Shown here in pieces: positions 1 to 64,000 of a DNA stretch of 64,000 nt (the stretch's first letter is position 1; the number at the start of each line of letters is the position of its first letter). The position numbers and the translations under genes are program-made. The stretch is from an uncultured Gammaproteobacteria bacterium (GTDB lineage Bacteria; Pseudomonadota; Gammaproteobacteria; SZUA-229): NCBI GenBank assembly GCA_963759005.1, contig CAVWXQ010000017.1:24833-88832 (forward strand), read 5' to 3'. The notes beneath the pieces were generated by a model. It worked only from the letters and a program-made list of their open reading frames with translations. It had not been told where the DNA came from and made no database searches.

Positions 1-2103
1 TTGGGCAAAATGGCAGGATCCTTACAAAAAACCCTGTTATCTTTTTGCGCTGGTGGCGGGTGATTTAGCCTTTATAGAAGATCACTATGAAACCATGAGT
101 GCTCGCAATGTGCAGTTACGTATTTATGTTCAGCATCATAATATTGATAAATGTGATTTCGCCATGGTTTCACTTAAAAAGTCGATGCAGTGGGATGAAC
201 AAACATTTGGCCAGGGAGTACGATCTGGATGTGTACAACATTGTGGCGGTTGATGATTTCAATATGGGGGCAATGGAAAACAAGGGTTTAAATGTTTTCA
301 ATTCCAAGTACGTTCTGGCTAAACAGGATACCGCAACCGATACCGATTTTATGGGTATAGAAGGCGTAATTGGCCATGAATACTTTCATAACTGGAGTGG
401 TAACCGGGTGACCTGTCGTGACTGGTTTCAGTTAACCTTAAAAGAAGGATTGACCGTATTTCGTGACCAGCAGTTTACCGCAGATATGAATTCTGCAGCG
501 CCTAAACGCATTGATGATGTCAATATTTTGCGTACTGCGCAGTTTGCAGAAGATGCGGGTCCTATGGCACATCCCATTCAACCGGACTCCTATCAGGAAA
601 TAAATAATTTCTACACGGTTACGGTGTATAACAAGGGGGCAGAAGTCATACGCATGATTCATACTCTGTTAGGTGTCGATAAATTTCGCCAGGGCATGGA
701 TTTATATTTTGAGCGTTTTGATGGTCAGGCGGTAACCACAGAAGAGTTTGTCAACGCAATGGAAGATGCCAGTCAGCTTGATTTGAGTCAGTTCAGGCGT
801 TGGTATACACAGGCAGGAACGCCAGAAGTAACCGTTAATGAAAATTATGATGATAATGAAAAAATATACAGACTAACACTATCGCAATCTACACCGAATA
901 CGCCGGGACAGGAAGAAAAGCTGCCTTTTCATATTCCGGTAAAAATCAGTTTATTAGCTAAAAACACTGAAGCTGTGCCTTTGCAGCTGGATTCTGCGTA
1001 TGAGCAAACGGCGAATGTGCTGAATTTCACTCATAACGAACAGCAATTTGAATTTAAAAATATCAGAGAAAAGCCGGTCAGTCTCAATATTGCAGGGTTA
1101 TTCCGCACCGGTGAAGTTAAAGTTTGAGCGTGATGATGAAGAACTTGCTTTTTGCATGGCACATGAAACCGATGATTTTAATCGTTGGGAAGCAGGGCAG
1201 CAGTTATCAGCTCGCTTGATTTTAACCCTGGTCGATTCGATTAATACGGGAGGTGAGCTATTATTACCTGATTATTATGTAAATGCCTGTGAAAAAATAG
1301 TAAACGATAAAAGACTGGATAAAGCATTAATCGCCCGCGCTTTAACCCTGCCATCGCTGATGTATGTAGGTGAAATGATGCCGGTGATTGACGTCGATGC
1401 TATTCATCAGGCAAGAGAGTTTATTTATACGCAGTTAGCACAGAAACTCGAGTCAGCGATACTGGCTGTATATAAGGAAAACTCACAAGATGAATATACT
1501 TTATCACCAGAATCAATGGGAGAACGTTTTTTACGCAATCAGGCTTTATCTTATTTGATGTATCTGGGTGATCAGGGCGAATTATTAGCAAAACAACAGT
1601 ATCAGTCTGCAGATAATATGACGGATCAAATGGCAGCATTTAAATCACTTGTGCATCATGAAGCTGTAAGTTCGGATGAAACCATAACGGCTTTTTACCA
1701 ACAGTGGAACCACGATAACCTGGTAATGGACAAGTGGTTTACTGTGCAGGCAACAGTGCCACATGCTTTAGCAAAAGCCAGGGTGAAACAATTGTTTGAG
1801 CATAAAGACTTTGATATCAAAAATCCAAACCGGGTACGTTCTTTATTAGGGGCTTTTTGTTCGGCCAACCCTATCTGTTTTCATGATGCCAGTGGTTTTG
1901 GTTATGAGTTGCTAGAAGAATATATCGAAAAAATAGATGTCATGAATCCACAAATTGCTTCTCGCTTATGTGTGCCATTGACCCGCTGGAAACGTTATAA
2001 CGAGACACGCCAGCAGTTAATGAAATCGGCCTTGCAACGACTGATTTCATTGCCGAACCTTTCAAATGACGTTTCTGAGCTGGTTGAAAAAAGCTTGAAA
2101 TAA
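1..2103 (+). pseudogene. pepN: aminopeptidase N (M1 metallopeptidase); 5' end lies outside window; reading frame broken twice
   Basis: Pieces in three successive frames (2..~212, ~212..~1085, ~1085..2103) give collinear PepN sequence with GAMEN and HEYFH...E zinc motifs. Frame steps +1 near 205-215 (WDEQTFG / REYDLDVYN junction) and near 1075-1090 (REKPV / SILQGYSAPVKL junction). Confidence 0.85.
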
Positions 2104-2391
2104 GTTGGAAAGATTCAATTTTTTTGAGCTTGCACCAATATGAGTAATATTAAACCGATTGTTGGTTGCTATTTAGTAGATAAACGGTATTTAGTTTTAT
2201 ATTTATTTGTTGTACTATTTTTTTAAAGGTTTATAAAAAAATAATTACAAAATTTGACTTTTTATTAGAAATTTCATGCAGATATTTCGTGTAAGGTCTA
2301 GACTTAATTAACTTACCTGTATATGTCAGTGTCGATCAATAAATTGATAGATTATTTGCATATGATAGCAATCGAGCTGGAGCTGTAGTAT

Positions 2392-4125
2392 ATGTCGAAC
2401 GTTGTTTCATTGTTCAGTGACACCCAAAAATATGAAGAAAGGCCTGTCGTTATCTTAGCGGATGATGACCCTTCCATTCGCCTGATGGTGCGTCATGTGC
2501 TGGAGTCAGAAGATTTCGATATTGTCGAGGCCTCTGATGGCCTGGAAGCAATAAAAGCGGTAGAAAAGTATCATCCTGCACTTATCCTGCTTGACGCCGT
2601 TATGCCGGGCATAGATGGCTTTACCACCTGTCAACAAATTAAGGACAATGGTCATACCGATATACCGGTGATGATGATTACCGGGCTGGATGACGATGCC
2701 TCCGTTGAAAGAGCTTATGAAGTCGGTGCTATTGATTTTATTACCAAACCTATCAAATGGGCGGTGCTTAAACATCGCGTAAAATCGGTAGTAGCGAAGG
2801 TCATTGCTGAGCGTAAAGTTCAATTGCTGGCTTATCGCGACACCTTAACCAATTTACCCAATCGCCTGTTATTTGCAGATCGTCTGGAACAGGCTGTCAT
2901 CCGTGCTGATCGCAGCCGCACATCAATGGCATTAATGCTGGTAGATATTGACGATTTTAAGCTAGTGAATGATTCATTTGGTCATGATGCTGGTGACAAA
3001 CTAATCAAAGCCGTTGGGGAATTGATCTCACGATCACTACGCCGTGCCGATACTATTGCACGTTTGGGTGGCGATGAATTTGCAGTAATTATCGAAGGTA
3101 TCGATAGTCCGGAAGATGCCATTTCAATAGCAGACAATCTAACCACCATTCTTGAACATAATGTTCGTCTTGATGATCAGGAAACCTATACCAGTGCGTC
3201 TATCGGTATTGCTGTTTATCCAGATGACGGTAAAGATGCACGAGCCATACTTAAAAATGCAGACACAGCGATGTTCCGGGCTAAAGAAAATGGCCGACAT
3301 TGCTTCCAGTTTTATAAACCGGACCTGAGTGTTAGTGCGATGGAACGTCTGGACCTGGAAAACAGCTTAAAAGCGGCCTTTGAAAAGGATGAGTTCCTGA
3401 TCCATTATCAGCCAGTTATAGATATTGATAAAAATGAAATTATTGGTGTAGAAGCTTTATTACGCTGGCAGCATCCCGATAAAGGTATGATTCAGCCTAC
3501 TGACTTCGTTCCCACCGTGGAAAATAGTGGGTTAATTATTGCCCTTGGTGAATGGATGATATTTAGTGTCTGTAAACAGATTCGTGTATGGCAGGATGCG
3601 AGTTTAAAAAACCAGAATGTTTCTATCAATCTGGCACCGCGGCAGTTTAAAGAACAGGATCTGGTTGCTCTGTTTACGCAGGCAATTGCAGAAAATAACA
3701 TTGAAGGTTCATCACTATCTGTTGAAGTTATGGAACGTACATTAATTGATAATGTGGGTGAAGTGGAAAGTACCCTGAAAAAACTTCGAAATATGGGCAT
3801 CAAAGTCATGCTTGATGATTTTGGTACTGGTTATGCATCACTGGCTTATCTTAAAAATTTTCCTATTGATGTGGTTAAAATTGACCGTGAATTTATTAGT
3901 GGAATACCTGACAATCCGGGTGACTCCGCAATTGTTGATGCTATTGCAGGTTTAACACGTGGTTTGAAATTAGACTTACTTGCTGAAGGTGTTGAAACAG
4001 AAAGTCAGTTAAGTGCCTTAAAAAGTATAGGTTGTCATTATGGGCAAGGTTATTACTGGAGTAAAGCGTTGCCTGGTGATGAGTATGAACAGTTTTATAT
4101 GAACCAGATTTATAATCTTGGTTAA
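2392..4125 (+). CDS. response-regulator receiver + GGDEF + EAL c-di-GMP turnover protein
   Basis: N-terminal REC (ILADDD...LLDAVMPGIDG), GGDEF signature RLGGDEFAV, EAL signatures EALLRW and DDFGTGYASL. Confidence 0.9.
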   Translation: MSNVVSLFSDTQKYEERPVVILADDDPSIRLMVRHVLESEDFDIVEASDGLEAIKAVEKYHPALILLDAVMPGIDGFTTCQQIKDNGHTDIPVMMITGLDDDASVERAYEVGAIDFITKPIKWAVLKHRVKSVVAKVIAERKVQLLAYRDTLTNLPNRLLFADRLEQAVIRADRSRTSMALMLVDIDDFKLVNDSFGHDAGDKLIKAVGELISRSLRRADTIARLGGDEFAVIIEGIDSPEDAISIADNLTTILEHNVRLDDQETYTSASIGIAVYPDDGKDARAILKNADTAMFRAKENGRHCFQFYKPDLSVSAMERLDLENSLKAAFEKDEFLIHYQPVIDIDKNEIIGVEALLRWQHPDKGMIQPTDFVPTVENSGLIIALGEWMIFSVCKQIRVWQDASLKNQNVSINLAPRQFKEQDLVALFTQAIAENNIEGSSLSVEVMERTLIDNVGEVESTLKKLRNMGIKVMLDDFGTGYASLAYLKNFPIDVVKIDREFISGIPDNPGDSAIVDAIAGLTRGLKLDLLAEGVETESQLSALKSIGCHYGQGYYWSKALPGDEYEQFYMNQIYNLG

Positions 4126-4149
4126 CATCTAAAATGTACACAAATCTGT

Positions 4150-4187
4150 AAGCCGTTTGGTGTAAATCATTAAGCGGCTTTTTTTAT
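4150..4187 (+). terminator. rho-independent terminator of GGDEF/EAL gene
   Basis: Stem AAGCCG/CGGCTT followed by a T7 run about 25 nt after the stop codon. Confidence 0.6.
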
Positions 4188-4213
4188 GTAACTATATCAA
4201 AAGTATTCATTTA

Positions 4214-4278
4214 GCCGCAAAGAGCGCAAAGTTATTACCATATAAAAATTTTTTTGCAGACTTTGCACTTTTTGCGGC
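4214..4278. repeat. REP-like hairpin element (arms GCCGCAAAGAGCGCAAAGT / ACTTTGCACTTTTTGCGGC)
   Basis: Inverted arms, each built from two ~9-nt CGCAAAG sub-repeats. Same design as the elements at 13488, 27293, 31939 and 48308. Confidence 0.7.
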
Positions 4279-4310
4279 AAAATTGCTTTTTTTCAAAATA
4301 AATTATAATA

Positions 4311-5003
4311 ATGAATATATTAATCACCGGCGCAAATCGTGGTATCGGCCTGGAAATGGTCAAGTTCTCAATGGAACAAGGCTGGTCTGTTTTTGCATGT
4401 TGTCGCAATCCGCATAATGCGGAAAATTTATTTAATATTGCGAAATTATCCAATGGTCAGATCAGTGTGCATATTGCCGATATGCAGGAACTTGGTACTT
4501 TACAGGCATTGTCTTATGAATTGCGTAACGATGCCATTGATATCTTATTTAATAATGCGGGCATTTACGGTTGCGATAAAAACACATTTGGCTCGGTTGA
4601 TGTAGAAAGCTGGTTACAGGCTTTTCAGGTGAATAGCATTGCGCCGTTAAAAATGGTTGAAGCTTTTTCTGAACAATTGCTCATGGGTAATCGTAAACTG
4701 GTTGCCTGTATGAGTAGCAAGATGGGCAGCATGGCTGATAATGGTTACGGTAACAGTTATATCTACCGATCCAGTAAGGCTGCGTTAAATGCTGTGGTAA
4801 AAAGTTTGTCGATTGATCTGAAAGAGCAGGGAATTATCAGTGTGGCTCTTCATCCTGGTTGGGTAAAAACAGATATGGGTGGTCCGGATGCAGAAATTAC
4901 AACACGCCAATGTGTCGAACAGTTATTCAGTCTCCTGTCAGACCTAACGATAAAAGATAGTGGACGCTTTATCGATATTGATGGTAGCGATATTCCCTGG
5001 TAA
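4311..5003 (+). CDS. short-chain dehydrogenase/reductase (SDR) family oxidoreductase
   Basis: TGANRGIG cofactor motif and YRSSK catalytic YxxxK. Confidence 0.85.
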   Translation: MNILITGANRGIGLEMVKFSMEQGWSVFACCRNPHNAENLFNIAKLSNGQISVHIADMQELGTLQALSYELRNDAIDILFNNAGIYGCDKNTFGSVDVESWLQAFQVNSIAPLKMVEAFSEQLLMGNRKLVACMSSKMGSMADNGYGNSYIYRSSKAALNAVVKSLSIDLKEQGIISVALHPGWVKTDMGGPDAEITTRQCVEQLFSLLSDLTIKDSGRFIDIDGSDIPW

Positions 5004-5009
5004 TGAACC

Positions 5010-5232
5010 GAGGGAAGCTCTGATTAAGTCCATTTATTTTAGGCTTGTTAAATGTCCATATCTTCCCGGAAGATTGTAGTAATAGTTATTCTAAGCGAAG
5101 CAGAATGATGTGCAAGTGCCACAATGACAGGAGTCACGCAGCGACCTGCGATCTTCGGGGAAGAGATGAACACAATTCCTGCGGCCCATTTTAATAACCG
5201 GGCTAATTAATTTAGCCAGAGATATCTCTGGT
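5010..5232. repeat. MITE-like element, family with termini GGGAAGCTCTGATTAAGTCCAT
   Basis: Left end GAGGGAAGCTCTGATTAAGTCCAT. The interior and right end align with the copy at 12181-12341 (GTCCATATCTTCCCGG..., GAACACAATTCCTG..., GGCTAATTAA...CAGAGAT). Confidence 0.65.
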
Positions 5233-5256
5233 TATTTCATTGGAACAATTAATTAT

Positions 5257-6078
5257 ATGTCATTTCCTGATTTAGAAAAATTAAAGTCACTGGTTAAAGT
5301 TGCTGCGAAAGAAGAATTACTGAAAGATTTTGGTCATTCAGAATTCGAATATAAAGATGATGGTAGCGTCGTAACACCAGCAGATCTGGCAATGCAAAAC
5401 CGCCTGGAAATAGAATTAAAACAACACTGGCCGATGTACAGCATTCTTGGTGAAGAGATGACTGATGAAGCGCAACTGACAGTGATTGATATGGCCGCGG
5501 TGAATAAAACGAAGGGTTACTGGTGTATTGACCCGCTTGATGGAACCAGTAACTATGCTGCAGGTGTGCCATTTTTTGCTGTTTCTATCGCCTTAATTAT
5601 AGATAACCAGCAGCAGTTAGGCCTTATATATGACCCGGTGCGAGATGAAATGTTTACCGCAATAAAAGGTCAAGGTGCATATTTGAATGACCAGATACTT
5701 GACTCTTCACAGATGAAGTTTACGAAAAATAAACCGATCGTAGCTGAAATTGATTTGAAACGTCTGCCGGAAGAACTCACTGTTAAACTGGTTACAGAAA
5801 GGATTTTTGCATCACAACGAAATATCGGCTCCTGTGCTATTGACTGGTGCTGGATGGCTGCTGGACGGTTTGATATTTATTTACATGGTGGTCAAAAGTT
5901 GTGGGATTACGCAGCGGGCAGTTTGATTTTTAGCGAGGCTGGTGGACGGTCAGTTTCGCTGGATAATAATGATGTGTTTCGCGGACGACTAGAAGTTAGA
6001 TCAGTCCTCGCCTGTTATGATGAAAAGTTGTTTAACTACTGGTATCAATGGATAGGTATTGGTGACTATGAGAAATGA
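5257..6078 (+). CDS. inositol monophosphatase family protein (second paralog in the window)
   Basis: IMPase motifs WCIDPLDGTSNY and WDYAAGSLI. Confidence 0.85.
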   Translation: MSFPDLEKLKSLVKVAAKEELLKDFGHSEFEYKDDGSVVTPADLAMQNRLEIELKQHWPMYSILGEEMTDEAQLTVIDMAAVNKTKGYWCIDPLDGTSNYAAGVPFFAVSIALIIDNQQQLGLIYDPVRDEMFTAIKGQGAYLNDQILDSSQMKFTKNKPIVAEIDLKRLPEELTVKLVTERIFASQRNIGSCAIDWCWMAAGRFDIYLHGGQKLWDYAAGSLIFSEAGGRSVSLDNNDVFRGRLEVRSVLACYDEKLFNYWYQWIGIGDYEK

Positions 6079-6157
6079 TTAGTGAATAATGAAGAATATC
6101 TGACTAAAAATAACTACGTTTAAACTTTTCATTATTCACTAATCATTTCTCATAGTC
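6064..6157. terminator. perfect 30-bp inverted repeat between convergent genes (probable bidirectional terminator)
   Basis: GACTATGAGAAATGATTAGTGAATAATGAA (6064-6093) and its exact reverse complement (6128-6157). The left arm contains the stop codon of the upstream CDS. Confidence 0.6.
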
Positions 6158-6160
6158 GGT

Positions 6161-6682
6161 TTACCTTTTGGCAACAGTCGATTCGCGAACTAGTTTTCTG
6201 ATTTTTGCTTCTAGTTCGTCCTCGTCATTGCTGCGAAAACCTAAATTAGCGTGCACCACATTTCCATTTTTATCGATAAGGTAGGAGCTTGGCATTGCCT
6301 TTACTTTATAGGCTTCTGCCGTAGTGCCCTGTGGGTCAAATGCTACCTCAAAATTAGCAGGAATCTGTTGTAAAAATTTATTGGCTTTTGTTCGCGATTC
6401 ATCAAGATTAATGGCGATAATTTTAAAATCCTCGCTTCCATATAACGATTGCATTTTATTCATCCAGGTAAACGATTTTCGACATGGTTGACACCATGAT
6501 GCCCAGAAGTCTAGGTAGACGATCTTTCCATGGTATTTGTTTAATTCAATTTGTTTTTGTTGGCCTTCTAATATGAAATTGGGTGCGTGGTTTGTTGGGT
6601 TAGCGGCAATTGCACTACCACCGCCAGGAAAAACGTATATTGCCACGGCAATTAGTGACATTCTTAAAAGTGAAACGAACAT
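6161..6682 (-). CDS. periplasmic thiol:disulfide oxidoreductase, TlpA/ResA/DsbE-like redoxin
   Basis: Signal-anchor N-terminus; thioredoxin active site WASWCQPCRKS. Confidence 0.85.
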   Translation of the reverse strand: MFVSLLRMSLIAVAIYVFPGGGSAIAANPTNHAPNFILEGQQKQIELNKYHGKIVYLDFWASWCQPCRKSFTWMNKMQSLYGSEDFKIIAINLDESRTKANKFLQQIPANFEVAFDPQGTTAEAYKVKAMPSSYLIDKNGNVVHANLGFRSNDEDELEAKIRKLVRESTVAKR

Positions 6683-7047
6683 AATTGACTCCGTTGCATG
6701 CTAACATCGCATAAAATAAACATGATAAATCAATAGCTTGCATTGATTTAATGTGATTTGGTTTCGTTTTTAGTTTGAACGCAATTGTATGTCGTAGTGC
6801 TTAGGTAGGATTTTGATAAAGCTATCACTTTTTTAGCTAACTGTATTTAATATAGCAGGTAAACGGAAAAAGTCGATTGAAAATTTTGGAAATGGTTTGT
6901 TTTTTTATAATTATGGAGCATTAAAGTATTTGCTTGGTATGGTCGGTGAATTAATAATGCAAAGCCAGTGTTTCATCAATATGACTTTGATGGAAAACAA
7001 GAACACGGTGCTGTGTGCCTTTGCAGTAGTAAACAAGGCCGGCAGTG

Positions 7048-7100
7048 TAACTCGAATATTTCACCTAAAATGCTTCGTTTTTATGAAATATTCGGGTTAA
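7048..7100. repeat. miniature hairpin made of the two termini of the TTAACCCGGAT...TTTCATAGGA MITE family
   Basis: TAACTCGAATATTTCA (7048-7063) pairs with TGAAATATTCGGGTTAA (7084-7100). The sequence matches the TIRs at 8266 and 59922. Confidence 0.6.
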
Positions 7101-7166
7101 TAAGGCTTAGGTAAGCTAAAATAGACAGTGTAGCAATCCAGTAAACTCACCTTTCTTAGATAGAAG

Positions 7167-7547
7167 ATGGCACCAATATTAATTGATAACCGAGGTCTGA
7201 TAAAACTTGGTATGCTTTCAGTGTTAACCACAGTTATTGTCTTTGCTGTGGGTTTTCTCAGCGGTTATCAGCAGGCAATAACTTTTTATGCTGCTGGCAG
7301 TGAGGTTGAAATTTTAGCTTTGCCAGTACCAGCTGTTTTGCTGGAGACAGATGTAGAGCCACAGTTGCCAGATATAATCGTAGCGGGTGCAGATATTGAT
7401 GTTGACCAGCCACAAGTTGAGTCGAAAGCCAATACGAAAAATAGTGCCGTTGAATCAAAGGTTTTTACGTCTTCAAATAAAGAAAAAGTAAACAAAACTA
7501 ATGAAGTGCCTACATCGAATAAACCGGCTTCTTTAGCGCTTCTATGA
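7167..7547 (+). CDS. membrane-anchored N-terminal part of a SPOR-domain protein (ends at an in-frame TGA)
   Basis: One TM helix (LGMLSVLTTVIVFAVGFLSGY) followed by a low-complexity linker. Same frame as 7575-8234, separated only by TGA at 7545-7547. Confidence 0.6.
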   Translation: MAPILIDNRGLIKLGMLSVLTTVIVFAVGFLSGYQQAITFYAAGSEVEILALPVPAVLLETDVEPQLPDIIVAGADIDVDQPQVESKANTKNSAVESKVFTSSNKEKVNKTNEVPTSNKPASLALL

Positions 7548-7574
7548 CACGCTTCTATTGAGCAATCGGGCAAG

Positions 7575-8234
7575 TTGAATAATAAAGTAAGCAGCGACGA
7601 TAAAAATATTCTTAATAAGAACACTCTGTTTTCTATAAAAGAGTCTTCTATAAAAAAATCTATAAACAAAACAGTTACTTTAAATAGTTTTCAAAACGAA
7701 TTGGGCGAATCTGCAGTTACAAAAGAGCATGATTTGACAGTTGTCGCTTCGTTAACCTCGGCTGAACTAAACAACATAAAATATTCTATTCAAGTTGGCA
7801 TATATGGGCGTTTAATTAATGCGGAAAACATGATGAGGATGTTACAGGCGCAACATTTAGATGCGTATGTTTCTGACGATACTAGCAAGAAAAATGAAAT
7901 TCGTTATAACGTTAGATTTGGCTATTTTGTAGATAGAAAGTCAGCAACAAGCGCATTAAAAAATTATGTAAACAAACAAAAGGGTGATGGTTATCTAGTG
8001 AACTTTTCTGTTGAAAACATCACTAAACTTGCTGATGCTATCGATCTAAACCTACCAACGACTACTGAAGAAACGGAGAAAAAACCATCACCAGCAATCG
8101 CACCACATGAAATTACAGGTGATAAAGTTTCTCAAACTGATGTTTTAAGTACGTCAACTGTTTTAGCAGATGCTCAGTCTCAGGCCATAGTTAAAATTCT
8201 GTCTGGTGATCGTGTAAGGGCTACCACGAAATAA
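7575..8234 (+). CDS. SPOR (peptidoglycan-binding) domain protein, C-terminal part; TTG start in the ORF track
   Basis: SPOR-like segment YSIQVGIYGRLINAENMMRMLQ...RYNVRFGYFVDRKSATSAL. It has no export signal of its own. Confidence 0.65.
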   Translation: MNNKVSSDDKNILNKNTLFSIKESSIKKSINKTVTLNSFQNELGESAVTKEHDLTVVASLTSAELNNIKYSIQVGIYGRLINAENMMRMLQAQHLDAYVSDDTSKKNEIRYNVRFGYFVDRKSATSALKNYVNKQKGDGYLVNFSVENITKLADAIDLNLPTTTEETEKKPSPAIAPHEITGDKVSQTDVLSTSTVLADAQSQAIVKILSGDRVRATTK

Positions 8235-8265
8235 ATACATATCGTTTTAAAAAATCAATCTATGA

Positions 8266-8555
8266 TTAACCCGGATGTTTCATAGGAGTGGGGTAGTTGG
8301 GGCTATGTTTTTTTTAAAATCGACACTTCCGCCATTCGTGGGGTCGTTTGTACAATGCGTTGTTAAAATCGTAAGAACGATTTTACATCAGCGAAACCAG
8401 ACCGTAGGTGACTAACTTTGTTGTGAACAGAATTGAAGGGCGATAACCAGCCGGAACGGCTATTAAAGATGTAATTTCTAAAACAGAAATATTTATTAAT
8501 ATAAATCATAGTGTTACGTGAAATTTGTAGCGTTCCTATGAGCTATCCGGGTTAA
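8266..8555. mobile_element. MITE-like element with ~22-bp terminal inverted repeats (TTAACCCGGATGTTTCATAGGA / TCCTATGAGCTATCCGGGTTAA)
   Basis: TIRs seen directly. The interior shares TAACACTATGATT...ATTA and GTACAAAC blocks, in inverted orientation, with the element at 59922-60170. No ORF. Confidence 0.75.
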
Positions 8556-8598
8556 AATTATTTTTTAGGTCAATTTCTAAGCACCATGTCGCAACACT

Positions 8599-9303
8599 AT
8601 GTCACAAACAATTAAAGTATTAAGTTTCGATCTTGACGATACTTTATGGCCCTGTATTCCCACAATCGAGCGTGCTGAAAAATTATTATATCAATGGTTG
8701 TCTGATCAGGTCCCGGTGATCACGCAACATTATGATATCTATCAGCTACGTGAAAAAAGGCGTTTACTGTTAAACAGCCATTCAGACCTCGCGCATGATT
8801 TAACAAAATTACGAATTAAATCATTTGAAATGTTGGCGGATGAATTTGAGTTGGCAGATGACTGGATACAGCCTGCGTTTAAAATTTTTTATGAAGCAAG
8901 GCAGCAAGTTATTTTGTTTGATGATGTGAAACCGGTACTGGATGAACTGAATAAAGAATTTAAGCTGGTCAGTCTAACTAATGGTAATGCAAGTACAGTA
9001 GAAACAGGAGTTGATCACTGGTTTGATATCGCATTAAATTCAGCCTCTGTAGGTAAGTTGAAATCTGAACCTGATATATATAGACAAGTACAAAAACTGG
9101 CCAATATTGAGGCTCGGCAAATGGTGCACATTGGCGATCATCCGTTGCAGGATATATCGGGTGCAAAATCTGCAGGTGTGTTTGCTGTCTGGCTTAATCG
9201 GCAAAACAGGCTCTGGACATTGGTAGACTGCCAGCCTGATGCGGTGATTAGCAGTTTGCACGAGTTACCATCATTATTAAGGAAACTGCAAAGTCTGGGA
9301 TGA
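8599..9303 (+). CDS. HAD-superfamily hydrolase
   Basis: Motif I FDLDDTLW and motif IV-like HIGDHPLQD. Confidence 0.8.
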   Translation: MSQTIKVLSFDLDDTLWPCIPTIERAEKLLYQWLSDQVPVITQHYDIYQLREKRRLLLNSHSDLAHDLTKLRIKSFEMLADEFELADDWIQPAFKIFYEARQQVILFDDVKPVLDELNKEFKLVSLTNGNASTVETGVDHWFDIALNSASVGKLKSEPDIYRQVQKLANIEARQMVHIGDHPLQDISGAKSAGVFAVWLNRQNRLWTLVDCQPDAVISSLHELPSLLRKLQSLG

Positions 9304-9648
9304 TCGGATCATGTCCATCCAGCAAATCTATTGATGACGTGTCAGGCATTTCACAAAGATAGTTTTATTTTATTTCCACCGCATTCCCGTTAACTGTCAA
9401 AGACATGAATCGAGTGCATCTATCAACGTCACCATCACCCGCATGCACGCGGTTGTTGAGCCACCAGGGAGGGTTTCACGGCGTGTCGATGGTGGATGTG
9501 TCCTGTTCATGTCTCGGATTCGTGCAACCCTTGTCCATGCCTGTTACATCTATCTTGTTTAGGTAATTTCTTCTTGTTAGCGGGACAGCAGTGATGTTAT
9601 TCCTATATAATTGAAATTTAGAAGATATTTCAGGTTACGAGTAAAATA

Positions 9649-10725
9649 ATGATTTTTAAAACCGATGATGTACGTATAACAGGACTCCAGGAAGTATTGC
9701 CGCCGATGAAGCTGCACGAGGAGTACCCTATTAACGAGCAGGCGTCGGAAACGGTCTATCATGCACGACAGGCCATACATAACATATTACATGGTGAGGG
9801 CGACCGCCTGGTCGTTGTAGTTGGTCCCTGTTCTGTTCATGACCCGGATGCTGCCAGAGAATATGCGGCTAAATTAAAAGTATTAATCGATGAGCTGGCA
9901 GATGATTTATGTATCATTATGCGGGTCTATTTTGAAAAACCACGAACTACGGTTGGCTGGAAAGGCCTGATCAATGATCCTGATCTGGATGGGAGTTTTA
10001 AAATTAATAAAGGCCTGCGACTCGCGCGTAAATTACTGAGTGATTTAGCGGTTGCAGGTGTGCCTACTGGCACAGAATATCTCGACTTGATTAGTCCACA
10101 ATATATAGCAGATCTGATTAGCTGGGGGGCCATTGGCGCACGCACGACAGAGAGTCAGGGACACCGTGAACTGGCGTCTGGTTTATCCTGCCCAGTCGGT
10201 TTCAAGAACAGCACAGATGGCGGCTTTAAAATTGCCATTGATGCGGTTAAGGCCGCATCCAACCCCCACGTATTTATGTCATTAACCAAAGAAGGTCGCT
10301 CAGCCATTTTTTCAACCAAAGGCAATCATGACTGTCACATCATTTTACGTGGCGGCAAAAAACCTAATTACGATGCCGGAAGTATCCAGCATGCTGCCGA
10401 GCAACTGGAAAAATATGGCTTGAAACCGCTAGTGATGGTGGATTGTTCGCATGCAAATAGCATGAAAGACTACCATCGTCAGGTGGATGTTTGTAACAGT
10501 GTCGCTTCTCAGGTGGCTGACGGTGAAAATCGTATTATGGGTGTGATGTTAGAAAGTCATCTTGTTGAAGGCCGCCAGAATGTGATAGATGGCAAAGCAC
10601 TGACTTATGGGCAAAGTGTTACAGATGCCTGTATTTCCTGGGAAACGACGGAGCAGTGTTTACGGAATTTGGCAGATGCTGTGCGTAAACGTCGGGAAAT
10701 AAACGCTCAACAGGCTAGCGCGTAA
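9649..10725 (+). CDS. 3-deoxy-7-phosphoheptulonate (DAHP) synthase, class I
   Basis: GPCSVHDP, KPRTTVGWKGL and CSHANS blocks typical of the AroF/G/H type; isozyme not assignable. Confidence 0.9.
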   Translation: MIFKTDDVRITGLQEVLPPMKLHEEYPINEQASETVYHARQAIHNILHGEGDRLVVVVGPCSVHDPDAAREYAAKLKVLIDELADDLCIIMRVYFEKPRTTVGWKGLINDPDLDGSFKINKGLRLARKLLSDLAVAGVPTGTEYLDLISPQYIADLISWGAIGARTTESQGHRELASGLSCPVGFKNSTDGGFKIAIDAVKAASNPHVFMSLTKEGRSAIFSTKGNHDCHIILRGGKKPNYDAGSIQHAAEQLEKYGLKPLVMVDCSHANSMKDYHRQVDVCNSVASQVADGENRIMGVMLESHLVEGRQNVIDGKALTYGQSVTDACISWETTEQCLRNLADAVRKRREINAQQASA

Positions 10726-10800
10726 GCGCTGCGTGAATGAATAATGACAAGTCTAAAAAAATGAGGATTTAATGAGTCATAAGTTTCAAGACATTATTCC

Positions 10801-12033
10801 TTACCGTGATCTATAGCTCCTCACCACATATGCATCTATAACCTGCTCAAATTCTTCTGCAATATTGTCACCTTTAAGAGTCACGGTTTTTTTACCGTCT
10901 TCATAAACCGGTGCCACCGGACGTTCACCCGTACCTGGTAAGCTGATACCAATATTAGCATGTTTGCTTTCACCAGGGCCGTTAACCACACAACCCATGA
11001 CGGCAACCGACATCTCTTCTACGCCCTGAAATTTTTCCTGCCAAACGGGCATTTGGCTGCGTAAATAGTTTTGTACCTGTGATGCCAGTTTTTGAAAATA
11101 AGTACTGGTGGTACGACCGCAGCCAGGGCAGGCAGTAACCAGTGGTACGAAGGAGCGTAAACCCATGGTCTGTAAAATTTCCTGTGCGACGATGACTTCT
11201 TTTTCACGTGGTGCGCCTGGTTCTGGTGTGAGTGAAACGCGAATGGTATCGCCAATGCCGTCGTGCATTAGAATGCTGAGTGCTGCGGTAGATGCAACAA
11301 TGCCCTTTGAACCAATGCCGGCTTCTGTTAAGCCCAGGTGAAGGGCATAATTATCGCGCTCGGCCAGTGAACGATAAACGGTGATCAAGTCCTGTACCAC
11401 GCTCATTTTGCAGGACAGGATGATTCTATCTTTTCCAAGTCCTATGTCCTGTGCCTGTTTTGCGCTTTCAAGCGCCGAACGAATCACCGTTTCTAACATG
11501 ACATTATGCGCGTCATGTGGATTGTCCAGGCGTGCGTTTTCGTCCATCAGTTCGGCCAGTAATGCCTGATCCATGCTACCCCAGTTGACGCCAATGCGTA
11601 CGGCTTTGCCGTATTTACAGGCAAGTTCAACCATGGTGGCAAATTGCGTATCACGTTTTTTGCCTTTTCCAACATTGCCAGGATTAATCCGGTACTTGGC
11701 TAATGCCTGTGCACACTCTGGAAAATCACTTAATAGTTTGTGACCGTTATAATGGAAATCACCAATTAGCGGTACGTGACAGTGATTTTCATCCAGTGTC
11801 TCGCGGATGCGAACAACCGCCGCTGCAGCGTCGTTATCATTGACAGTGATACGTACCAGTTCTGAACCGGCATTAGCAAGTTGCATAATTTGCTGCGTGG
11901 TGGCGGTTATATCTGCCGTATGGGTATTGGTCATTGATTGCACTACAATAGGCGAATTTCCACCCACCAAAACACCAGATACGTTAACCGAACATGTTTG
12001 ACGGCGAGGTTTTAAACAGTCAGAAAATTCCAT
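10801..12033 (-). CDS. ispG: 4-hydroxy-3-methylbut-2-enyl diphosphate synthase
   Basis: Full-length GcpE-like protein with CPGCGRT and GCVVNGPGE cluster motifs. Confidence 0.9.
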
Positions 12034-12180
12034 AAAATTAATCGATTGTAATAGCTACTAGTAATAGTCGATTAATAATCGTTAGTAGCTGAGCTTAAAA
12101 GTGTTAATTTTACCATTGAACAGGCTAAGTTTGGTTTTAAATTGATAAACTCATCCTTTGCAGTGAAAACGTGGCAAGTA

Positions 12181-12341
12181 AGGGGAAATCTGATCAAGTC
12201 CAATTATATTAGCCTTGTTATAATCGTCCGTATCTTCTCGGCAATAGAATAACTATTCTACATTACTTCATGGAACATACGAACACAATCCTGTGCCTTA
12301 TTTTAATTAATTTGGCTAATTAACTTAATCAGAGATTCACT
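12181..12341. repeat. MITE-like element, GGGAAGCTCTGATTAAGTCC family (shorter copy)
   Basis: Ends AGGGGAAATCTGATCAAGTCCA and AACTTAATCAGAGATTCAC are mutually inverted. The interior aligns with 5010-5232. The right end abuts the ATG at 12344. Confidence 0.65.
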
Positions 12342-12343
12342 GA

Positions 12344-13474
12344 ATGAAAATAGGTTTCGTGGTGAACCCTTTTGCCGGTATAGGCGGGGCGGTTGCGCTA
12401 AAAGGTAGTGATGGTAAGGATATAGTGGCGCAAGCTTTATCGCGTGGTGCAAAGCCACAGGCAGAAACACGTGCAAAGATTGCCATGCAGCAAATTTCTT
12501 CAACGTACGATTTTACAATTTTTACTGCGGCCGGTTCAATGGGTGAGAATGTATTGCATGCGCTTAATTTACCTTATGACGTTTTATACAAGGTGGATGA
12601 AGAAGCGGCGGATGAGCGGACGACGGCAGAGGATACAAAAAATGTCATTCGCCTGTTTGTCGAAAAATCGGTTGATTTAATTGTCTTTGCTGGCGGAGAT
12701 GGTACTGCACGAGATGTACTGGATGCGCTGCTGAGCAAGCAAAATGCTTCAATAGCTGTTATTGGCATACCAGCAGGTGTAAAGATTCATTCTGCAGTGT
12801 ACGCAACTACACCATTGCATGCAGGTGAGTTAATTAACCTGATACTGTCTGGGCAGCCAATGTCGTTGCATGATGCACAGGTGATGGACCTCGATGAGCA
12901 GGCTTTTCGTGAAGGCAGAGTTATAGCAAAATGTTATGGTTATTTGCCTGTGCCGGTTGATGATACGCGGATGCAATTAATCAAACAGGGCGGCTTGAAC
13001 CATCAGCAGATTGCCGTTCAGGAAATTGCAACTGACATTATTGAAAGCATGGAGCCCGATGTTTTTTATGTCATTGGCTCGGGCTCAACAACTGCAGAGA
13101 TTATGAATCAGTTGTCACTGGAGAACACGCTGCTCGGTATTGATATTGTTTGCAATCAGCAATTGATTGCGAGTGATGTAGATGAGAAAACCATTATACA
13201 AACAATTAAAAATCACCCTGCAAAAATGGTAGTGACCGTTATTGGCGGACAGGGCCATGTTTTCGGACGGGGAAACCAGCAGTTAAGTGCAAAGGTTATA
13301 GAACAGATTGGCCAGGAAAACATTATAATTGTTGCCAGCAATGAAAAATTACGATCATTAGATAAACGTCCGATGATTGCTGATACTGGTGATATAGAAT
13401 TAGATAAACAGCTGGCTGGATTGTATCCGGTTGTCAGTGGTTATCAGCAAAAGACGTTGTATAGATTAAATTAG
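12344..13474 (+). CDS. ATP-NAD kinase family protein
   Basis: GGDGT motif (VFAGGDGTARD); overall NAD-kinase-like layout. Confidence 0.7.
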   Translation: MKIGFVVNPFAGIGGAVALKGSDGKDIVAQALSRGAKPQAETRAKIAMQQISSTYDFTIFTAAGSMGENVLHALNLPYDVLYKVDEEAADERTTAEDTKNVIRLFVEKSVDLIVFAGGDGTARDVLDALLSKQNASIAVIGIPAGVKIHSAVYATTPLHAGELINLILSGQPMSLHDAQVMDLDEQAFREGRVIAKCYGYLPVPVDDTRMQLIKQGGLNHQQIAVQEIATDIIESMEPDVFYVIGSGSTTAEIMNQLSLENTLLGIDIVCNQQLIASDVDEKTIIQTIKNHPAKMVVTVIGGQGHVFGRGNQQLSAKVIEQIGQENIIIVASNEKLRSLDKRPMIADTGDIELDKQLAGLYPVVSGYQQKTLYRLN

Positions 13475-13487
13475 TTGTAAAAAACTA

Positions 13488-13662
13488 TTATCCACGTCAC
13501 AGATGAACACAGATAAAAGTCTTATTAATTGTTTGTCATCTTGAACGATAGTGAAAGATCTTGAGTTCGACATATTAATGCTATGTTGTTAGATCCTTCA
13601 CTATCGCTTAGGATATCAGCAAGCTAATAAATTTAGTTTTATCTGCGTTCATCAGTGGATAA
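13488..13662. repeat. REP/MITE-like element with termini TTATCCACGTCACAGATGAACACAGATAAAAG / TTTTATCTGCGTTCATCAGTGGATAA
   Basis: ~30-bp inverted termini plus an inner inverted repeat (CGATAGTGAAAGATCT / AGATCCTTCACTATCG). Termini are shared with 27293 and 32002. Confidence 0.75.
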
Positions 13663-13706
13663 TAAAGTTCTTTGTATTATTGCGGTAAAAAAACAGGTAC
13701 TTAAAA

Positions 13707-15014
13707 ATGCAAGACGAAGATTTTGTTAACGGTTTAATTGATTTCATAAAAAGCTCGCCTACACCGTTTCACGCGGTTCAAACGATGGCTGAAATGTTGG
13801 ATAAAAATGGTTTTAAACGTTTAGAAGAAGGTGAATCATGGTCAATAAGTGCTAAGCCAGAGGCTGAACGTTGCTACGTTACCCGCAATGATTCATCGAT
13901 TATTGCTTTTCAGCTTAACCGGTCGCTGGTTGAAAATGGCATGCGAATGGTCGGTGCGCACACTGACAGTCCCTGTTTGAAAGTTAAACCGAATCCGGAA
14001 ATTATCAAAAACCATTATTTGCAGCTGGGCGTTGAAGTTTACGGTGGTGTATTACTCAATCCCTGGTTTGATCGTGATCTGTCATTAGCCGGGCGAGTGA
14101 GTTATCTCAATGAAGAAGGCAATATCGAGAATCAGTTAATTAATCTGGAAAAAGCCATTGCAGTCATTCCCAGTCTTGCTATCCATCTGGACACTGAAGC
14201 GAATAAAGAACGCACAATAAATCAACAAGATCATTTACCGCCCGTGTTGATGAAATTGCCGGAAAATGAAAGTGCTGAAAAGTTTGGCTTCAAAGAAATA
14301 TTGTTGAAAATTGTAAATACGAATAGAAATGCTGCAACACACAGCAAAGCTGCAAAAGTGCTGGATTATGAATTAAGTTTTTATGATGTTCAGCCGCCCG
14401 CCGTCATTGGCCTGCATGATGATTTTATTGCCAGTGCGCGTCTGGATAATTTACTCAGCTGTTATACAGGCCTGATGGCGTTAGTGAACAAAGATTGCAG
14501 GCAAAATTGCTTACTGGTGTGTAATGATCATGAAGAAGTGGGCAGTATGTCAGCGGCAGGTGCGCAGGGGGAATTCCTTAAATCTGTGTTGCAACGACTG
14601 TCTGATAGTGATGAAAGCTTTGCTCGTTTGATAGCTAACAGCACCTTGATATCGGCGGATAATGCGCATGGTATACACCCAAATTATGCGGATAAACATG
14701 ACGCTAATCATGGACCGATAATTAATAACGGCCCAGTGATTAAGGTCAACGTGAATCAGCGTTATGCCACCAATAGTGAAACCAGCGCTTTATTCAAGCA
14801 TCTGTGCGAGCTTGCAGATGTGCCCGTTCAATCATTTGTAGTTCGTTCCGACATGGCCTGTGGCAGCACAATTGGACCGATAACGGCAGGTAAACTGGGC
14901 GTGAAAACAGTGGATATTGGCGTGCCAACATTTGCCATGCACTCGATTCGCGAGTTAGCCGGGCGCTGGGATGCATTTTATTTATATCGTGTGCTTAAAC
15001 AATTTTTTAACTGA
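13707..15014 (+). CDS. apeB: M18 family aminopeptidase
   Basis: [19 protein letters not shown] and AMHSIRE blocks typical of M18 aspartyl aminopeptidase-like enzymes. Confidence 0.85.
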
Positions 15015-15212
15015 TGACTAATTAAAATTTGAATGGTAAATAGTTTGTCTCGTATTCATGGTAAGTGGGCGTAGTGTGTACTATTCTAAATTTAGTGTTT
15101 CTTGATATTAATTTTTAAATGATTATTGTAGTCGATTCCCCTGTTGAAAATAGGCGACATTAATAGTCATTGCACTGATGGTAGATTAATTTTCATAGCG
15201 CAAGACCCGTTT

Positions 15213-15242
15213 AAGCCGACCATTGATGGTTGGCTTTTTTTT
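15213..15242 (+). terminator. strong rho-independent terminator, ~200 nt downstream of apeB
   Basis: 9-bp stem AAGCCGACC/GGTTGGCTT, 6-nt loop, T8 run. Confidence 0.7.
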
Positions 15243-15394
15243 GACTCGAATACGCAGCAGCAATTACCGAGCGGCCGAAGCTTTTCCCGTCATTTTGGCT
15301 GATTTTTTTATAGATATTCAGACAATTCAGCGTTATATACATATATACTTGAATACAAATCATTTAATCAGGTTGACTCGCTGAAAACAAAAGA

Positions 15395-16609
15395 ATGAGA
15401 ACAATAAAAAAGTCCCACAAGCTGGATGCTGTCTGTTATGACATTCGTGGTCCGGTGCATCGTGAAGCACGCCGACTGGAAGAAGAAGGTCATAAAATTC
15501 TTAAACTGAATATCGGTAACCCTGCACCGTTTGGTTTTGATGCGCCGGAAGAAATTGTGCAGGACATGATCCACAATGTCCCGGTTTCTCAGGGTTATAG
15601 TGATTCCAGAGGATTATTTTCAGGCCGTAAAGCGGTAATGCAATATTGCCAGCAAAAGGACATAAAAAATGTCGAGATTGACGATGTTTATCTGGGTAAC
15701 GGTGCCAGTGAACTCATTGTAATGTCGATGCAGGCGCTAATCAATAACGGCGATGAAGTACTGATACCTGCGCCGGATTACCCGCTATGGACAGCTGCAG
15801 TCTGCCTTTCTGGCGGTCATGCAGTGCATTATTTGTGTGATGAATCGTCTGACTGGTATCCGGATATAAACGACATCAGGTCAAAGATAACTGCCAATAC
15901 CCGTGGTATTGTTATTATCAACCCGAATAATCCAACAGGTGCAGTATATCCAAAAGAAATTCTGGAAAGTATCATCGAGCTTGCCAGAGAACATGAGCTG
16001 ATTATTTTTTCTGATGAAATTTACGACAAAATTATTTATGACGATGCCAAACATTTTTCAACGGCATCACTAACTGAAGATGTTTTATGCTTAACCTATA
16101 ACGGTTTATCAAAGGCTTATCGTGTAGCAGGCTTTCGTGCCGGCTGGATGGTGATCAGCGGCGATAAAGCACATGCCAGTGATTATATTGAAGGCATCGA
16201 ATTACTGGCCTCAATGCGACTTTGTTCCAATGTGCCGGGCCAGCACGCCATTCAAACAGCACTGGGTGGTTATCAAAGTATCAATGAATTGATCGTGCCC
16301 GGCGGGCGCCTGTATGAGCAACGTAATTTGGCGCATGACATGCTAACTTCAATACCAGGAATCAGTTGTGTCAAACCCAAAGGTGCGATGTATTTGTTCG
16401 CTAAAATGGATCAGAGTCGGTATAACATTTTTGATGATGAAAAGATGGTGCTGGATTTGTTAACCCAGGAAAAAATTCTTATTATCCATGGTTCCGCCTT
16501 TAACTGGCCAGATACCGATCATTTCAGGATTGTATTTTTACCGCATCTAGACGAACTCAGCAAAGCACTGAATGCTATCGGCAATTTTTTCTCTAATTAC
16601 AAGCAATAG
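15395..16609 (+). CDS. alaA: PLP-dependent aminotransferase class I/II (AlaA/YfbQ-like)
   Basis: KLNIGNPAPFGF, NPNNPTGAVY and the PLP lysine context SKAYRVAGFRAGW. Confidence 0.8.
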   Translation: MRTIKKSHKLDAVCYDIRGPVHREARRLEEEGHKILKLNIGNPAPFGFDAPEEIVQDMIHNVPVSQGYSDSRGLFSGRKAVMQYCQQKDIKNVEIDDVYLGNGASELIVMSMQALINNGDEVLIPAPDYPLWTAAVCLSGGHAVHYLCDESSDWYPDINDIRSKITANTRGIVIINPNNPTGAVYPKEILESIIELAREHELIIFSDEIYDKIIYDDAKHFSTASLTEDVLCLTYNGLSKAYRVAGFRAGWMVISGDKAHASDYIEGIELLASMRLCSNVPGQHAIQTALGGYQSINELIVPGGRLYEQRNLAHDMLTSIPGISCVKPKGAMYLFAKMDQSRYNIFDDEKMVLDLLTQEKILIIHGSAFNWPDTDHFRIVFLPHLDELSKALNAIGNFFSNYKQ

Positions 16610-16808
16610 GAGCCGCTGATTAATTCCATCCTTAGGTTTATTAACGCGACATCCATGTCGCACGTCTCATGAAATCACCTCTTGTTGCCACCCAGTCCAG
16701 CTCATTCGTTCTGAATCTTCGCAATAGCCAACTATTACGTGCGATTCACGCCTTGTATCTGAACAGGGTGACTACAATCTGCTTCATTCAGAATCAAGCA
16801 GAGGCTCC
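16609..16808. repeat. diverged MITE-like element filling the alaA-yggS spacer
   Basis: Termini GGAGCCGCTGATTAATTCC and (reverse complement) GGAGCCTCTGCTTGATTCTG. The start resembles the CTGATTAAGTCCATCC family. Confidence 0.5.
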
Positions 16809-16813
16809 AGCAA

Positions 16814-17530
16814 ATGACAGTCAGTGCTGCTGAAAATTTACTTGCTGTAAATTTAAGCAAGGTTCAGCAAAAAATTCAGCGCTGTGCTGAAGAAGCAGAG
16901 CGGGATAGCAATGAAATCCGCTTGATTGCCGTTTCAAAAACACGTTCACTTGATGAAGTCGAATCTGTTGCCTTGCTAGGACAAACTGCTTTTGCTGAAA
17001 ATACTATCCAGGATGCGATGACCAAGATTCCACAGCTCAATAATAAAGCATTGGAATGGCATTTTATTGGCCATTTGCAGTCAAAAAAAGCTGGCAAAAT
17101 CCCCGGCTATTTTCAGTGGATACATTCGGTCGATAGCATCAAACTTGCGCGAAAACTATCAACGGCAATGTTAAGTTATTCAAAAAACGCTGAACTTAAT
17201 TGTTTAATACAGGTAAATGTAAGTGGGGAGGATGGTAAGTCAGGCTTAAAACCTGCCGAGGTCAAACCTTTTTTACAGGTTGTGTTAAACCAGCACTTTC
17301 CTTGCCTGGTATGGCGAGGTTTGATGACTATTGGTGTGTTAGGTGACGAATCGCAAACACGCAGTGCTTTTGCGCAATTAAGAGAATTACAGCAATCCTG
17401 CAAAGAAGTCTTTGCTTTGTCCGATTTTGATCAGCTTTCAATGGGTATGAGTGGTGATTATTGTCTGGCTATCGAGGAAGGGGCTACGATGATCAGGGTT
17501 GGCACCTCGATTTTTGGCCAAAGAAATTAG
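16814..17530 (+). CDS. yggS: YggS family pyridoxal-phosphate homeostasis protein
   Basis: LIAVSKT PLP-lysine motif; length and layout typical of the family. Confidence 0.85.
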   Translation: MTVSAAENLLAVNLSKVQQKIQRCAEEAERDSNEIRLIAVSKTRSLDEVESVALLGQTAFAENTIQDAMTKIPQLNNKALEWHFIGHLQSKKAGKIPGYFQWIHSVDSIKLARKLSTAMLSYSKNAELNCLIQVNVSGEDGKSGLKPAEVKPFLQVVLNQHFPCLVWRGLMTIGVLGDESQTRSAFAQLRELQQSCKEVFALSDFDQLSMGMSGDYCLAIEEGATMIRVGTSIFGQRN

Positions 17531-17754
17531 CTTTTTTCGTTTACTCACATTAACGTTTTTTCTAGCTAAACTAAAGGCGGGCACGTAAACCGAAGTTTAC
17601 GTACCCTAGCAGCGCATGATTGCTGCAATTCGATGCAATGTCTGTTCAGTAAACTGTGTTCAGACGACATGATCTAGCAATCAAACCACATCCAGACTAT
17701 TTAATCTCGCAGCCTGTATTTGCAAGCTACGTAATTGAAAAGCCAGGTATTAAC

Positions 17755-18708
17755 TTAAGCTTTCTTTTCCAATTCTGGCGTAGAATCTGTTTTGTGCATT
17801 TCTAGCTGCATTGCTTCTCTTCTTTCAGTTGCAGCTTTACGGTGTTCTTCCATCATTTTGATATTTAATGCCCGGCGCTCTTCCATTTGTTTGATAAATT
17901 CATCGCGTCGCTTCTGTACGTCTGCCGGAACATTGTTATTAAAAGCAGAAGCATTATCAGCGGAATACTGTTTTCTGCGTTCCAGGAAACGCTTATAGGA
18001 TTCCTGTTGTGCTTCTTGTGCCTGTTGACGACGTTCGTCCATTTGCATGCGGTAGCTTTGATCATCACTTATAGCCTGTGGCTGGCTGGCTTGTTGAGCA
18101 CTGACCGCGGCGTCTGCTTTCGCTACAGCTGAAGTTGCTTTCCTGTCAGCCTTCTGGTCTACAGGAGCAGCAGTATTATTGTTAGTGTTAGCAATCCCGC
18201 TGTCATCTTTGCTCTCACTATTCTCACTGATATTTAACGCCCGGCGCTCTTCCATCTTTTTGATATTTAATGCATGACGCTCTTCCATTTGTTTGATAAA
18301 TTCGTCGCGTCGCTTCTGTACGTCTGCCGGAACATTGTTATTAAAAGCAGAAGCATTATCAGCGGAATACTGTTTTCTGCGTTCCAGGAAACGCTTATAG
18401 GATTCCAGTTGTGCTTCTTGTGCCTGTTGACGACGTTCGTCCATTTGCTTACGGTAGCTTTGATCATCACTGATAGCCTGTGGTTGGCTGGCTTGTTGAG
18501 TGCTGACCGCGGTGTCTGCTTTCGCTACAGCTGAAGCTGCTTTACTTTCAGCATTCTGGGCTGCCGGAGAAGTGGTATTGCTGATAGTGTTAGCAGTCGC
18601 ATTATCATTACTCTCAGTTGTTATTGACTCAGCAGCCAGTACGGTATTCGTAAAAACGAATGAAAGAACTAATGCTGTTAATTGAATTTTTGATTTTGAA
18701 GCTTTCAT
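17755..18708 (-). CDS. secreted K/E/Q/R-rich coiled-coil protein with two 134-aa tandem repeats (island gene A)
   Basis: Start taken at MKASKSKIQLTALVLSFVFTNTVLA/AES (Sec signal peptide, AAGG SD). Repeat unit ...SAVAKAD.AVS.QQASQPQAISDDQSYR.QMDERRQQAQEAQ.ESYKRFLERRKQYSADNASAFNNNVPADVQKRRDEFIKQMEER... occurs twice. No recognisable family. Confidence 0.7.
   Translation of the reverse strand: MKASKSKIQLTALVLSFVFTNTVLAAESITTESNDNATANTISNTTSPAAQNAESKAASAVAKADTAVSTQQASQPQAISDDQSYRKQMDERRQQAQEAQLESYKRFLERRKQYSADNASAFNNNVPADVQKRRDEFIKQMEERHALNIKKMEERRALNISENSESKDDSGIANTNNNTAAPVDQKADRKATSAVAKADAAVSAQQASQPQAISDDQSYRMQMDERRQQAQEAQQESYKRFLERRKQYSADNASAFNNNVPADVQKRRDEFIKQMEERRALNIKMMEEHRKAATERREAMQLEMHKTDSTPELEKKA
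17861..18540. repeat. intragenic tandem duplication, period 402 nt
   Basis: Near-identical nucleotide blocks offset by 402 nt (for example 17863 vs 18265). The out-of-frame ORFs 17865-18068 and 18267-18470 have near-identical translations. Confidence 0.85.
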
Positions 18709-18799
18709 TTCGTTTACCTTTTTTGATTTGAAATTATTTTTTATGTGCTGGTATTTAGAGGCAAAAAATACAGCACAAACAGGGGATGTACAGATTGTT

Positions 18800-18828
18800 A
18801 TTATATTAGAGAATATTAATATAGTCAA
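18800..18828 (-). promoter_or_regulatory. consensus sigma70 promoter of island gene A
   Basis: Minus strand reads TTGACT-17 nt (ATATTAATATTCTCTAA)-TATAAT, ~85 nt upstream of the ATG. Confidence 0.65.
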
Positions 18829-18882
18829 ACTATAATATAGTGATCTGGCGTTTTATTTCTTCTGGAAAAGTGCGTATAGCAG

Positions 18883-18912
18883 AAAAAAAGGCGCATGAAA
18901 ATGCGCCTTTTT
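18883..18912 (-). terminator. terminator of island gene B (bidirectional hairpin)
   Basis: GGCGCAT-GAAA-ATGCGCC flanked by A7 and T5 runs. Confidence 0.7.
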
Positions 18913-18942
18913 GGCCGGTGTTACCGTATTAACAGCTAGTTT

Positions 18943-20163
18943 TTAGATGTTTTGTATTTGCTCAGTTTTTGAGTCCGGCTTTGGTGTAATACTGTTATTT
19001 CTGAGCGGTGGCTGTGAATTACGCATCATCTGGTGCATTTGTTTTTGCATGTCAGATATTTCTTTATGCATTTTCTTCATTTTCTGTATTGTTTCTATAC
19101 GATTTTTTTCAATTTGTTGATGTATTTCTTTTTGCGCTTTAGCAATTTCTGCTCTTCTTTCCCGATAAGCTTTTTTCGTAGCTTCATACTCCTCACGCTT
19201 GACCTGTATTTCTTGTTCATAGGCCTGGCGGCGCTGTTGCATCACTTCATTGTGTTTTTTTCTCTGCTCCAGTGAACGTGCCTTGGCTTCCTTGCGGGCC
19301 TGTTCATAAGCCTGCTTGTTAGCATATGGATGGCGTTGAGAGGGTGTAGAACGATTTTGCATGGGCATTTGATCGCTAGTTGGTTCTGTGGTCGAACTGT
19401 CTTCTGCTGATGTTGTTTCAATCGTTTCTACCTCTTCACGCTTGGCCTGTATTTCTTTTTCATAGGCCTGGCGGCGCTGTTGCATCAATTCATTGTGTTT
19501 TTTTCTCTGCTCCAGTGAACGTGCCTTGGCCTCCTTGCGGGCCTGTTCATAAGCCTGCTTGTTAGCATATGGATTGCGTTGAGAGGGTGTAGAACGATTC
19601 TGCATGGGCATTTGATCCCTAGTTGGTTCTGCGGTCGTACTATCTTCTTCTGATGCTGTTTCACTCGTTTCTACAGCAGTTATCGTTGTGGTGGTGTCGG
19701 GCAGGTGCTCATCTGCTGAAGTAACGGGTGTTATGTTTACTTCAGCTGCTTGTGTAGTAACTACTGCATCGTTTGCCTGTTCATCAGTTGTTGAGGATGT
19801 TTGTTGTTCTGAAGCGGGCTCTACAGAAGCTGGTGTTTCAGACACGGGTTCTTCAGAAACTAGCACATTAGAAGTCGGTTTTTTTGATAGTGTTTCTGCA
19901 GTGGCGGTTACAACAGTACTGGAGGTGTTCTCAAGCGAGTCAGTTATTGTGTCTGCTCGTACCCCCAGGTCCTTGTATTCGTCTTCATAGAAAGTCGCAG
20001 CGATAACGATAGCTGATACCAGCAGCAATACCAGTGGGATTACCACATTGCTCTTTGCTGATTCTGTCTGATTGTCTTGTTGCTTGTTTTTTTTCATATA
20101 GGGAGCAATCTCGGCTGCTTTTGTTTCTGATTTGTTTTCAATTTTATTATTAGTGTCACTCAT
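18943..20163 (-). CDS. membrane-anchored low-complexity + coiled-coil protein with 81-aa tandem repeat (island gene B)
   Basis: GGGAG SD. N-terminal TM VVIPLVLLLVSAIVIAATFY, then a T/S/E/V-rich spacer. Duplicated unit DQMPMQNRSTPSQR.PYANKQAYEQARKEAKARSLEQRKKHNE.MQQRRQAYE.EIQ.KREE. Met/His/Gln-rich tail. Confidence 0.7.
   Translation of the reverse strand: MSDTNNKIENKSETKAAEIAPYMKKNKQQDNQTESAKSNVVIPLVLLLVSAIVIAATFYEDEYKDLGVRADTITDSLENTSSTVVTATAETLSKKPTSNVLVSEEPVSETPASVEPASEQQTSSTTDEQANDAVVTTQAAEVNITPVTSADEHLPDTTTTITAVETSETASEEDSTTAEPTRDQMPMQNRSTPSQRNPYANKQAYEQARKEAKARSLEQRKKHNELMQQRRQAYEKEIQAKREEVETIETTSAEDSSTTEPTSDQMPMQNRSTPSQRHPYANKQAYEQARKEAKARSLEQRKKHNEVMQQRRQAYEQEIQVKREEYEATKKAYRERRAEIAKAQKEIHQQIEKNRIETIQKMKKMHKEISDMQKQMHQMMRNSQPPLRNNSITPKPDSKTEQIQNI
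19195..19645. repeat. intragenic tandem duplication, period ~243 nt
   Basis: Blocks 19195-19400 and 19437-19642 are near-identical. Confidence 0.85.
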
Positions 20164-20298
20164 CTCATACTCCCAGGTAAAATGTGTTTAGATCGATATC
20201 TTCTTTTTATGCAGCTATTGCTATTTTAGTTAAAGTTGTTCAGTACTAAAAAGGCCAAAAATATCTTATAGGATTCTGCATTTTCTAGTCAATAGTTA

Positions 20299-20781
20299 CT
20301 ACTTGTTATGGAGTGATTGTTTAGTCGCAGGCGCTGGACGTGCAGGTGCCTGTCTACTATATGTATATGGCGCGTATCCGTAGTTAAGTGGCTGTCTGTT
20401 GTATGATTGATAGCCATATGGCGCGTAATAACGGCCGTAACGGTTGCCATAGCGATTATTGTTGTTATATCTGTAATTGTTGTTCCAGTAGTTATCGTTG
20501 TAACCATAACCTCGGGCATCACCTCTGCCTCTGCCTTTGCCTCGAACCTTGAACCTGATTTCTACGTCCATGTCGCCGGACATATCCCCAAATACGTCAT
20601 CCATAAAATCGCCCATAAAATTGTCATTCCAACGATTGTTCCAGCGGTTATTGTTCACATGATTGTTATTCCAGCGATTGCCATAACGATCATCGTCATT
20701 ATCAAAAGGGCCCCACCATGCTATTGCGCTGGTTGATGTTGCGAGCACCGTAGCGGCAGTGAATATTTGTAAGATTTTCAT
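20299..20781 (-). CDS. small exported Asn/Arg/Tyr/Trp/Gly-rich protein (island gene C, most divergent paralog)
   Basis: Signal peptide MKILQIFTAATVLATSTSAIA, acidic block, FKVRGKGRGRGDARG core, YAPYGY motifs and a Pro/Ala tail. Confidence 0.7.
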   Translation of the reverse strand: MKILQIFTAATVLATSTSAIAWWGPFDNDDDRYGNRWNNNHVNNNRWNNRWNDNFMGDFMDDVFGDMSGDMDVEIRFKVRGKGRGRGDARGYGYNDNYWNNNYRYNNNNRYGNRYGRYYAPYGYQSYNRQPLNYGYAPYTYSRQAPARPAPATKQSLHNK

Positions 20782-21047
20782 TTTAATTCCTGAAATTTGT
20801 TAGCAGTGGATTTCATAGCGCTTGTTCTGTTACTAGTCTATTGTTTTAAAAAGTATACGGAAGTATTACTATAATCAATACTTCAGATGAGGTATACAGG
20901 TATTTGAGTATACACTGCGGTTAAGAATTTAATCTATTATTGATTTATACAAAAATCCCGGGCAAATAGCTGCCTTACTATGACCTCCGGGGAATGCTGG
21001 AAATGCAAACAGATTGTCTGCAACCATCTTTGCTTTCCTGTAGGCAA

Positions 21048-21079
21048 GAAAAAAAGCCGTGTCAGGAGACACGGCTTTT
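21048..21079 (-). terminator. terminator of island gene D
   Basis: GCCGTGTC-AGGA-GACACGGC with the U-run on the minus strand (A8 on plus). Confidence 0.75.
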
Positions 21080-21101
21080 ATAAGTTTTTAGTAAAACTTA
21101 T

Positions 21102-21512
21102 TTAGCTGGTGCAGCTGGTGCTGCAGGAGCAGCGTGCAGGTGCTGGTGCTGCATAAGGACCAGGTCCATAATAACCAGGACCAGGACCATAGTACGGACG
21201 ATTGTAATAACCGCTATTATAACGATTATCCCAACGATTATCCCAGTTGTTATAACCACTACCGTAGTATTCGTTACGAGCATCACCGCGACCACGACCA
21301 CGTGCATTACCACTCATACCGAAATTAAAACTACCGTCGACATCACCATAACCGTCACCATAACCGTCACCATATCCGGATCCGTAGGCGTCATTGCGCC
21401 AGTCATTACGCCAGTCGTTGTTCCAGTTAGAGTTATTGTTACCCCAGTCAGCAGAAACTGCAGTTGATGCAGCTAAGATAGTTGCAGCAGCAATTGTTAG
21501 TAAAGTTTTCAT
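21102..21512 (-). CDS. small exported Asn/Gly/Tyr/Trp-rich protein (island gene D)
   Basis: GAGGG SD + MKTLLTIAAATILAASTAVSA/DW signal peptide, GYGDGYGDGYGDVDG acidic block and FNFGMSGNARGRGRGDA core. The C-terminus deviates from the family (see finding). Confidence 0.7.
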   Translation of the reverse strand: MKTLLTIAAATILAASTAVSADWGNNNSNWNNDWRNDWRNDAYGSGYGDGYGDGYGDVDGSFNFGMSGNARGRGRGDARNEYYGSGYNNWDNRWDNRYNSGYYNRPYYGPGPGYYGPGPYAAPAPARCSCSTSCTS

Positions 21513-21607
21513 TTTATTAACCCTCATTTAATTTACTTTGTTTAAAAAACCATGCGCTTGATTCATTAGAATCATCTACATCTGGCTCATCAGAACCATT
21601 GAGTATT

Positions 21608-21636
21608 ATTATATTAGTATTAAATAATATAGTCAA
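21608..21636 (-). promoter_or_regulatory. consensus sigma70 promoter of island gene D
   Basis: Minus strand reads TTGACT-17 nt (ATATTATTTAATACTAA)-TATAAT. Confidence 0.65.
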
Positions 21637-21815
21637 ATACTAAAACCTCTTTGTTCAAGCTGTTTCGAAGTTTACGTGTAATATTTATAACTATATATTT
21701 GAAGTAACTTATGAGTTATATTTAATGTTACTTATTACCAAAATGTATCGCTTAATAGGTACTGATAAACCCTAAATCTATCCTTTTTTATTGTCATAAA
21801 GTGTGTCAAATGACG

Positions 21816-21854
21816 AAAAAAAAGAAGTCGGTACGAAACGTACCGACTTCTTTT
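21816..21854 (-). terminator. terminator of island gene E
   Basis: 12-bp stem GAAGTCGGTACG/CGTACCGACTTC, AAA loop, A8 on plus (U-run on minus). Confidence 0.75.
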
Positions 21855-21951
21855 AGCAGTTAAGTTTATCTCTTTATGTTAGAGCTTTATGACTCAAATA
21901 AAGCCGATAGAAACATACAGATTGTTAATAATTGATGAGATAGCATTTTAA

Positions 21952-22767
21952 TTAAATACGGTTGAGAACTTTCTCGCGATTTGACTGGCTTCGTTGCATG
22001 CTTGCAGCACGTATATCAATCCGTTCTTTGTTACGCAATATTAGTGCTTCGATCAGTTGTTCTTGCTTAGCAATTCGCTGACGTAAACGTTCAACATGTT
22101 TATCCTGGGAGATTTTATACTGGTGAAGCTGTTTAGATTCGAGTGATTTAACTCGAGCAAACATTTCAGTCATGTGTCGTTTTTGCTCAAGTTTATAAGA
22201 TTCGATGCGAGCCTGTCTTTCCTGATCACGTTTTGTCATTGCACGTTGAGCCTGATATATTTCTGCAGAATTTTTGCTTTTTGCTGGTTCGATTACAGCT
22301 ACATCAGTAGAACTAGTTTGCTCAGTGCTGACGATTGCTTCAGACACAGTTTCTTTGTTTGTGTTTTCAGTTGCTACCAGTACTTCTGCTGTTTGAACTT
22401 CAGTAGCCTGAACTTCAGTAGCCTGAACTTCTACCAGTGCTACTTCGGCTTCAGCTACTTCTGTTGTTTCTTGTGCTTCACTAATGGCAACGCTGGAGAC
22501 AGTTGCTTCACTTATCTCAGTTGAAGCCGTGTTGCTTGCAAGAGTAGCATTATTTTCAGCGACTTCACTTTCTATTGCTGCAAGCCGCTCATCGACGGTG
22601 CCAAGTTGTTTATTCAGCATGATGGCAGTTGTTACGATAATACTTACCATTATTACAGCAACAACTGCATATTTACCTAAAGGGCCAAATACTGTTTTGT
22701 TGTCGTTAGTTTTGTTTTCAGTGGTTACTGAAGTCCCATCTATTTTTTTAGTTTTTTTGGTACTCAT
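21952..22767 (-). CDS. membrane-anchored low-complexity + coiled-coil protein (island gene E)
   Basis: Start taken at MSTKKTKK. TM YAVVAVIMVSIIVTTAIML, EVQATEVQATEVQ 15-nt repeats, and a K/E/Q/R C-terminal helix region. Confidence 0.65.
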   Translation of the reverse strand: MSTKKTKKIDGTSVTTENKTNDNKTVFGPLGKYAVVAVIMVSIIVTTAIMLNKQLGTVDERLAAIESEVAENNATLASNTASTEISEATVSSVAISEAQETTEVAEAEVALVEVQATEVQATEVQTAEVLVATENTNKETVSEAIVSTEQTSSTDVAVIEPAKSKNSAEIYQAQRAMTKRDQERQARIESYKLEQKRHMTEMFARVKSLESKQLHQYKISQDKHVERLRQRIAKQEQLIEALILRNKERIDIRAASMQRSQSNREKVLNRI

Positions 22768-22810
22768 GATTTTTACCTGTGATAGCATCCTATACGTTGT
22801 ATTTTTTGTT

Positions 22811-22845
22811 AAAAAGCCCTACAACCGATGTCAAGAAGTAGGGCT
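22811..22845 (-). terminator. terminator of island gene F
   Basis: Stem AGCCCTAC/GTAGGGCT with an A-run on plus. Confidence 0.65.
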
Positions 22846-22865
22846 TCAAAGTTATCTGGCTAAAC

Positions 22866-23246
22866 TTATTTAGCTACAGTAGCTGGAGCTTCCTGTGGAG
22901 CAGGTGCAGTTTGAGGAGCTGGGGCATAACCGTAAGGAGCATAACCGTTGTAGTAACCGTTAGAACCGTTGTAGTTGTTGCTACCATTGTAGTAACCGTT
23001 GCCATTGCCGTTACCACGTCCGCGACCGCTACCTTTAGCTTTCATACCGAAAGAGAAAGAGCTGTCAAATTCGCCGTCACCGTCGAAGTCGCCAGAACCG
23101 TTACCGTTACCATTGCTATTGTGGTTGTTGTAACCGTTATAGTTAGAGTTGTTGTCGTCACCGAAGAAAGGCATATCCCAATCAGCAGAAACAGCAGTAG
23201 ACGCAGCCAAGATAGTTGCAGCAGCAATTGTTAATAATGTTTTCAT
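22866..23246 (-). CDS. small exported Asn/Gly/Tyr-rich protein (island gene F)
   Basis: GAGGG SD, signal peptide MKTLLTIAAATILAASTAVSA/DWDMPFFGD, GDFDGDGEFDSSFSFGMKAKGSGRGRG core and YAPYGYAPAPQTAPAPQEAPATVAK tail. Confidence 0.75.
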   Translation of the reverse strand: MKTLLTIAAATILAASTAVSADWDMPFFGDDNNSNYNGYNNHNSNGNGNGSGDFDGDGEFDSSFSFGMKAKGSGRGRGNGNGNGYYNGSNNYNGSNGYYNGYAPYGYAPAPQTAPAPQEAPATVAK

Positions 23247-23323
23247 TTTAAAACCCTCAAAGTTTGTTATACAGCTATATTTAAAAATAATTTCATGCGC
23301 TTAGTCTATATGACCAACTAGAA

Positions 23324-23352
23324 AGAATATTATAAAACTCTAATATAAGCAA
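23324..23352 (-). promoter_or_regulatory. sigma70-type promoter of gene F
   Basis: Minus strand TTGCTT-17 nt (ATATTAGAGTTTTATAA)-TATTCT, positionally homologous to the promoters of A, D, G, H and I. Confidence 0.5.
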
Positions 23353-23566
23353 TATCTAAATATAGATGGAGCCGACTAAGAGACGGTTTTTAAATGGGTT
23401 TTATTTTTTATCTATCTCCCCAGTTTGTTTATATCTGCAAGCTGGTCGCTAGGATCGAAAGGGCAGGGGTGGAGAAATAAACTGATTATCAAATCTACCC
23501 AGAGTTAAATGAGATTGAGTATCTGTTGGTATTTGATCAGGTCAGATTTTTATATTGGCTATAAAT

Positions 23567-23604
23567 AAAAAAGCCCGACATCTGAAATCCAGAAGCCGGG
23601 CTTT
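23567..23604 (-). terminator. terminator of island gene G
   Basis: AGCCCGAC...GCCGGGCT hairpin with A6 on plus (U-run on minus). Repeated at 24388 and 25211. Confidence 0.7.
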
Positions 23605-23622
23605 AACGTTATGTGGCTAAAC

Positions 23623-24021
23623 TTATTCAGCTACTGTAGCTGGAGCTGCCTGTGGAGCAGGTGCAGCCTGAGGAGCTGGAGCATAACCGTAAGGCGCATA
23701 ACCGTTGTAGTAACCGTTAGAACCGTTGTAGTTATTATAACCATTGTAGTTACCATCGTAGTTACCGTTACCACGACCTTGACCACGACCACGACCTTTA
23801 GCTTTCATACCAAAAGAGAAAGAAGTGTCAAATTCGCCGTCACCGTCGAATTCACCATCGCCAGAACCATTACCGTTACCGTTGTTGTTCCAGTTAGAGT
23901 TGTTGTAGTTAGAGTTGTAGCCATTATCGTTGTCACCGAAGAAAGGCATATCCCAATCAGCAGAAACAGCAGTAGATGTTGCCAGGATAGTTGCAGCAGT
24001 AATTGTTAGTATTGTTTTCAT
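23623..24021 (-). CDS. small exported Asn/Gly/Tyr-rich protein (island gene G)
   Basis: Signal peptide + DWDMPFFGDNDNGYNSNYNNSNWNNNGNGNGSGDGEFDGDGEFDTSFSFGMKAKGRGRGQGRG...YAPYGYAPAPQAAPAPQAAPATVAE. Confidence 0.75.
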   Translation of the reverse strand: MKTILTITAATILATSTAVSADWDMPFFGDNDNGYNSNYNNSNWNNNGNGNGSGDGEFDGDGEFDTSFSFGMKAKGRGRGQGRGNGNYDGNYNGYNNYNGSNGYYNGYAPYGYAPAPQAAPAPQAAPATVAE

Positions 24022-24100
24022 TAGTAAGCCCTCATGTTTGTTTTACAGCAATATTAGAAATACATTCCCATGCGCTTGGTTTTCACAACCAGAGAAAAAA

Positions 24101-24129
24101 AGTATATTATAAAATACTAATATATGCAA
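24101..24129 (-). promoter_or_regulatory. sigma70-type promoter of gene G
   Basis: Minus strand TTGCAT-17 nt (ATATTAGTATTTTATAA)-TATACT. Confidence 0.55.
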
Positions 24130-24387
24130 TATCTAATTTATTGTTTGGAGACGTCTAAGCGTATTGTGTTTTAAGTGGTTTTAATTATGTATGATTTTTT
24201 AAAAATAGAAAGGCCGGTACAATGGGGTGCCGGCCTGTTTACTCAGTTTGATTATTTCTCATCCTGGCCGCTATGATCGAAAAGCCTGATTGTAGAAATT
24301 AACTGATTCTTATATCAGTCCAGATTTAACAACGATCGTGTATCTGTTGGTATTTGATCAGGTCAGATTTTTATATCGGCTATAACT

Positions 24388-24425
24388 AAAAAAGCCCGAC
24401 ATCTGAAATCCAGAAGCCGGGCTTT
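24388..24425 (-). terminator. terminator of island gene H
   Basis: Same hairpin as 23567-23604. Confidence 0.7.
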
Positions 24426-24443
24426 AACGTTATGTGGCTAAAC

Positions 24444-24842
24444 TTATTCAGCTACTGTAGCTGGCGCTGCCTGTGGAGCAGGTGCAGCCTGAGGAGCTGG
24501 AGCATAACCGTAAGGCGCATAACCGTTGTAGTAACCGTTAGAACCATTGTAGTTGTTACTACCATAGTAGTTACCATCGTAGTTACCGTTACCACGACCT
24601 TGACCACGGCCACGACCTTTTGCTTTCATACCGAAAGAGAAAGAAGTGTCAAATTCGCCGTCACCGTCGAATTCACCATCGCCAGAACCATTACCGTTAC
24701 CGTTGTTGTTCCAGTTAGAGTTGTTGTAGTTAGAGTTGTAGCCATTATCGTTGTCACCGAAGAAAGGCATATCCCAATCAGCAGAAACAGCAGTAGATGT
24801 TGCCAGGATAGTTGCAGCAGCAATTGTTAATAATGTTTTCAT
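24444..24842 (-). CDS. small exported Asn/Gly/Tyr-rich protein (island gene H)
   Basis: 132 aa; differs from gene G product at 4 positions by my alignment. Confidence 0.75.
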   Translation of the reverse strand: MKTLLTIAAATILATSTAVSADWDMPFFGDNDNGYNSNYNNSNWNNNGNGNGSGDGEFDGDGEFDTSFSFGMKAKGRGRGQGRGNGNYDGNYYGSNNYNGSNGYYNGYAPYGYAPAPQAAPAPQAAPATVAE

Positions 24843-24920
24843 TTTAAAACCCTCAAAGTTTGTTATACAGCAATATTTAAAAAAATTTTCATGCGCTTGG
24901 TCCGTATGACCAGTGAGGGA

Positions 24921-24949
24921 AGTATATTAGAAATATCTAATATTAGCAA
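24921..24949 (-). promoter_or_regulatory. sigma70-type promoter of gene H
   Basis: Minus strand TTGCTA-17 nt (ATATTAGATATTTCTAA)-TATACT. Confidence 0.55.
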
Positions 24950-25210
24950 GTTATAATTTACTTGTTTTGGATATGACCATCTAAGCGATTGTTTTGAAGA
25001 GGATTATATTTTGTATTTTTATTTTAAAAGTAGAAAGGCCGACACAATGGGGTGCCGGCCTTTTTACTCAGTTTGATTATTTCTCATCCTGGCCGCTATG
25101 ATCGAAAAGCCTGGTTGTAGAAATTAACTGATTCTTATATCAGTCCAGATTTAACTACGATGTGTATCTGTTCGATTTGATCAGGTCAGATTTTTATATT
25201 GGCTATAACT

Positions 25211-25248
25211 AAAAAAGCCCGACATCTGAAATCCAGAAGCCGGGCTTT
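25211..25248 (-). terminator. terminator of decayed copy I
   Basis: Same hairpin as 23567 and 24388. Confidence 0.7.
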
Positions 25249-25266
25249 AACGTTATGTGGCTAAAC

Positions 25267-25666
25267 TTATTCAGCTACTGTAGCTGGAGCTGCCTGTGGA
25301 GCAGGTGCAGCCTGAGGAGCTGGAGCATAACCGTAAGGCGCATAACCGTTGTAGTAACCGTTAGAACCGTTGTAGTTGTTGATAACCATTGTAGTTACCA
25401 TTGCCAGTTACCGTTACCACGACCTTGACCACGACCACGACCTTTAGCTTTCATACCGAAAGAGAAAGAAGTGTCAAATTCGCCGTCACCGTCGAATTCC
25501 CGTCGCCAGAACCGTTACCGTTACCGTTGTTGTTCCAGTTAGAGTTGTTGTAGTTAGAGTTGTAGCCATTATCGTTGTCACCGAAGAAAGGCATATCCCA
25601 ATCAGCAGAAACAGCAGTAGATGTTGCCAGGATAGTTGCAGCAGCAATTGTTAATAATGTTTTCAT
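25267..25666 (-). pseudogene. decayed third tandem copy of the Asn/Gly/Tyr-rich protein gene (island gene I)
   Basis: Start MKTLLTIAAATILATS at 25666 with an intact SD and promoter. Relative to G/H there is a 1-nt loss near 25499 (GAATTCACCATCGCC becomes GAATTCCCGTCGCC) and a 1-nt gain near 25410. The shifted frame hits a stop at 25451. Confidence 0.75.
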
Positions 25667-25844
25667 TTTAAAACCCTCAAAGTTTGTTATACAGCAATAT
25701 TTAAAAAAATTTTCATGCGCTTGGTCCGTATGACCAGTGAGAGGAAGTATATTAGAAATATCTAATATTAGCAAGTACTAATTGATTTTTATCATTAGAT
25801 AATTTATAACATATTGTTTTTAGTGATTTTAAATATGCTATTGC

Positions 25845-27275
25845 TTAGATTTTTATTGATTCAGCGTATTCAAGTAGTTCTTCAAGCAGTGCTAATTGGC
25901 TGCCAATGGTGTCTGGTGACTGTTGAATAGCTTCAATTTCTGCCAAAAACTGGTTGAATGTTCGGTTTGAGGTGGCCGGGTTGCTAAATTTGTCCTGCCG
26001 ATAGTCATTCCATTGCTTACGTTCTTCATTATTAAGTGTTTCCAGATAGTTTCGAGCCCGGAAGCGAAATAACATTTCTTCCAGGCGGGCATCATCAAAA
26101 TTAAAATGCAGGCTGTTGAGTTTGGCTACAGGCGTGTTTCGTATAGTGTCAATGCGCTGGCTGTCATCGCGACTGAAAAAGCCACCGGAATACAACTGGC
26201 CATCCGGATCGCTGACTTCGGGGAAATCACTCTGCTGGAATATGGCCGCGGTTTTGGCTGCAAACTCATCTATATGTTGCATAATAAGTTCACGATGTTG
26301 CTGGCAGAGCTCAACATCAATGTTAAGTCTCTGGGCTGCATTATCATCCATGGTTTTTAAAGGCACGATAACGGGGCACTTATTTATGTGTATCTGTTTA
26401 AGCGGTATTCGTTTTACACCTTCCGGTAATTCTTTTGCCGGTGTATATAGTCTGGCGGCCATTTCATCAACATCTGCGGCAAAAAATTCCTCAGGATGAA
26501 CATTCAGGTCATACACAATAAAGCCATTTTTATTCACTGGATGCTGGCTAATTGGCATGACCATCGCAATCGCGCCACGTTCAGCTGAATATCGTGAGGA
26601 AACATGAAGAATAGCTTCACGAGTGCGTAAATTGATGAGCTTACTGACTTCGGTTTTTTTGCGCATGTTATAGATATACTGATAAAGGCGCGGTTGTTTT
26701 TCTTTAATAAGTTTAGCAACAGCAATGGTTGCATAGACATCCGACATCGCATCATGCGCTGCTTCATGTTTGATGTTATTAGCTTTGGTGAGTAATTCCA
26801 GGCGTATACTGGGGTGGCCATCCTGTTCAGGCCAGTTAATACCGTCGGGCCTTAAAGCACGGGTTAAGCGCACCGTGTCGATAATGTCCCAACGGGAATT
26901 TCCGTGTTGCCACTCATGAGAATAAGCATTGAAAAAATTTCGGTATAAGGCATTGCGGGTAAATTCATCATCGAAACGGATGTTGTTATAACCGGCAACA
27001 CAGGTAGCGGGTGTGGAAAATTCTTTATGGATGGTGGCAATAAACTCTGCTTCGTTAATGCCATCGGCAAGTGCTTTTTGTGGCGTGATACCGGTAATTA
27101 AACAGGCGCGTGGATCAGGCAGGCAATCATCAGCGGGTTTGCAATATAATGTAAGCGGATCACTGATGATGTTTAATTCTTCATCGGTGCGAATGCCGGC
27201 AAACTGTGACAGACGATCATATCGTGGATCAATGCCAAAAGTTTCGTAGTCGTACCAGTAGATGGAGTTTGTCAT
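25845..27275 (-). CDS. sbcB: exodeoxyribonuclease I
   Basis: N-terminal YWYDYETFG DEDDh exonuclease motif; full-length ExoI-like protein. Confidence 0.9.
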   Translation of the reverse strand: MTNSIYWYDYETFGIDPRYDRLSQFAGIRTDEELNIISDPLTLYCKPADDCLPDPRACLITGITPQKALADGINEAEFIATIHKEFSTPATCVAGYNNIRFDDEFTRNALYRNFFNAYSHEWQHGNSRWDIIDTVRLTRALRPDGINWPEQDGHPSIRLELLTKANNIKHEAAHDAMSDVYATIAVAKLIKEKQPRLYQYIYNMRKKTEVSKLINLRTREAILHVSSRYSAERGAIAMVMPISQHPVNKNGFIVYDLNVHPEEFFAADVDEMAARLYTPAKELPEGVKRIPLKQIHINKCPVIVPLKTMDDNAAQRLNIDVELCQQHRELIMQHIDEFAAKTAAIFQQSDFPEVSDPDGQLYSGGFFSRDDSQRIDTIRNTPVAKLNSLHFNFDDARLEEMLFRFRARNYLETLNNEERKQWNDYRQDKFSNPATSNRTFNQFLAEIEAIQQSPDTIGSQLALLEELLEYAESIKI

Positions 27276-27292
27276 GGTGAGTCCCTTTTTAA

Positions 27293-27372
27293 GTTTTCCT
27301 CAGATGAACACAGATCAATAATCTTATTTTCAATAAAAAATAAGGTTTTTTATCCGCGTTTATCTGTGGATA
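27293..27372. repeat. short REP-like hairpin of the CACAGATGAACGCAGATAA family (likely also the cbbO terminator)
   Basis: Arms TTTTCCTCAGATGAACACAGATCAATAA / TTTTTTATCCGCGTTTATCTGTGGATA around an inner CTTATTTT/AAAATAAG hairpin. Confidence 0.65.
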
Positions 27373-27388
27373 GATTTTTTCAGTTTTC

Positions 27389-29545
27389 TTAAGTTGTTAG
27401 TCTTCTATAAATATCCGATACTTTAAGCGGCAATTGTGCCACATCACTAATAACAGAATAATTCGCCGCGCCATACATATGTGGCAGATAATCACGTGCT
27501 TCTTCATCGATGGTTATACAGTAGGGGTGAATACCATCGCGATGCGCTTCATATAATGCCTGTCGCGTATCTTCTACACCGTATTCGCCTCTATAGGTGT
27601 CATAATCATCCGGTTTACCATCGGAGATGGTAATGAGTAATTTTGTTGATGCTTCGACTTCGTTAAAGAGTCGTGTCATGTGGCGAATGAAAACGCCCAT
27701 GCGAGTATAATCTTTAGGCTGTATGTTAGAAATGCGTCCTTTAATTTCATCGTTGTACTCTTCATCAAATGCTTTTATCTTGTATAACTCGCAGCGTGTG
27801 CGGGTTACACCCGAAAAGCCGTATATAGCGAATCGGTCTCCCAGTATCTGTATGACTTCAGAAAGTAAAATTAATGATTCACGTTCTGCGTCATTGATCC
27901 AGCCTTTGGTTGAGCCGCTCATGTCGACCATAAACATAACGGCCACGTTTCTTTCTTCCTTGTGCATTTTGGTGAACAGTCGGTCAGTCATTTCCAACCC
28001 GCTTTTTACATCGCCGTATGCTTCGACTAAAGCATCGATATCGATATCGTCACCGTATACCTGTTTTTTAAGTAACTTGTCTTCACCGCGCAGAATCTCG
28101 AATGTGTGTCGCAGGCTTTTTAATAAACCTTTATGCTTGTCTAATGTGTTTGCAACGAAGTCATCATATTTGGATTCTATTTCGAGTTCACGCAGTACAC
28201 ACCAGTTTTTATGGTAATGCTGTCGTTTGAAATTCCATTCGTTATATAACTCAGCGCCTTCTTCATGATAAGTGCCTTGCCAGACATCATTCGGATTGAG
28301 CAGCGCTTCTTCATATTTTTTTAAATCGTATTCACCCGGCCCTGCTGCATGAAGATGTTCTGGTGGGATTTCACCAAAATCGACTATAATGGAAGTTATC
28401 AATTCTTTAACATGATCAGGTAATGGCATAAGTTCGCCTTCGAGTTCTAATTCGATTACGCCCGAATTGGACTGTTGATCGTTTTCGTTGCTATCTTTAT
28501 TTCTAACGGTAAAGGTTGTGCCAGTATCAGCTTCAGGCTGATCATCCGAAGAATCAGCGTTTTTCTTCATCGATTCTTTAGCCAGTTCACTTAATGCAAT
28601 TCGAAAATAGGCTTTTTCTTTTTCAATGCGTTTTTGCATGACATAGCTAACCTGGTCAAGTTTTAATGTGCCCTGGTAGCAAAGAGGCTCTGGAAATTGT
28701 TTTTCCTCAAGCAATTGTATGCAATATAGCGTGTCATCGACGCAAGCGTTATGAGCAGAAAGTTTTTCTATTATTTTGTTCCAGTTATCTGGAGGTGATT
28801 GTTCATTGTGGTTGCTGGTTTTCTGTTTCAATATTTGCATGTCACGATACAAACCAGGTAGTTCACGTTTGATACATGCTTCAAGACGAATAGTTTCCAG
28901 TGCCGATATTTTTTTTAACTGGGCCTCTGGGTCTGCGCAATCAAGTACTTTATCGAATGGAAGACGAAAAGTACCAAATTGAATCTGTGCCCAGAGGTGA
29001 GCAACTGTAGCCTTATAGATTAAAAAATTATCTTTAGATTCTTCCAGTAAAGCAGTAATGGAAGGAAGAAATATTGTTTCGGTATCTGTGTAAGCGTGGC
29101 TGTCTTCAGACTCTGTAATTTTTAATTTTCTGCCGGAAAGCCCATGAACAAATGGTAATAATACAGATATTTCTTCATTTAGTACCGCTCCACAGGCTTT
29201 GACGTGGGCAGTGTGAACGTAATTATCCAGATCGCGAATTACTGTCATCGCAGGGGTTAAGCCTTTGCGGTCGTAATTGTCTGTTGCCGTCATGGCCCAT
29301 GCTTCGACCATGTGTTGATCCATGGCTTGCAGAGCCCTAATGGAATTCAGGGTGAACTGAAAGGCCAGTTCCTCGTTGGTTGCGGAAATGCGTCTACATA
29401 AATTTAAAATAAAATCCTGAATGCTTCGGGGTTGTTTAACAATGAGTTCTGCAGCGTCTTCACTTTTGATAAATGTAAATTCGGCGTCGTAGTAAACATC
29501 AAGTGATTTGATGATCTCTTCAAAGGTAAGTGCGGGACGAGGCAT
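27389..29545 (-). CDS. CbbO/NorD-type von Willebrand factor A protein
   Basis: C-terminal VWA domain with MIDAS DMSGS. Lies directly downstream of the CbbQ/NorQ ATPase. Start taken at MPRPALTFEE (29545) rather than the overlapping upstream ATG. Confidence 0.85.
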   Translation of the reverse strand: MPRPALTFEEIIKSLDVYYDAEFTFIKSEDAAELIVKQPRSIQDFILNLCRRISATNEELAFQFTLNSIRALQAMDQHMVEAWAMTATDNYDRKGLTPAMTVIRDLDNYVHTAHVKACGAVLNEEISVLLPFVHGLSGRKLKITESEDSHAYTDTETIFLPSITALLEESKDNFLIYKATVAHLWAQIQFGTFRLPFDKVLDCADPEAQLKKISALETIRLEACIKRELPGLYRDMQILKQKTSNHNEQSPPDNWNKIIEKLSAHNACVDDTLYCIQLLEEKQFPEPLCYQGTLKLDQVSYVMQKRIEKEKAYFRIALSELAKESMKKNADSSDDQPEADTGTTFTVRNKDSNENDQQSNSGVIELELEGELMPLPDHVKELITSIIVDFGEIPPEHLHAAGPGEYDLKKYEEALLNPNDVWQGTYHEEGAELYNEWNFKRQHYHKNWCVLRELEIESKYDDFVANTLDKHKGLLKSLRHTFEILRGEDKLLKKQVYGDDIDIDALVEAYGDVKSGLEMTDRLFTKMHKEERNVAVMFMVDMSGSTKGWINDAERESLILLSEVIQILGDRFAIYGFSGVTRTRCELYKIKAFDEEYNDEIKGRISNIQPKDYTRMGVFIRHMTRLFNEVEASTKLLITISDGKPDDYDTYRGEYGVEDTRQALYEAHRDGIHPYCITIDEEARDYLPHMYGAANYSVISDVAQLPLKVSDIYRRLTT

Positions 29546-29567
29546 GTTTCGATTATTTTGCTTTGTT

Positions 29568-30380
29568 TTAAAACAATGAAGATGATAGTTCGTGCATGGC
29601 AACCATCATATCAGCATCATCAGTGATGGCCTGAGAGATTGCAGTTTTGCAAGCGAGAACCGGTGAAATACCTTCGTGAATAAGTTTTGCGGCATGTACT
29701 AACAAACGGGTAGAAGCGCCTTCATCAAGTCCGCTGCCTTTAAGGTCGCGTGTCATGTGCGCGAATTTGACCAGCAGGTTAGCGGTGGCTGCATCGATGT
29801 CAGTCTCTTTGATGATAATCTCAGCTTCTAGAGCGGCATCAGGATAATCAAATTCAAGCGCAACAAAGCGTTGACGAGTACTTTGCTTTAAGTCCTTCAT
29901 GACACTTTGATAACCCGGGTTATATGAGATAGCTAAACAAAACTCAGGCGTGGCTTCAATTATTTCGCCGATCTTTTCCATGGGTAATACGCGGCGATCA
30001 TCTGCCAGCGGGTGGATTACCACGGTGGTGTCTTTGCGTGCCTCGACAATTTCATCAAGGTAACAGATCGCGCCATTGCGAACCGAACGTGCTAAAGGGC
30101 CATCAACCCAGACGGTTTCACCACCTGAAATTAAGAATCGTCCAACCAGATCGGATGCTGTTAAATCATCGTGGCAGGAAACCGTAATCAATGGTCTTTT
30201 GAGGCGCCATGCCATGTGTTCCATAAATCGTGTTTTACCACAACCGGTAGGGCCTTTAAGTAGTACCGGTAATGCCTGTCTATAGGCAGCTTCGAAAATG
30301 GCAATTTCATCACCAACTGACTGGTAATAAGGTTCATTTATTATGAAATATTCTTCAGGTTTTAGGGCTTTGCTTTGCAT
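29568..30380 (-). CDS. CbbQ/NirQ/NorQ family MoxR-type AAA+ ATPase
   Basis: Walker A GPTGCGKT; ~270-aa CbbQ-like length and sequence (YYQSVGDE..., HPLADDRRVLP). Confidence 0.9.
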   Translation of the reverse strand: MQSKALKPEEYFIINEPYYQSVGDEIAIFEAAYRQALPVLLKGPTGCGKTRFMEHMAWRLKRPLITVSCHDDLTASDLVGRFLISGGETVWVDGPLARSVRNGAICYLDEIVEARKDTTVVIHPLADDRRVLPMEKIGEIIEATPEFCLAISYNPGYQSVMKDLKQSTRQRFVALEFDYPDAALEAEIIIKETDIDAATANLLVKFAHMTRDLKGSGLDEGASTRLLVHAAKLIHEGISPVLACKTAISQAITDDADMMVAMHELSSSLF

Positions 30381-30487
30381 AGTTTTTATTGATGAAGGTT
30401 AGGTTGTCTGTATTTGACCAAATGTTAGGTCTGTTGTCGAATTTGAGTTAATCAAAAAAGGAATTATTTTCCATAATAGACTAAGGG

Positions 30488-31549
30488 TTAAATATCAGTT
30501 ATAATGCATACAGTGATTTCTTCGCGGTCGTGATACAGGTGTTTTGCCTGAATAGTGTGTTTGATATTTACTTCTGACAGCTTCTGATGAAGCAGGTCGA
30601 TGCACTCATGCACCGATGCCAGGCGTTTTTTCATCGGTAGTTTTAAATTGAATATTGCATTTGTGCATTGTTTGTTGGTGAACCAGCGTGCAATTAAACG
30701 GCTGACATGCAAAGGCCTTTCTGCCATATCGCAAATCAACCAGTCTATCTGTTTCTTCGGCGTGTAGGTGAAGGCATCTGTCTGTAAATGTTCGACCATA
30801 CCCGTTTGCATCAGCGCTTGTTGCATAGGACCATTGTCTATGGCGGTGACCAGGCAATCACGCTGTACAAATTGCCAGGTCCAGCCACCCGGTGCTGCGC
30901 CCAGATCGACCACGGTCATGCCGTTTTTAATTAATTGCGTTTGTTGTGCTGTCGATAAAAACCAGTGTATCGCTTCTTCCAGTTTTAATGTCGAGCGACT
31001 GGGTGCTGCACCAGGCATTTTTAATCTGCTTATGCCCATAATGTCAGCTGAACTGTTATCAATAGGTGCAATACCAATGGTCAGGTGAAGCGAGTCAGTA
31101 AAAAAAAGATGCAGGCGCCAGTGAGAATGCGCAGATAATAGTTGATGCTTTTTCAGCGCATTAAAAAGATGCGGTTTAAACTGTTTGCAAAATTTGCTCA
31201 GTGATTTGCCTTCATTGGTATCTACATAATCCAGTTCTACATCATAAAAAGTTTCGTTAAACATTTTGACAGTGTTTAAAATGTCTGGAAGCCGGTTTGT
31301 TTCAGGTAGTGTGATGCTACTTTTGCTAGCGGCAAACCACTGACGAGTAAAAATTAATTGTCGAAAATTTATTTTTGTTATCAATTCGCTGGTATTTACT
31401 TCACTACTACTCACCAGTGATACATAAGCTGACGATTCCTTAGTTTGAATGTAAGCAGGGAACTGCTGCCTGTTTGCCAGTTCCATGATTTCGCCTGCGC
31501 ATTCTTTTTCAAAACCCGGACGACACAATAGGATGATTCGGTTAAACAT
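30488..31549 (-). CDS. rlmM: 23S rRNA (cytidine2498-2'-O)-methyltransferase
   Basis: N-terminal LLCRPGFEKE THUMP-like start and the SAM motif DLGAAPGGWT. Confidence 0.85.
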   Translation of the reverse strand: MFNRIILLCRPGFEKECAGEIMELANRQQFPAYIQTKESSAYVSLVSSSEVNTSELITKINFRQLIFTRQWFAASKSSITLPETNRLPDILNTVKMFNETFYDVELDYVDTNEGKSLSKFCKQFKPHLFNALKKHQLLSAHSHWRLHLFFTDSLHLTIGIAPIDNSSADIMGISRLKMPGAAPSRSTLKLEEAIHWFLSTAQQTQLIKNGMTVVDLGAAPGGWTWQFVQRDCLVTAIDNGPMQQALMQTGMVEHLQTDAFTYTPKKQIDWLICDMAERPLHVSRLIARWFTNKQCTNAIFNLKLPMKKRLASVHECIDLLHQKLSEVNIKHTIQAKHLYHDREEITVCIITDI

Positions 31550-31639
31550 ATTGATTCATTATAGAAAGTAGGGTGTCAAAAGGTCGTTGACGCTGTACCA
31601 TATCGCCATTATTTATTGTTATAGTCGTTAGAGGATGCA

Positions 31640-31879
31640 ATGGAAACAAGTGAAGTTAAACGTATTATTGAAGCAGGGATTAATGGTTGTGAAGCCACGG
31701 TAACTGCAGATGGCACTAAGTATACCGCAATCGTGGTGTCAGATGAGTTTGAAGGGAAAACCATGGTGGCAGAACAAAAAATGGTTTATGCATTGGTGAA
31801 TGAGCACATTCAGAGTGGTGCGATTCATGCTTTGACCATTAAAGCGTATACAAAGTCAGAGTGGGCGGAACAGCAGTGA
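31640..31879 (+). CDS. BolA family protein
   Basis: 79-aa BolA/IbaG-like sequence (...VVSDEFEGKTMVAEQKMVYALV...IHALTIKAYT). Confidence 0.75.
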   Translation: METSEVKRIIEAGINGCEATVTADGTKYTAIVVSDEFEGKTMVAEQKMVYALVNEHIQSGAIHALTIKAYTKSEWAEQQ

Positions 31880-31938
31880 ATAATGAAAAGGCTGAGAGTT
31901 TGAAAACGTCCATTAGCGCTAGTTCAAAAACAATTTTC

Positions 31939-32121
31939 TTCCGCAAATACACGCAAATACACGCAAATACACGCAAATTTTTTAAAAAGTAAAAAAACAA
32001 ATTATCCACAGATGAACGCAGATGAACACTGATGTTTAAAAGCTAAAAAACGCTCTTATCTGAGTTTATCTGCGTTCATCTGTGGACTTAAATAGTTTTT
32101 AATTTGCTTGTATTTGCGGAA
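31939..32121. repeat. composite nested inverted-repeat element (outer CGCAAATACA x3.5 arms, inner TTATCCACAGATGAACGCAGATGAACACTGATG arms)
   Basis: 10-nt tandem repeat at 31942-31978 pairs with ATTTGCTTGTATTTGCGG at 32102-32119. Inner arms at 32002-32034 and 32056-32086. Confidence 0.8.
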
Positions 32122-32161
32122 AAATACTTTTAATGTTTATGATAGTCCGATTGCGTGAAAA

Positions 32162-32968
32162 TTAGCGTTTCAGGTAATTGCTGGCATTCACTTTTTCCTG
32201 GATGATTCTGATCATCTCTGGAAAAACTTTTGGTGCAGCAGCGATAATGTCGCCACTTTCCAGGTAACCGTCTTTATTTTCAAAGTCGCTAACAATGCCG
32301 CCCGCTTCCCTAACGATGAGGGCACCGGCTGCGATGTCCCAGGCTTTTAGGTTGAACTCCCAGAAACCGTCTATGCGACCCGCGGCCAACCAGGCAAGGT
32401 CAAGTGCGGCAGAACCCGGACGTCTGATTCCTGCGGTTTTTTTCATGAGTGCTTTCATGGTTTCCAGATAGGTATCAAGATAGCTTTGGTCATAATACGG
32501 GAATCCTGTGCCTAGCAGTGCATTCTCCAGCCCTTTGTGATTGGTAACACGAATTTTTTTATCATTAAGCATGGCACCATTGCCGCGTGATGCAGTGAAC
32601 AACTCCTGGGATATTGGGTCGTAGATAACGCCCACTTCCAGGCGGTTTTTATGCTTTAGCGCAATGGAAACGGAAAACTGAGGAAAGCCATGCAAAAAGT
32701 TTGTGGTACCATCGAGTGGGTCAATAATCCACTGAAACTCTGAATTTTCTATCTGTGATCCACTTTCTTCAGCAAGAATGCCGTGATCGGGGTAAGCATC
32801 TTTTATGGTGGCAATAATGGTTTCTTCCGCCATGTGGTCCACATTGCTGACAAAATCATTATTTTGTTTGGTGACGACTTTAAGGCGATCGATTCGATCC
32901 ATGTTGCGGACAATAATGTCGCCGGCAGCACGCGCAGCGCGTACCGCTATATTTACCATTGGTTGCAT
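32162..32968 (-). CDS. suhB: inositol-1-monophosphatase
   Basis: WIIDPLDGTTNF and WDIAAGALIV motifs; divergent from trmJ as in enterobacteria. Confidence 0.9.
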   Translation of the reverse strand: MQPMVNIAVRAARAAGDIIVRNMDRIDRLKVVTKQNNDFVSNVDHMAEETIIATIKDAYPDHGILAEESGSQIENSEFQWIIDPLDGTTNFLHGFPQFSVSIALKHKNRLEVGVIYDPISQELFTASRGNGAMLNDKKIRVTNHKGLENALLGTGFPYYDQSYLDTYLETMKALMKKTAGIRRPGSAALDLAWLAAGRIDGFWEFNLKAWDIAAGALIVREAGGIVSDFENKDGYLESGDIIAAAPKVFPEMIRIIQEKVNASNYLKR

Positions 32969-33007
32969 GTTATTTATTAAGGTAAGCTGAATAATTAATT
33001 AACTAGT

Positions 33008-33149
33008 AAAGTGCCTTGTACGAAGTAGATTTTTTATTAGGGTAAGGCGAAAATGGTTGAAAAAGCGCAGCTTACACGTAGTAAGTGAGCATTTAGAAAC
33101 CATTTTTAACGCAGCCATAATGAAAAAGATGCTTTGTACAAGGCGCTTT
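33008..33149. repeat. long imperfect palindrome (~50-bp arms) in the suhB/trmJ divergent spacer
   Basis: AAAGTGCCTTGTACGAAGTAGATTTTTTATTAGGGTAAGGCGAAAATGGTT pairs with AACCATTTTTAACGCAGCCATAATGAAAAAGATGCTTTGTACAAGGCGCTTT. Confidence 0.7.
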
Positions 33150-33182
33150 TAATTTGGGGCGTAGCATAGCAGAATTACCACC

Positions 33183-33941
33183 ATGACACAGCAAACAAAT
33201 CTCGCCTTACTGAAAAACATACGTATCGTGCTGGTGAACACCTCGCATCCAGGTAATATTGGCGCAGCTGCAAGGGCGATGAAAAATATGGGATTATCCC
33301 GTTTAACGCTGGTTGAACCAAAAGACTATCCCTCTTTAGAAGCGATAAGTCGGTCTGTTGGTGCGGTTGATATACTGGATAATGCTGTTGTGGTTAAAGA
33401 TTTGAATGAGGCGATTTCAGGTTGTGTCTGGGTGGCAGGCACCAGTGCGCGTCTGAGAACGATTGAGTGGCCGATTTTAGAGCCCAGAGAATGCGTGGAT
33501 AAATCACTGGAAACCATAGAGCAGGGTGACATTGCCATTGTGTTTGGTCGGGAGAATAGTGGTTTAAGCAATGATGAAATGGCCAAATGCAATGTACTAT
33601 TGCATATACCAACAGATCCTGATTTCAGTTCATTAAATATAGCTGCTGCGGTGCAGGTGGTTTGTTATGAATACCGCCTTGCCTTGATGACTAATAAAAT
33701 AACCAAGAAGAAAGGAAGTAAACATCGTTATGATGCATTGGCACATTCTAATCAAATGGAAGGCATGTATGAGCATTTGCACGAGGCATTAAGTTACCTC
33801 GGTTTTTTTGGTGCAAATAACTCTGATGTTGTAATGCGCCGCTTGAAAGGGTTGTTTAATCGCGCAAATGTCACGCAACGAGAATTAAGCATCGTGCGCG
33901 GTATATGTTCAGCAATACAGGATAAAAAACGGCCGCGTTAG
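33183..33941 (+). CDS. trmJ: tRNA (cytidine/uridine-2'-O)-methyltransferase
   Basis: SpoU/TrmH-type motifs (NIGAAARAMKNMG, VFGRENSGL). Confidence 0.85.
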   Translation: MTQQTNLALLKNIRIVLVNTSHPGNIGAAARAMKNMGLSRLTLVEPKDYPSLEAISRSVGAVDILDNAVVVKDLNEAISGCVWVAGTSARLRTIEWPILEPRECVDKSLETIEQGDIAIVFGRENSGLSNDEMAKCNVLLHIPTDPDFSSLNIAAAVQVVCYEYRLALMTNKITKKKGSKHRYDALAHSNQMEGMYEHLHEALSYLGFFGANNSDVVMRRLKGLFNRANVTQRELSIVRGICSAIQDKKRPR

Positions 33942-34137
33942 CTGTTTATGTTGTAATGGTGTTAAACCTAAATAAATCAGTTTAACCTACTGCGAACGAC
34001 CAATGCACTGAATCTACAAGACTTTCTCGAACATTTTGAACTCACCGTATGATACGTTTTCGCTCAAAATAACCGATAAAGTATCGTATATTCAGCACCT
34101 TGATCGCTCTCGCTACGATTCAACTGATTTATTCAGG

Positions 34138-34578
34138 TTAAAAGTCACTATGGTTGACCTGTATGTCGTCTGGAAATGGCTGACCTTTACCTTTTTCCAG
34201 ATAATCCTTCAGGCTTAACATAAACACTGCCCACTTGGTGCTGCAGTGTGCACACAAGCTGGTTTGTTGTGACCATTGCGTATGTGAGAAATTAATAAAG
34301 ATCTGTTCATCCGCTTTCACAAGATCAAATGTGATTATCGTGTCTTTCCACTCGCCTTCATTTTCAGTGCACTGCCAGACGACTTTTTTATCAGCGACCA
34401 GTTCCAGGATGGTCATCTCTATTTTTATGTTATTAAAATGAAAATATAACTTTCCATTTACTTCTGTGTTGCCCGTAGTGTTTGTCCACCAGCCGGACAA
34501 TCCATCTAATGTGGTAACGGCACGGTAAACTTTTTGAATATCAACTTTTACTCCGATTTGATGATAGATGTCTGCCAT
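34138..34578 (-). CDS. SRPBCC (AHSA1/START-like) domain protein
   Basis: 146-aa protein with the typical LSGWWT...W.C...W pattern of the Aha1-like SRPBCC family. Confidence 0.65.
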   Translation of the reverse strand: MADIYHQIGVKVDIQKVYRAVTTLDGLSGWWTNTTGNTEVNGKLYFHFNNIKIEMTILELVADKKVVWQCTENEGEWKDTIITFDLVKADEQIFINFSHTQWSQQTSLCAHCSTKWAVFMLSLKDYLEKGKGQPFPDDIQVNHSDF

Positions 34579-34642
34579 GCTGATCTCCTGTTTAGTCAGT
34601 CTTTGCTTGATAAATAATTAAAGCCAAGCGTTAACCATGCGA

Positions 34643-34984
34643 TTAAAAAACATAGCCGCCAAACGGGGTAATAATGCCCAGCCATTTAGTGCCCGTTAGT
34701 GTGAGTGCGTACAGGCTACCGCTGAATAAGATAATGCCCGCAAACATAAAGGCAGCGGCAGCGAGGTTGCAGCGGTTTGTGTCCTGTTTGTTTAATATGC
34801 CAATAAGTATCAGACCGATGCCGTGCATCATCTGGTAATCAGCAGCCGTTTTGAATGTGTTGAGATATTCGAAGCTTAATATATCTTTTAAACCGTGTGC
34901 AGCGAATGCGCCTGCTGCTACGGCAACAAATGCATTAAATGCGCCAAAAGCAATGATTAAATTGATCGTGTTTGATTTAGCCAT
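34643..34984 (-). CDS. DUF423 membrane protein
   Basis: Start taken at MAKSNTINL (34984). Four hydrophobic helices with AGAFAAHGL and GSLY blocks. Confidence 0.75.
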   Translation of the reverse strand: MAKSNTINLIIAFGAFNAFVAVAAGAFAAHGLKDILSFEYLNTFKTAADYQMMHGIGLILIGILNKQDTNRCNLAAAAFMFAGIILFSGSLYALTLTGTKWLGIITPFGGYVF

Positions 34985-35036
34985 TTTTAAAATCCTTGAA
35001 CAGTAATCTTGAATAGTAATATACTTCGAGAAATTT

Positions 35037-35133
35037 TTATTATTCGTATCATCCCTGATACTCACCCCTTTGGGGCTTAGGTAATAAATCGTTGCTGACG
35101 ATTTATTATTTGTATCATCCATGATACTCACCC
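35037..35133. promoter_or_regulatory. two copies of a 31-bp box containing a GTATCAT-N2/3-(A)TGATAC palindrome (operator-like)
   Basis: TTATTATTCGTATCATCCCTGATACTCACCC (35037-35067) and TTATTATTTGTATCATCCATGATACTCACCC (35103-35133), in the divergent DUF423/yajQ spacer. Confidence 0.5.
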
Positions 35134-35201
35134 TTATGTCCATGGATGGAACTATGTCGCGTTGCCATGGATGACAAAAGAGCGACTACAGGAGAGTTTG
35201 C

Positions 35202-35686
35202 ATGCCATCTTTTGATATTGTCGCTGAAGTCGACAGCCATGAATTAACCAATGCGGTTGACCAGATGAATCGTGAAGATTTCAAACCGGTTTGATTTTAA
35301 AGGCAGTGATGCAAAAGTCACACTTAAAAGAATACGAAATGAACTTTGAAGCAGCCAGTGATTTTCAGCTGAAACAGATGCGCGACATTATGGTGAATAA
35401 ACTGTCCAAACGCGGCATTGATAATCGTTGTCTGGACCGTGGCAAAGTAGATGAAAGAGGTTTGCGAGCCTATCAAACAATCACGGTAAAACATGGCATT
35501 GATAAAGAAGATGCTAAAAAAATCACTAAAATGATCAAAGAAAAGAAATTTAAGGTGCAGGCTGCTATCCAGGGTGAACAGGTACGTGTTACCGGTAAAA
35601 AACGTGATGATCTGCAGGATGTGATGGCTTTTCTGAAAGCTTCAGATATTGACTTGCCTTTGCAGTTTAATAATTTTAGAGATTAA
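35202..35686 (+). pseudogene. yajQ: YajQ family nucleotide-binding protein, interrupted by two 1-nt insertions
   Basis: AGGAG SD + MPSFDIVAEVDSHELTNAVDQMNRE, then frame +1 (ISNRFDFKGSDAKVTLK), then frame +1 again (EYEMNFEAASDFQ...FNNFRD). Length 485 nt = 161 codons + 2. Confidence 0.8.
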
Positions 35687-35698
35687 CGTTTTTATCTC

Positions 35699-35855
35699 CA
35701 GGGAAGGTCTGAATAAGTCCATCCGGGACTTCTCAAACCACGAAAAACCAAAAATGCGATTTTTGTATTTCTTCATTTTCAATGGCTTGTAGTCATCGAA
35801 AATGGTGGCACATCCATGTGCCGCGAAAGCTCTGACTTAATCAGAGCTTCCCTGG
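35699..35855. mobile_element. MITE-like element with 22-bp TIRs CCAGGGAAGGTCTGAATAAGTC / GACTTAATCAGAGCTTCCCTGG
   Basis: TIRs seen directly; family shared with 5010 and 12181. Confidence 0.7.
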
Positions 35856-35925
35856 TCATGACTGCAGTGCTTGCTGGTTTTACTTTGGCAAAATAAGTTT
35901 TTTAACCTGGTTGTGAGCTAGACGG

Positions 35926-36690
35926 TCACATTTTTTCTAAGGTATAAATATCATACCGAGTTTTTTTGCTTTTTATGCAGGTATTAGGCGCTTTTTGGTT
36001 AATGGTTTCCGCATGCAGGGGCCGTTTTACGACCACGCGTTTTTTTGCGTATAACAGCGCGTTCTTAAACAGCTGTGAGCTTATATCATTATTACCGTGC
36101 AGCCGTTGCAGAATTTGCATATCTTTTTTGACAAGCGCAGATTTTTTTCGATCGGGGTACATGGGATCGATATAAATTACATCAGGTTTAGGGCTGTTTC
36201 TGGCCAGTTGCTGAGTGATAAAGTCGCTCGCGTCTGCATTGATGACGTTAAACCCCTGTTCGAGAATGCTTTGAAACTTTTCGCTGAGTGATGCCCGTTC
36301 AACGGCGTCTGCAATCAGCGCAAAGATTATTGGCGAGCGCTCGATCAACGTAATCGGGCAACCAAGGCTGGCCAGAACGAATGCGTCGCCGGCGAGGCCT
36401 GCCGTGGTATCAAGTATCACGGGCGTGATGCCGGATTTTAAGCCCATGGCTTTGGCTATTGCCTGGCCACGCCCACCGCCATACTGTTGTCTGTGTGCCA
36501 GTGGACCTTTGAGGAAGTCAATGGATATCGTGGTGTTTAATTCACTATCAAATAATTCAATCAGGTCATCATGATATATAAGCTGTAAATCATAATGCTG
36601 GTTTTTTGTTTTCAGTAAAGGTAGTTTATTTAGCTCGCAGAAGTCCTTTGCCTGTTGTAGGCGTATCTTTGAAAAACAGACAACAGCTAT
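35926..36690 (-). CDS. rsmJ: 16S rRNA (guanine1516-N2)-methyltransferase; upstream start codon unclear
   Basis: DTTAGLAGDAFVLA and VVVKRP blocks. The frame stays open upstream of the first ATG (36447) to 36714 and encodes RsmJ-like N-terminal sequence (..IAVVCFSK...GPLAHRQQYGGGRGQAIAKA), but contains no ATG/GTG/TTG. Confidence 0.7.
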   Translation of the reverse strand: MAVVCFSKIRLQQAKDFCELNKLPLLKTKNQHYDLQLIYHDDLIELFDSELNTTISIDFLKGPLAHRQQYGGGRGQAIAKAMGLKSGITPVILDTTAGLAGDAFVLASLGCPITLIERSPIIFALIADAVERASLSEKFQSILEQGFNVINADASDFITQQLARNSPKPDVIYIDPMYPDRKKSALVKKDMQILQRLHGNNDISSQLFKNALLYAKKRVVVKRPLHAETINQKAPNTCIKSKKTRYDIYTLEKM

Positions 36691-36766
36691 TGAGACCGGG
36701 TTTGAAATCGTTACTTACCTGTTATATTACTGCTGCAGAATGATGAAGCACCCTTGATGACCTGTT

Positions 36767-37582
36767 ATGATACCTGATATGGGAAAATATATTGATATTG
36801 GTGTAAATTTAACTGCTAGTTCGTTTAAAAAAGATTTGCCACAGGTTATTGAAAGAGCACAGCAAGTTGGTGTCGAGCGCTTCATTGTTACTGGCACAGA
36901 TATCGGGCATAGTGAACAGGCGATTGCTCTGGCAGAGCAGTATGAATCAATATGTTTTTCCACAGCTGGCTTGCATCCTCACCATGCCAGTGACTATTCT
37001 CAAGATCTGGCAAGTGAACTGCGTGATATGCTAAAGAGTAAAAATGTTGTTGCTGTTGGCGAGTGCGGTCTGGATTTTAATCGGAACTTTTCAACTCGTA
37101 AGGAACAGATAAGAGCATTTGAAGCGCAACTTGAGATAGCCATTGATACACAAAAACCGCTATTTTTACATCAGCGTGATGCACATGCCGATTTTATTTC
37201 GATTTTAAAAGGCTGCCGTGATGAGCTGAGTCAACTGGTCGCCCATTGTTTTACTGGTAGTATCGAAGAAGTTAATGATTGTGTAACATTGGACATGTAT
37301 ATTGGTGTGACCGGCTGGATCTGCGATGAGAGGCGTGGTTTGTCTTTGCAGCAGGCAGTAAAATATATACCGCTGGACAGAATAATGCTGGAAACAGATG
37401 CGCCTTATTTATTACCACGAGACTTGCTGGAAAAACCTGTTGCAAAAAATCGAAATGAACCCTGTTATCTTCCGCATATAGCGAGGTCTGTAGCACAATA
37501 TATGGAACTGGAAGAAGTGCAATTAATAACTGCAGCATATGATAATAGTCGTGAGTTTTTTGGTATAAAATACTTGTCTTAA
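36767..37582 (+). CDS. tatD: TatD family deoxyribonuclease/hydrolase
   Basis: IDIGVNL, GECGLDF, HCFTG and ETDAPYL motifs. The start may instead be MGKY at 36779. Confidence 0.85.
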   Translation: MIPDMGKYIDIGVNLTASSFKKDLPQVIERAQQVGVERFIVTGTDIGHSEQAIALAEQYESICFSTAGLHPHHASDYSQDLASELRDMLKSKNVVAVGECGLDFNRNFSTRKEQIRAFEAQLEIAIDTQKPLFLHQRDAHADFISILKGCRDELSQLVAHCFTGSIEEVNDCVTLDMYIGVTGWICDERRGLSLQQAVKYIPLDRIMLETDAPYLLPRDLLEKPVAKNRNEPCYLPHIARSVAQYMELEEVQLITAAYDNSREFFGIKYLS

Positions 37583-37649
37583 ATATTGGAGCAAAGGCAT
37601 TGGATCGAAAAGCAACGGATAAGATATTGAAACATTCAACTCACCTGTT

Positions 37650-38363
37650 TTGTTAAGTGCATTACTTGGTAGCATGCGTGACTTGCTGCCTATTGTTCTG
37701 GTTATTGCTTTTTTTCAGTTATTTGTTATACAGCAGCCACTCGACAATGTACTGCAAATTTTTATCGGTTTGATTTTTGTTGTGCTGGGACTGACGTTTT
37801 TTATATTTGGACTGGAGCAGGGTTTGTTTCCTATTGGTGAATCCATGGCGCATGCTTTTGCCGATAAAGGAAGTGTTTTCTGGTTGCTGACTTTTGCTTT
37901 TGCACTGGGTTTTGGTACCACGGTAGCGGAACCTGCATTGATTGCAGTGGCAGAAGAAGCTTCGGAAGTGGCAGCCAGGCAGGGGCTAATCGCAATTACC
38001 GAGCAGGCAATGGGAGATTATGCAACCGGCTTACGTTATACCGTTGCTTTTTCAGTGGGTACTGCAATTGCGCTCGGTGTTTTACGCATTTTAATAAACT
38101 GGCCGATTCATTACATGATTATGGCTGGTTATGTCCTGGTTATCGTGATGACGGGATTTGCGCCTGATGAAATTATTGGTATTGCTTATGATTCTGGCGG
38201 TGTAACGACTTCAACAATAACGGTGCCTCTGGTGACCGCGCTGGGTATAGGGCTGGCTTCATCAATTAGTGGGCGTAATCCGATGGTGGATGGTTTTGGA
38301 TTGATTGCTTTCGCTTCATTGTTACCCATTGTTTTCGTGCTTGCCTATGGCATGGTGATTTAA
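37650..38363 (+). CDS. DUF1538 family membrane protein (subunit A)
   Basis: Multi-pass membrane protein with [12 protein letters not shown] and [17 protein letters not shown] blocks. TTG start in the ORF track. Confidence 0.75.
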
Positions 38364-39177
38364 TGCAGTTTATACGACTTACCGGCGCTTTTGCTATTTC
38401 AACTTTTTTCGACATCCTTCCGATTGCTATTATCATTTTCGGTTTTCAGTTTTTAGTCATTCGAAAACAGATTAAGAATCTTAAAAAAGTTTTAATGGGA
38501 ATGTTATATGTATTAATCGGCATTACTTTTTTTCTGCTGGGACTGGAAGAAGCATTGTTTCCTGTCGGACGCAGTATGGCTGCTGCAATTAACAAATCCT
38601 GAGTTTTTACAAAGCGTGCGAATTAGCGTTGGGGAGTTGCAGTTGGCAGGATTATTACTGGGTCTATATTTTTGCTTTTGCTAGTCGGTGCGGGTACCAC
38701 GATTGCAGAACCCGCATTAATTGCTGTTGCGATGAAAGCAAATGAAGTTTCAGGTGGTGCTATTGGTGTATGGGGATTGCGAGTAGCGGTGGCGATCGGC
38801 GTTGCGACTGGCATGGCTCTTGGGGAGCTATCGAATCGTTGTTGGTGCGCCGATGCATTATTTTATTATTGTTGGTTATGTCATTGTGGTTATACAGACA
38901 TTTTTATCACCAAAATTAATTGTGCCACTGGCTTATGACTCTGGTGGTGTAGACAACATCGACCGTTACGGTGCCCCTGGTGACGGCATTAGGATTGGGT
39001 CTGGCAGAAACAGTACCGGGAAGAAGTCCGTTGATTGATGGTTTTGGTTTAATTGCATTTGCCTGTTTGTGCCCGATAATTTCTGTCATGGCTTACGCGC
39101 AATTATCAGAGTTTAAAGATGCACGTGCTTTAAAGAAACAGGCTAAACAAGATGATTTTTATTCGAAACAAAAGTAA
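38363..39177 (+). pseudogene. DUF1538 family membrane protein (subunit B), fragmented by at least five +1 frame steps
   Basis: Paralog-like segments sit in successive frames: MQFIRL...GRSMAA (frame 2), QLTNPEFLQS.. (0), DYYWVYIFAFA (1), [25 protein letters not shown] (2), SYRIVVGAPMHYFIIVGY..AYDSGGV (0), ..[22 protein letters not shown].. (1). Confidence 0.75.
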
Positions 39178-39254
39178 ACAGGATTAACACTGATGGATAT
39201 TACGGTACATTAATATTATACAACTGTCTATGTAATGATTAGGGGGCTTATATC

Positions 39255-39605
39255 ATGCATTTTAAATTGATAATCACTTTTGTTGAGGACTCAAAAACCA
39301 TGGCGGTTATGAATGCGGCAAGAGATGCGGGTGCTACAGGAGCCACGGTTATAAATAATGCGCGAGGCGAAGGGCTGGCGCAGAAGAAAACATTTTTTGG
39401 TTTGTCGTTAGAGACACAACGTGATGTTATTCTGCTATTAGTAGAAGAACATCTGAGTCGGCATATTATTGAAAAAATTGCCGAGGTGGGAGAATTTGAA
39501 GAACGACCCGGCACGGGTATTGCTATTCAAATTGATGTGGAAGATGCTGTAGGTGTAGCGCATCAAATAGAAAAATTAGCTGATGTAGTGGAGGCTGAAT
39601 TATGA
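39255..39605 (+). CDS. P-II (GlnB-like) family protein
   Basis: 116-aa protein with P-II-like beta-alpha-beta repeats (KLIITFV...GATGATVINNARGEG...). Overlaps the next gene by 4 nt. Confidence 0.7.
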   Translation: MHFKLIITFVEDSKTMAVMNAARDAGATGATVINNARGEGLAQKKTFFGLSLETQRDVILLLVEEHLSRHIIEKIAEVGEFEERPGTGIAIQIDVEDAVGVAHQIEKLADVVEAEL

Positions 39606-40009
39606 TCAATTCAGAAAATAAACTTATTCGCGTACGCGAAGTGATGAAGAAACAGTTTGACTTAATTGATGGGCGTGTGACGGTCATGGAAGCACTGCGT
39701 ACCATGAGACATGTTGAAACCAAATCGTTGATTGTGGATAAAAGACATGATGATGATGAGTACGGTATGGTATTAATATCCGATATTGCAAAAAAAGTAT
39801 TGGCTAAGGACCGATCACCGGACCGAATTAATGTTTATGAAATTATGACGAAGCCGTTATTGACAGTCGATCCTGATATGGATATCCGTTATTGTGCGCG
39901 CTATTTTGAAGAATTTGATCTGTCTCGTGCACCAGTAGTAGAAAACAGAAAGGTTATTGGTATTATTAGTTTTACTGATATGGTATTGAAGGGCCTGGTC
40001 AACTTCTAA
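39602..40009 (+). CDS. CBS-pair domain protein
   Basis: Two CBS motifs (VREVM...LIVDK; IMTKPLLTV...APVVENRKVIGIISFTD). Confidence 0.8.
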   Translation: MINSENKLIRVREVMKKQFDLIDGRVTVMEALRTMRHVETKSLIVDKRHDDDEYGMVLISDIAKKVLAKDRSPDRINVYEIMTKPLLTVDPDMDIRYCARYFEEFDLSRAPVVENRKVIGIISFTDMVLKGLVNF

Positions 40010-40112
40010 AAGATCATCAATTCAAGGCACAATTGTTCAGGCATGATCAGGCAGACTAGCCATAATTTGACGGTTTAGCAACGCCATGTGTTTCACCGCG
40101 ACTTTGCTCACG

Positions 40113-40967
40113 TTACTGATCGTGTTTTTCGGCAGCCTGTAATGTATTGCGAATTAACATGGCAACCGTCATTGGTCCAACTCCACCGGGCACGGGTGTT
40201 ATCCACGCTGCACGTTTGGCCGCTGCCTCAAAATCTACGTCACCGGTTAGTTTGCCATTTGGCAATCGATTGATGCCTACATCAATTACTGTGGCACCGT
40301 GTTTTACCCATTCGCCTTTTACAATGTCGGGTTTACCGACAGCCACGATGAGGATATCTGCGTCTGCTACATAAGAAGACAGGTTTTTAGTAAAACGATG
40401 GGTCACGGTTACAGTTGCACCGGCCAGCAGTAATTCCAGGTTCATCGGACGGCCAACAATGTTTGAAGCACCAACAACGACGGCATGCCTACCCTTAAAT
40501 GTTTCGCCGATAGTTTCTAGCATGTGAATCACACCATGTGGCGTGCATGGGCGCAGTGTCGGCATACGCTGTGCCAGTCGACCTATATTATATGGGTGGA
40601 AACCATCAACGTCTTTATCCGGGTGAATGGCTTCTAACACCAGGGTGTCATCAAAATGCGATGGCAGTGGAAGTTGCACCAGAATGCCATCGATAGTTGC
40701 ATCATTATTTAATTCTTCAATCAGATTTAATAAGCTTTGCTGGTCAGTTTTCTCATCAAGGTTATATGATTTAGAAATCAAACCCGCTTCATCACAGGCT
40801 TCACGTTTCTTTCTAACATAAACCTGTGAGGCATGGTCAAGTCCAACAAGAATTACCGCTAAACCGGGTGCACGTTGATTATTTTTAACTCGCTGTTCAA
40901 TATCAAGGCGGACCTGGTTTCTAACGTCTGCGGCTATGGCTTTGCCATCAATGATTTGTGCTGACAT
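40113..40967 (-). CDS. folD: bifunctional methylenetetrahydrofolate dehydrogenase/cyclohydrolase
   Basis: Start taken at [12 protein letters not shown] (40967). VGRPM and [11 protein letters not shown] motifs. Confidence 0.9.
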
Positions 40968-41151
40968 GTTGTTTTTAATATGTTTGAGAAAGGCTGATTT
41001 TCGCATGCAAAATATAGATACCACAAGCTGCAAATAGAGTCTTGACCATCGTGTAAGCACAGCGTATTATTCCCCGCCTCTTGATTCGTGTGAAAACTCG
41101 ATTTTCGCATTGCTGGCAATTTATGTTTTTGCGGTATGTTCAGGAGAATGT

Positions 41152-41228
41152 CGGGGTATAGCGCAGTCTGGTAGCGCGCCTGCTTTGGGAGCAGGATGTC
41201 GGGAGTTCGAATCTCTCTACCCCGACCA
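41152..41228 (+). tRNA. tRNA-Pro (anticodon UGG)
   Basis: Cloverleaf foldable by eye: acceptor CGGGGTA/TACCCCG, anticodon loop TTTGGGA, encoded CCA. Confidence 0.9.
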
Positions 41229-41392
41229 AATAATAGAACTGGTTACGATGGATATGTGGCTAGAAGATGGTGTGGCAGTTTAACGCTGATCAGGGAAAGA
41301 GATTTGAACGTGCGTAGCGCGGACCCAGGGGCGAAGGGCGGGAGCCTGGAATAACCCTGCCAGCAAGAAGAGACGCCAGATATAGAAATTCT

Positions 41393-41469
41393 GCGCCTGT
41401 AGCTCACTCGGATAGAGCATCGGCCTTCTAAGCCGAGGGTAGCAGGTTCGAATCCTGCCAGGCGCACCA
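41393..41469 (+). tRNA. tRNA-Arg (anticodon UCU)
   Basis: Acceptor GCGCCTG/CAGGCGC, anticodon loop CTTCTAA, T-arm GGTTCGAATCC, CCA. Confidence 0.9.
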
Positions 41470-41493
41470 GGTAGTGTATATTTAAGAATTATG

Positions 41494-41569
41494 GTGGACG
41501 TAGCTCAGTTGGTAGAGTCCCGGATTGTGATTCCGGTCGTCGTGGGTTCGAGCCCCATCGTCCACCCCA
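41494..41569 (+). tRNA. tRNA-His (anticodon GUG)
   Basis: Extra G-1 paired with C73, anticodon loop TTGTGAT, CCA. Confidence 0.9.
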
Positions 41570-41815
41570 TAACAAGTTCAAAAAGAGCAATGCTCTTGAT
41601 AGAGTGAAATAAGTGAGTGTTGTTGACTCAGTTGCAGAGCAGGGGGGCTCTTGATTTCTGTTCGGGTTTCTAGCCTGAGCGCCTCATCATAATGTTTTAT
41701 GCTAAAAGTCTGATTGTAATGAGTTTTGCAGGCAAAACCTGTACGGCCATGGTCGCATCGTGGCGCAAGGAGACAGGAAGTCGATGCGATTATTTGTTAA
41801 TATCAGCATCTTATT

Positions 41816-41899
<84 letters not shown>

Positions 41900-42121
41900 A
41901 TTTATTCTTTGAGTGATCTGTTTTTTTGTGATAACTCAATTGGAGAACTTTGCACGAAGCATCTTTTTCGCTATGGTAGCGATAAAATTGGTCTCAAAAA
42001 TGCGGGGCTACACAGTGGAAAACTGTGAATAAACTGCGCTTTTCGACACATTGCCTTGCCATGACAAAAAATCTACATCGTACAAATCCCTCTCTTAGTC
42101 TTAAAATTTATCGAGGTAATT

Positions 42122-43408
42122 ATGCAAGTTTCAGTTGAAGCAGGCGAAGGTTTAGAGCGTAAAGTAACCGTTCAGGTACCTGCAGAAACCGTCGAGTTAG
42201 AAGTTAACAATCGACTGAATTCTTTGAAAAATACTGTCCGAATAGACGGATTTCGCCCGGGCAAGGTCCCCCTGAAAGTTATCAGGCAGAAATACTCTGG
42301 AACGATTTTACAGGAAGTTGCTGGTGAGTTAATGCAGAGCACTTTTCGTGAAGCGTTAACACAGGAAAATCTTAAACCGGCGGGTGATCCTCAGATACAG
42401 GCTGAAGATCTTGTTTTGGGTCAGGTAATGGAATATACCGCGACATTTGAAGTGTATCCTAAAGTAGCGCTTGCACCTGTAGCCGATCTATCCATAGAAA
42501 AAATTGAGACCAGTGTTGAAGATGCTGATGTAGATAACATGATCGATGTTTTGCGTAAACAAAAAATGGATTGGGTGGAAGTTGATCGTGTCTCAGCTGA
42601 TGAAGATCAAATCACTATCGATTTTGTTGGTAGCGTTGACGGTGAAAAATTTGATGGTGGCACTGCCAATGACATGTCCATGGTTTTAGGAGCAGGTCAG
42701 ATGATTCCCGGCTTTGAAGAGCATTTAACGGGATTAAAAGCGGGCGAAGAAACAACCTTTAAAGTAAGCTTTCCTGACGATTATGCGGCAAAAGATCTGG
42801 CCGGTAAAGAAGCTGAATTTGCCGTAACCATTAAAAAAGTAGAGGAGCCAAAACTGCCTGAAATTAATGAAGATTTCGCAAAAGCATTTGGTGTTGAGAG
42901 TGGCGATGTAGAGCAGCTCAAATCTGAAATTAAAGCTAACATGGAGCGCGAACTAGGCAGACGTTTACGAACTTTATTAAAAGAAAAAGTGATGGATGCA
43001 TTAATTAGTGCAAACCCAGTCGATGTGCCTTCAGCGATAGTTGCGCAGGAGGCGGAAACACTGAAAAAGCAGACTGAAGTGCAGGCACCAGGCAGCAATC
43101 GGACAATCGATTCATTTATGGATGATGCAAAACGCCGTGTTCAATTAGGTATGGTGCTGGCAGAGGTGGCTAAAATATCAGGATTAAATATCAATGCTGA
43201 TATGGTTAAGTCACGCATTGAAGATATGGCTAAAGATTATGACGATGCTGACGAATTTATTCGTTACTACATGAGTAATCATGAGCTACTGCGAGGTGTT
43301 GAAACGCTGGTAATGGAAGATGCTGTTGTTGACTGGGTGGCAGAACAGGCTAAAGTTACTGTTGTTAATAGTAGTTTTGATGAAGTGATGAACCCCGAAG
43401 GCAAGTAA
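42122..43408 (+). CDS. tig: trigger factor
   Basis: Full-length Tig (GFRPGKVP motif, FKBP-type middle domain) upstream of clpP-clpX-lon. Confidence 0.95.
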   Translation: MQVSVEAGEGLERKVTVQVPAETVELEVNNRLNSLKNTVRIDGFRPGKVPLKVIRQKYSGTILQEVAGELMQSTFREALTQENLKPAGDPQIQAEDLVLGQVMEYTATFEVYPKVALAPVADLSIEKIETSVEDADVDNMIDVLRKQKMDWVEVDRVSADEDQITIDFVGSVDGEKFDGGTANDMSMVLGAGQMIPGFEEHLTGLKAGEETTFKVSFPDDYAAKDLAGKEAEFAVTIKKVEEPKLPEINEDFAKAFGVESGDVEQLKSEIKANMERELGRRLRTLLKEKVMDALISANPVDVPSAIVAQEAETLKKQTEVQAPGSNRTIDSFMDDAKRRVQLGMVLAEVAKISGLNINADMVKSRIEDMAKDYDDADEFIRYYMSNHELLRGVETLVMEDAVVDWVAEQAKVTVVNSSFDEVMNPEGK

Positions 43409-43455
43409 GGGGAGCAGATTAATAACGTAAGTGTTTAATTACAAGGTCAACAATA

Positions 43456-44082
43456 ATGGTAAATAATAGTAATAATAATGGTGTCATAGAGGCGCAATCA
43501 TTAAATCTGGTTCCTATGGTGATAGAGCAGACTCCACGTGGAGAGCGTTCTTATGACATCTATTCTCGTCTTCTTAAAGAACGCGTAATATTTATCGTCG
43601 GCCAGGTTGAAGATCACATGGCAAATCTTGTTGTCGCGCAGCTGTTGTTTTTAGAATCAGAAAACCCGGATAAGGACATTTCTTTGTATATCAATTCACC
43701 AGGTGGGTCGGTAACTGCAGGGCTGGCAATATACGATACCATGCAATTCATTAAACCGGATATCAGTACATTATGTATTGGTCAGGCGGCCAGTATGGGA
43801 GCTATATTGTTAGCTGCAGGCACCAAAGGCAAACGTTATTCTTTACCGCATTCTCGTGTCATGATTCATCAGCCTCTTGGTGGTTATCAGGGGCAGGCGA
43901 TGGATATTGAGATCCATGCCAAAGAAATTTTAAAAATTCGAGAACAATTAAACCAGCTGTTAGCAAATCATACCGGGCAAAGCATAGAGACCATTGATAA
44001 AGATACTGAGCGAGATAATTTCATGGGTGCGGACACAGCGGTTGAGTATGGACTTGTCGACGAAGTGTTGAAAACACGTTAA
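43456..44082 (+). CDS. clpP: ATP-dependent Clp protease proteolytic subunit
   Basis: Catalytic Ser (GQAASMGA) and His (MIHQP) contexts. Confidence 0.95.
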
Positions 44083-44380
44083 ACGTCCCTATATTAGTTA
44101 CATATAGTGATCTCTGGTCGATTATTAACCAGTTTTGATATCTGTTTGTCTTTGCTTTAAGATGCGATTTTGTGAGATCAGCAGCAAAAAATGGAATATT
44201 TTCCTGATTTTTTTCTGATAGTTAGTGTAAACCATGCGTGAATACTGTCTATACGCTATTGTTTTAGGTAATTAGCGATATTTGCGGTGATATTTTTACC
44301 GATTTCGTGTAAATTACTTGAAAGATTGCTTACGAATTGGCAAGGTTAAGGTCATACCATGATGTGTTGAGAGATAGTTT

Positions 44381-45664
44381 ATGAGCGACGATAGAAAAAC
44401 CACAGGCAATGATTCTGAAAAACTTCTTTATTGCTCCTTTTGCGGCAAAAGTCAGCATGAGGTAAAAAAGTTAATTGCAGGGCCATCTGTTTATGTTTGT
44501 GACGAATGTGTCGAATTATGTAACGACATTATACTCGAAGAGCTAGAAGACGAGGCCAGCACGGCTGTCAAAAAGCTGCCAACACCGCATGAAATTAAAG
44601 CTATTCTCGACGACTATGTTATTGGTCAGGAAACAGCCAAGAAGATCCTTTCAGTCGCTGTTTATAATCACTATAAACGGCTTGAAGTAAAACATAAAAA
44701 AGACGATATCGAATTATCCAAAAGCAATATTTTAATGATTGGGCCGACAGGTTCAGGTAAAACCCTGCTTGCTGAGACTCTAGCAAGACTGTTAGATGTA
44801 CCGTTTACCATTGCTGATGCGACGACATTGACCGAAGCCGGTTATGTTGGCGAAGATGTCGAAAATATAATCCAGAAACTATTGCAGAAATGTGACTATG
44901 ATGTTGATAAAGCACAAACAGGTATTGTGTATATCGATGAAATAGATAAGATTTCACGCAAATCGGATAATCCTTCGATAACACGCGATGTCTCGGGTGA
45001 AGGTGTGCAGCAGGCATTGTTGAAACTGATTGAAGGCACGGTGGCATCGGTTCCTCCACAAGGTGGACGCAAACATCCGCAACAGGAATTCTTGCAGGTA
45101 GATACATCTAATATTTTATTTATATGTGGCGGTGCGTTTGCAGGGCTTGATAAGGTTATTCGCCATCGCTCAGAAAAAGGCGGTATAGGTTTTGGCGCTG
45201 AGGTTAGAACAAAAGAAGAAGAACGTAAGGCGCATGAAGTAATCAATGAGCTGGAAGCAGATGATTTAATAACTTACGGGTTAATTCCCGAGTTTGTAGG
45301 TCGTTTACCTGTGGTAGCGACACTTGAAGAACTTGATGAAGATGCACTGGTAACGATTTTGACGCAACCTAAAAATGCCTTAACTAAACAGTATGGGAAA
45401 ATGATAGAAATGGAAGGCAGTGAGCTTGAGCTTAGAGATGAAGCATTGCATGCGATTGCCAAAAAAGCAATGGAACGTAAAACTGGTGCACGCGGTTTGC
45501 GTACAATACTTGAGAATATATTGTTAGACACCATGTACGACTTGCCATCATTAGAAGGTGTATCAAGAGTTGTGATAGATGAAACGGTGGTTGAAGGCAG
45601 TAACCGGCCTTATCTGGTGTATGAGGGTGGCGAGCCACAGAAGTTGAGTCAGGAAAATAAATAA
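44381..45664 (+). CDS. clpX: ATP-dependent Clp protease ATP-binding subunit
   Basis: Zinc-finger CSFCGK...CDEC and Walker A GPTGSGKT. Confidence 0.95.
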
Positions 45665-45804
45665 ATTGGAAAACAGTATCTTGCAATAAGAAACAGGGGT
45701 TTGTAACAAAAGTATCCTTTTATAAAATAAATTATCTAAATGTCACTTGAAAAGCTTTGCATTTGTCTACACTTACTACTAACTGATAAAAATTAGAGGT
45801 AGCC

Positions 45805-48261
45805 ATGGCTAGCACAAAAGATCTAGAAGCGAACTTACCGCAATCTATAGAAGTTCCTGTTTTACCCTTACGCGATGTGGTGGTTTATCCACACATGGTC
45901 ATTCCTCTATTCGTTGGTCGCGAAAAATCCATCCATGCGCTGGATGCTGCGATGCAGGATAACAAACAAATTTTGCTGGTTGCACAGAAAAGCGCAGATA
46001 TTGATGATCCAAATATTGGCGATGTTCATGAAATTGGCACGCTCGCGACTATTCTGCAATTATTAAAACTACCAGACGGCACGATTAAAGTACTAGTCGA
46101 AGGTTCTCAGCGTGCGCGCATTGAGGGCATGAAAGAAAGCGGCGACTTTTTTGTTGCTGGTTATCAGTTACTGTCTGACGATATATCTAAAGATGATCAG
46201 GAGCTGGACATACTTTCGCGCTCAGTTCTAAGTGTGTTTGATCAGTATGTAAAACTAAATAAAAAAGTACCTTCAGAAATCCTGACTTCACTGGCTGGTA
46301 TTGATGAGCCTTCACGGCTTTCCGATACGATAGCTGCGCATATGTCATTGAAGCTGGATGAAAAACAGAAGATTCTTGAAATCTTTAGTGTACAGGAACG
46401 TTTAGAGTACATTATGAAATTAATCGACGGTGAGATTGATATGCTTCAAATCGAGAAGCGAATCCGCGGTCGTGTTAAACAGCAAATGGAAAAAAGCCAG
46501 CGTGAGTATTACCTGAATGAGCAAATGAAAGCCATTCAGAAAGAACTGGGTGATATGGAAGATGCGCCTAATGAAGTCGAAGAGCTGGAAAAACGCATTG
46601 AAAAATCTGGCATGAGTAAGGAAGCGAAAAAGAAAGCAGACAGCGAATTAAACAAACTGAAAATGATGTCACCGATGTCGGCTGAAGCGACAGTAGTGCG
46701 TAATTATATTGACTGGTTGGTTGATTGTCCGTGGAAGAAAAAATCGAAAATTCGTAATGATCTCAGCGGTGCGGAAGACGTGTTAAATGAAGATCATTAT
46801 GGGCTTGATAAAGTCAAAGAACGTATTCTGGAATATCTGGCTGTACAGCAGCGTGTAAATAAATTAAAAGGCCCAATTTTATGTCTGGTTGGCCCTCCTG
46901 GCGTAGGTAAAACCTCATTGGGTCAGTCTATTGCCAGAGCAACTAATCGTAAATATACACGGATGGCGCTTGGTGGGGTTCGTGATGAGTCAGAAATTCG
47001 CGGGCATCGTCGTACCTATATTGGCTCTTTACCCGGTAAAATTATACAGAATCTGAGTAAAGTAGGAACGCGCAACCCGTTGTTCCTGCTTGATGAAATA
47101 GACAAAATGGCAGCCGATTTTCGTGGTGATCCGGCTTCTGCGCTACTAGAGGTGCTGGATCCAGAGCAAAATCATACCTTTGCCGACCATTACCTGGAAG
47201 TAGATTTTGATTTGTCAGATGTCATGTTTGTTGCAACTGCAAACAGCATGAATATCCCCGGCCCATTGTTAGATCGTATGGAAGTCATTCGTCTGCCGGG
47301 TTATACCGAAGATGAAAAAGTGGAAATTGCTAAAGCCTACCTGTTACCTAAACAGGTAAAAAATAATGGCTTAAAAGATGATGAGCTGCAAGTGAGCGAC
47401 ACTGCGTTACGTGACATCGTTCGTTATTATACTCGTGAAGCGGGTGTGCGAGGTATCGAGCGTGAAATTGCAAAAATCTGCCGAAAAGTGGTTAAAGAAG
47501 TTCTGCTTAATAAGAACCAGGCAGAAAAAACAACGAAGGTTACGCCGAAAATACTAGAAAAATACCTTGGCGTTAAACGCTTCCGTTATGGTGTTGTTGA
47601 AAACAATGATCAAATTGGACAGGTGAATGGTTTAGCATGGACAGAGGTCGGTGGAGAGATTCTGACCATTGAATCAGCAGTCATGCCGGGTAAAGGAAAA
47701 CTCTCCTATACGGGGCAGCTTGGCGATGTCATGCAGGAATCTATTCAGGCGGCAATGACTGTAATTCGTAGTCGTGCTGCTACCCTCGGTTTAAAACCGG
47801 ATTTTCAGGATAGTATTGATATTCATGTGCATGTGCCTGAGGGTGCGACACCCAAGGATGGCCCAAGCGCAGGCGTTGGTATGTGCACTGCATTAGCATC
47901 CTCAATTACCAAAAAACCGGTTAACGCTAATATAGCAATGACTGGCGAGATTACCTTACGGGGTGAAGTATTGCCGATAGGTGGTTTAAAAGAGAAATTA
48001 CTTGCCGCGCACCGTGCTGGAATCAAGACAGTATTAATTCCATATGAAAATGAAAAAGACCTGGTTGAGATACCTAAAAATATTTTAAGCAAGTTAGATG
48101 TGAAACCGGTGCGCTGGATTGAGGAAGTGCTGGAACTGGCATTAACAGAAATGCCGGTGCCATTGAAAGATGCTGATAATCCGGATGACAATAAAACCGG
48201 TGAAAAATCAACGAGTGCATCAAAAAGTAAAAAAACAGAAACGACTACGATGCGCCATTAA
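45805..48261 (+). CDS. lon: Lon protease
   Basis: Walker A GPPGVGKT and catalytic DGPSAG. Confidence 0.95.
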
Positions 48262-48307
48262 TTAACGATGCGTTCTTGTAGTCAGACGGTCAAAAACTAA
48301 AAATATT

Positions 48308-48395
48308 TCACCGCAGAGGGCACAGAGTTTTTTGATTGTTGGTTCGCAGTAGACGAACCAGCAATCAAAAGTTTTTCTCTGTTCCCCTGTGGTGA
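48308..48395. repeat. nested-hairpin REP-like element downstream of lon (probable terminator)
   Basis: Outer arms TCACCGCAGAGGGCACAGAG / CTCTGTTCCCCTGTGGTGA; inner arms TTTGATTGTTGGTTCG / CGAACCAGCAATCAAA. Confidence 0.7.
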
Positions 48396-48685
48396 GTTGT
48401 TTTTGTTGTATTTATTACCAGGTCATATTTAGACCTGTACTTTTATTAGGGTGATTCGATACTTGTCTACTTAGGTTTGTTAGCGCTATAACCATGTCAC
48501 ACATTTTGTGGATAAGCTCATCGAGTCCAAAAAAAAGTAGCTTCGTTGTCTTGCACTATGCGCCTGACTATGTTGAGTTTTAGTCAGTATTATCCGAGTT
48601 AATTTATTCATATTTATCCTGTTACCCGGCATATGCATTTATTGGTAAAAAAGCTTGAATTTGCAGTGTTTTTGTCAGTTTATCG

Positions 48686-48714
48686 TTGACACACTGGGTA
48701 ACTCACTGTATAAA
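48686..48714 (+). promoter_or_regulatory. sigma70 promoter candidate for hupB
   Basis: TTGACA-17 nt-TATAAA about 130 nt upstream of the ATG. Confidence 0.55.
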
Positions 48715-48841
48715 TCTCCGCTGAGAAAAACTTTGGTCGTCAGCTTAGTGAGATACCTGTATTGAAAGTCAGGAATCATAAATAAAATAATAACGACTGA
48801 TTAAAGTTATCTTTTTAACCACCAATTAATGGGAATATTTA

Positions 48842-49114
48842 ATGAATAAAACAGAACTTACTGATGTTGTTGCAGAAGCGACAGATTTAACTAAAGCTGA
48901 TGCAGCACGTGCTGTTGATGCGGTACTTGGTACAATTACAAATTCGCTTGCAGGCGGGAATCAAGTTGCTATCGTCGGCTTTGGTACATTCCTGGTACGC
49001 GATCGCGCAGCACGCACAGGACGCAACCCTCAAACTGGTGCAGAGATTCAGATCGCTGCCGCTAAAGTTCCTGCATTTAAGCCTGGTAAAGCATTAAAAG
49101 ATGCAGTAAACTAG
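48842..49114 (+). CDS. hupB: DNA-binding protein HU
   Basis: 90-aa HU with GFGTF and RNPQTG arm motifs. Confidence 0.95.
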
Positions 49115-49143
49115 CGCGCCTTCCACGGGGTACACCAAAGCAG

Positions 49144-49219
49144 GGGTGCTTAGCTCAGCTGGTAGAGCGTCGCCCTTACAAGGCGAATGTCGGGGGTTCG
49201 ACTCCCTCAGCACCCACCA
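49144..49219 (+). tRNA. tRNA-Val (anticodon UAC)
   Basis: Acceptor GGGTGCT/AGCACCC, anticodon loop CTTACAA, CCA. Confidence 0.9.
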
Positions 49220-49224
49220 AGTAC

Positions 49225-49301
49225 GGACCGGTAGTTCAGCTGGTTAGAATGCCGGCCTGTCACGCCGGAGGTCGCGGGTTCAAATCCCGTCCGGTCCGCC
49301 A
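49225..49301 (+). tRNA. tRNA-Asp (anticodon GUC)
   Basis: Acceptor GGACCGG/CCGGTCC, anticodon loop CTGTCAC, CCA. Confidence 0.9.
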
Positions 49302-49312
49302 TATGAAGACAG

Positions 49313-49358
49313 TGCCGCACTAAGATTAACATTGATGTTGATGTTGTGCGGCATTTTC
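49313..49358 (+). terminator. terminator after the hupB-tRNA cluster
   Basis: Stem TGCCGCAC/GTGCGGCA followed by TTTT. Confidence 0.55.
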
Positions 49359-49768
49359 ATTTACCTACCCTCTTACAAGAATATGTTTAATCATTCGTAG
49401 CGTATCAAAATACTTTGATACGTGTTTTATCTTGAAAATAAGTAATAAATATGAATTTTTTTTGTACTATAGCTTATAAATTCAGCTCATGAATTCTGCG
49501 TTTTAGGTATAATCTCGCACAAAAATATTTTTCCGTATTAATGATGGAAGTCTGATTAATTCTGAATGAAGTAGGTGTAATCCAGAAAAAGTGGATTTAA
49601 GGCGTAACTTGCACTTACATAATATGTTATTGCGAAAATATACAACACAGCAGCTGGTTGTTCTGGCGCAAGATATAATTTAATAAATTAATCATAGGCT
49701 CCATAATATTAAAATTTTTGGCACCTGGCCATAAAACCGTCAGGTTACGTTTTAGGACAGAAAAAACT

Positions 49769-51694
49769 ATGTTACAGGCTATTAATGATCGTATAAAAGG
49801 TTGGTTAGGTATCGTTATTGTTGTTTTGATTGGCTTACCTTTTGCACTATGGGGTATTCAATCTTATCTGGATGATGCCGGACCACGCTATGCAGCTAAA
49901 GTTAATAATATAGAAATATCAGCAAATGAATTTGAACGTTCTGTATCAATGCAGCGTCAGTCAATGCTTCGCCAGTACGGTGGTCAACTTCCAATTGAAG
50001 AAAAAGTCTTGCGTGAGCGAACATTAACGCAATTAATCAATCAACGATTGCTTGAAAGCACCACCTTCGAAAATGGCTACAGAGTTTCAGATTCTCTTTT
50101 ATCTGCAAAAATAAAGCAGTTGTTTACGGTTGATGGCGTTTTTGACCGTCTTCGTTTTGAAGCGAATGTTCGCTCTCTCGGTATGAGTATTCCAATGTAT
50201 GAGCAGGAATTAAGAAACGAATTAAGGTTACAGCAAATGCAGACAGCAATTACTAATTCATCTTTTGTCACCAGGGAAGAAGTGAACAAGCTGGCAGCAT
50301 TGAATGAGCAAACGCGTGACATTACTGTGCTGACATTCGATACAAAGCATTTTTCTACAGCCGAAAAACCCACGGAAGAAGAAATCAAGCAATACTATGA
50401 GGCAAATATGAATCGTTTCATGGTTGATGAAAAAATTAAAGTTGATTACCTTGAAATTACTTCTGATGCGCTATCCGAAAATGTTGAAGTCAATGAAGAT
50501 CAAATCAAAAAAATGTATGATGACTATGTCGCCAGTATTAGTGGTCGCGAGGAACGTAAAGCCAGGCATATATTGATCAAAACGGTGGCAGGCGAGTCTG
50601 CTGCTAACGCTGTAGCTAAGGAAAAAATTGAATCACTCAAACAGGAACTTGAACAGGGCGCTGACTTTGCTGATTTAGCGAAGAAACATTCGCAGGATTC
50701 CGGTTCCGCGGTAAAGGGTGGAGATCTCGGCTGGGTAACATTAGGCGAGATGGTTAAACCATTCGAGCAGGCTTTGTTTGACATGAGCTTGCCTGATAAA
50801 GACTTGCCTGATAAAGATAAGGGTAGCGTCAGTGAAATAGTCGAAACACAGTTTGGTTATCATTTAATTAAACTTGATGACGTTAGGAGTGAAACCATCG
50901 AACCGCTTGAGATTAAACGATATGGCTTTGAAGAAGAATTGAAAGCAGATGCTGTCGCCTCAATGTTTTATGATTTGAGTGAAAGACTTGCGTCCACTGC
51001 GTATGAAAATCCTGATAGCCTCGATATTGCCGCTGAAGAGTTAGGTTTAAAAATTATTAGCAGTGATTATTTTTCACGTAATAAAGGAAAGGGAATTGCT
51101 GAGAATGAAAAGCTAAGAAATGTCGCTTTTTCACCACTGGTGTTAGAGCAGGGCAGTAACAGTGATCTTGTAGAAATCAGTCCAACACATGTTGTGGTTT
51201 TACGTTTGAACGATCATATACCTGCAACAGCGATTCCTCTAGCAGAGCTAACATCTAAAATTGAAAATATTTTAACAGCACAAAATGGTTATAAACAAAC
51301 AAAAGCAGCCGCTTTAGATGTTAAAGCTAAAATAGAAGCGGGCGAAAGTATAGAAAGTTTGAAGGCCGATGGTATTCAAATAGATGTTTTTGCCTCTCTA
51401 GGGCGTAAAGATAATACTAAAGTAAGTGACCCTTCAATATTACAAACTGCGTTTGAGATCACGGCTAATCAGAATGAGGCTCCAGCAGTTAAAGAGGTTG
51501 ATTTGATATCGGGTGATGTTGCATTGATTGTGTTAACAAAAGTGAATGCGCCGGACAACATTTCTCAGGACAGGCTGGACCTGGTTAAGCGCGATGTTTT
51601 ACGCGATAATGCAAGCCGTGCTTTTTCCAGTACTGTACTGGCAATAAAAGAAAGTGCGGATATTGATAAAAACACACTGTTAATTGAAAAATAA
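49769..51694 (+). CDS. ppiD: periplasmic chaperone / peptidyl-prolyl isomerase PpiD
   Basis: Start taken at MLQAINDRIKGW (AGGA SD). N-terminal TM and parvulin block (RHILIK...FGYHLIKL). Confidence 0.85.
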   Translation: MLQAINDRIKGWLGIVIVVLIGLPFALWGIQSYLDDAGPRYAAKVNNIEISANEFERSVSMQRQSMLRQYGGQLPIEEKVLRERTLTQLINQRLLESTTFENGYRVSDSLLSAKIKQLFTVDGVFDRLRFEANVRSLGMSIPMYEQELRNELRLQQMQTAITNSSFVTREEVNKLAALNEQTRDITVLTFDTKHFSTAEKPTEEEIKQYYEANMNRFMVDEKIKVDYLEITSDALSENVEVNEDQIKKMYDDYVASISGREERKARHILIKTVAGESAANAVAKEKIESLKQELEQGADFADLAKKHSQDSGSAVKGGDLGWVTLGEMVKPFEQALFDMSLPDKDLPDKDKGSVSEIVETQFGYHLIKLDDVRSETIEPLEIKRYGFEEELKADAVASMFYDLSERLASTAYENPDSLDIAAEELGLKIISSDYFSRNKGKGIAENEKLRNVAFSPLVLEQGSNSDLVEISPTHVVVLRLNDHIPATAIPLAELTSKIENILTAQNGYKQTKAAALDVKAKIEAGESIESLKADGIQIDVFASLGRKDNTKVSDPSILQTAFEITANQNEAPAVKEVDLISGDVALIVLTKVNAPDNISQDRLDLVKRDVLRDNASRAFSSTVLAIKESADIDKNTLLIEK

Positions 51695-51929
51695 ATGCAT
51701 ACATTGTTTGCTGTGCTAGTACTCCATACATAGCTTTGATGTAATACTAGTAGAGTGACATCATAAAGATAAAGCACAGAGATACATAGCAATAACCTGC
51801 ATTAACACCCACTATAAATATTCCCCTGTGTGAGGTGCATGGCTGCGCTACTATTGCAAGCGCGACCCTTTGTGGTTAGATATTAACTTTTATAGTAATT
51901 CAATATGATCCAGGACAAGGGGAAGTGTA

Positions 51930-53198
51930 GTGCTAACTAAAAAAATTGCTTTGCATTGGCAAATATTAATAGCACTTTTTTTTGCCGTGCTTACCGGTCT
52001 CTTTGTTGACCAGACATTTTCTGTTTTTGGACTTTCCTTACTTTCTGTATTAATCTTTTTCGGTACCTTATTTTTAAATGCATTAAAGATGTTAATTGTG
52101 CCACTGGTTATGGCTTCAATTATCACTGGTATGATGACACTGAGTGGCGAAACACTGGGACGTCTGGGCGCGAAAACAGTGTTGTATTACGCAACCACCA
52201 GTCTGGTTGCGATTTTAATTGGTCTGTTTTTTGTCAATCTGCTTCAGCCAGGTATTATCGATGGCGAACCGGCCCGGCATATCATTGGTTTATCTGCAGA
52301 AACAGAAGAGGTGATTAGTAAAGTGGGTGGTAAAGGAGCCGCTGACATCGCCGCAGTATTACTTCGAATGATACCGCCTAATATTGTGACAGCAGCAGCC
52401 AACGGGCAAATGTTGGGCTTGATTTTCTTCAGTTTAATTTTTGGGTTTTTTGTTTCTAAACTTGAGGATTCGCCTGCGCAGGTGCATAAAGATTTCTGGC
52501 AGGGTTTGTTAAATATCATGATGATGATGACAGACTTAATCATGAAGTTTGCGCCATTAGGTGTTTATGCACTGGTAACAAAAGTGATAATGATTTCTGG
52601 TGTCGAAGCATTTGCACCACTGGCTCTATTTTTTATTACGGTGTTACTGGCTTTAGCTGCACACTTGTTCTTATTTCTCCCCGTCGTGTTACGGTACATT
52701 GGCCGTGTTTCACCAGGGAAACATTTTAAAGCGATGTTGCCAGCCTTATTAACGGCATTTTCTACCAGCTCTTCATCTGCTACATTACCTATAACTATGG
52801 ATTGTGTTGAAAACCGAGCAGGTGTATCAAATCAGGTTTCTGGTTTTACTCTGCCGTTGGGTGCGACCATTAATATGGATGGCACCGCATTGTATGAATG
52901 CGTGGCAGCAATGTTTATTGCACAGGCCTATGGTATTTCTCTGGATATTACCACGCAGTTCACTATTGTGCTGATTGCATTACTAACCTCTATCGGGGTG
53001 GCCGGCATCCCTTCGGCTAGCCTGGTAGCGATTACTATTATATTAGCTGCCATTGGTTTGCCACTTGAGGCAATTGGCTTAATTCTTGTTGTAGATCGAG
53101 TGCTGGATATGTGCCGTACTTCAGTGAATGTGTTTAGTGATTCCTGTGCAGCGGTGACCATAGCACGACTTGAAGGCGAAGAAACGTGTGTGGTTTAA
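51930..53198 (+). CDS. dicarboxylate/amino acid:cation symporter (DAACS) family transporter
   Basis: SSSATLP and GATINMDGTALYE signature blocks; GTG start. Confidence 0.85.
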   Translation: MLTKKIALHWQILIALFFAVLTGLFVDQTFSVFGLSLLSVLIFFGTLFLNALKMLIVPLVMASIITGMMTLSGETLGRLGAKTVLYYATTSLVAILIGLFFVNLLQPGIIDGEPARHIIGLSAETEEVISKVGGKGAADIAAVLLRMIPPNIVTAAANGQMLGLIFFSLIFGFFVSKLEDSPAQVHKDFWQGLLNIMMMMTDLIMKFAPLGVYALVTKVIMISGVEAFAPLALFFITVLLALAAHLFLFLPVVLRYIGRVSPGKHFKAMLPALLTAFSTSSSSATLPITMDCVENRAGVSNQVSGFTLPLGATINMDGTALYECVAAMFIAQAYGISLDITTQFTIVLIALLTSIGVAGIPSASLVAITIILAAIGLPLEAIGLILVVDRVLDMCRTSVNVFSDSCAAVTIARLEGEETCVV

Positions 53199-53282
53199 CA
53201 GCTTGATCATCGCTTCTTGATTATAGCTTAAAGGGCAGCCATATTAATTCTATTATTGCTGTGCACATTAATAACGACTTAT

Positions 53283-53324
53283 AAAAAAGACAGCCGAAGG
53301 CTATAGCTGCCGGCTGTCTTTTTT
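53283..53324. terminator. bidirectional terminator between convergent transporter gene and fabI
   Basis: GACAGCCG...CGGCTGTC flanked by A6 and T6 runs. Confidence 0.7.
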
Positions 53325-53350
53325 ATGTTTTGTGGAAATAAACAATTATT

Positions 53351-54145
53351 TTATTGTGATATATCACCCATTAGTCCAGCTGTATGATAACCGGCATCAA
53401 CGTAAACGACCTCACCGGTGATTCCGCTTGCTAGAGGTGAGCAAAGAAATGCTGAAGTATTGCCGACTTCTTCAATGGTTACATTGCGATGTAATGGTGC
53501 ACTTTGTTCAACATGTTCGATAATTTTGTTGAAATTAGAAATACCTTTTGCGGCTAAGGTTTTAATCGGACCTGCAGAGACGGCATTTACCCGAATACCT
53601 TCTGCGCCTAAAGAGTGTGCCAGATAGCGTACGTTGGCTTCAAGACTGGCTTTTGCCAGACCCATAACATTATAACCCGGGAAGGCGCGTACCGCACCGA
53701 GGTAACTCATGGTAATGATGGCCGCGTCTTCCCGGTTTTGCATCATATGGCGGCCAGCTTTAGCAATTGCAGAGAGGCTATATGAGCTAATATCGTGTGC
53801 AGTGTTGAAACCCTCACGGGTGATATTGTCCAGGTAATCACCCTCCAGCATTTCTTTTGGTGCAAATGCAACCGAATGGACAATAATATCCAGGCTGTCC
53901 CAGTAGTCATCAAGATGATCGAAAACAGCTTCTATGTCCTCGTCTTTTTCAACGTCGCAGGGCACAATAATATCGGAGTCGCATTGCCCGGCTAATTTTT
54001 CGACACGTTCTCTTAACCTTTCGCCCTGATAGGCAAATGCCAGTTCAGCACCTTCACGGTGCATTGCCTGTGCAATACCCCAGGCAATCGAGCGATTGCT
54101 CGCAACACCAAAAATTAATACACGTTTTCCTGTTAAAAAGCCCAT
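53351..54145 (-). CDS. fabI: enoyl-ACP reductase (NADH)
   Basis: [11 protein letters not shown] cofactor motif and the Y-x6-K context [12 protein letters not shown]. Confidence 0.9.
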
Positions 54146-54309
54146 ATTAGCTCCCCTTCATATTTTATTATTGTTGGTCTGTTGCTGACCAGTACTGTAA
54201 ACTCAGTTGGCACATGTTAGGCGGATTTTACCCGTAAATGCAACCCATCAATGCAATTATTAACGCGATCATCTAACTAGCGAAAAAACAAAATAGTCAT
54301 GTTACTCTC

Positions 54310-56115
54310 ATGTTAAATCGATTATTCGAAATCAAATTTAAATTTTTCTGCTTTCTTTTGTTTTGCCTGCCAGTGAATACTCATGCAGTGCCTGCTATGG
54401 GCATGGGGTATGAGCCGAAATATGCCGAGGATTATAAGCATTTCGACTATGTTAATCCTGCTGCACCCAAACAGGGTGAATTAACCATGATGGGTTTGGG
54501 TACCTTTGATAGCCTGAACCCGTATTTACTCAAAGGCATTTCTGCCGAGGGCCTGGGTCTGCTGGTTTTTGAAAGCCTGCTGGAAAAAAGTCTGGATGAA
54601 CCGTTTAGCGAATACGGACTTATTGCTGATGATTTTTATTTAGCGGAAGACGAATTATCGGTAACGTTTCATATTAATCCGCTGGCCAGATTTTCAAACG
54701 GTGATGCGGTTACTGCAGATGATGTTAAATATTCATTTGATACCCTGATGAGCAAAGCGGCTCACCCGCAATTTCGGGTTTATTATGCAGATGTTAAATC
54801 TGCCACGGTCATAGATCGTTTAACTGTTCGATTTGATTTTAAAAATAGAAACCGTGAGTTACATATGATTATCGGAGAGATTCCGATATTTTCTAAAAAA
54901 TGGGCAAATGATACAGACTTTGAGAAGCTGAGTGATACTAAACCTGTAGCCAGTGGCCCTTATACAGTTGAAAAATATGAGCGCGGTAAAAGCATTACCT
55001 ATGTTAAAAATCCTGACTACTGGGCAAAAGACCTGGCCGTACGTAATGGTATGTTTAATTTTGATCGCATAAGCTATAAATATTATAAAGATTCGACCAT
55101 TGCACTTGAAGCATTCAAAGCGGGTGAGTTTGATTTCTTCTATGAAAACCATTCCAAACGTTGGGCTCGTTCCCATAGTGGACCCTATTATGATTCTGGT
55201 GATATTTTAAAGACAGAACTCACCCATAAAAACAATGCCGGTATGCAGGGGTTTGCCTTTAATACACGTAAAAGTTTGTTTAACGATGTACGTGTGCGCC
55301 GGGCATTGAGTCTGGCTTATGATTTTGAATGGGCAAATGATAAATTATTCTATAACCAGTATGTTCGTGCTGACAGTTTTTTCAGTAACAGCGAACTGGC
55401 GGCGCAAGGTTTGCCTGAGGGCAAAGAACTGGCCCTGCTGGAAAAGTATCGAGATCAGTTACCGAGTGAAATATTTACACAAGAGTGGAAACCGGCAACT
55501 ACACTGCCACCCTACAGTTTACGAGAAAATTTAATCAAGGCACGTGATCTGCTGGCCGAAGCAGGCTGGACGATTCAGCAGGGTGTATTGAAAAATAAGC
55601 AGGGTGATGTATTCAAGCTTGATATATTACTGGTGCAGGGTGGTTTTGATCGAATTATTGCGCCCTATGCGCATAACTTAAAAAAACTGGGGATCGAAAC
55701 CAGTTATCGCACGGTTGATTCATCACTCTATAAACGCAGGCTTGATACTTTTGAATTTGATATGGTTGTACATAGTTTTTCATCGTCAGTGTCACCCGGT
55801 AATGAAATGATGACCATGTTTCATTCTTCCTCGGCAGATTTGAAAGGGTCAACTAATTTACCGGGCATTGAAAATCCAGTTGTAGATGCACTGGTCATGG
55901 ATATTATTCAGGCAAAAAACCGTGAAGAAGTTGTAATCGCATCTCGCGCACTTGATCGAGTACTGCTGTTTGGCGAATATCTTGTGCCAAACTGGTATAT
56001 TAATGTACATCGTGTAGCTTATTGGGATAAATTCGGTGTGCCTGAGACGCAACCACTGTATTATGATCCGATCAGCTGGCTGTTAAAAGCGTGGTGGATA
56101 AAAGATGAAACTTAA
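54310..56115 (+). CDS. yejA: ABC transporter substrate-binding protein (family 5, YejA-like)
   Basis: Signal peptide; ~600-aa SBP_bac_5-like protein upstream of yejB/E/F-like genes. Confidence 0.8.
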   Translation: MLNRLFEIKFKFFCFLLFCLPVNTHAVPAMGMGYEPKYAEDYKHFDYVNPAAPKQGELTMMGLGTFDSLNPYLLKGISAEGLGLLVFESLLEKSLDEPFSEYGLIADDFYLAEDELSVTFHINPLARFSNGDAVTADDVKYSFDTLMSKAAHPQFRVYYADVKSATVIDRLTVRFDFKNRNRELHMIIGEIPIFSKKWANDTDFEKLSDTKPVASGPYTVEKYERGKSITYVKNPDYWAKDLAVRNGMFNFDRISYKYYKDSTIALEAFKAGEFDFFYENHSKRWARSHSGPYYDSGDILKTELTHKNNAGMQGFAFNTRKSLFNDVRVRRALSLAYDFEWANDKLFYNQYVRADSFFSNSELAAQGLPEGKELALLEKYRDQLPSEIFTQEWKPATTLPPYSLRENLIKARDLLAEAGWTIQQGVLKNKQGDVFKLDILLVQGGFDRIIAPYAHNLKKLGIETSYRTVDSSLYKRRLDTFEFDMVVHSFSSSVSPGNEMMTMFHSSSADLKGSTNLPGIENPVVDALVMDIIQAKNREEVVIASRALDRVLLFGEYLVPNWYINVHRVAYWDKFGVPETQPLYYDPISWLLKAWWIKDET

Positions 56116-56151
56116 GCGAAAAGACAACCAGTCCATATAATAAATTAGCCT

Positions 56152-57204
56152 ATGTTTGCATACATATTAAAACGTCTGTTATTAATGATACCAACTTTGT
56201 TTGGCGTCATGCTTATTACGTTTGCTGTGACTCAGTTTGTCCCGGGCGGTCCGGTAGAGCAGCTTGTAAGCCAGCTGGAAGGAAAACAGGGGGAGGGTGA
56301 AGCAAGCAGTGGCACCAGCGGCTTGTATCGCGGAGCTACCGGCCTTGATGAAGAGTATATACAGGAAATTCGTGCACTCTATGGTTTTGATAAACCGGTC
56401 CATGAACGATTTTTCAGCATGATAAAAAACTATTTAAGTTTTGATTTCGGCGATAGTTACTTTCACAATGAATCGGTTGTAGACCTGGTGATTTCCAAGT
56501 TGCCGGTTTCTATCAGTTTAGGCGTATGGAGTTTCCTGATTGTTTATTCAACCTGTATTCCGTTAGGTATAGCAAAAGCTGTAAGAGATGGCAGTACCTT
56601 TGATGTTGTTAGCAGTACGTTTATATTGATTGGTTATGCCATTCCCGGCTTCGTGCTCGGTATTACTTTACTGGTTTTTTTTGGCGGCGGCAGTTTTTTT
56701 GATATCTTTCCATTACGCGGGCTGGTTTCAGATAACTGGGACAGTCTTCCATGGTATAAGCAAATTACCGATTACCTGTGGCATATGGTGCTGCCTATAA
56801 CCGCATCGGTTATAGGCAGTTTTGCGATTATGACCATGTTAACCAAAAACAGTTTTATAGAAGAGATACGTAAGCAATACGTACTAACCGCCAGGGCGAA
56901 GGGCCTGTCTGAAAATGCAGTGTTATATCGGCATGTATTCAGGAATGCAGTGATCCCGCTGGTGACAGGTTTTCCCGCTGCATTTATCGGTGCGTTTTTT
57001 ACCGGCAGTTTATTGATCGAAACCATTTTTTCACTTGATGGACTGGGTTTGCTATCATATGAATCAGTTCTGAAACGTGATTATCCGGTAGTACTGGGCA
57101 CATTGTTTCTGTTCACTATTCTAGGCCTGATTGCAAAATTACTGGCTGATCTAAGTTATGTGTTCATCGATCCGCGTATTCATTTTGATTCAGTTGATCA
57201 GTAG
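56152..57204 (+). CDS. yejB: ABC transporter permease (YejB-like)
   Basis: Six-TM BPD-type permease with an EAA-like loop (ARAKGLSE). Confidence 0.8.
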
Positions 57205-57218
57205 TCCGGTTGATTTTT

Positions 57219-58280
57219 ATGAGTGCTTCTGAGAATAACAGTAACAGTAAAAACACGTTGACAGGGCTGTCTCCGGGTCAGCGCTCCTGGCTGCGTTTTA
57301 AATCTAATCGCCGCGGATATGTCAGTTTATGGATTTTCAGTATTCTTTTTATTTTATGTTTTTTTGCTGAAGTATTATCCAACGATAAACCACTTATTGT
57401 TAGTTATGAAGGCGAGTATTATTTTCCGGTATTGAAAGCGTACCCCGAAACAATGTTTGGTGGCGACTTTGAGACTGAAGCAGATTATACGGATGACTTT
57501 GTTCGCAGACAGTTAACCAGCAAAGGTAACTGGATTCTAGAACCGATAATACCTTACAGTTACAACACAATTAATTTTGTTAGTGACCTGCCAAACCCTG
57601 CGCCACCGTCAAGCCAGAATTTATTAGGTACAGATGACCGTGGGCGAGATGTACTGGCCCGGGTTATTTACGGTTTTCGAATTTCTGTCTGGTTTGCACT
57701 GGCACTGATGGTGATTGGTGTTGTTATCGGCATCAGTGCCGGGGCGATACAGGGATATTTTTCAGGTAAAACGGATTTGATTATGCAGCGTGTCATTGAA
57801 GTATGGTCGTCAATGCCTGAGCTGTATCTGCTGATTATTTTCGCTTCGATATTTCAACCCAGTATCTGGTTATTAATTATATTGTTGTCCATGTTTGGCT
57901 GGATGGGACTGTCTGACTATGTACGTGCCGAATTTCTCCGTGGCAGAAACCTGGATTATGTTCGCTCAGCCAGGGCCATGGGGCTGACTAATTTTACCAT
58001 CATGAGTAAGCATTTGTTGCCGAACAGCCTTACGCCAGTAATTACCTTTCTGCCATTTAGAATCAGCGGAGCCATTCTTGCATTAACCAGCCTGGATTTT
58101 CTCGGCCTGGGTGTACCGCCTACAACGCCGAGTTTAGGCGAGTTGCTGGCGCAGGGGAAAGAGAATATAGAAGCATGGTGGTTGTCACTGAGTGCTTTTA
58201 TTGTACTGGTCGGTACGCTGATGCTATTGATTTTTATTGGTGAAGCGCTGCGCGAAGCAATGGATACTCGCAGAACTTAA
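57219..58280 (+). CDS. yejE: ABC transporter permease (YejE-like)
   Basis: BPD-type permease (SARAMGLTNF loop). ATG at 57219 preferred over TTG at 57210. Confidence 0.8.
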   Translation: MSASENNSNSKNTLTGLSPGQRSWLRFKSNRRGYVSLWIFSILFILCFFAEVLSNDKPLIVSYEGEYYFPVLKAYPETMFGGDFETEADYTDDFVRRQLTSKGNWILEPIIPYSYNTINFVSDLPNPAPPSSQNLLGTDDRGRDVLARVIYGFRISVWFALALMVIGVVIGISAGAIQGYFSGKTDLIMQRVIEVWSSMPELYLLIIFASIFQPSIWLLIILLSMFGWMGLSDYVRAEFLRGRNLDYVRSARAMGLTNFTIMSKHLLPNSLTPVITFLPFRISGAILALTSLDFLGLGVPPTTPSLGELLAQGKENIEAWWLSLSAFIVLVGTLMLLIFIGEALREAMDTRRT

Positions 58281-58305
58281 CAAAGGTGAGCAGGTAATAA
58301 TAAAG

Positions 58306-59910
58306 GTGGATAATAAACAGGCATTGCTAAGTGTGAAAGACCTGAGCGTTTCGTTTAATACGCAAAACGGCCTGGTAAACATTATCGATAATATCAGTTT
58401 TGATATTTATTCCGGTGAAACACTGGCAATTGTTGGTGAGTCTGGTTCAGGTAAATCAGTCACTGCTTTATCAATATTGCGTTTACATGATGAAGCGAAT
58501 ACGGATTATTCAAATGGCGTTATTGATTTTCACGGCGTTGACTTCCTGAAGTTAAACAAAGAAGAAATACTGAAAGTGCGCGGCAAGAAAATTTCAATGA
58601 TATTCCAGGAGCCGATGACTTCACTGAATCCTGTCTTTTCTGTCGGCCAGCAAATTGAAGAAGTGCTGACTTTACATTTAAATTTAACCAAACCTGAAAA
58701 ACAGGCGCGTACTCTGGAGTTGCTGGACCAGGTTGGTATCAGACAACCCGAGAAAAAGATAAACGTTTTTCCACATGCACTTTCGGGCGGCCAACGTCAG
58801 CGTGTAATGATTGCAATGGCGCTGGCATGTAATCCATCATTGCTAATCGCAGATGAGCCTACAACTGCACTTGATGTCACCATTCAGCAGCAAATTCTCG
58901 ATTTGCTTGCGGACATTCAAAAAGATACCGGGATGTCAGTATTATTGATCACACATGATCTAAACCTGGTACGTCGTTTTTCAAATCGTGTTTGTGTTAT
59001 GCAGGACGGCGAAATTGTAGAGAGTAATGATACCGACCGGCTGTTCGAGCAGCCGCAGCATGACTATACAAAGTTTTTGCTGGACAGTGAGCCGGATAAA
59101 AAGATAGCGACAGTAAAATCCGGTGAAAAGGTAGTAATAGAAACAGAAAACCTGCGTTGTTATTTCCCAGTTCATAAAGGATTTTTCAAACGTAAGGTTG
59201 ATGAGATAAAGGCGGTTGATGACATAACATTGTCTTTATGCTCTGGTGAGACACTGGGCATTGTAGGTGAATCAGGATCGGGTAAAACGACTTTGGGTCT
59301 GGCAATGTTTCGTTTGCTGGCATCACAGGGCAAAGTATATTTTAAAAATGAAAATGTAAGCTCTTTCAATGAAAAACAAATGCGACCGCTGCGCCGCCAT
59401 TTTCAGATTGTCTTTCAGGACCCTTTTTCCTCTCTATCACCCAGGATGACCGTCAGGCAAATTATTGAAGAAGGCCTGAAGATGCATTTTTCAGAATTGA
59501 GTGCCGAGCAGCGGCTGCAAAAAATAATTGATGTCTTGCAGGAAGTGGGTCTTGAAGAAGATGTTTTATGGCGTTACCCGCATGAGTTTTCCGGCGGGCA
59601 GCGACAGCGTATTGCTATTGCCCGTACCGTGGTGCTGGAGCCGGATGTAATACTGCTGGATGAACCCACTAGCGCGCTGGATGTTTCTGTGCAAAAACAG
59701 GTGCTAGGTCTGCTGGCGAATTTACAGGAAAAACATAAACTGAGTTATTTGTTTATCAGTCATGATCTGCAAGTGGTACGTGCTATGGCACATCGCGTTA
59801 TTGTTATGCGCCAGGGAAAAGTAGTCGAGCAGGGTGATGTTGAAGACGTATTTAATAACCCTCAGCATGATTATACCCGTGAACTGGCAGCCGCTTCTTT
59901 GTACCGTTAA
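58306..59910 (+). CDS. yejF: ABC transporter ATP-binding protein with two ABC domains (YejF-like)
   Basis: Two Walker A (GESGSGKS, GESGSGKT) and two LSGGQRQR signatures. Start uncertain (GVG at 58306 chosen as GTG start; the ORF opens at 58237 inside yejE). Confidence 0.8.
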   Translation: MDNKQALLSVKDLSVSFNTQNGLVNIIDNISFDIYSGETLAIVGESGSGKSVTALSILRLHDEANTDYSNGVIDFHGVDFLKLNKEEILKVRGKKISMIFQEPMTSLNPVFSVGQQIEEVLTLHLNLTKPEKQARTLELLDQVGIRQPEKKINVFPHALSGGQRQRVMIAMALACNPSLLIADEPTTALDVTIQQQILDLLADIQKDTGMSVLLITHDLNLVRRFSNRVCVMQDGEIVESNDTDRLFEQPQHDYTKFLLDSEPDKKIATVKSGEKVVIETENLRCYFPVHKGFFKRKVDEIKAVDDITLSLCSGETLGIVGESGSGKTTLGLAMFRLLASQGKVYFKNENVSSFNEKQMRPLRRHFQIVFQDPFSSLSPRMTVRQIIEEGLKMHFSELSAEQRLQKIIDVLQEVGLEEDVLWRYPHEFSGGQRQRIAIARTVVLEPDVILLDEPTSALDVSVQKQVLGLLANLQEKHKLSYLFISHDLQVVRAMAHRVIVMRQGKVVEQGDVEDVFNNPQHDYTRELAAASLYR

Positions 59911-59921
59911 GAAGAAGGTCT

Positions 59922-60170
59922 TTAACCAGGATATTTCATAGGAATGCTGCTAATCTTGCTTAACACTATGATTATTATAAGAAATAGCAGTATATTAGAG
60001 AAGTACACTATGTACCTGACAACGCTATGCAGTTTTTGGAAAAATATCAGCGGCCATTTTGTACGAATCCCCTATAACCATAGCTACGGCTATGCTTTTC
60101 GGCGAATCGTACAAACTGACTCACTGATATTTCCCCAAAATTCTGCATTCCTATGAAATGTCCGGGTTAA
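59922..60170. mobile_element. MITE-like element with 26-bp TIRs TTAACCAGGATATTTCATAGGAATGC / GCATTCCTATGAAATGTCCGGGTTAA
   Basis: TIRs seen directly between yejF and iscR. Same family as 8266-8555 and 7048-7100. Confidence 0.8.
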
Positions 60171-60277
60171 CTCTTTGATTTTCATTGTTGTTTCTTTAGT
60201 TTTATAATACTTGACTGTTTTACTTGGTATTAGTAAGATTAACCTACTAAATTAGTCGGGAATTCAGAGGTTTTTCT

Positions 60278-60826
60278 ATGCGTTTATCAACCAAAGGGCG
60301 TTACAGCGTAACTGCCATGTTAGATCTTGCTATACACGATAAGGCAGGGCCGGTGACATTAGCGGATATTTCGCAGTGTCAGGGTATTTCATTATCGTAC
60401 CTGGAGCAGCTTTTTGCTCGCCTGCGAAAAAGTGGTCTGGTCAAAGGTGTGCGTGGTCCCGGGGGTGGATATCGTCTGGCACGACCTGCTTCTGAGATTA
60501 GTATTGCTGAAATAATTTGTTCTGTTGATGAGAACGTTGATGTTACTCGCTGCAAAGGCGAAGGTAATTGTCAGGATGGTGAAAAATGTTTGACACATGA
60601 ATTGTGGGCAAACTTAAGTAGCAGATTACATGAATTTTTATCGGGTATTACATTGGCGCAATTTGTAGAGCGTCCAGGCATCCCAGAATTATCGATGCAA
60701 CGCGATAAAAAAATTGGACGATTTATATTGGCTAAAAAGCAGGCGGCTGCAATTAATCAGGGCGTGTTTGATAACAATAAAAAACTTGCCAGTAATGCAC
60801 TGGTTAACAAAGCGTTTGTGAGGTAA
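60278..60826 (+). CDS. iscR: Fe-S cluster assembly transcriptional regulator IscR (Rrf2 family)
   Basis: Rrf2 wHTH N-terminus ([18 protein letters not shown]) and cluster ligands [20 protein letters not shown]-terminal extension relative to the enterobacterial protein as I recall it. Confidence 0.9.
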
Positions 60827-60831
60827 AGATT

Positions 60832-61209
60832 ATGGCATACGGTGAAAAAGTTCTGGATCATTACGAGAATCCAAGAAATGTAGGTAGTTTTGAAAATGGC
60901 GATAATATTGGTACCGGCATGGTCGGTGCTCCTGCTTGTGGTGACGTAATGAAACTGCAAATCAAAGTTGATAGTAACGGTGTTATCGAAGACGCGGTAT
61001 TTAAAACTTACGGATGCGGTAGTGCTATTGCTTCTAGTTCGCTTTTAACCGAATGGGTAAAAGGTAAAACCTTAGATCAAGCAAAAGCCATCAAAAATAC
61101 ACAGATTGCTGAAGAGCTTGCATTACCGCCGGTAAAAATACATTGTTCAGTTCTGGCAGAAGATGCGATTAATGCGGCGATAAACGATTACAGAAAGAAA
61201 AATAATTAA
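60832..61209 (+). CDS. iscU: Fe-S cluster assembly scaffold IscU
   Basis: GAPACGDVMKL, YGCGSAIASSS and HCSVLAEDA (three ligand Cys). Confidence 0.9.
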   Translation: MAYGEKVLDHYENPRNVGSFENGDNIGTGMVGAPACGDVMKLQIKVDSNGVIEDAVFKTYGCGSAIASSSLLTEWVKGKTLDQAKAIKNTQIAEELALPPVKIHCSVLAEDAINAAINDYRKKNN

Positions 61210-61382
61210 AACAATTAGTTGTCAGTAGGTAGTTTGCAGCTTTAAACTGATAACTGCCTACTGACGACAGCCAACTTCCTGCCCTGCCAGCATCATTACC
61301 GGAATCTACTTCACAGAATCAGCATAGAAAAAAAAGCTCTTCAGGTATAATATACGCCTTTATTCTTTATTGAGGAATTGCT

Positions 61383-63953
61383 GTGCTTGAGTCTTATCGT
61401 CAACATGTAGCTGATCGCAAAGCAGAAGGTTTACCACCATTAGCACTTGATGCAAATCAGGTCGCTGAACTGGTTGAATTGATTAAAGCTACACCTGCCA
61501 ATGCCTCACCCGCCGGTGAAGGTGAATTTTTAATGGATTTACTGGTAAATCGTGTGCCACCAGGTGTTGATCAGGCCGCTTATGTTAAAGCAGCATTTTT
61601 ATCCGATGTAGCTAAGGGTAGCGTGAAATGCAGTTTGATTGACGCAGTTCGTGCGACAGAAATTCTCGGCACCATGTTAGGTGGTTACAATATTCAACCG
61701 TTGATAGATCTACTCGATAGCGAAATAACCGCAGACGCTGCTGCTAAAGCTTTATCGCATACCCTGCTAGTGTATGACGCCTTTCATGATGTAGCAGAAA
61801 AATCAAAATCTAATGATGCTGCAGCAAGTGTGGTTCGTTCATGGGCGGATGCTGAATGGTTTACTTCTAAACCAGCACTTGCAGAAGAAATTACGGTAAC
61901 AGTTTTTAAAGTACCTGGTGAAACCAATACCGATGATTTGTCACCAGCGACAGAAGCATGGAGCCGTCCTGATATTCCATTACATTCCAAGTCCATGTTG
62001 ATAAATACCATGGACAATCCTTTGGACACTATCGCCGGTTTAAAAGAAAAAGGTTTTCCTGTTGCGTATGTTGGTGACGTTGTTGGCACAGGCTCCTCAC
62101 GTAAATCGGCGATCAACTCTGTGTTATGGCACATGGGTAAAGAAATTCCTTATGTTCCAAACAAACATGAAGGCGGTGTGGTCTTAGGCAGCAAAATTGC
62201 ACCGATATTTTTTAATACGGCGGAAGATTCAGGCGCATTACCGATTGAGTGTGATGTGTCGTCAATGGAAACTGGGGATGTCATTCGTATTCGTCCGTAT
62301 GATGGTTTAATTACCAATGAAGCCGGTGATGAATTATGTAAATTTGATTTAAACCCTGCAACCATGGCAGATGAAGTCCGCGCTAATGGCCGCATCCCAC
62401 TAATTATCGGTCGTGGTTTAACTGATCGTGCACGTAACTATTTAAATGAAGGTCCTTCTGACGTGTTCCTGAAACCACAGGAAGGCCTCGATAGCAAAAA
62501 AGGTTATACCCTGGCGCAAAAAATTGTGGGTCGTGCCTGTGGTGTAGATGGTATTCGCCCGGGAACTTATTGCGAACCAAAGATGACAACGGTCGGTTCA
62601 CAGGATACCACCGGTGCAATGACACGTGATGAATTAAAAGAGCTGGCATGTTTGGGTTTTTCTGCTGATCTGGTGATGCAGAGTTTCTGTCATACAGCCG
62701 CTTATCCAAAACCGGTTGATATAAAACTGCAGCACGAGTTGCCGGATTTCATGCAGACACGGGCAGGAGTTGCCTTGCGTCCGGGAGACGGCATTATTCA
62801 CTCCTGGTTAAATCGTATGATCTTGCCTGATACTGTAGGTACCGGTGGTGATTCACATACACGCTTCCCGATGGGCATTAGTTTTCCCGCGGGTTCTGGT
62901 CTGGTTGCGTTTGCTGCAGCACTGGGTGTTATGCCACTGGATATGCCTGAATCAGTGCTGGTACGTTTTAAAGGTGAAATGCAACCTGGAATTACATTAC
63001 GCGATCTGGTCAATGCGATTCCTTATGCGGCAATTCAGAAAGGGTTGTTGACCGTAGAGAAGAAAGGTAAGAAAAATGTTTTTAATGGTCGTGTGTTAGA
63101 GATCGAAGGCTTGCCAGACCTTAAAGTTGAGCAGGCATTTGAGTTATCCGATGCGTCAGCAGAACGCTCGGCGAATGGTTGTACAGTATATCTCGGTAAA
63201 GAGCCCATTATTGAATACCTTAATTCAAACATTACATTATTGAAATGGATGATCTCAAATGGTTACGAAGATAAACGCACACTGGAGCGTCGCATCATTG
63301 CTATGCAAGAATGGTTGAAAAATCCTGAGTTAATTTCACCTGATGCAGATGCTGAATATGCAGAAATCATTGAAATCGATTTAAATGAAATCAAAGAACC
63401 AATATTGGCGTGTCCGAATGATCCTGATGATGTAAAAACATTATCTGATGTCTCGGGCGTTGCTATCGATGAAGTCTTTATTGGTTCATGTATGACAAAT
63501 ATTGGTCACTACCGTGCTGCTGGAAAAGTGCTGGAAAAAGTGAGCAGTCTGCCAACACGTATGTGGATTGTGCCGCCAACAAAAATGGATGAACGTGAGT
63601 TAATGGAAGAGGGTTATTACAACATCTTTGGTCGGGCAGGAGCACGCACAGAGATACCCGGTTGTTCGCTGTGCATGGGTAACCAGGCGCGTGTTGCTGA
63701 TAACGCAACCGTTGTTTCTACTTCTACCCGTAATTTCCCGAATCGTTTAGGTAATGGAGCGGATGTCTATTTGGCTTCAGCAGAACTAAGTGCAGTGACT
63801 GCTACGCTGGGCCGAATCCCTACTATGGACGAGTATCTGGAAGGTGTTAAAGATATAGAGCCCATGTCGTCAGATATTTATCGCTACCTTAATTTTCACC
63901 TGTTACCGGAATATCAGGAAGTGGCTGATCAGGTAAAAGTTTCATTAAGCTAA
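61383..63953 (+). CDS. acnB: bifunctional aconitate hydratase 2 / 2-methylisocitrate dehydratase
   Basis: [19 protein letters not shown]... AcnB N-terminal HEAT-like domain and the cluster ligands context IGSCMTN...[11 protein letters not shown] start. Confidence 0.95.
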
Positions 63954-64000
63954 TAGCTGTAGTAAAAATATTTGCATGATAAAAACCCTGATACTTATTG

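Follow-up and report, generated by a model that had tools for sequence, protein, structure and literature searches.

Nine consecutive minus-strand open reading frames (genes A–I, positions 17755-25790) lie between yggS and sbcB in the 64-kb stretch of DNA analysed here (the window), and the question is what their products do. None of the nine gives an enzyme-like match in Pfam or NCBIfam, as the original prediction had held, and the G+C content of the region is unremarkable. The predicted run of genes is present, with two of its members damaged as written. Gene I carries single-base indels (−1, +1 and +1) relative to genes H and G and is split into two ORF pieces. The last ~10 codons of gene D are out of frame through a 1-nt indel, and the alternative frame ends in AAPAAPAAPAK, as in the orthologs. 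Each tandem unit of the F–I array consists of a promoter, a leader, an sgp gene and a terminator, with unit identities of 67–99%.

Table 1. Coordinates of genes and cis elements at the yggS–sbcB locus (window numbering).
Feature	Position	Strand	Description
yggS	16814-17530	+	flank of the nine-gene cluster
Gene A	17755-18708	-	Sec-type signal peptide, then two linker + hairpin copies
Promoter-like element of A	18800-18828	-	equivalent of I element
Terminator after B	18882-18911	-	AAAAAGGCGCATTTTCATGCGCCTTTTTTT; closes the C–B unit
Gene B	18943-20163	-	N-in membrane anchor, TM about residues 39-59
Gene C	20299-20781	-	type-3 SGP, basic, mature N-terminus WWGPFDNDD; PF17228 28.4 bits
5' leader of C	20782-20835	-	motif kept, hairpin absent
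Terminator after D	21052-21079	-	
Gene D	21102-21512	-	type-2 SGP, mature N-terminus DWGNNNSNWNN; PF17228 29.2 bits
5' leader of D	21513-21585	-	equivalent of I leader
Promoter-like element of D	21608-21636	-	equivalent of I element
Terminator after E	21820-21854	-	16-bp stem + T-run
Gene E	21952-22767	-	N-in membrane anchor, TM about residues 33-52
Tandem array F, G, H, I	22713-25790	-	four units of about 760-825 bp
Terminator hairpin of F	22811-22847	-	occupies most of the 98-nt F–E spacer
Gene F	22866-23246	-	type-1 SGP, acidic, mature N-terminus DWDMPFFGD; PF17228 34.2 bits
5' leader of F	23247-23320	-	equivalent of I leader
Promoter-like element of F	23329-23358	-	equivalent of I element
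Gene G	23623-24021	-	type-1 SGP; PF17228 36.6 bits
5' leader of G	24022-24095	-	equivalent of I leader
Promoter-like element of G	24106-24135	-	equivalent of I element
Gene H	24444-24842	-	type-1 SGP; PF17228 33.0 bits
5' leader of H	24843-24916	-	equivalent of I leader
Promoter-like element of H	24921-24949	-	equivalent of I element
Gene I	25267-25666	-	fourth type-1 sgp copy, disrupted as written
5' leader of I	25667-25740	-	hairpin CTGGTC-ATAC-GGACC abutting invariant AAGCGCATG
Promoter-like element of I	25746-25774	-	TTGCTAATATTAGATATTTCTAATATACT: -35, 17 nt, -10
sbcB	25845-27275	-	other flank of the nine-gene cluster

The six small genes (C, D, F, G, H and I) very probably encode coat proteins of the sulfur globule protein (Sgp) family. 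Their products are rich in Asn, Gly, Tyr, Asp and Arg and begin with signal-peptide-like N-termini, as originally described; the signal peptides were read directly from the sequence, by n-region Lys residues, a hydrophobic core and junctions of the types VSA↓DW, IA↓WW and LA↓AE. The products of C, D, F, G and H exceed the gathering cut-off (26.7 bits) of PF17228, the Pfam family Sulphur globule protein (SgpA/B or CV1/CV2), with scores of 28.4–36.6 bits and alignments that span almost the whole profile. None of ten shuffled controls matches PF17228, even at E ≤ 10, whereas nine of ten SGP-like ORFs in related loci likewise exceed the cut-off. PF17228 is found in 23 of 24 gene G homologs, one of which bears the UniRef name 'Sulfur globule protein CV1'. 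A Solemya velum symbiont protein named CV1 has DWDMPFFGDD and a YAPYGYAP...APAP tail in common with the cluster SGPs. The original lead to sulfur globule envelope proteins was thus right and is stronger than had been supposed. Its companion statement, that no product shows homology to a named family, holds for A, B and E and is wrong for the small genes because C, D, F, G and H belong to PF17228, a membership that also makes the proposed undescribed envelope or sheath system an overstatement. The mature type-1 proteins are acidic (net −4 to −6). The hydrophilicity of the mature Sgp-like proteins (GRAVY −1.3 to −1.7) counts against the sgp assignment, as the Sgp proteins of Allochromatium vinosum have been described as extremely hydrophobic.

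The cluster genes share cis elements. The promoter-like element of gene I contains an inverted repeat (ATATTAGA/TCTAATAT) within its spacer. A strict form of this pattern finds I, H and G only in the 64-kb window, and a looser form finds F, D and A together with one match outside the cluster, at 12204. The claim that most genes have their own promoter and terminator needs correction, as the clear promoter-like element is limited to A, D and F–I and is not seen at B, C and E. In the leader of I, the invariant motif is followed by TTGCTGTATAACAAAC, GAGGG and ATG; the leader has no family match in Rfam. Gene E begins 98 nt past the F stop, just beyond the F terminator. A GC-rich hairpin with a T-run is visible in all 10 related SGP–E spacers inspected, and a rough automated screen picked out 27 of 56. 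The C–B interval lacks a terminator. The promoter of gene A is of the same palindromic type as those of the sgp genes, which counts for an sgp regulon, and gene E has its own copy of the sgp promoter and hairpin/GCGCATG leader in distant relatives. As expression proxies, codon bias is strong in the sgp genes and near background in A, B and E, and the Shine-Dalgarno sequence of the sgp genes is GAGGG.

The region is probably an sgp regulon in which A, B and E serve as accessory components. These proteins represent three small clade-restricted families, with no named relatives in Pfam, NCBIfam, the PDB or Foldseek. The two 134-aa repeats reported for gene A are confirmed as a 402-nt internal duplication with 95% identity. 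Each repeat combines a disordered Ser/Thr/Ala/Asn linker with a ~88-aa helical hairpin, and the protein contains no Cys. AlphaFold2 models were made for A and B, and the helices of A are placed at residues 78-123/128-165 and 211-256/262-305. All 34 homologs of A are unnamed, mostly single-repeat proteins of 175-195 aa, and only two are labelled, as Gammaproteobacteria MAGs; Pfam, PDB and Foldseek searches with A gave no match. In gene B, an acidic, disordered linker (net −20) is followed by helices of 59 aa (with a recent 81-aa duplication) and 100 aa (basic, net +11). Gene E, whose family comprises 112 clusters at 50% identity among 1.84 billion representatives, combines an acidic linker (net −17) with a conserved, basic C-terminal domain of ~105 aa (net +11) that is devoid of Pro and Gly.

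The TM segments rank among the best-conserved parts of B and E, and the N-termini of both proteins are positive-inside. Invariant residues of B are concentrated in the TM/juxtamembrane segment and the helix, and linker length varies widely among homologs. The predicted layout of B and E stands as regards a single hydrophobic helix at the N-terminus, a linker rich in Thr, Ser, Glu and Val, and a C-terminal part rich in K/E/Q/R. The coiled-coil assignment finds no specific support; the long helices given by AlphaFold2 carry a high charge and do not exceed shuffled versions in amphipathicity. This lack of measurable amphipathicity counts against the sgp regulon with accessory proteins, as does the at most marginal mutual similarity of A, B and E. 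The design common to the three consists of a signal peptide or N-in anchor, a disordered polar or acidic linker and long charged helices.

Upwards of 20 contigs repeat the order sbcB–[SGP×n–E–SGP–SGP–B–(A)]–yggS; those with the order that reach sbcB, B or yggS number about 30, and about 16 of them span sbcB or E through yggS. These contigs belong to an uncultured marine Thiotrichales/Thiotrichaceae clade, to which the A, B and E families are confined. The comparison of the yggS–sbcB interval in relatives that had been proposed places the cluster at the same site in many assemblies, so that the 'island' is an old clade-specific insert and not a strain-specific one; the site is empty in one relative. 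In 56 of 58 loci the gene immediately upstream of E encodes an SGP (median gap 100 nt), of type 1 in 53 of 55, and the adjacency is kept even at E identities of 28–30%. A C-like type-3 SGP directly precedes B in 20 of 25 loci. The interleaving of A, B and E with sgp genes is apparently undescribed in the searchable literature.

Because the SGP–E–B linkage is seen at one syntenic site (sbcB–yggS), it could be explained by descent rather than function. A, B and E might then be general periplasmic or envelope proteins (periplasm-spanning spacers, division or envelope-integrity factors) kept beside genuine sgp genes by inherited synteny, which we consider unlikely. TolA-type proteins likewise join an anchor to a long helical or extended periplasmic region, and one B homolog is labelled 'EnvC' by JGI, but TolA_C, Peptidase_M23 and other envelope domains are absent by Pfam. 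A divergent subfamily of B proteins (P0094-96), alike in architecture and 38% identical, occurs in non-sgp contexts with no SGP gene within about 4–10 kb, which favours a general envelope role and counts against a globule role. Retention of subtype-specific pairs at 28% E identity, restriction of the three families to the cluster-bearing clade and the sgp-specific type of the A promoter and of the distant-relative E promoter and leader argue for function. In one locus (L017), moreover, the SGP–E–SGP block lies ~8 kb off sbcB with intervening DNA between, and its three genes are still adjacent.

The host is probably an uncultured marine CO2-fixing, sulfur-oxidising Thiotrichales/Thiotrichaceae bacterium, and the region its sgp locus. 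Of the cbbQ–cbbO pair cited as chemoautotrophic context, cbbQ is confirmed by Pfam, and the adjoining 737-aa ORF named cbbO has no Pfam match. The chemoautotrophic context is further supported by NORP24 (L013), a relative that carries the cluster genes and whose SbcB is 85% identical to that of the window. NORP24 contains CBB, soxABXYZ without soxCD, sqr and rdsrA (PMC5739024), which is a sulfur-storing genotype. The 64-kb window contains no sox, dsr, sqr or fcc genes, which counts against the sgp assignment and suits a quite improbable alternative in which the PF17228-like proteins, with A, B and E, form another extracytoplasmic material (matrix, sheath, adhesive or condensate), as in the undescribed envelope system originally proposed. 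Hydrophilic Asn/Gly/Tyr and RGG-type low complexity and PF17228 scores only 2–10 bits over the cut-off would fit such a material, but the profile match is full-length and order-dependent, N- and C-terminal motifs are shared with symbiont proteins annotated CV1, the cluster-bearing relative has the genotype above, and related contigs include hydrothermal vent metagenomes (record titles). An artefact of assembly, whether a chimera or a repeat that was collapsed or expanded, is extremely improbable, since the gene order and the sbcB/yggS junctions are repeated in many independent NCBI, ENA, JGI and Logan assemblies, which refutes a chimera; indel-type sequence errors are suggested by the indels in I and D and by a split pepN, and near-identical tandem units of ~821 bp are difficult to assemble. 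An artefact could affect only the number of type-1 units and whether gene I is intact.

In the sgp regulon with accessory proteins, C, D, F, G, H and the broken I would form a Sec-exported SgpA/SgpB-type coat of periplasmic sulfur globules in three subtypes, each protein made abundant by its own strong promoter, 5' leader hairpin and terminator. E and B would be bitopic inner-membrane proteins with a cytoplasmic N-terminus and a conserved TM helix, and their periplasmic part would comprise a disordered acidic linker of 110-140 residues and a basic domain of long helices; A would be a soluble periplasmic protein of two helical hairpins. An association of A, B and E with the globule is slightly favoured. 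The basic helical domains of B and E may bind the Sgp coat, whose abundant type-1 proteins are acidic. More doubtful is a tentative tether mechanism, in which membrane anchors and flexible linkers would hold the globule at the cytoplasmic membrane or organise it there. A could parallel SgpD as a soluble component of the coat or as an adaptor. Transcription that reads through the terminator of the upstream type-1 sgp gene would probably yield E at a low ratio, and B would probably be transcribed together with the type-3 sgp gene C. The globule coat family (PF17228) is known and the putative accessory proteins among sgp genes are new; the membrane-anchored B and E may show how globules attach to the cell membrane.

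Besides exceeding the curated cut-off of the SgpA/SgpB (CV1/CV2) family of A. vinosum and Thiocapsa roseopersicina, C, D, F, G and H resemble its members in small size, Sec-type signals, repetitive Gly/Tyr-rich sequence, C-terminal spaced prolines and genes with their own promoter and terminator. The cluster differs in having six copies of three subtypes at one site, whereas the four sgp genes of A. vinosum have widely separated locus tags (Alvin_1905, 0358, 1325 and 2515). Its proteins are also very Asn-rich and hydrophilic by GRAVY, and its genes have a clade-specific promoter palindrome and 5' leader and are interleaved with three non-Sgp genes. In A. vinosum, the globules also carry SgpD (Alvin_2515), a helix-rich protein that is exported by Sec and is not essential (PMC10386293). 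As gene A may be, SgpD is non-enzymatic, with internal repeats and long confident helices flanked by low-confidence loops. A shows no apparent sequence relationship to SgpD and is set apart by the description of SgpD, which is reported as Chromatiaceae-confined and has no membrane-anchored counterparts such as B and E; A consists of two helical hairpins. The 15-kDa envelope protein of Beggiatoa leptomitoformis (ALG67575.1) is thiosulfate-induced and needed for globules and lithotrophic growth (PMC7356093). Compared by description, it is likewise an exported, proline-spaced protein of a colourless sulfur bacterium, but it is encoded by a single gene, and anchored accessory proteins are not reported. 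B and E share with TolA-type anchors an N-terminal inner-membrane anchor and a long, charged periplasmic region that is extended or helical. Unlike TolA-type proteins, they lack a C-terminal globular domain, a tol-pal context and a Pfam match, have an acidic disordered linker and are restricted to the sgp cluster of one clade. The phasins of polyhydroxyalkanoate granules provide a functional analogy only, as abundant, non-enzymatic, helix-rich coats of storage inclusions with adaptor relatives that fix the inclusion to cell structures; phasins reside in the cytoplasm, are amphipathic and have no sequence relationship to the cluster products, whereas the cluster proteins are predicted to be periplasmic and are highly charged.

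The nine consecutive ORFs predicted on the minus strand between yggS and sbcB (genes A to I) are borne out by the ORF listing, and, as expected for a block devoid of enzyme-like sequence, none of their products has an enzyme-like Pfam or NCBIfam match. An enzymatic role is ruled out by the lack of catalytic domains, and a persulfide-carrier role is excluded because the nine products contain no cysteine except for three in the frameshifted tail of D. The six small genes (C, D, F, G, H and I) are new members of the known sulfur globule protein (SGP; PF17228) family. The products of C, D, F, G and H score 28.4, 29.2, 34.2, 36.6 and 33.0 bits, respectively, all above the gathering score of 26.7, with matches that span positions ∼2–89 of the 93-position profile; the N-terminal 71-residue fragment of I does not match PF17228. 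The low complexity of these proteins called for a check against a purely compositional match, and none of ten versions with a retained signal peptide and a shuffled mature part matched the profile, even at E ≤ 10. PF17228 is present in 23 of the 24 proteins retrieved with G as the query. One of them, a Solemya velum gill-symbiont protein named 'Sulfur globule protein CV1' in UniRef, has in common with G the mature N-terminus DWDMPFFGDD, a GRGRG block and a YAPYGYAP...APAP tail. SGP-like ORFs from related loci, including distant ones, also exceed the cut-off in nine of ten cases. The original prediction, which raised sulfur-globule envelope proteins as a lead and recognized no named family, was thus right about the small genes in the first respect and wrong for C, D, F, G and H in the second.

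The small proteins fall into an acidic type 1 (F, G, H and I; pI about 4.2–4.5), type 2 (D) and a basic type 3 (C; pI 9.5). Their N-termini, read by eye, consist of MK, ∼17 hydrophobic residues and VSA-DW or IA-WW, as would be consistent with a cleavable Sec signal peptide. The mature proteins (104–138 residues; Gly, 9–17%; Tyr, 8–11%) end in a YAPYGYAPAPQAAPAPQAAP tail. This size and composition fit those of SgpA and SgpB, which are repetitive, Gly/Tyr-rich proteins of ∼10–15 kDa in mature form with regularly spaced prolines, but the proteins differ from the description of the Allochromatium vinosum Sgp proteins in being hydrophilic by GRAVY. In C, D, F, G and H, low-complexity sequence (Asn/Gly/Tyr/Ser) occurs together with GRGRG(Q)GRG blocks and a D/E-F-D-G segment that is acidic, a composition similar to that of eukaryotic phase-separating low-complexity and RGG domains. 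By analogy, the sgp coat might assemble by condensation on sulfur.

Genes F, G, H and I form four tandem units of about 760–825 bp each. Gene I is near-identical to H and G except for three single-base indels (−1, +1 and +1) inside ∼115 nt, which make a full-length product impossible as written. The last ∼10 codons of D are shifted by one base; the alternative frame ends in AAPAAPAAPAK, matching the ...APAAPATEAK ends of the D orthologs. Moreover, pepN (Peptidase_M1, DUF3458 and DUF3458_C) is split into two overlapping ORFs. Together, the split pepN and the indels in I and D make indel-type assembly errors a plausible cause of the gene damage and suggest such errors rather than real pseudogenes. 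Each ∼821-bp unit contains a second strong hairpin, AAAGGCCGGCACCCCATTGTGTCGGCCTTT, which belongs to repeat family D11 and separates the terminator of the sgp gene from the promoter that comes next; it may serve as a small RNA, an insulator or an additional terminator.

Coordinates of the genes, promoter-like sites, leaders and repeats of the sgp cluster and of features in related loci (L numbers)
Feature	Position	Strand	Remarks
pepN	99-2103		split into two overlapping ORFs
yggS	16814-17530	+	flanks cluster; Ala_racemase_N family in orthologous loci
Gene A	17755-18708	-	ORF listing
Internal duplication of A	17840-18541		402 nt, 95% identity
Promoter-like site of A	18800-18828	-	consensus match
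Gene B	18943-20163	-	ORF listing
Tandem duplication of B	19189-19674		243 nt, 94% identity
Gene C	20299-20781	-	ORF listing; type-3 SGP
5' leader of C	20782-20835	-	AAGCGCATG motif, no hairpin
Gene D	21102-21512	-	ORF listing; type-2 SGP; ORF extends to 21527
5' leader of D	21513-21585	-	hairpin and AAGCGCATG motif
Promoter-like site of D	21608-21636	-	consensus match
Gene E	21952-22767	-	ORF listing
Gene F	22866-23246	-	ORF listing; type-1 SGP
5' leader of F	23247-23320	-	hairpin and AAGCGCATG motif
Promoter-like site of F	23329-23358	-	consensus match
Gene G	23623-24021	-	ORF listing; type-1 SGP
5' leader of G	24022-24095	-	hairpin and AAGCGCATG motif
Promoter-like site of G	24106-24135	-	consensus match
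Second hairpin, equivalent	near 24210-24240	-	within repeat family D11
Gene H	24444-24842	-	ORF listing; type-1 SGP
5' leader of H	24843-24916	-	hairpin and AAGCGCATG motif
Promoter-like site of H	24921-24949	-	consensus match
Second hairpin	25034-25063	-	within repeat family D11
Gene I	25267-25666	-	ORF listing; type-1 SGP, disrupted
5' leader of I	25667-25740	-	hairpin and AAGCGCATG motif
Promoter-like site of I	25746-25774	-	consensus match
sbcB	25845-27275	-	flanks cluster
Empty site	L016:11434-11940		sbcB-∼500 nt-yggS
E-family gene	L006:4763-6046		one of two in this locus
E-family gene	L006:7753-8355		one of two in this locus
Divergent B subfamily	L009:3852-4613		context unrelated to sgp cluster
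Divergent B subfamily	L173:8001-8729		context unrelated to sgp cluster
Divergent B subfamily	L175:8001-8741		context unrelated to sgp cluster
SGP-like protein gene	L019:14525-15670		between B and yggS

The sgp genes of A. vinosum are separate transcription units, each with its own promoter and rho-independent terminator (PMC10386293). An own promoter and terminator had been predicted for most genes of the cluster, and consensus matches support this arrangement for I, H, G and D; F has both elements, but E follows its terminator, and between C, which has a leader, and B there is no terminator. The promoter-like site of I, H, G, F, D and A reads TTG(c/a)(t/c)(t/a)ATATTAGA-N5-6-T(a/t)TAATATA(c/a)T (in compact form, TTGcTTATATTAGA-N5-6-TwTAATATAcT). 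An inverted repeat, ATATTAGA ... TCTAATAT, lies in its spacer and extends into the −35 and −10 elements. In the 64-kb window, the strict signature occurs only at I, H and G, and a looser version also finds the sites of F, D and A, along with a single one at 12204 that is not part of the cluster. The site is kept in related loci. It may be an operator for a sulfur-storage regulator. The SGP–E spacer of close relatives is essentially one terminator hairpin, and in the distant relatives L161, L165 and L171, E has its own copy of the sgp-type promoter and the hairpin/GCGCATG leader.

The 5' leaders are built in a fixed order, both in the window and across loci L001–L172: a hairpin abuts the invariant AAGCGCATG motif and is followed by a TTGCTGTwAAACAAA box and the Shine-Dalgarno sequence. 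The type-3 (C-like) genes keep the box and lack the hairpin. All related loci that were examined have AAGCGC(N)ATG, in gene orientation, ahead of their SGP genes, against a chance expectation of about 0.08 per 20 kb. Of 118 distinct leaders, 79% have a hairpin of 5 bp or more abutting the motif, versus 21% of shuffles. The stems use 47 different arm pairs with double compensatory changes, such as TGGTC/GACCA, TGATTC/GAATCA, TCATTC/GAATGA, TAGTC/GACTA and TCTTC/GAAGA. RNAalifold found no consensus structure for 34 leaders aligned with MAFFT, as their stems and loops differ in length and the arms fall out of register, and the evidence for the hairpin is therefore the folding of each instance against shuffles. 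An Rfam scan of 17.4–26.0 kb gave nothing above gathering, leaving the leader without an Rfam family. The hairpin begins about 8 nt past the −10 element and would thus lie at or near the mRNA 5' end, a location compatible with a stabilising 5' stem-loop like that known from ompA.

The genomic contexts of A and B homologs, 80 sbcB-anchored genomes and 80 metagenome contigs found via the E family were compared. All contigs of sufficient length share the order sbcB–SGP(n)–E–SGP–SGP–B–(A)–yggS–aminotransferase. Relatives down to about 66% SbcB identity have the cluster; genomes at 59% or below have no cluster genes and no yggS beside sbcB. The 'island' of the original prediction stands as a nine-gene block, but comparison of the yggS–sbcB interval identifies a clade-wide rather than strain-specific locus. 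Horizontal transfer of an island is ruled out by this synteny and by the normal G+C content, which is unremarkable across the cluster region. One relative (L016; 69% SbcB identity) has an empty site without the sgp cluster and is a natural comparison genome for gain or loss of sulfur storage.

Several observations link the larger genes A, B and E to the sgp genes. Of 58 loci with sufficient DNA, 56 have a co-oriented SGP gene directly upstream of E (median gap, 100 nt), and another follows E in 38 of 41. The pairing is subtype-specific: E is preceded by a type-1 gene in 53 of 55 loci, and B by a type-3 gene in 20 of 25. The SGP–E pairing persists where E is only 28–30% identical to that of the window. 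The linkage of SGP, E and B could be explained by descent alone, given that all SGP–accessory linkage is at one chromosomal site. However, in L017 the SGP, E and SGP genes stay adjacent although intervening DNA places the block ∼8 kb from sbcB. A divergent B subfamily (P0094–96; 38% identity) has the same architecture as B, with the N-terminal APY-KK motif, transmembrane (TM) segment, linker and LMQQRRQAYEKE helix plus an extra Lys/Ala-rich N-terminal extension; no PF17228 gene lies within about 4–10 kb of it. Since sgp genes can be dispersed, as they are in A. vinosum, these contexts weaken the link of B to sgp without refuting it. The gene adjoining the Solemya symbiont sgp gene encodes a multi-pass membrane protein unrelated to A, B and E. 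Codon usage in the sgp genes is strongly biased relative to housekeeping genes (Asn-AAC, 0.70 versus 0.34; Tyr-TAC, 0.56 versus 0.25; Phe-TTC, 0.65 versus 0.23; GGT, 0.74 versus 0.50), and that of A, B and E is near background. The Shine-Dalgarno sequence is GAGGG in the sgp genes and weaker in A and E. These expression proxies fit abundant coat proteins accompanied by minor accessory components.

A, B and E resemble no named family, as the original prediction held: they lack Pfam and NCBIfam matches, a PDB sequence search gave only a weak charged-helix match of B to ribosomal protein L7 and nothing for A and E, and Foldseek found no PDB match for the A and B models. A 5.8-billion-cluster search returned 34 homologs of A and 63 of B, and the E family comprises 112 clusters at 50% identity among 1.84 billion representatives, none with a meaningful name. 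HHalign aligned A with B at 77% probability over 49 helical columns and B with E at 71% over the TM helix only, and detected no similarity between A and E; with similarity this marginal, A, B and E are treated as three families.

Despite this marginal similarity, the three proteins share one architecture. In the AlphaFold2 model of A, a signal-peptide helix is followed by ∼55 disordered residues, a helical hairpin (78–123/128–165), ∼45 disordered residues and a second hairpin (211–256/262–305). The predicted internal repeats of A are present as a recent 402-nt duplication, and B contains a recent tandem duplication of its own. The B model consists of a TM helix (41–75), a disordered region (76–197), a helix (198–256), further disorder and a 100-residue helix (283–383; pLDDT >90). 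The C-terminal 106 residues of E are free of Pro and Gly, from which, together with the analogy to B, a helical domain is predicted. B and E have positively charged N-termini before the TM segment (predicted N-in, C-out); their linkers are very acidic (−20 and −17, respectively; pI 4.05), and the helical parts at their C-termini are basic (+11 each; pI 10–10.5). Their invariant residues are concentrated in the TM/juxtamembrane segment and the C-terminal helix, and linker length in the two families ranges from ∼25 to ∼270 residues. In locus L006, one of two E-family genes encodes a 427-residue protein with a repetitive linker of ∼270 residues, and in the product of the other the conserved C-domain follows a cleavable signal peptide rather than an anchor, which marks the C-domain as the putative functional module and anchoring as optional. 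The helices were no more amphipathic than shuffled versions in a hydrophobic-moment analysis; the predicted coiled coils and an amphipathic coat helix are therefore both unproven. A TolA-like anchor is rejected for B and E, which have neither the C-terminal globular TolA domain (no Pfam domain) nor a tol-pal operon, their neighbours being sgp genes, sbcB and yggS. The JGI label EnvC on the B homolog P0070 appears to be a coiled-coil artefact: B has no Pfam match, and all 63 B homologs are without precomputed Pfam domains and hence without Peptidase_M23 (LytM).

By SbcB, the nearest species-representative genomes are uncultured 'Thiotrichaceae'/'Thiotrichales' MAGs (82–87% identity), including NORP24, and a 2.8-Mb chromosome (CP070838.1) encodes a 67% identical SbcB. 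The window contains no sox, rDsr, sqr or fcc genes and is otherwise limited to housekeeping genes, cbbQ and an adjoining 737-residue ORF. Of the cbbQ–cbbO pair claimed from the sequence, cbbQ is confirmed, and the ORF called cbbO has no Pfam match. Stored sulfur is an obligatory intermediate in organisms that combine rDsr with a Sox system lacking SoxCD. The cluster is also found in NORP24 (L013), for which Table 2 of Tully et al. (PMC5739024) gives CBB form IA+B, sqr, rdsrA and soxABXYZ but not soxCD.

Sulfur globules are a classic bacterial inclusion. What is known of the globule coat comes mostly from purple sulfur bacteria, and the retention of stored periplasmic sulfur at the cytoplasmic membrane, with its transfer across, is a further question in the field. 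The locus shows that a widespread uncultured clade of marine sediments and vents keeps all its probable coat genes in one putatively co-regulated cluster. The searchable literature contains no description of such a single cluster, of three clade-restricted accessory proteins (two membrane-anchored) among sgp genes, or of a conserved sgp promoter palindrome and 5' leader. The sharply defined promoter/leader signature can be used to find the remaining sulfur-storage regulon and its regulator, and the three conserved accessory candidates make the attachment and organisation of globules testable.

In the proposed mechanism, the Sgp paralogs would be exported and coat periplasmic sulfur. E would be produced by partial read-through of the type-1 terminator or, in other lineages, from its own sgp-type promoter, and B would be co-transcribed with the type-3 gene C. 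B and E would sit in the cytoplasmic membrane and extend into the periplasm through flexible acidic linkers, so that their basic helices could bind the coat and tether or organise the globules at the membrane. The strong conservation of their TM helices suggests a specific membrane partner. A soluble role, as coat or adaptor protein, is proposed for A. A more far-reaching proposal, which we consider rather improbable as a whole, is that B and E are the first dedicated bacterial sulfur-globule membrane tethers. Their TM helices might then lie beside the import machinery that supplies rDsr with stored sulfur, their linkers would bridge the gap, and their basic helices would grip subtype-specific Sgp coat proteins, with A as a soluble coat adaptor and the Asn/Gly/Tyr and RGG low-complexity proteins of the coat perhaps condensing on the sulfur surface. 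If true, the globule would be an organised, anchored, organelle-like compartment; if A, B and E are unrelated to globules, all that is left is the annotation of further sgp paralogs, a routine result. As candidates, B and E give the question of how globules attach to the membrane a concrete handle.

The action proposed for A would resemble that of SgpD (Alvin_2515), a Sec-exported, helix-rich and dispensable protein located on globules, whose family was reported as Chromatiaceae-only at 1e-5 (PMC10386293). Both proteins have a Sec signal, long helices between low-confidence loops and internal repeats, but the resemblance is one of design only. Because the SgpD family is reported only from Chromatiaceae and the 34 homologs of A are unnamed, the only labelled ones being from Gammaproteobacteria MAGs, homology between A and SgpD is unlikely. 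A occurs in only a subset of cluster-bearing relatives. The duplications in A and B and the four type-1 copies of the window, against the usual one or two ahead of E in relatives, point to an expansion of the coat/accessory module in this sub-lineage. In a distant relative (L019), a 381-residue SGP-like protein, three times the usual size and just under the Pfam cut-off (22.3 bits), is encoded in the place of A.

Follow-up and report, generated by a model that had tools for sequence, protein, structure and literature searches.

Sulfur globule protein family genes in a tandem array with conserved companion genes in an uncultured gammaproteobacterium

What is the role of a row of small, repetitive, apparently exported proteins encoded side by side at 20299-25666 of the window (the whole 64-kb stretch of DNA analyzed here)? 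A preliminary description had proposed a six-member family with a fixed order of modules and an unusual, uncharacterized architecture. The open reading frames, their translations and a search with an HMM of the paralogs confirm the family and its module order: with the whole window translated in six frames, the HMM finds six loci and no others, so that the minus strand carries exactly six paralogs, five intact and one broken, the latter recovered as two fragments (25454-25777 and 25270-25407).

20299..20781, minus strand: sgp1, ORF of 160 aa, mature form 139 aa, divergent basic paralog, net charge +6, pI 9.5
21102..21512, minus strand: sgp2, ORF of 136 aa counted from the ATG after the GAGGG Shine-Dalgarno
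22866..23246, minus strand: sgp3, ORF of 126 aa, acidic mature form, net charge -5
23623..24021, minus strand: sgp4, ORF of 132 aa, acidic mature form, net charge -7, pI 4.1
24444..24842, minus strand: sgp5, ORF of 132 aa, 97% identical to sgp4
About 25270-25666, minus strand: sgp6, copy of sgp5 with three single-base indels (DNA alignment, three-frame translation)

The start of sgp2 is the ATG following the conserved GAGGG Shine-Dalgarno; the listed ORF begins five codons upstream.

Across each sgp gene the plus strand also has open frames of 107-132 codons, which had been raised as possible expressed products. The substitutions between copies do not support this, since they show selection acting on the minus frame. 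Specifically, they peak at minus-frame third codon positions (8/5/23 and 20/8/45 at positions 1/2/3), and the changed codons are mostly synonymous when read in the sense direction (19:11 synonymous to non-synonymous in one comparison, 31:24 in a second) but mostly non-synonymous when read antisense (4:26 and 9:46). All the signals, from the Shine-Dalgarno and ATG to the signal peptide, the promoter-like sites and the terminators, are oriented for the minus strand, and V/T-rich antisense products are what complementing codons rich in AAC, GGT and TAC is expected to give. It is the minus strand that codes, and the ORFs on the plus strand are artefacts; that the long antisense frames (e.g., 23611-24009, 24432-24830 and 22911-23234) are the true genes is next to inconceivable.

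The translations begin with predicted canonical Sec-type signal peptides, as judged by inspection, in agreement with the export proposed earlier. For sgp2 to sgp6 the signal peptide is MKTLLTIAAATILA(A/T)STAVSA followed by DW, and for sgp1 it is MKILQIFTAATVLATSTSAIA (ending in ...TSAIA) followed by WW. The pattern of M-K, a 15-residue core of hydrophobic and small residues, VSA or AIA at positions -3 to -1, and then DW or WW is common to all sgp copies and to their homologs. In every copy, and in homologs of other genomes as well, the modules then follow in one order: Asn-rich block, acidic Gly/Asp block, core of the FSFGMKAKGRGRG type, N/G/Y block, YAPYGYAP or YGPGPGYYGPGP, and finally the Pro/Ala tail. 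To the core motif F.F(G/K)M given in the preliminary description sgp1, where the core reads EIRFKVRGKGRGRG, conforms only loosely. The mature proteins (11.0-16.8 kDa) consist of 15-19% N, 11-20% G, 10-13% Y and 1-5% W and are strongly hydrophilic, with GRAVY values of -1.3 to -1.7. The AlphaFold2 model of sgp4 has a mean pLDDT of 45 and is without secondary structure, i.e., the protein is predicted to be disordered.

The Pfam family PF17228 (Sulphur globule protein) has a curated gathering cut-off of 26.7 bits, which all five intact paralogs exceed, with 28.4 (sgp1), 29.2 (sgp2), 34.2 (sgp3), 36.6 (sgp4) and 33 (sgp5) bits. Judged by these matches, the six genes are members of the described PF17228/SgpA-C family, and that family is already known. 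The unusual, uncharacterized architecture is thus not borne out, and the novelty, which the preliminary description had staked on the lack of a match to any characterized family, falls with PF17228.

Because the scores exceed the cut-off by only 2-10 bits, the match could in principle reflect Gly/Tyr/Asn composition, in which case these would be generic secreted structural proteins of low complexity, belonging, e.g., to the cell surface, to a biofilm matrix or to some other inclusion such as one of carbonate or polyphosphate. Such a reading would also accommodate the hydrophilic products, since the sulfur globule proteins (SGPs) of Allochromatium vinosum are described as extremely hydrophobic (PMC10386293), and the fact that the 64-kb window has no sox, dsr, sqr or fcc genes, i.e., no genes for sulfur-oxidation enzymes. 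However, composition-preserving shuffles of the mature sequences never match PF17228 (0/10, even at E <= 10), and the real matches cover nearly the whole profile (positions 2-89 of 93 overall): four of the five extend to position 87-89, while the sgp2 match runs from 2 to 80. A database search with sgp4 gives 24 homologs; PF17228 is on record for 23 of them, and one homolog, from the gill symbiont of Solemya velum, bears the name 'Sulfur globule protein CV1'. The ordered motifs ADWDMPFFGD, FSFGMKAKGRGRG and YAPYGYAP are kept across the homologs, that of the thiotrophic symbiont included. Moreover, a related, more distant cluster lies beside dsrC, and CbbQ/CbbO-type genes that hint at autotrophy adjoin. 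Taken against these observations, the generic structural role is improbable. The relatives are labeled Thiotrichaceae or Thiotrichales.

SGPs are Sec-exported envelope proteins (PMC10386293, PMC7356093). The formation of sulfur globules depends on SgpB and SgpC together in A. vinosum and on an SGP in Beggiatoa leptomitoformis (PMC10386293; PMC7356093). Multi-copy families are also on record, with one to six sgp genes per genome, e.g., six in Thiothrix caldifontis (PMC10386293). The window proteins resemble SgpA, SgpB and SgpC of A. vinosum in being small, repetitive, rich in Gly and aromatic residues, equipped with a Sec signal peptide and encoded by several genes. They differ, as far as the A. 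vinosum proteins can be compared by description, in being very Asn-rich (15-19%) and hydrophilic by GRAVY and in having sharp acidic and RG blocks around FSFGM. The gene arrangement also differs: the A. vinosum genes have far-apart locus tags (Alvin_1905, Alvin_0358 and Alvin_1325; PMC10386293), whereas those of the window are arrayed in tandem, with companion genes in between.

We consider it very probable that the six genes are SGP genes in an amplified array of separately transcribed units whose products, by homology, coat periplasmic sulfur globules. These SGPs would be small, Sec-exported and intrinsically disordered, with a high content of Asn, Gly and aromatic residues, and by homology to SgpA/B/C of A. 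vinosum they would form the envelope around elemental-sulfur globules in the periplasm of sulfur-oxidizing Gammaproteobacteria. That they coat sulfur globules in this organism is what we infer from that homology, which would also bear out the preliminary suggestion that the proteins self-assemble into a coat on inclusions, and its pointer to sulfur oxidizers. The aromatic residues may face the sulfur, with Asn/Gly and the charged blocks serving lateral packing.

The charged blocks could instead be the point of the design, and charge pairing or a coacervate had been among the suggestions of the preliminary description. Every paralog has blocks of opposite charge on either side of the central FSFGM motif, and together with the predicted disorder this is also what would be expected if the acidic and RG blocks drove a charge-paired periplasmic condensate (coacervate) with a role unrelated to sulfur coating. 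The Solemya velum gill symbiont provides a relevant comparison: its SGP (P0010) has 45% identity to sgp4 and likewise contains the ADWDMPFFGDD N-terminus, an SFNFSM core, YAPYGYAP and the Pro/Ala tail, but with the RG block before the core and the acidic block after it, so that the order of the blocks is swapped yet both are kept. Charge pairing could, however, equally aid lateral packing in a coat, and homology to an envelope-forming family is the simpler account; we therefore regard a condensate unrelated to sulfur as very improbable.

Each sgp gene has a promoter-like site; a conserved hairpin leader at the 5' end and a strong terminator are present in most of them.

24890..24949, minus strand: promoter-like site (TTGCTA-17-TATACT, promoter scan) and 5' leader of sgp5, with a hairpin UGGUC...GACCA followed by a CAAGCGCAUG box
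25714-25774 (sgp6), 24069-24135 (sgp4), 23294-23358 (sgp3) and 21551-21636 (sgp2), minus strand: equivalent promoter and leader elements upstream of each gene
24389..24424, minus strand: intrinsic terminator after sgp5, fold -25.9 kcal/mol, z = -6
23568-23603 (after sgp4) and 25212-25247 (after sgp6), minus strand: terminators identical to that of sgp5 (pattern search)
22811-22846, minus strand: terminator variant after sgp3 (pattern search)
21052-21079, minus strand: sgp2's own terminator (terminator scan)

The terminator pattern search gave 4 matches for 0 expected. The leader is also kept in metagenome-assembled genomes, and its hairpin covaries: it is 89% paired, two pairs have compensatory changes, and none of 500 shuffles is as good. 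Each sgp gene appears to be its own transcription unit. The codon use of the sgp genes differs from that elsewhere (AAC 70% vs 33%, TAC 56% vs 25%, GGT 74% vs 49%), which suggests high expression. Own promoter-like sites, leaders, terminators and biased codons all fit a structural product made in high copy number.

The modestly novel part of the locus is the conserved companion cluster around the sgp genes, which are interleaved with three uncharacterized genes, one for a secreted and two for membrane-anchored products.

17755..18708, minus strand: cc317; translation predicted to be secreted, with an S/T/N disordered linker and two copies of a charged helical-hairpin domain of ~100 aa
18943..20163, minus strand: tm406, ORF; bitopic, with a 39-aa N-terminus, TM helix 40-60, acidic S/T/E linker (-21) and basic helical C-terminal region (+15)
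21952..22788, minus strand: tm278, ORF; architecture like tm406, with a TM helix at about 40-59, acidic linker (-17) and basic helical C-terminus (+11)

The predicted signal peptide of cc317 is MKASKSKIQLTALVLSFVFTNTVLA (ending in ...NTVLA), followed by AE. Its AlphaFold2 model has helices at 78-122/128-167 and 212-257/262-308, with pLDDT in these blocks mostly 76-87 and lower at the hairpin turns. None of its 34 homologs has a Pfam domain, and Foldseek against the PDB gave no match. The domain itself occurs in 51 representative clusters, and the contigs examined are those of uncultured Gammaproteobacteria. We also considered cc317 as an amphipathic-helix coat protein of the phasin or apolipoprotein type, but its four helices lack the high hydrophobic moment of such proteins: averaged over 18-residue windows, the moment does not exceed that of shuffles (z -1.5 to +0.4). 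For tm406, whose basic C-terminal region contains an internal repeat, neither Pfam nor NCBIfam has a family. For similarity to the cc domain hhalign gives an ambiguous result, with a probability of 74% for tm406 and 2% for tm278, which lies between sgp2 and sgp3.

A possible counterpart of cc317 is SgpD (Alvin_2515) of A. vinosum, which co-localizes with sulfur globules as seen by fluorescent fusions (PMC10386293). Like SgpD, cc317 is Sec-exported (by prediction), has no enzymatic domains and consists of long, confident alpha-helices joined by low-confidence regions. SgpD has central regularly spaced prolines (P-X2-P-X2-P...), and its BLAST homologs are almost all from Chromatiaceae (PMC10386293). 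This proline repeat is absent from the cc domain, a charged helical hairpin almost without Pro: in the cc317 sequence and family alignment the prolines are isolated only, with one invariant Pro in the hairpin turn. Compared by description, the relation is more likely one of analogy than of orthology.

The cluster is syntenic in about seven contigs of uncultured Gammaproteobacteria or Thiotrichales-like genomes. L001/L007, L005 and L008 have the order sbcB, two sgp genes, tm278, sgp, sgp, tm406, cc, yggS, and L002, L003, L004, L009 and L010 have part of it. Orthologs of sgp1 are at the same position in L001, L002, L005 and L008, those of tm406 at seven loci, and tm278 has orthologs in L001, L003, L005 and L008; cc317 is likewise syntenic in related contigs. 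Two metagenome proteins combine an SGP with the hairpin domain in a single fusion: the cc-domain HMM matches the C-terminal extension of P0007 with 31.8 bits and of P0015 with 27.4 bits, compared with a maximum of 3.9 bits among 100 shuffles. The more distant locus beside dsrC alternates SGP, TM protein, SGP, TM protein and an SGP-cc fusion. The two SGP copies of the Solemya symbiont are solitary, and the helical companion genes were not found near them. Synteny and domain fusion are the two observations that suggest a link of the companions with sulfur globules, and cc317, tm406 and tm278 may be further envelope or tethering components.

A more elaborate form of the coat is possible, though we advance it tentatively: a clustered multi-component system of acidic and basic SGP paralogs, hairpin proteins and two membrane tethers or organizers, with a shared leader co-regulating the sgp genes. 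The new family of secreted charged helical hairpins, sometimes fused to SGPs, would join the coat. The bitopic tm406 and tm278 would sit in the inner membrane and tether or organize the coat there through an acidic spacer and a basic helical tail in the periplasm, and co-regulation of the sgp genes would fall to the 5' hairpin with the CAAGCGCAUG box. If this is true, the coat in this uncultured Thiotrichales-like lineage is a clustered multi-component system and not made of SGPs alone.

Amplification of the array is shown by comparison with the relatives, which have two sgp copies at the sbcB-adjacent position where the window has four, one of them defective. The units from sgp3 to sgp6 are in tandem with a spacing of 757-825 bp, and sgp5 and sgp6 share 99% identity in their 5' halves; sgp6 is either a pseudogene or an assembly error within a near-identical repeat. 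The five intact paralogs of the preliminary description are indeed five intact ORFs, but only four copies are fully canonical, because in addition to the indels of sgp6 there is a frameshift in sgp2, 13 codons before the end. It replaces the Pro/Ala tail, which reads ...APAPARCSCSTSCTS where the orthologs compared (L002 and L005) have ...AAPAPQAAPAK, and the in-frame ancestral stop is at ~21098. Frameshifts are thus present in two of the six sgp copies.

The six minus-strand paralogs of the array, sgp1 to sgp6, are new members of a known family, the sulfur globule proteins (SGPs). An HMM built from the family finds exactly six loci, and no others, in a six-frame translation of the whole window:

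sgp1: 20299-20781, minus strand, 160 aa
sgp2: 21102-21512, minus strand, 136 aa (counted from the ATG after the conserved GAGGG Shine-Dalgarno sequence)
sgp3: 22866-23246, minus strand, 126 aa
sgp4: 23623-24021, minus strand, 132 aa
sgp5: 24444-24842, minus strand, 132 aa
sgp6: about 25270-25666, minus strand, broken

All five intact paralogs match the Pfam family PF17228 ('SGP, Sulphur globule protein') with 28.4-36.6 bits, against a curated cut-off of 26.7, and the matches cover positions 2-89 of the 93 in the profile. Because SGPs are low-complexity proteins, we used as a control ten sequences in which the mature part had been shuffled, and none of the ten matched PF17228 even at E ≤ 10. 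This rules out a match from composition alone: since the shuffled sequences never match, the assignment depends on the order of the residues. With sgp4 as the query, 5.8 billion proteins yielded 24 homologs, 23 of which have PF17228 on record; one homolog is a Solemya velum gill symbiont protein with the UniRef name 'Sulfur globule protein CV1'. The homologs keep the module order of the paralogs, except that the RG and acidic blocks have changed places about the central SFNF motif in the two Solemya-type proteins.

SGPs are structural proteins that leave the cytoplasm by the Sec route and build the envelope around periplasmic sulfur globules (PMC10386293, PMC7356093). In Allochromatium vinosum SgpA and SgpB are interchangeable, SgpC has a role in globule expansion, and globule formation is lost in an sgpBC double mutant; in Beggiatoa leptomitoformis a transposon in the sole SGP gene abolishes both sulfur storage and lithotrophic growth, and between one and six sgp genes are found per genome (PMC10386293, PMC7356093). 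In profile match, signal-peptide features, size and composition the paralogs agree with the PF17228/SgpA-C family. The preliminary description had taken the architecture to be unusual for bacterial exported proteins, and had named a profile match to an already characterised family as the outcome that would overturn this. That is the outcome we observe, because the paralogs match PF17228 and SGPs are characterised in the literature. Its functional guess, a coat on inclusions with a hint at sulfur oxidisers, was probably right. The headline finding is ordinary, because the family has already been described and studied experimentally.

The order of modules that had been proposed is borne out in all copies, sgp1 being the most divergent. 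A signal peptide is followed by DW or WW, an Asn-rich block, an acidic Gly/Asp block and a FSFGMKAKGRGRG-type core, and then by an N/G/Y block, YAPYGYAP or YGPGPGYYGPGP, and a Pro/Ala tail. The mature proteins have masses of 11-17 kDa and contain 15-19% N, 11-20% G and 10-13% Y; those of sgp3-5 are acidic (net charge -5 to -7, pI about 4.2) and that of sgp1 is basic (net charge +6, pI 9.5). The AlphaFold2 model of sgp4 is disordered, with a mean pLDDT of 45 and without secondary structure, and is uninformative. At the level of the proteins we establish family membership, export signals, predicted disorder and the layout of the charge blocks. Set against the A. vinosum SGPs as described, the paralogs contain much Asn and are hydrophilic, their charge blocks are sharply delimited, and their genes are clustered in tandem.

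The coding strand can be read from how the copies have diverged. Differences between paralogs and orthologs pile up at the third codon positions of the minus frame: at positions 1, 2 and 3, sgp4 differs 8, 5 and 23 times from an ortholog in the related contig L005, and 20, 8 and 45 times from one in L001. Among changed codons the ratio of synonymous to non-synonymous changes is 19:11 in the sense frame versus 4:26 in the antisense frame. Together these counts rule out the plus-strand antisense ORFs as real genes; they are the stop-free complement of AAC/GGT/TAC-rich codons. The minus strand is also the one that fits the Shine-Dalgarno sequence and ATG, the signal peptide, the promoter-like sites and the terminators.

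From sgp3 to sgp6 the genes repeat in tandem at intervals of 757-825 bp, each unit comprising a gene with its flanking regulatory DNA, and sgp5 and sgp6 have 99% identity over their 5' halves. The count of six paralogs in the preliminary description stands, and its account of the individual copies had to be corrected in two places. Relative to sgp5, sgp6 carries three single-base indels, and in sgp2 a frameshift 13 codons before the end produces an aberrant Cys-containing tail where the orthologs read ...AAPAPQAAPAK. Elsewhere in the window the plus-strand gene pepN (aminopeptidase N) is also split by a frameshift, into overlapping ORFs at 99-1127 and 1048-2103, at a site outside any homopolymer run. 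Taken together, the frameshifts in the three genes suggest either assembly indel errors or ongoing gene decay.

Each sgp gene has a promoter-like site of its own, and sgp3 to sgp6 each end in a strong intrinsic terminator (-25.9 kcal/mol, z = -6), a pattern that occurs four times versus zero expected. The conserved 5' leader of sgp2-6 consists of a 5-bp hairpin followed directly by CAAGCGCAUG, 35-55 nt before the ATG:

21551-21574, 23294-23316, 24069-24091, 24890-24912 and 25714-25736: minus strand, sgp leader with conserved hairpin and CAAGCGCAUG

Most sgp genes of the related contigs that we examined (L001, L002, L005 and L008) are preceded by the leader too. Over 12 aligned leaders the hairpin is 89% paired; none of 500 shuffles attains the observed score, and controls slid along the alignment gave 8-57% pairing. 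Compensatory changes are seen in two of its pairs (GC 7 and AU 5; CG 6 and UA 6). These divide the paralog types, GGUC/GACC versus GAUUC/GAAUC, and may be traceable to only one or two evolutionary events. No Rfam family matches the leader at the gathering threshold. The element may offer a handle on sgp regulation. Induction by reduced sulfur is reported for sgpD of A. vinosum and for the gene of the B. leptomitoformis envelope protein. Codon use in the sgp genes also departs from that of 29 other genes in the window, with AAC at 70% versus 33%, TAC at 56% versus 25%, GGT at 74% versus 49% and TTC at 65% versus 22%, a skew that would be explained by selection for very high expression.

Three companion genes are interspersed with, or adjoin, the array:

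cc317: 17755-18708, minus strand, secreted protein with two charged helical-hairpin domains, uncharacterised
tm406: 18943-20163, minus strand, bitopic membrane protein with acidic linker and basic helical tail, uncharacterised
tm278: 21952-22788, minus strand, bitopic membrane protein with acidic linker and basic helical tail, uncharacterised

All three are without the sgp codon bias. The cc317 protein has a signal peptide and a disordered linker rich in S/T/N, followed by two copies of a highly charged domain of ~100 aa (the cc domain), which AlphaFold2 models as helical hairpins (block pLDDT mostly 76-87, lower at the turns). None of its 34 close homologs has a Pfam domain, and most carry a single domain copy. 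With 51 matches at E ≤ 0.001 for the cc profile among 1.84 billion representative proteins, the family is narrow and unannotated. We found no relatives of cc317 in NCBIfam, among PDB sequences or by Foldseek against the PDB. For the companions as a group, Pfam and NCBIfam gave only sub-threshold noise (e.g., GltJ with 19.7 bits against a cut-off of 450), PDB sequence profiles gave E ≥ 0.08, and Foldseek gave no match. An amphipathic coat protein of the phasin or apolipoprotein kind was considered for cc317 and rejected, the hydrophobic moments being not above those of shuffled sequences; because the helices are not amphipathic, phasin-like binding to a hydrophobic surface is unsupported. The likeness of cc317 to SgpD (UniProt D3RP35), a protein studied earlier with mCherry fusions, when compared by description, is one of kind only (exported, helical), and the periodic prolines of SgpD are absent from it.

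In both membrane proteins a short N-terminus rich in Lys leads into a single TM helix, which is followed by an acidic linker of S/T/E/A/V (net charge -21 in tm406, -17 in tm278) and then by a C-terminal region that is helical and basic (+15 and +11). By the positive-inside rule the C-terminal part is predicted to be periplasmic. This is the compartment of sulfur globules (PMC10386293, PMC7356093). HMM searches for homology of tm406 or tm278 to the cc domain were negative; against the cc domain hhalign gave a probability of 74% for tm406 and was negative for tm278 (2%), tm406 against tm278 gave 50%, and comparisons with the TM proteins of a more distant cluster in the TANS21 metagenome scaffold L013 gave 14-48%. 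In cc317 and tm406 alike the helical domain is duplicated internally in tandem, over about 134 aa in the former and 81 aa in the latter.

The companions belong to a conserved cluster. In contigs of uncultured Gammaproteobacteria we find the recurrent order sbcB, sgp, sgp, tm278, sgp2-like, sgp1-like, tm406, cc, yggS, aminotransferase, M18 peptidase, NAD kinase, ispG, which is complete in L001/L007, L005 and L008 and partial in L002, L003, L004, L010 and L009, the last labelled Thiotrichaceae. Four sgp genes adjoin sbcB in the window versus two in its relatives, so the window shows a recent local amplification, and since most orthologs lack the internal duplications of cc317 and tm406, recent duplication has occurred at both the gene and the domain level. 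For the locus as a whole, gene amplification, the set of expression signals and the conserved cluster are established.

Synteny is accompanied by gene fusion. The cc-domain HMM matches the C-terminal extensions of two longer metagenome SGPs, P0007 (31.8 bits) and P0015 (27.4 bits), compared with a maximum of 3.9 bits over 100 shuffles, and P0007 sits in the same chromosomal slot, adjoining yggS. Two further proteins, P0103 and P0091, join a cc domain to an N-terminus that resembles an SGP. Because synteny and fusion coincide, a functional link of the cc family to SGPs is likely. The TM proteins are candidate partners on the basis of synteny and recurrent architecture. The L013 cluster (4213-7615), which adjoins dsrC (2707-3066) and rnf genes, alternates an SGP (125 aa), a TM protein (262 aa), an SGP (114 aa), a TM protein (215 aa) and an SGP-cc fusion (204 aa); in its TM proteins the helical region is immediately preceded by an SGP-like motif, WGYAYAPVPYGYG or WAYAYAPAPYA. 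No comparable companions lie near the SGP genes of the Solemya symbiont.

These elements can be combined in a tentative scheme. Once exported by Sec and cut at VSA|DW or AIA|WW, the SGPs in their mature form would assemble into a thin coat over nascent sulfur, with Tyr/Trp/Phe and the FSFGM core touching the sulfur, and the acidic and RG blocks would provide lateral electrostatic packing between neighbouring molecules, as in the charge-pairing idea put forward earlier. The secreted hairpin protein would be an accessory coat component, and the two bitopic proteins could use their basic periplasmic tails to bind the coat, which is mainly acidic, and so keep globules at the cytoplasmic membrane. 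The composition of the globule envelope is far better known in purple sulfur bacteria than in chemotrophic ones (PMC7356093). A by-product of the analysis is a testable list of candidate additional envelope components in the latter: the helical-hairpin family, tied to SGPs by conserved synteny and fusion, and the two membrane-anchored partners, which could explain globule attachment at the cytoplasmic membrane. Three leads are modestly novel: the conserved set of companions, the fusions of SGPs with the hairpin domain, and the leader shared among sgp genes.

No sulfur-oxidation enzyme genes were found within the 64-kb window. The closest labelled homologs of its Lon protease carry the labels 'Gammaproteobacteria bacterium' and, at 82% identity, 'Thiotrichales bacterium'. 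Directly adjoining the sbcB/sgp array are a CbbQ/NorQ-type AAA+ gene and a gene whose 737-aa CbbO/NorD-like product matches the vWA domain weakly, below the threshold:

27389-29602 and 29568-30380: minus strand, the gene pair (CbbQ/NorQ-type with CbbO/NorD-like)

L001 has the same neighbours. The two genes may be a RuBisCO activase pair; the window contains no RuBisCO gene. Neither rRNA nor non-tRNA Rfam families were detected in the window, and tRNA genes lie in two clusters, at 41152-41899 and 49144-49301, with tRNA Pro-Arg-His-Leu upstream of tig-clpP-clpX-lon and tRNA Val-Asp downstream of lon.
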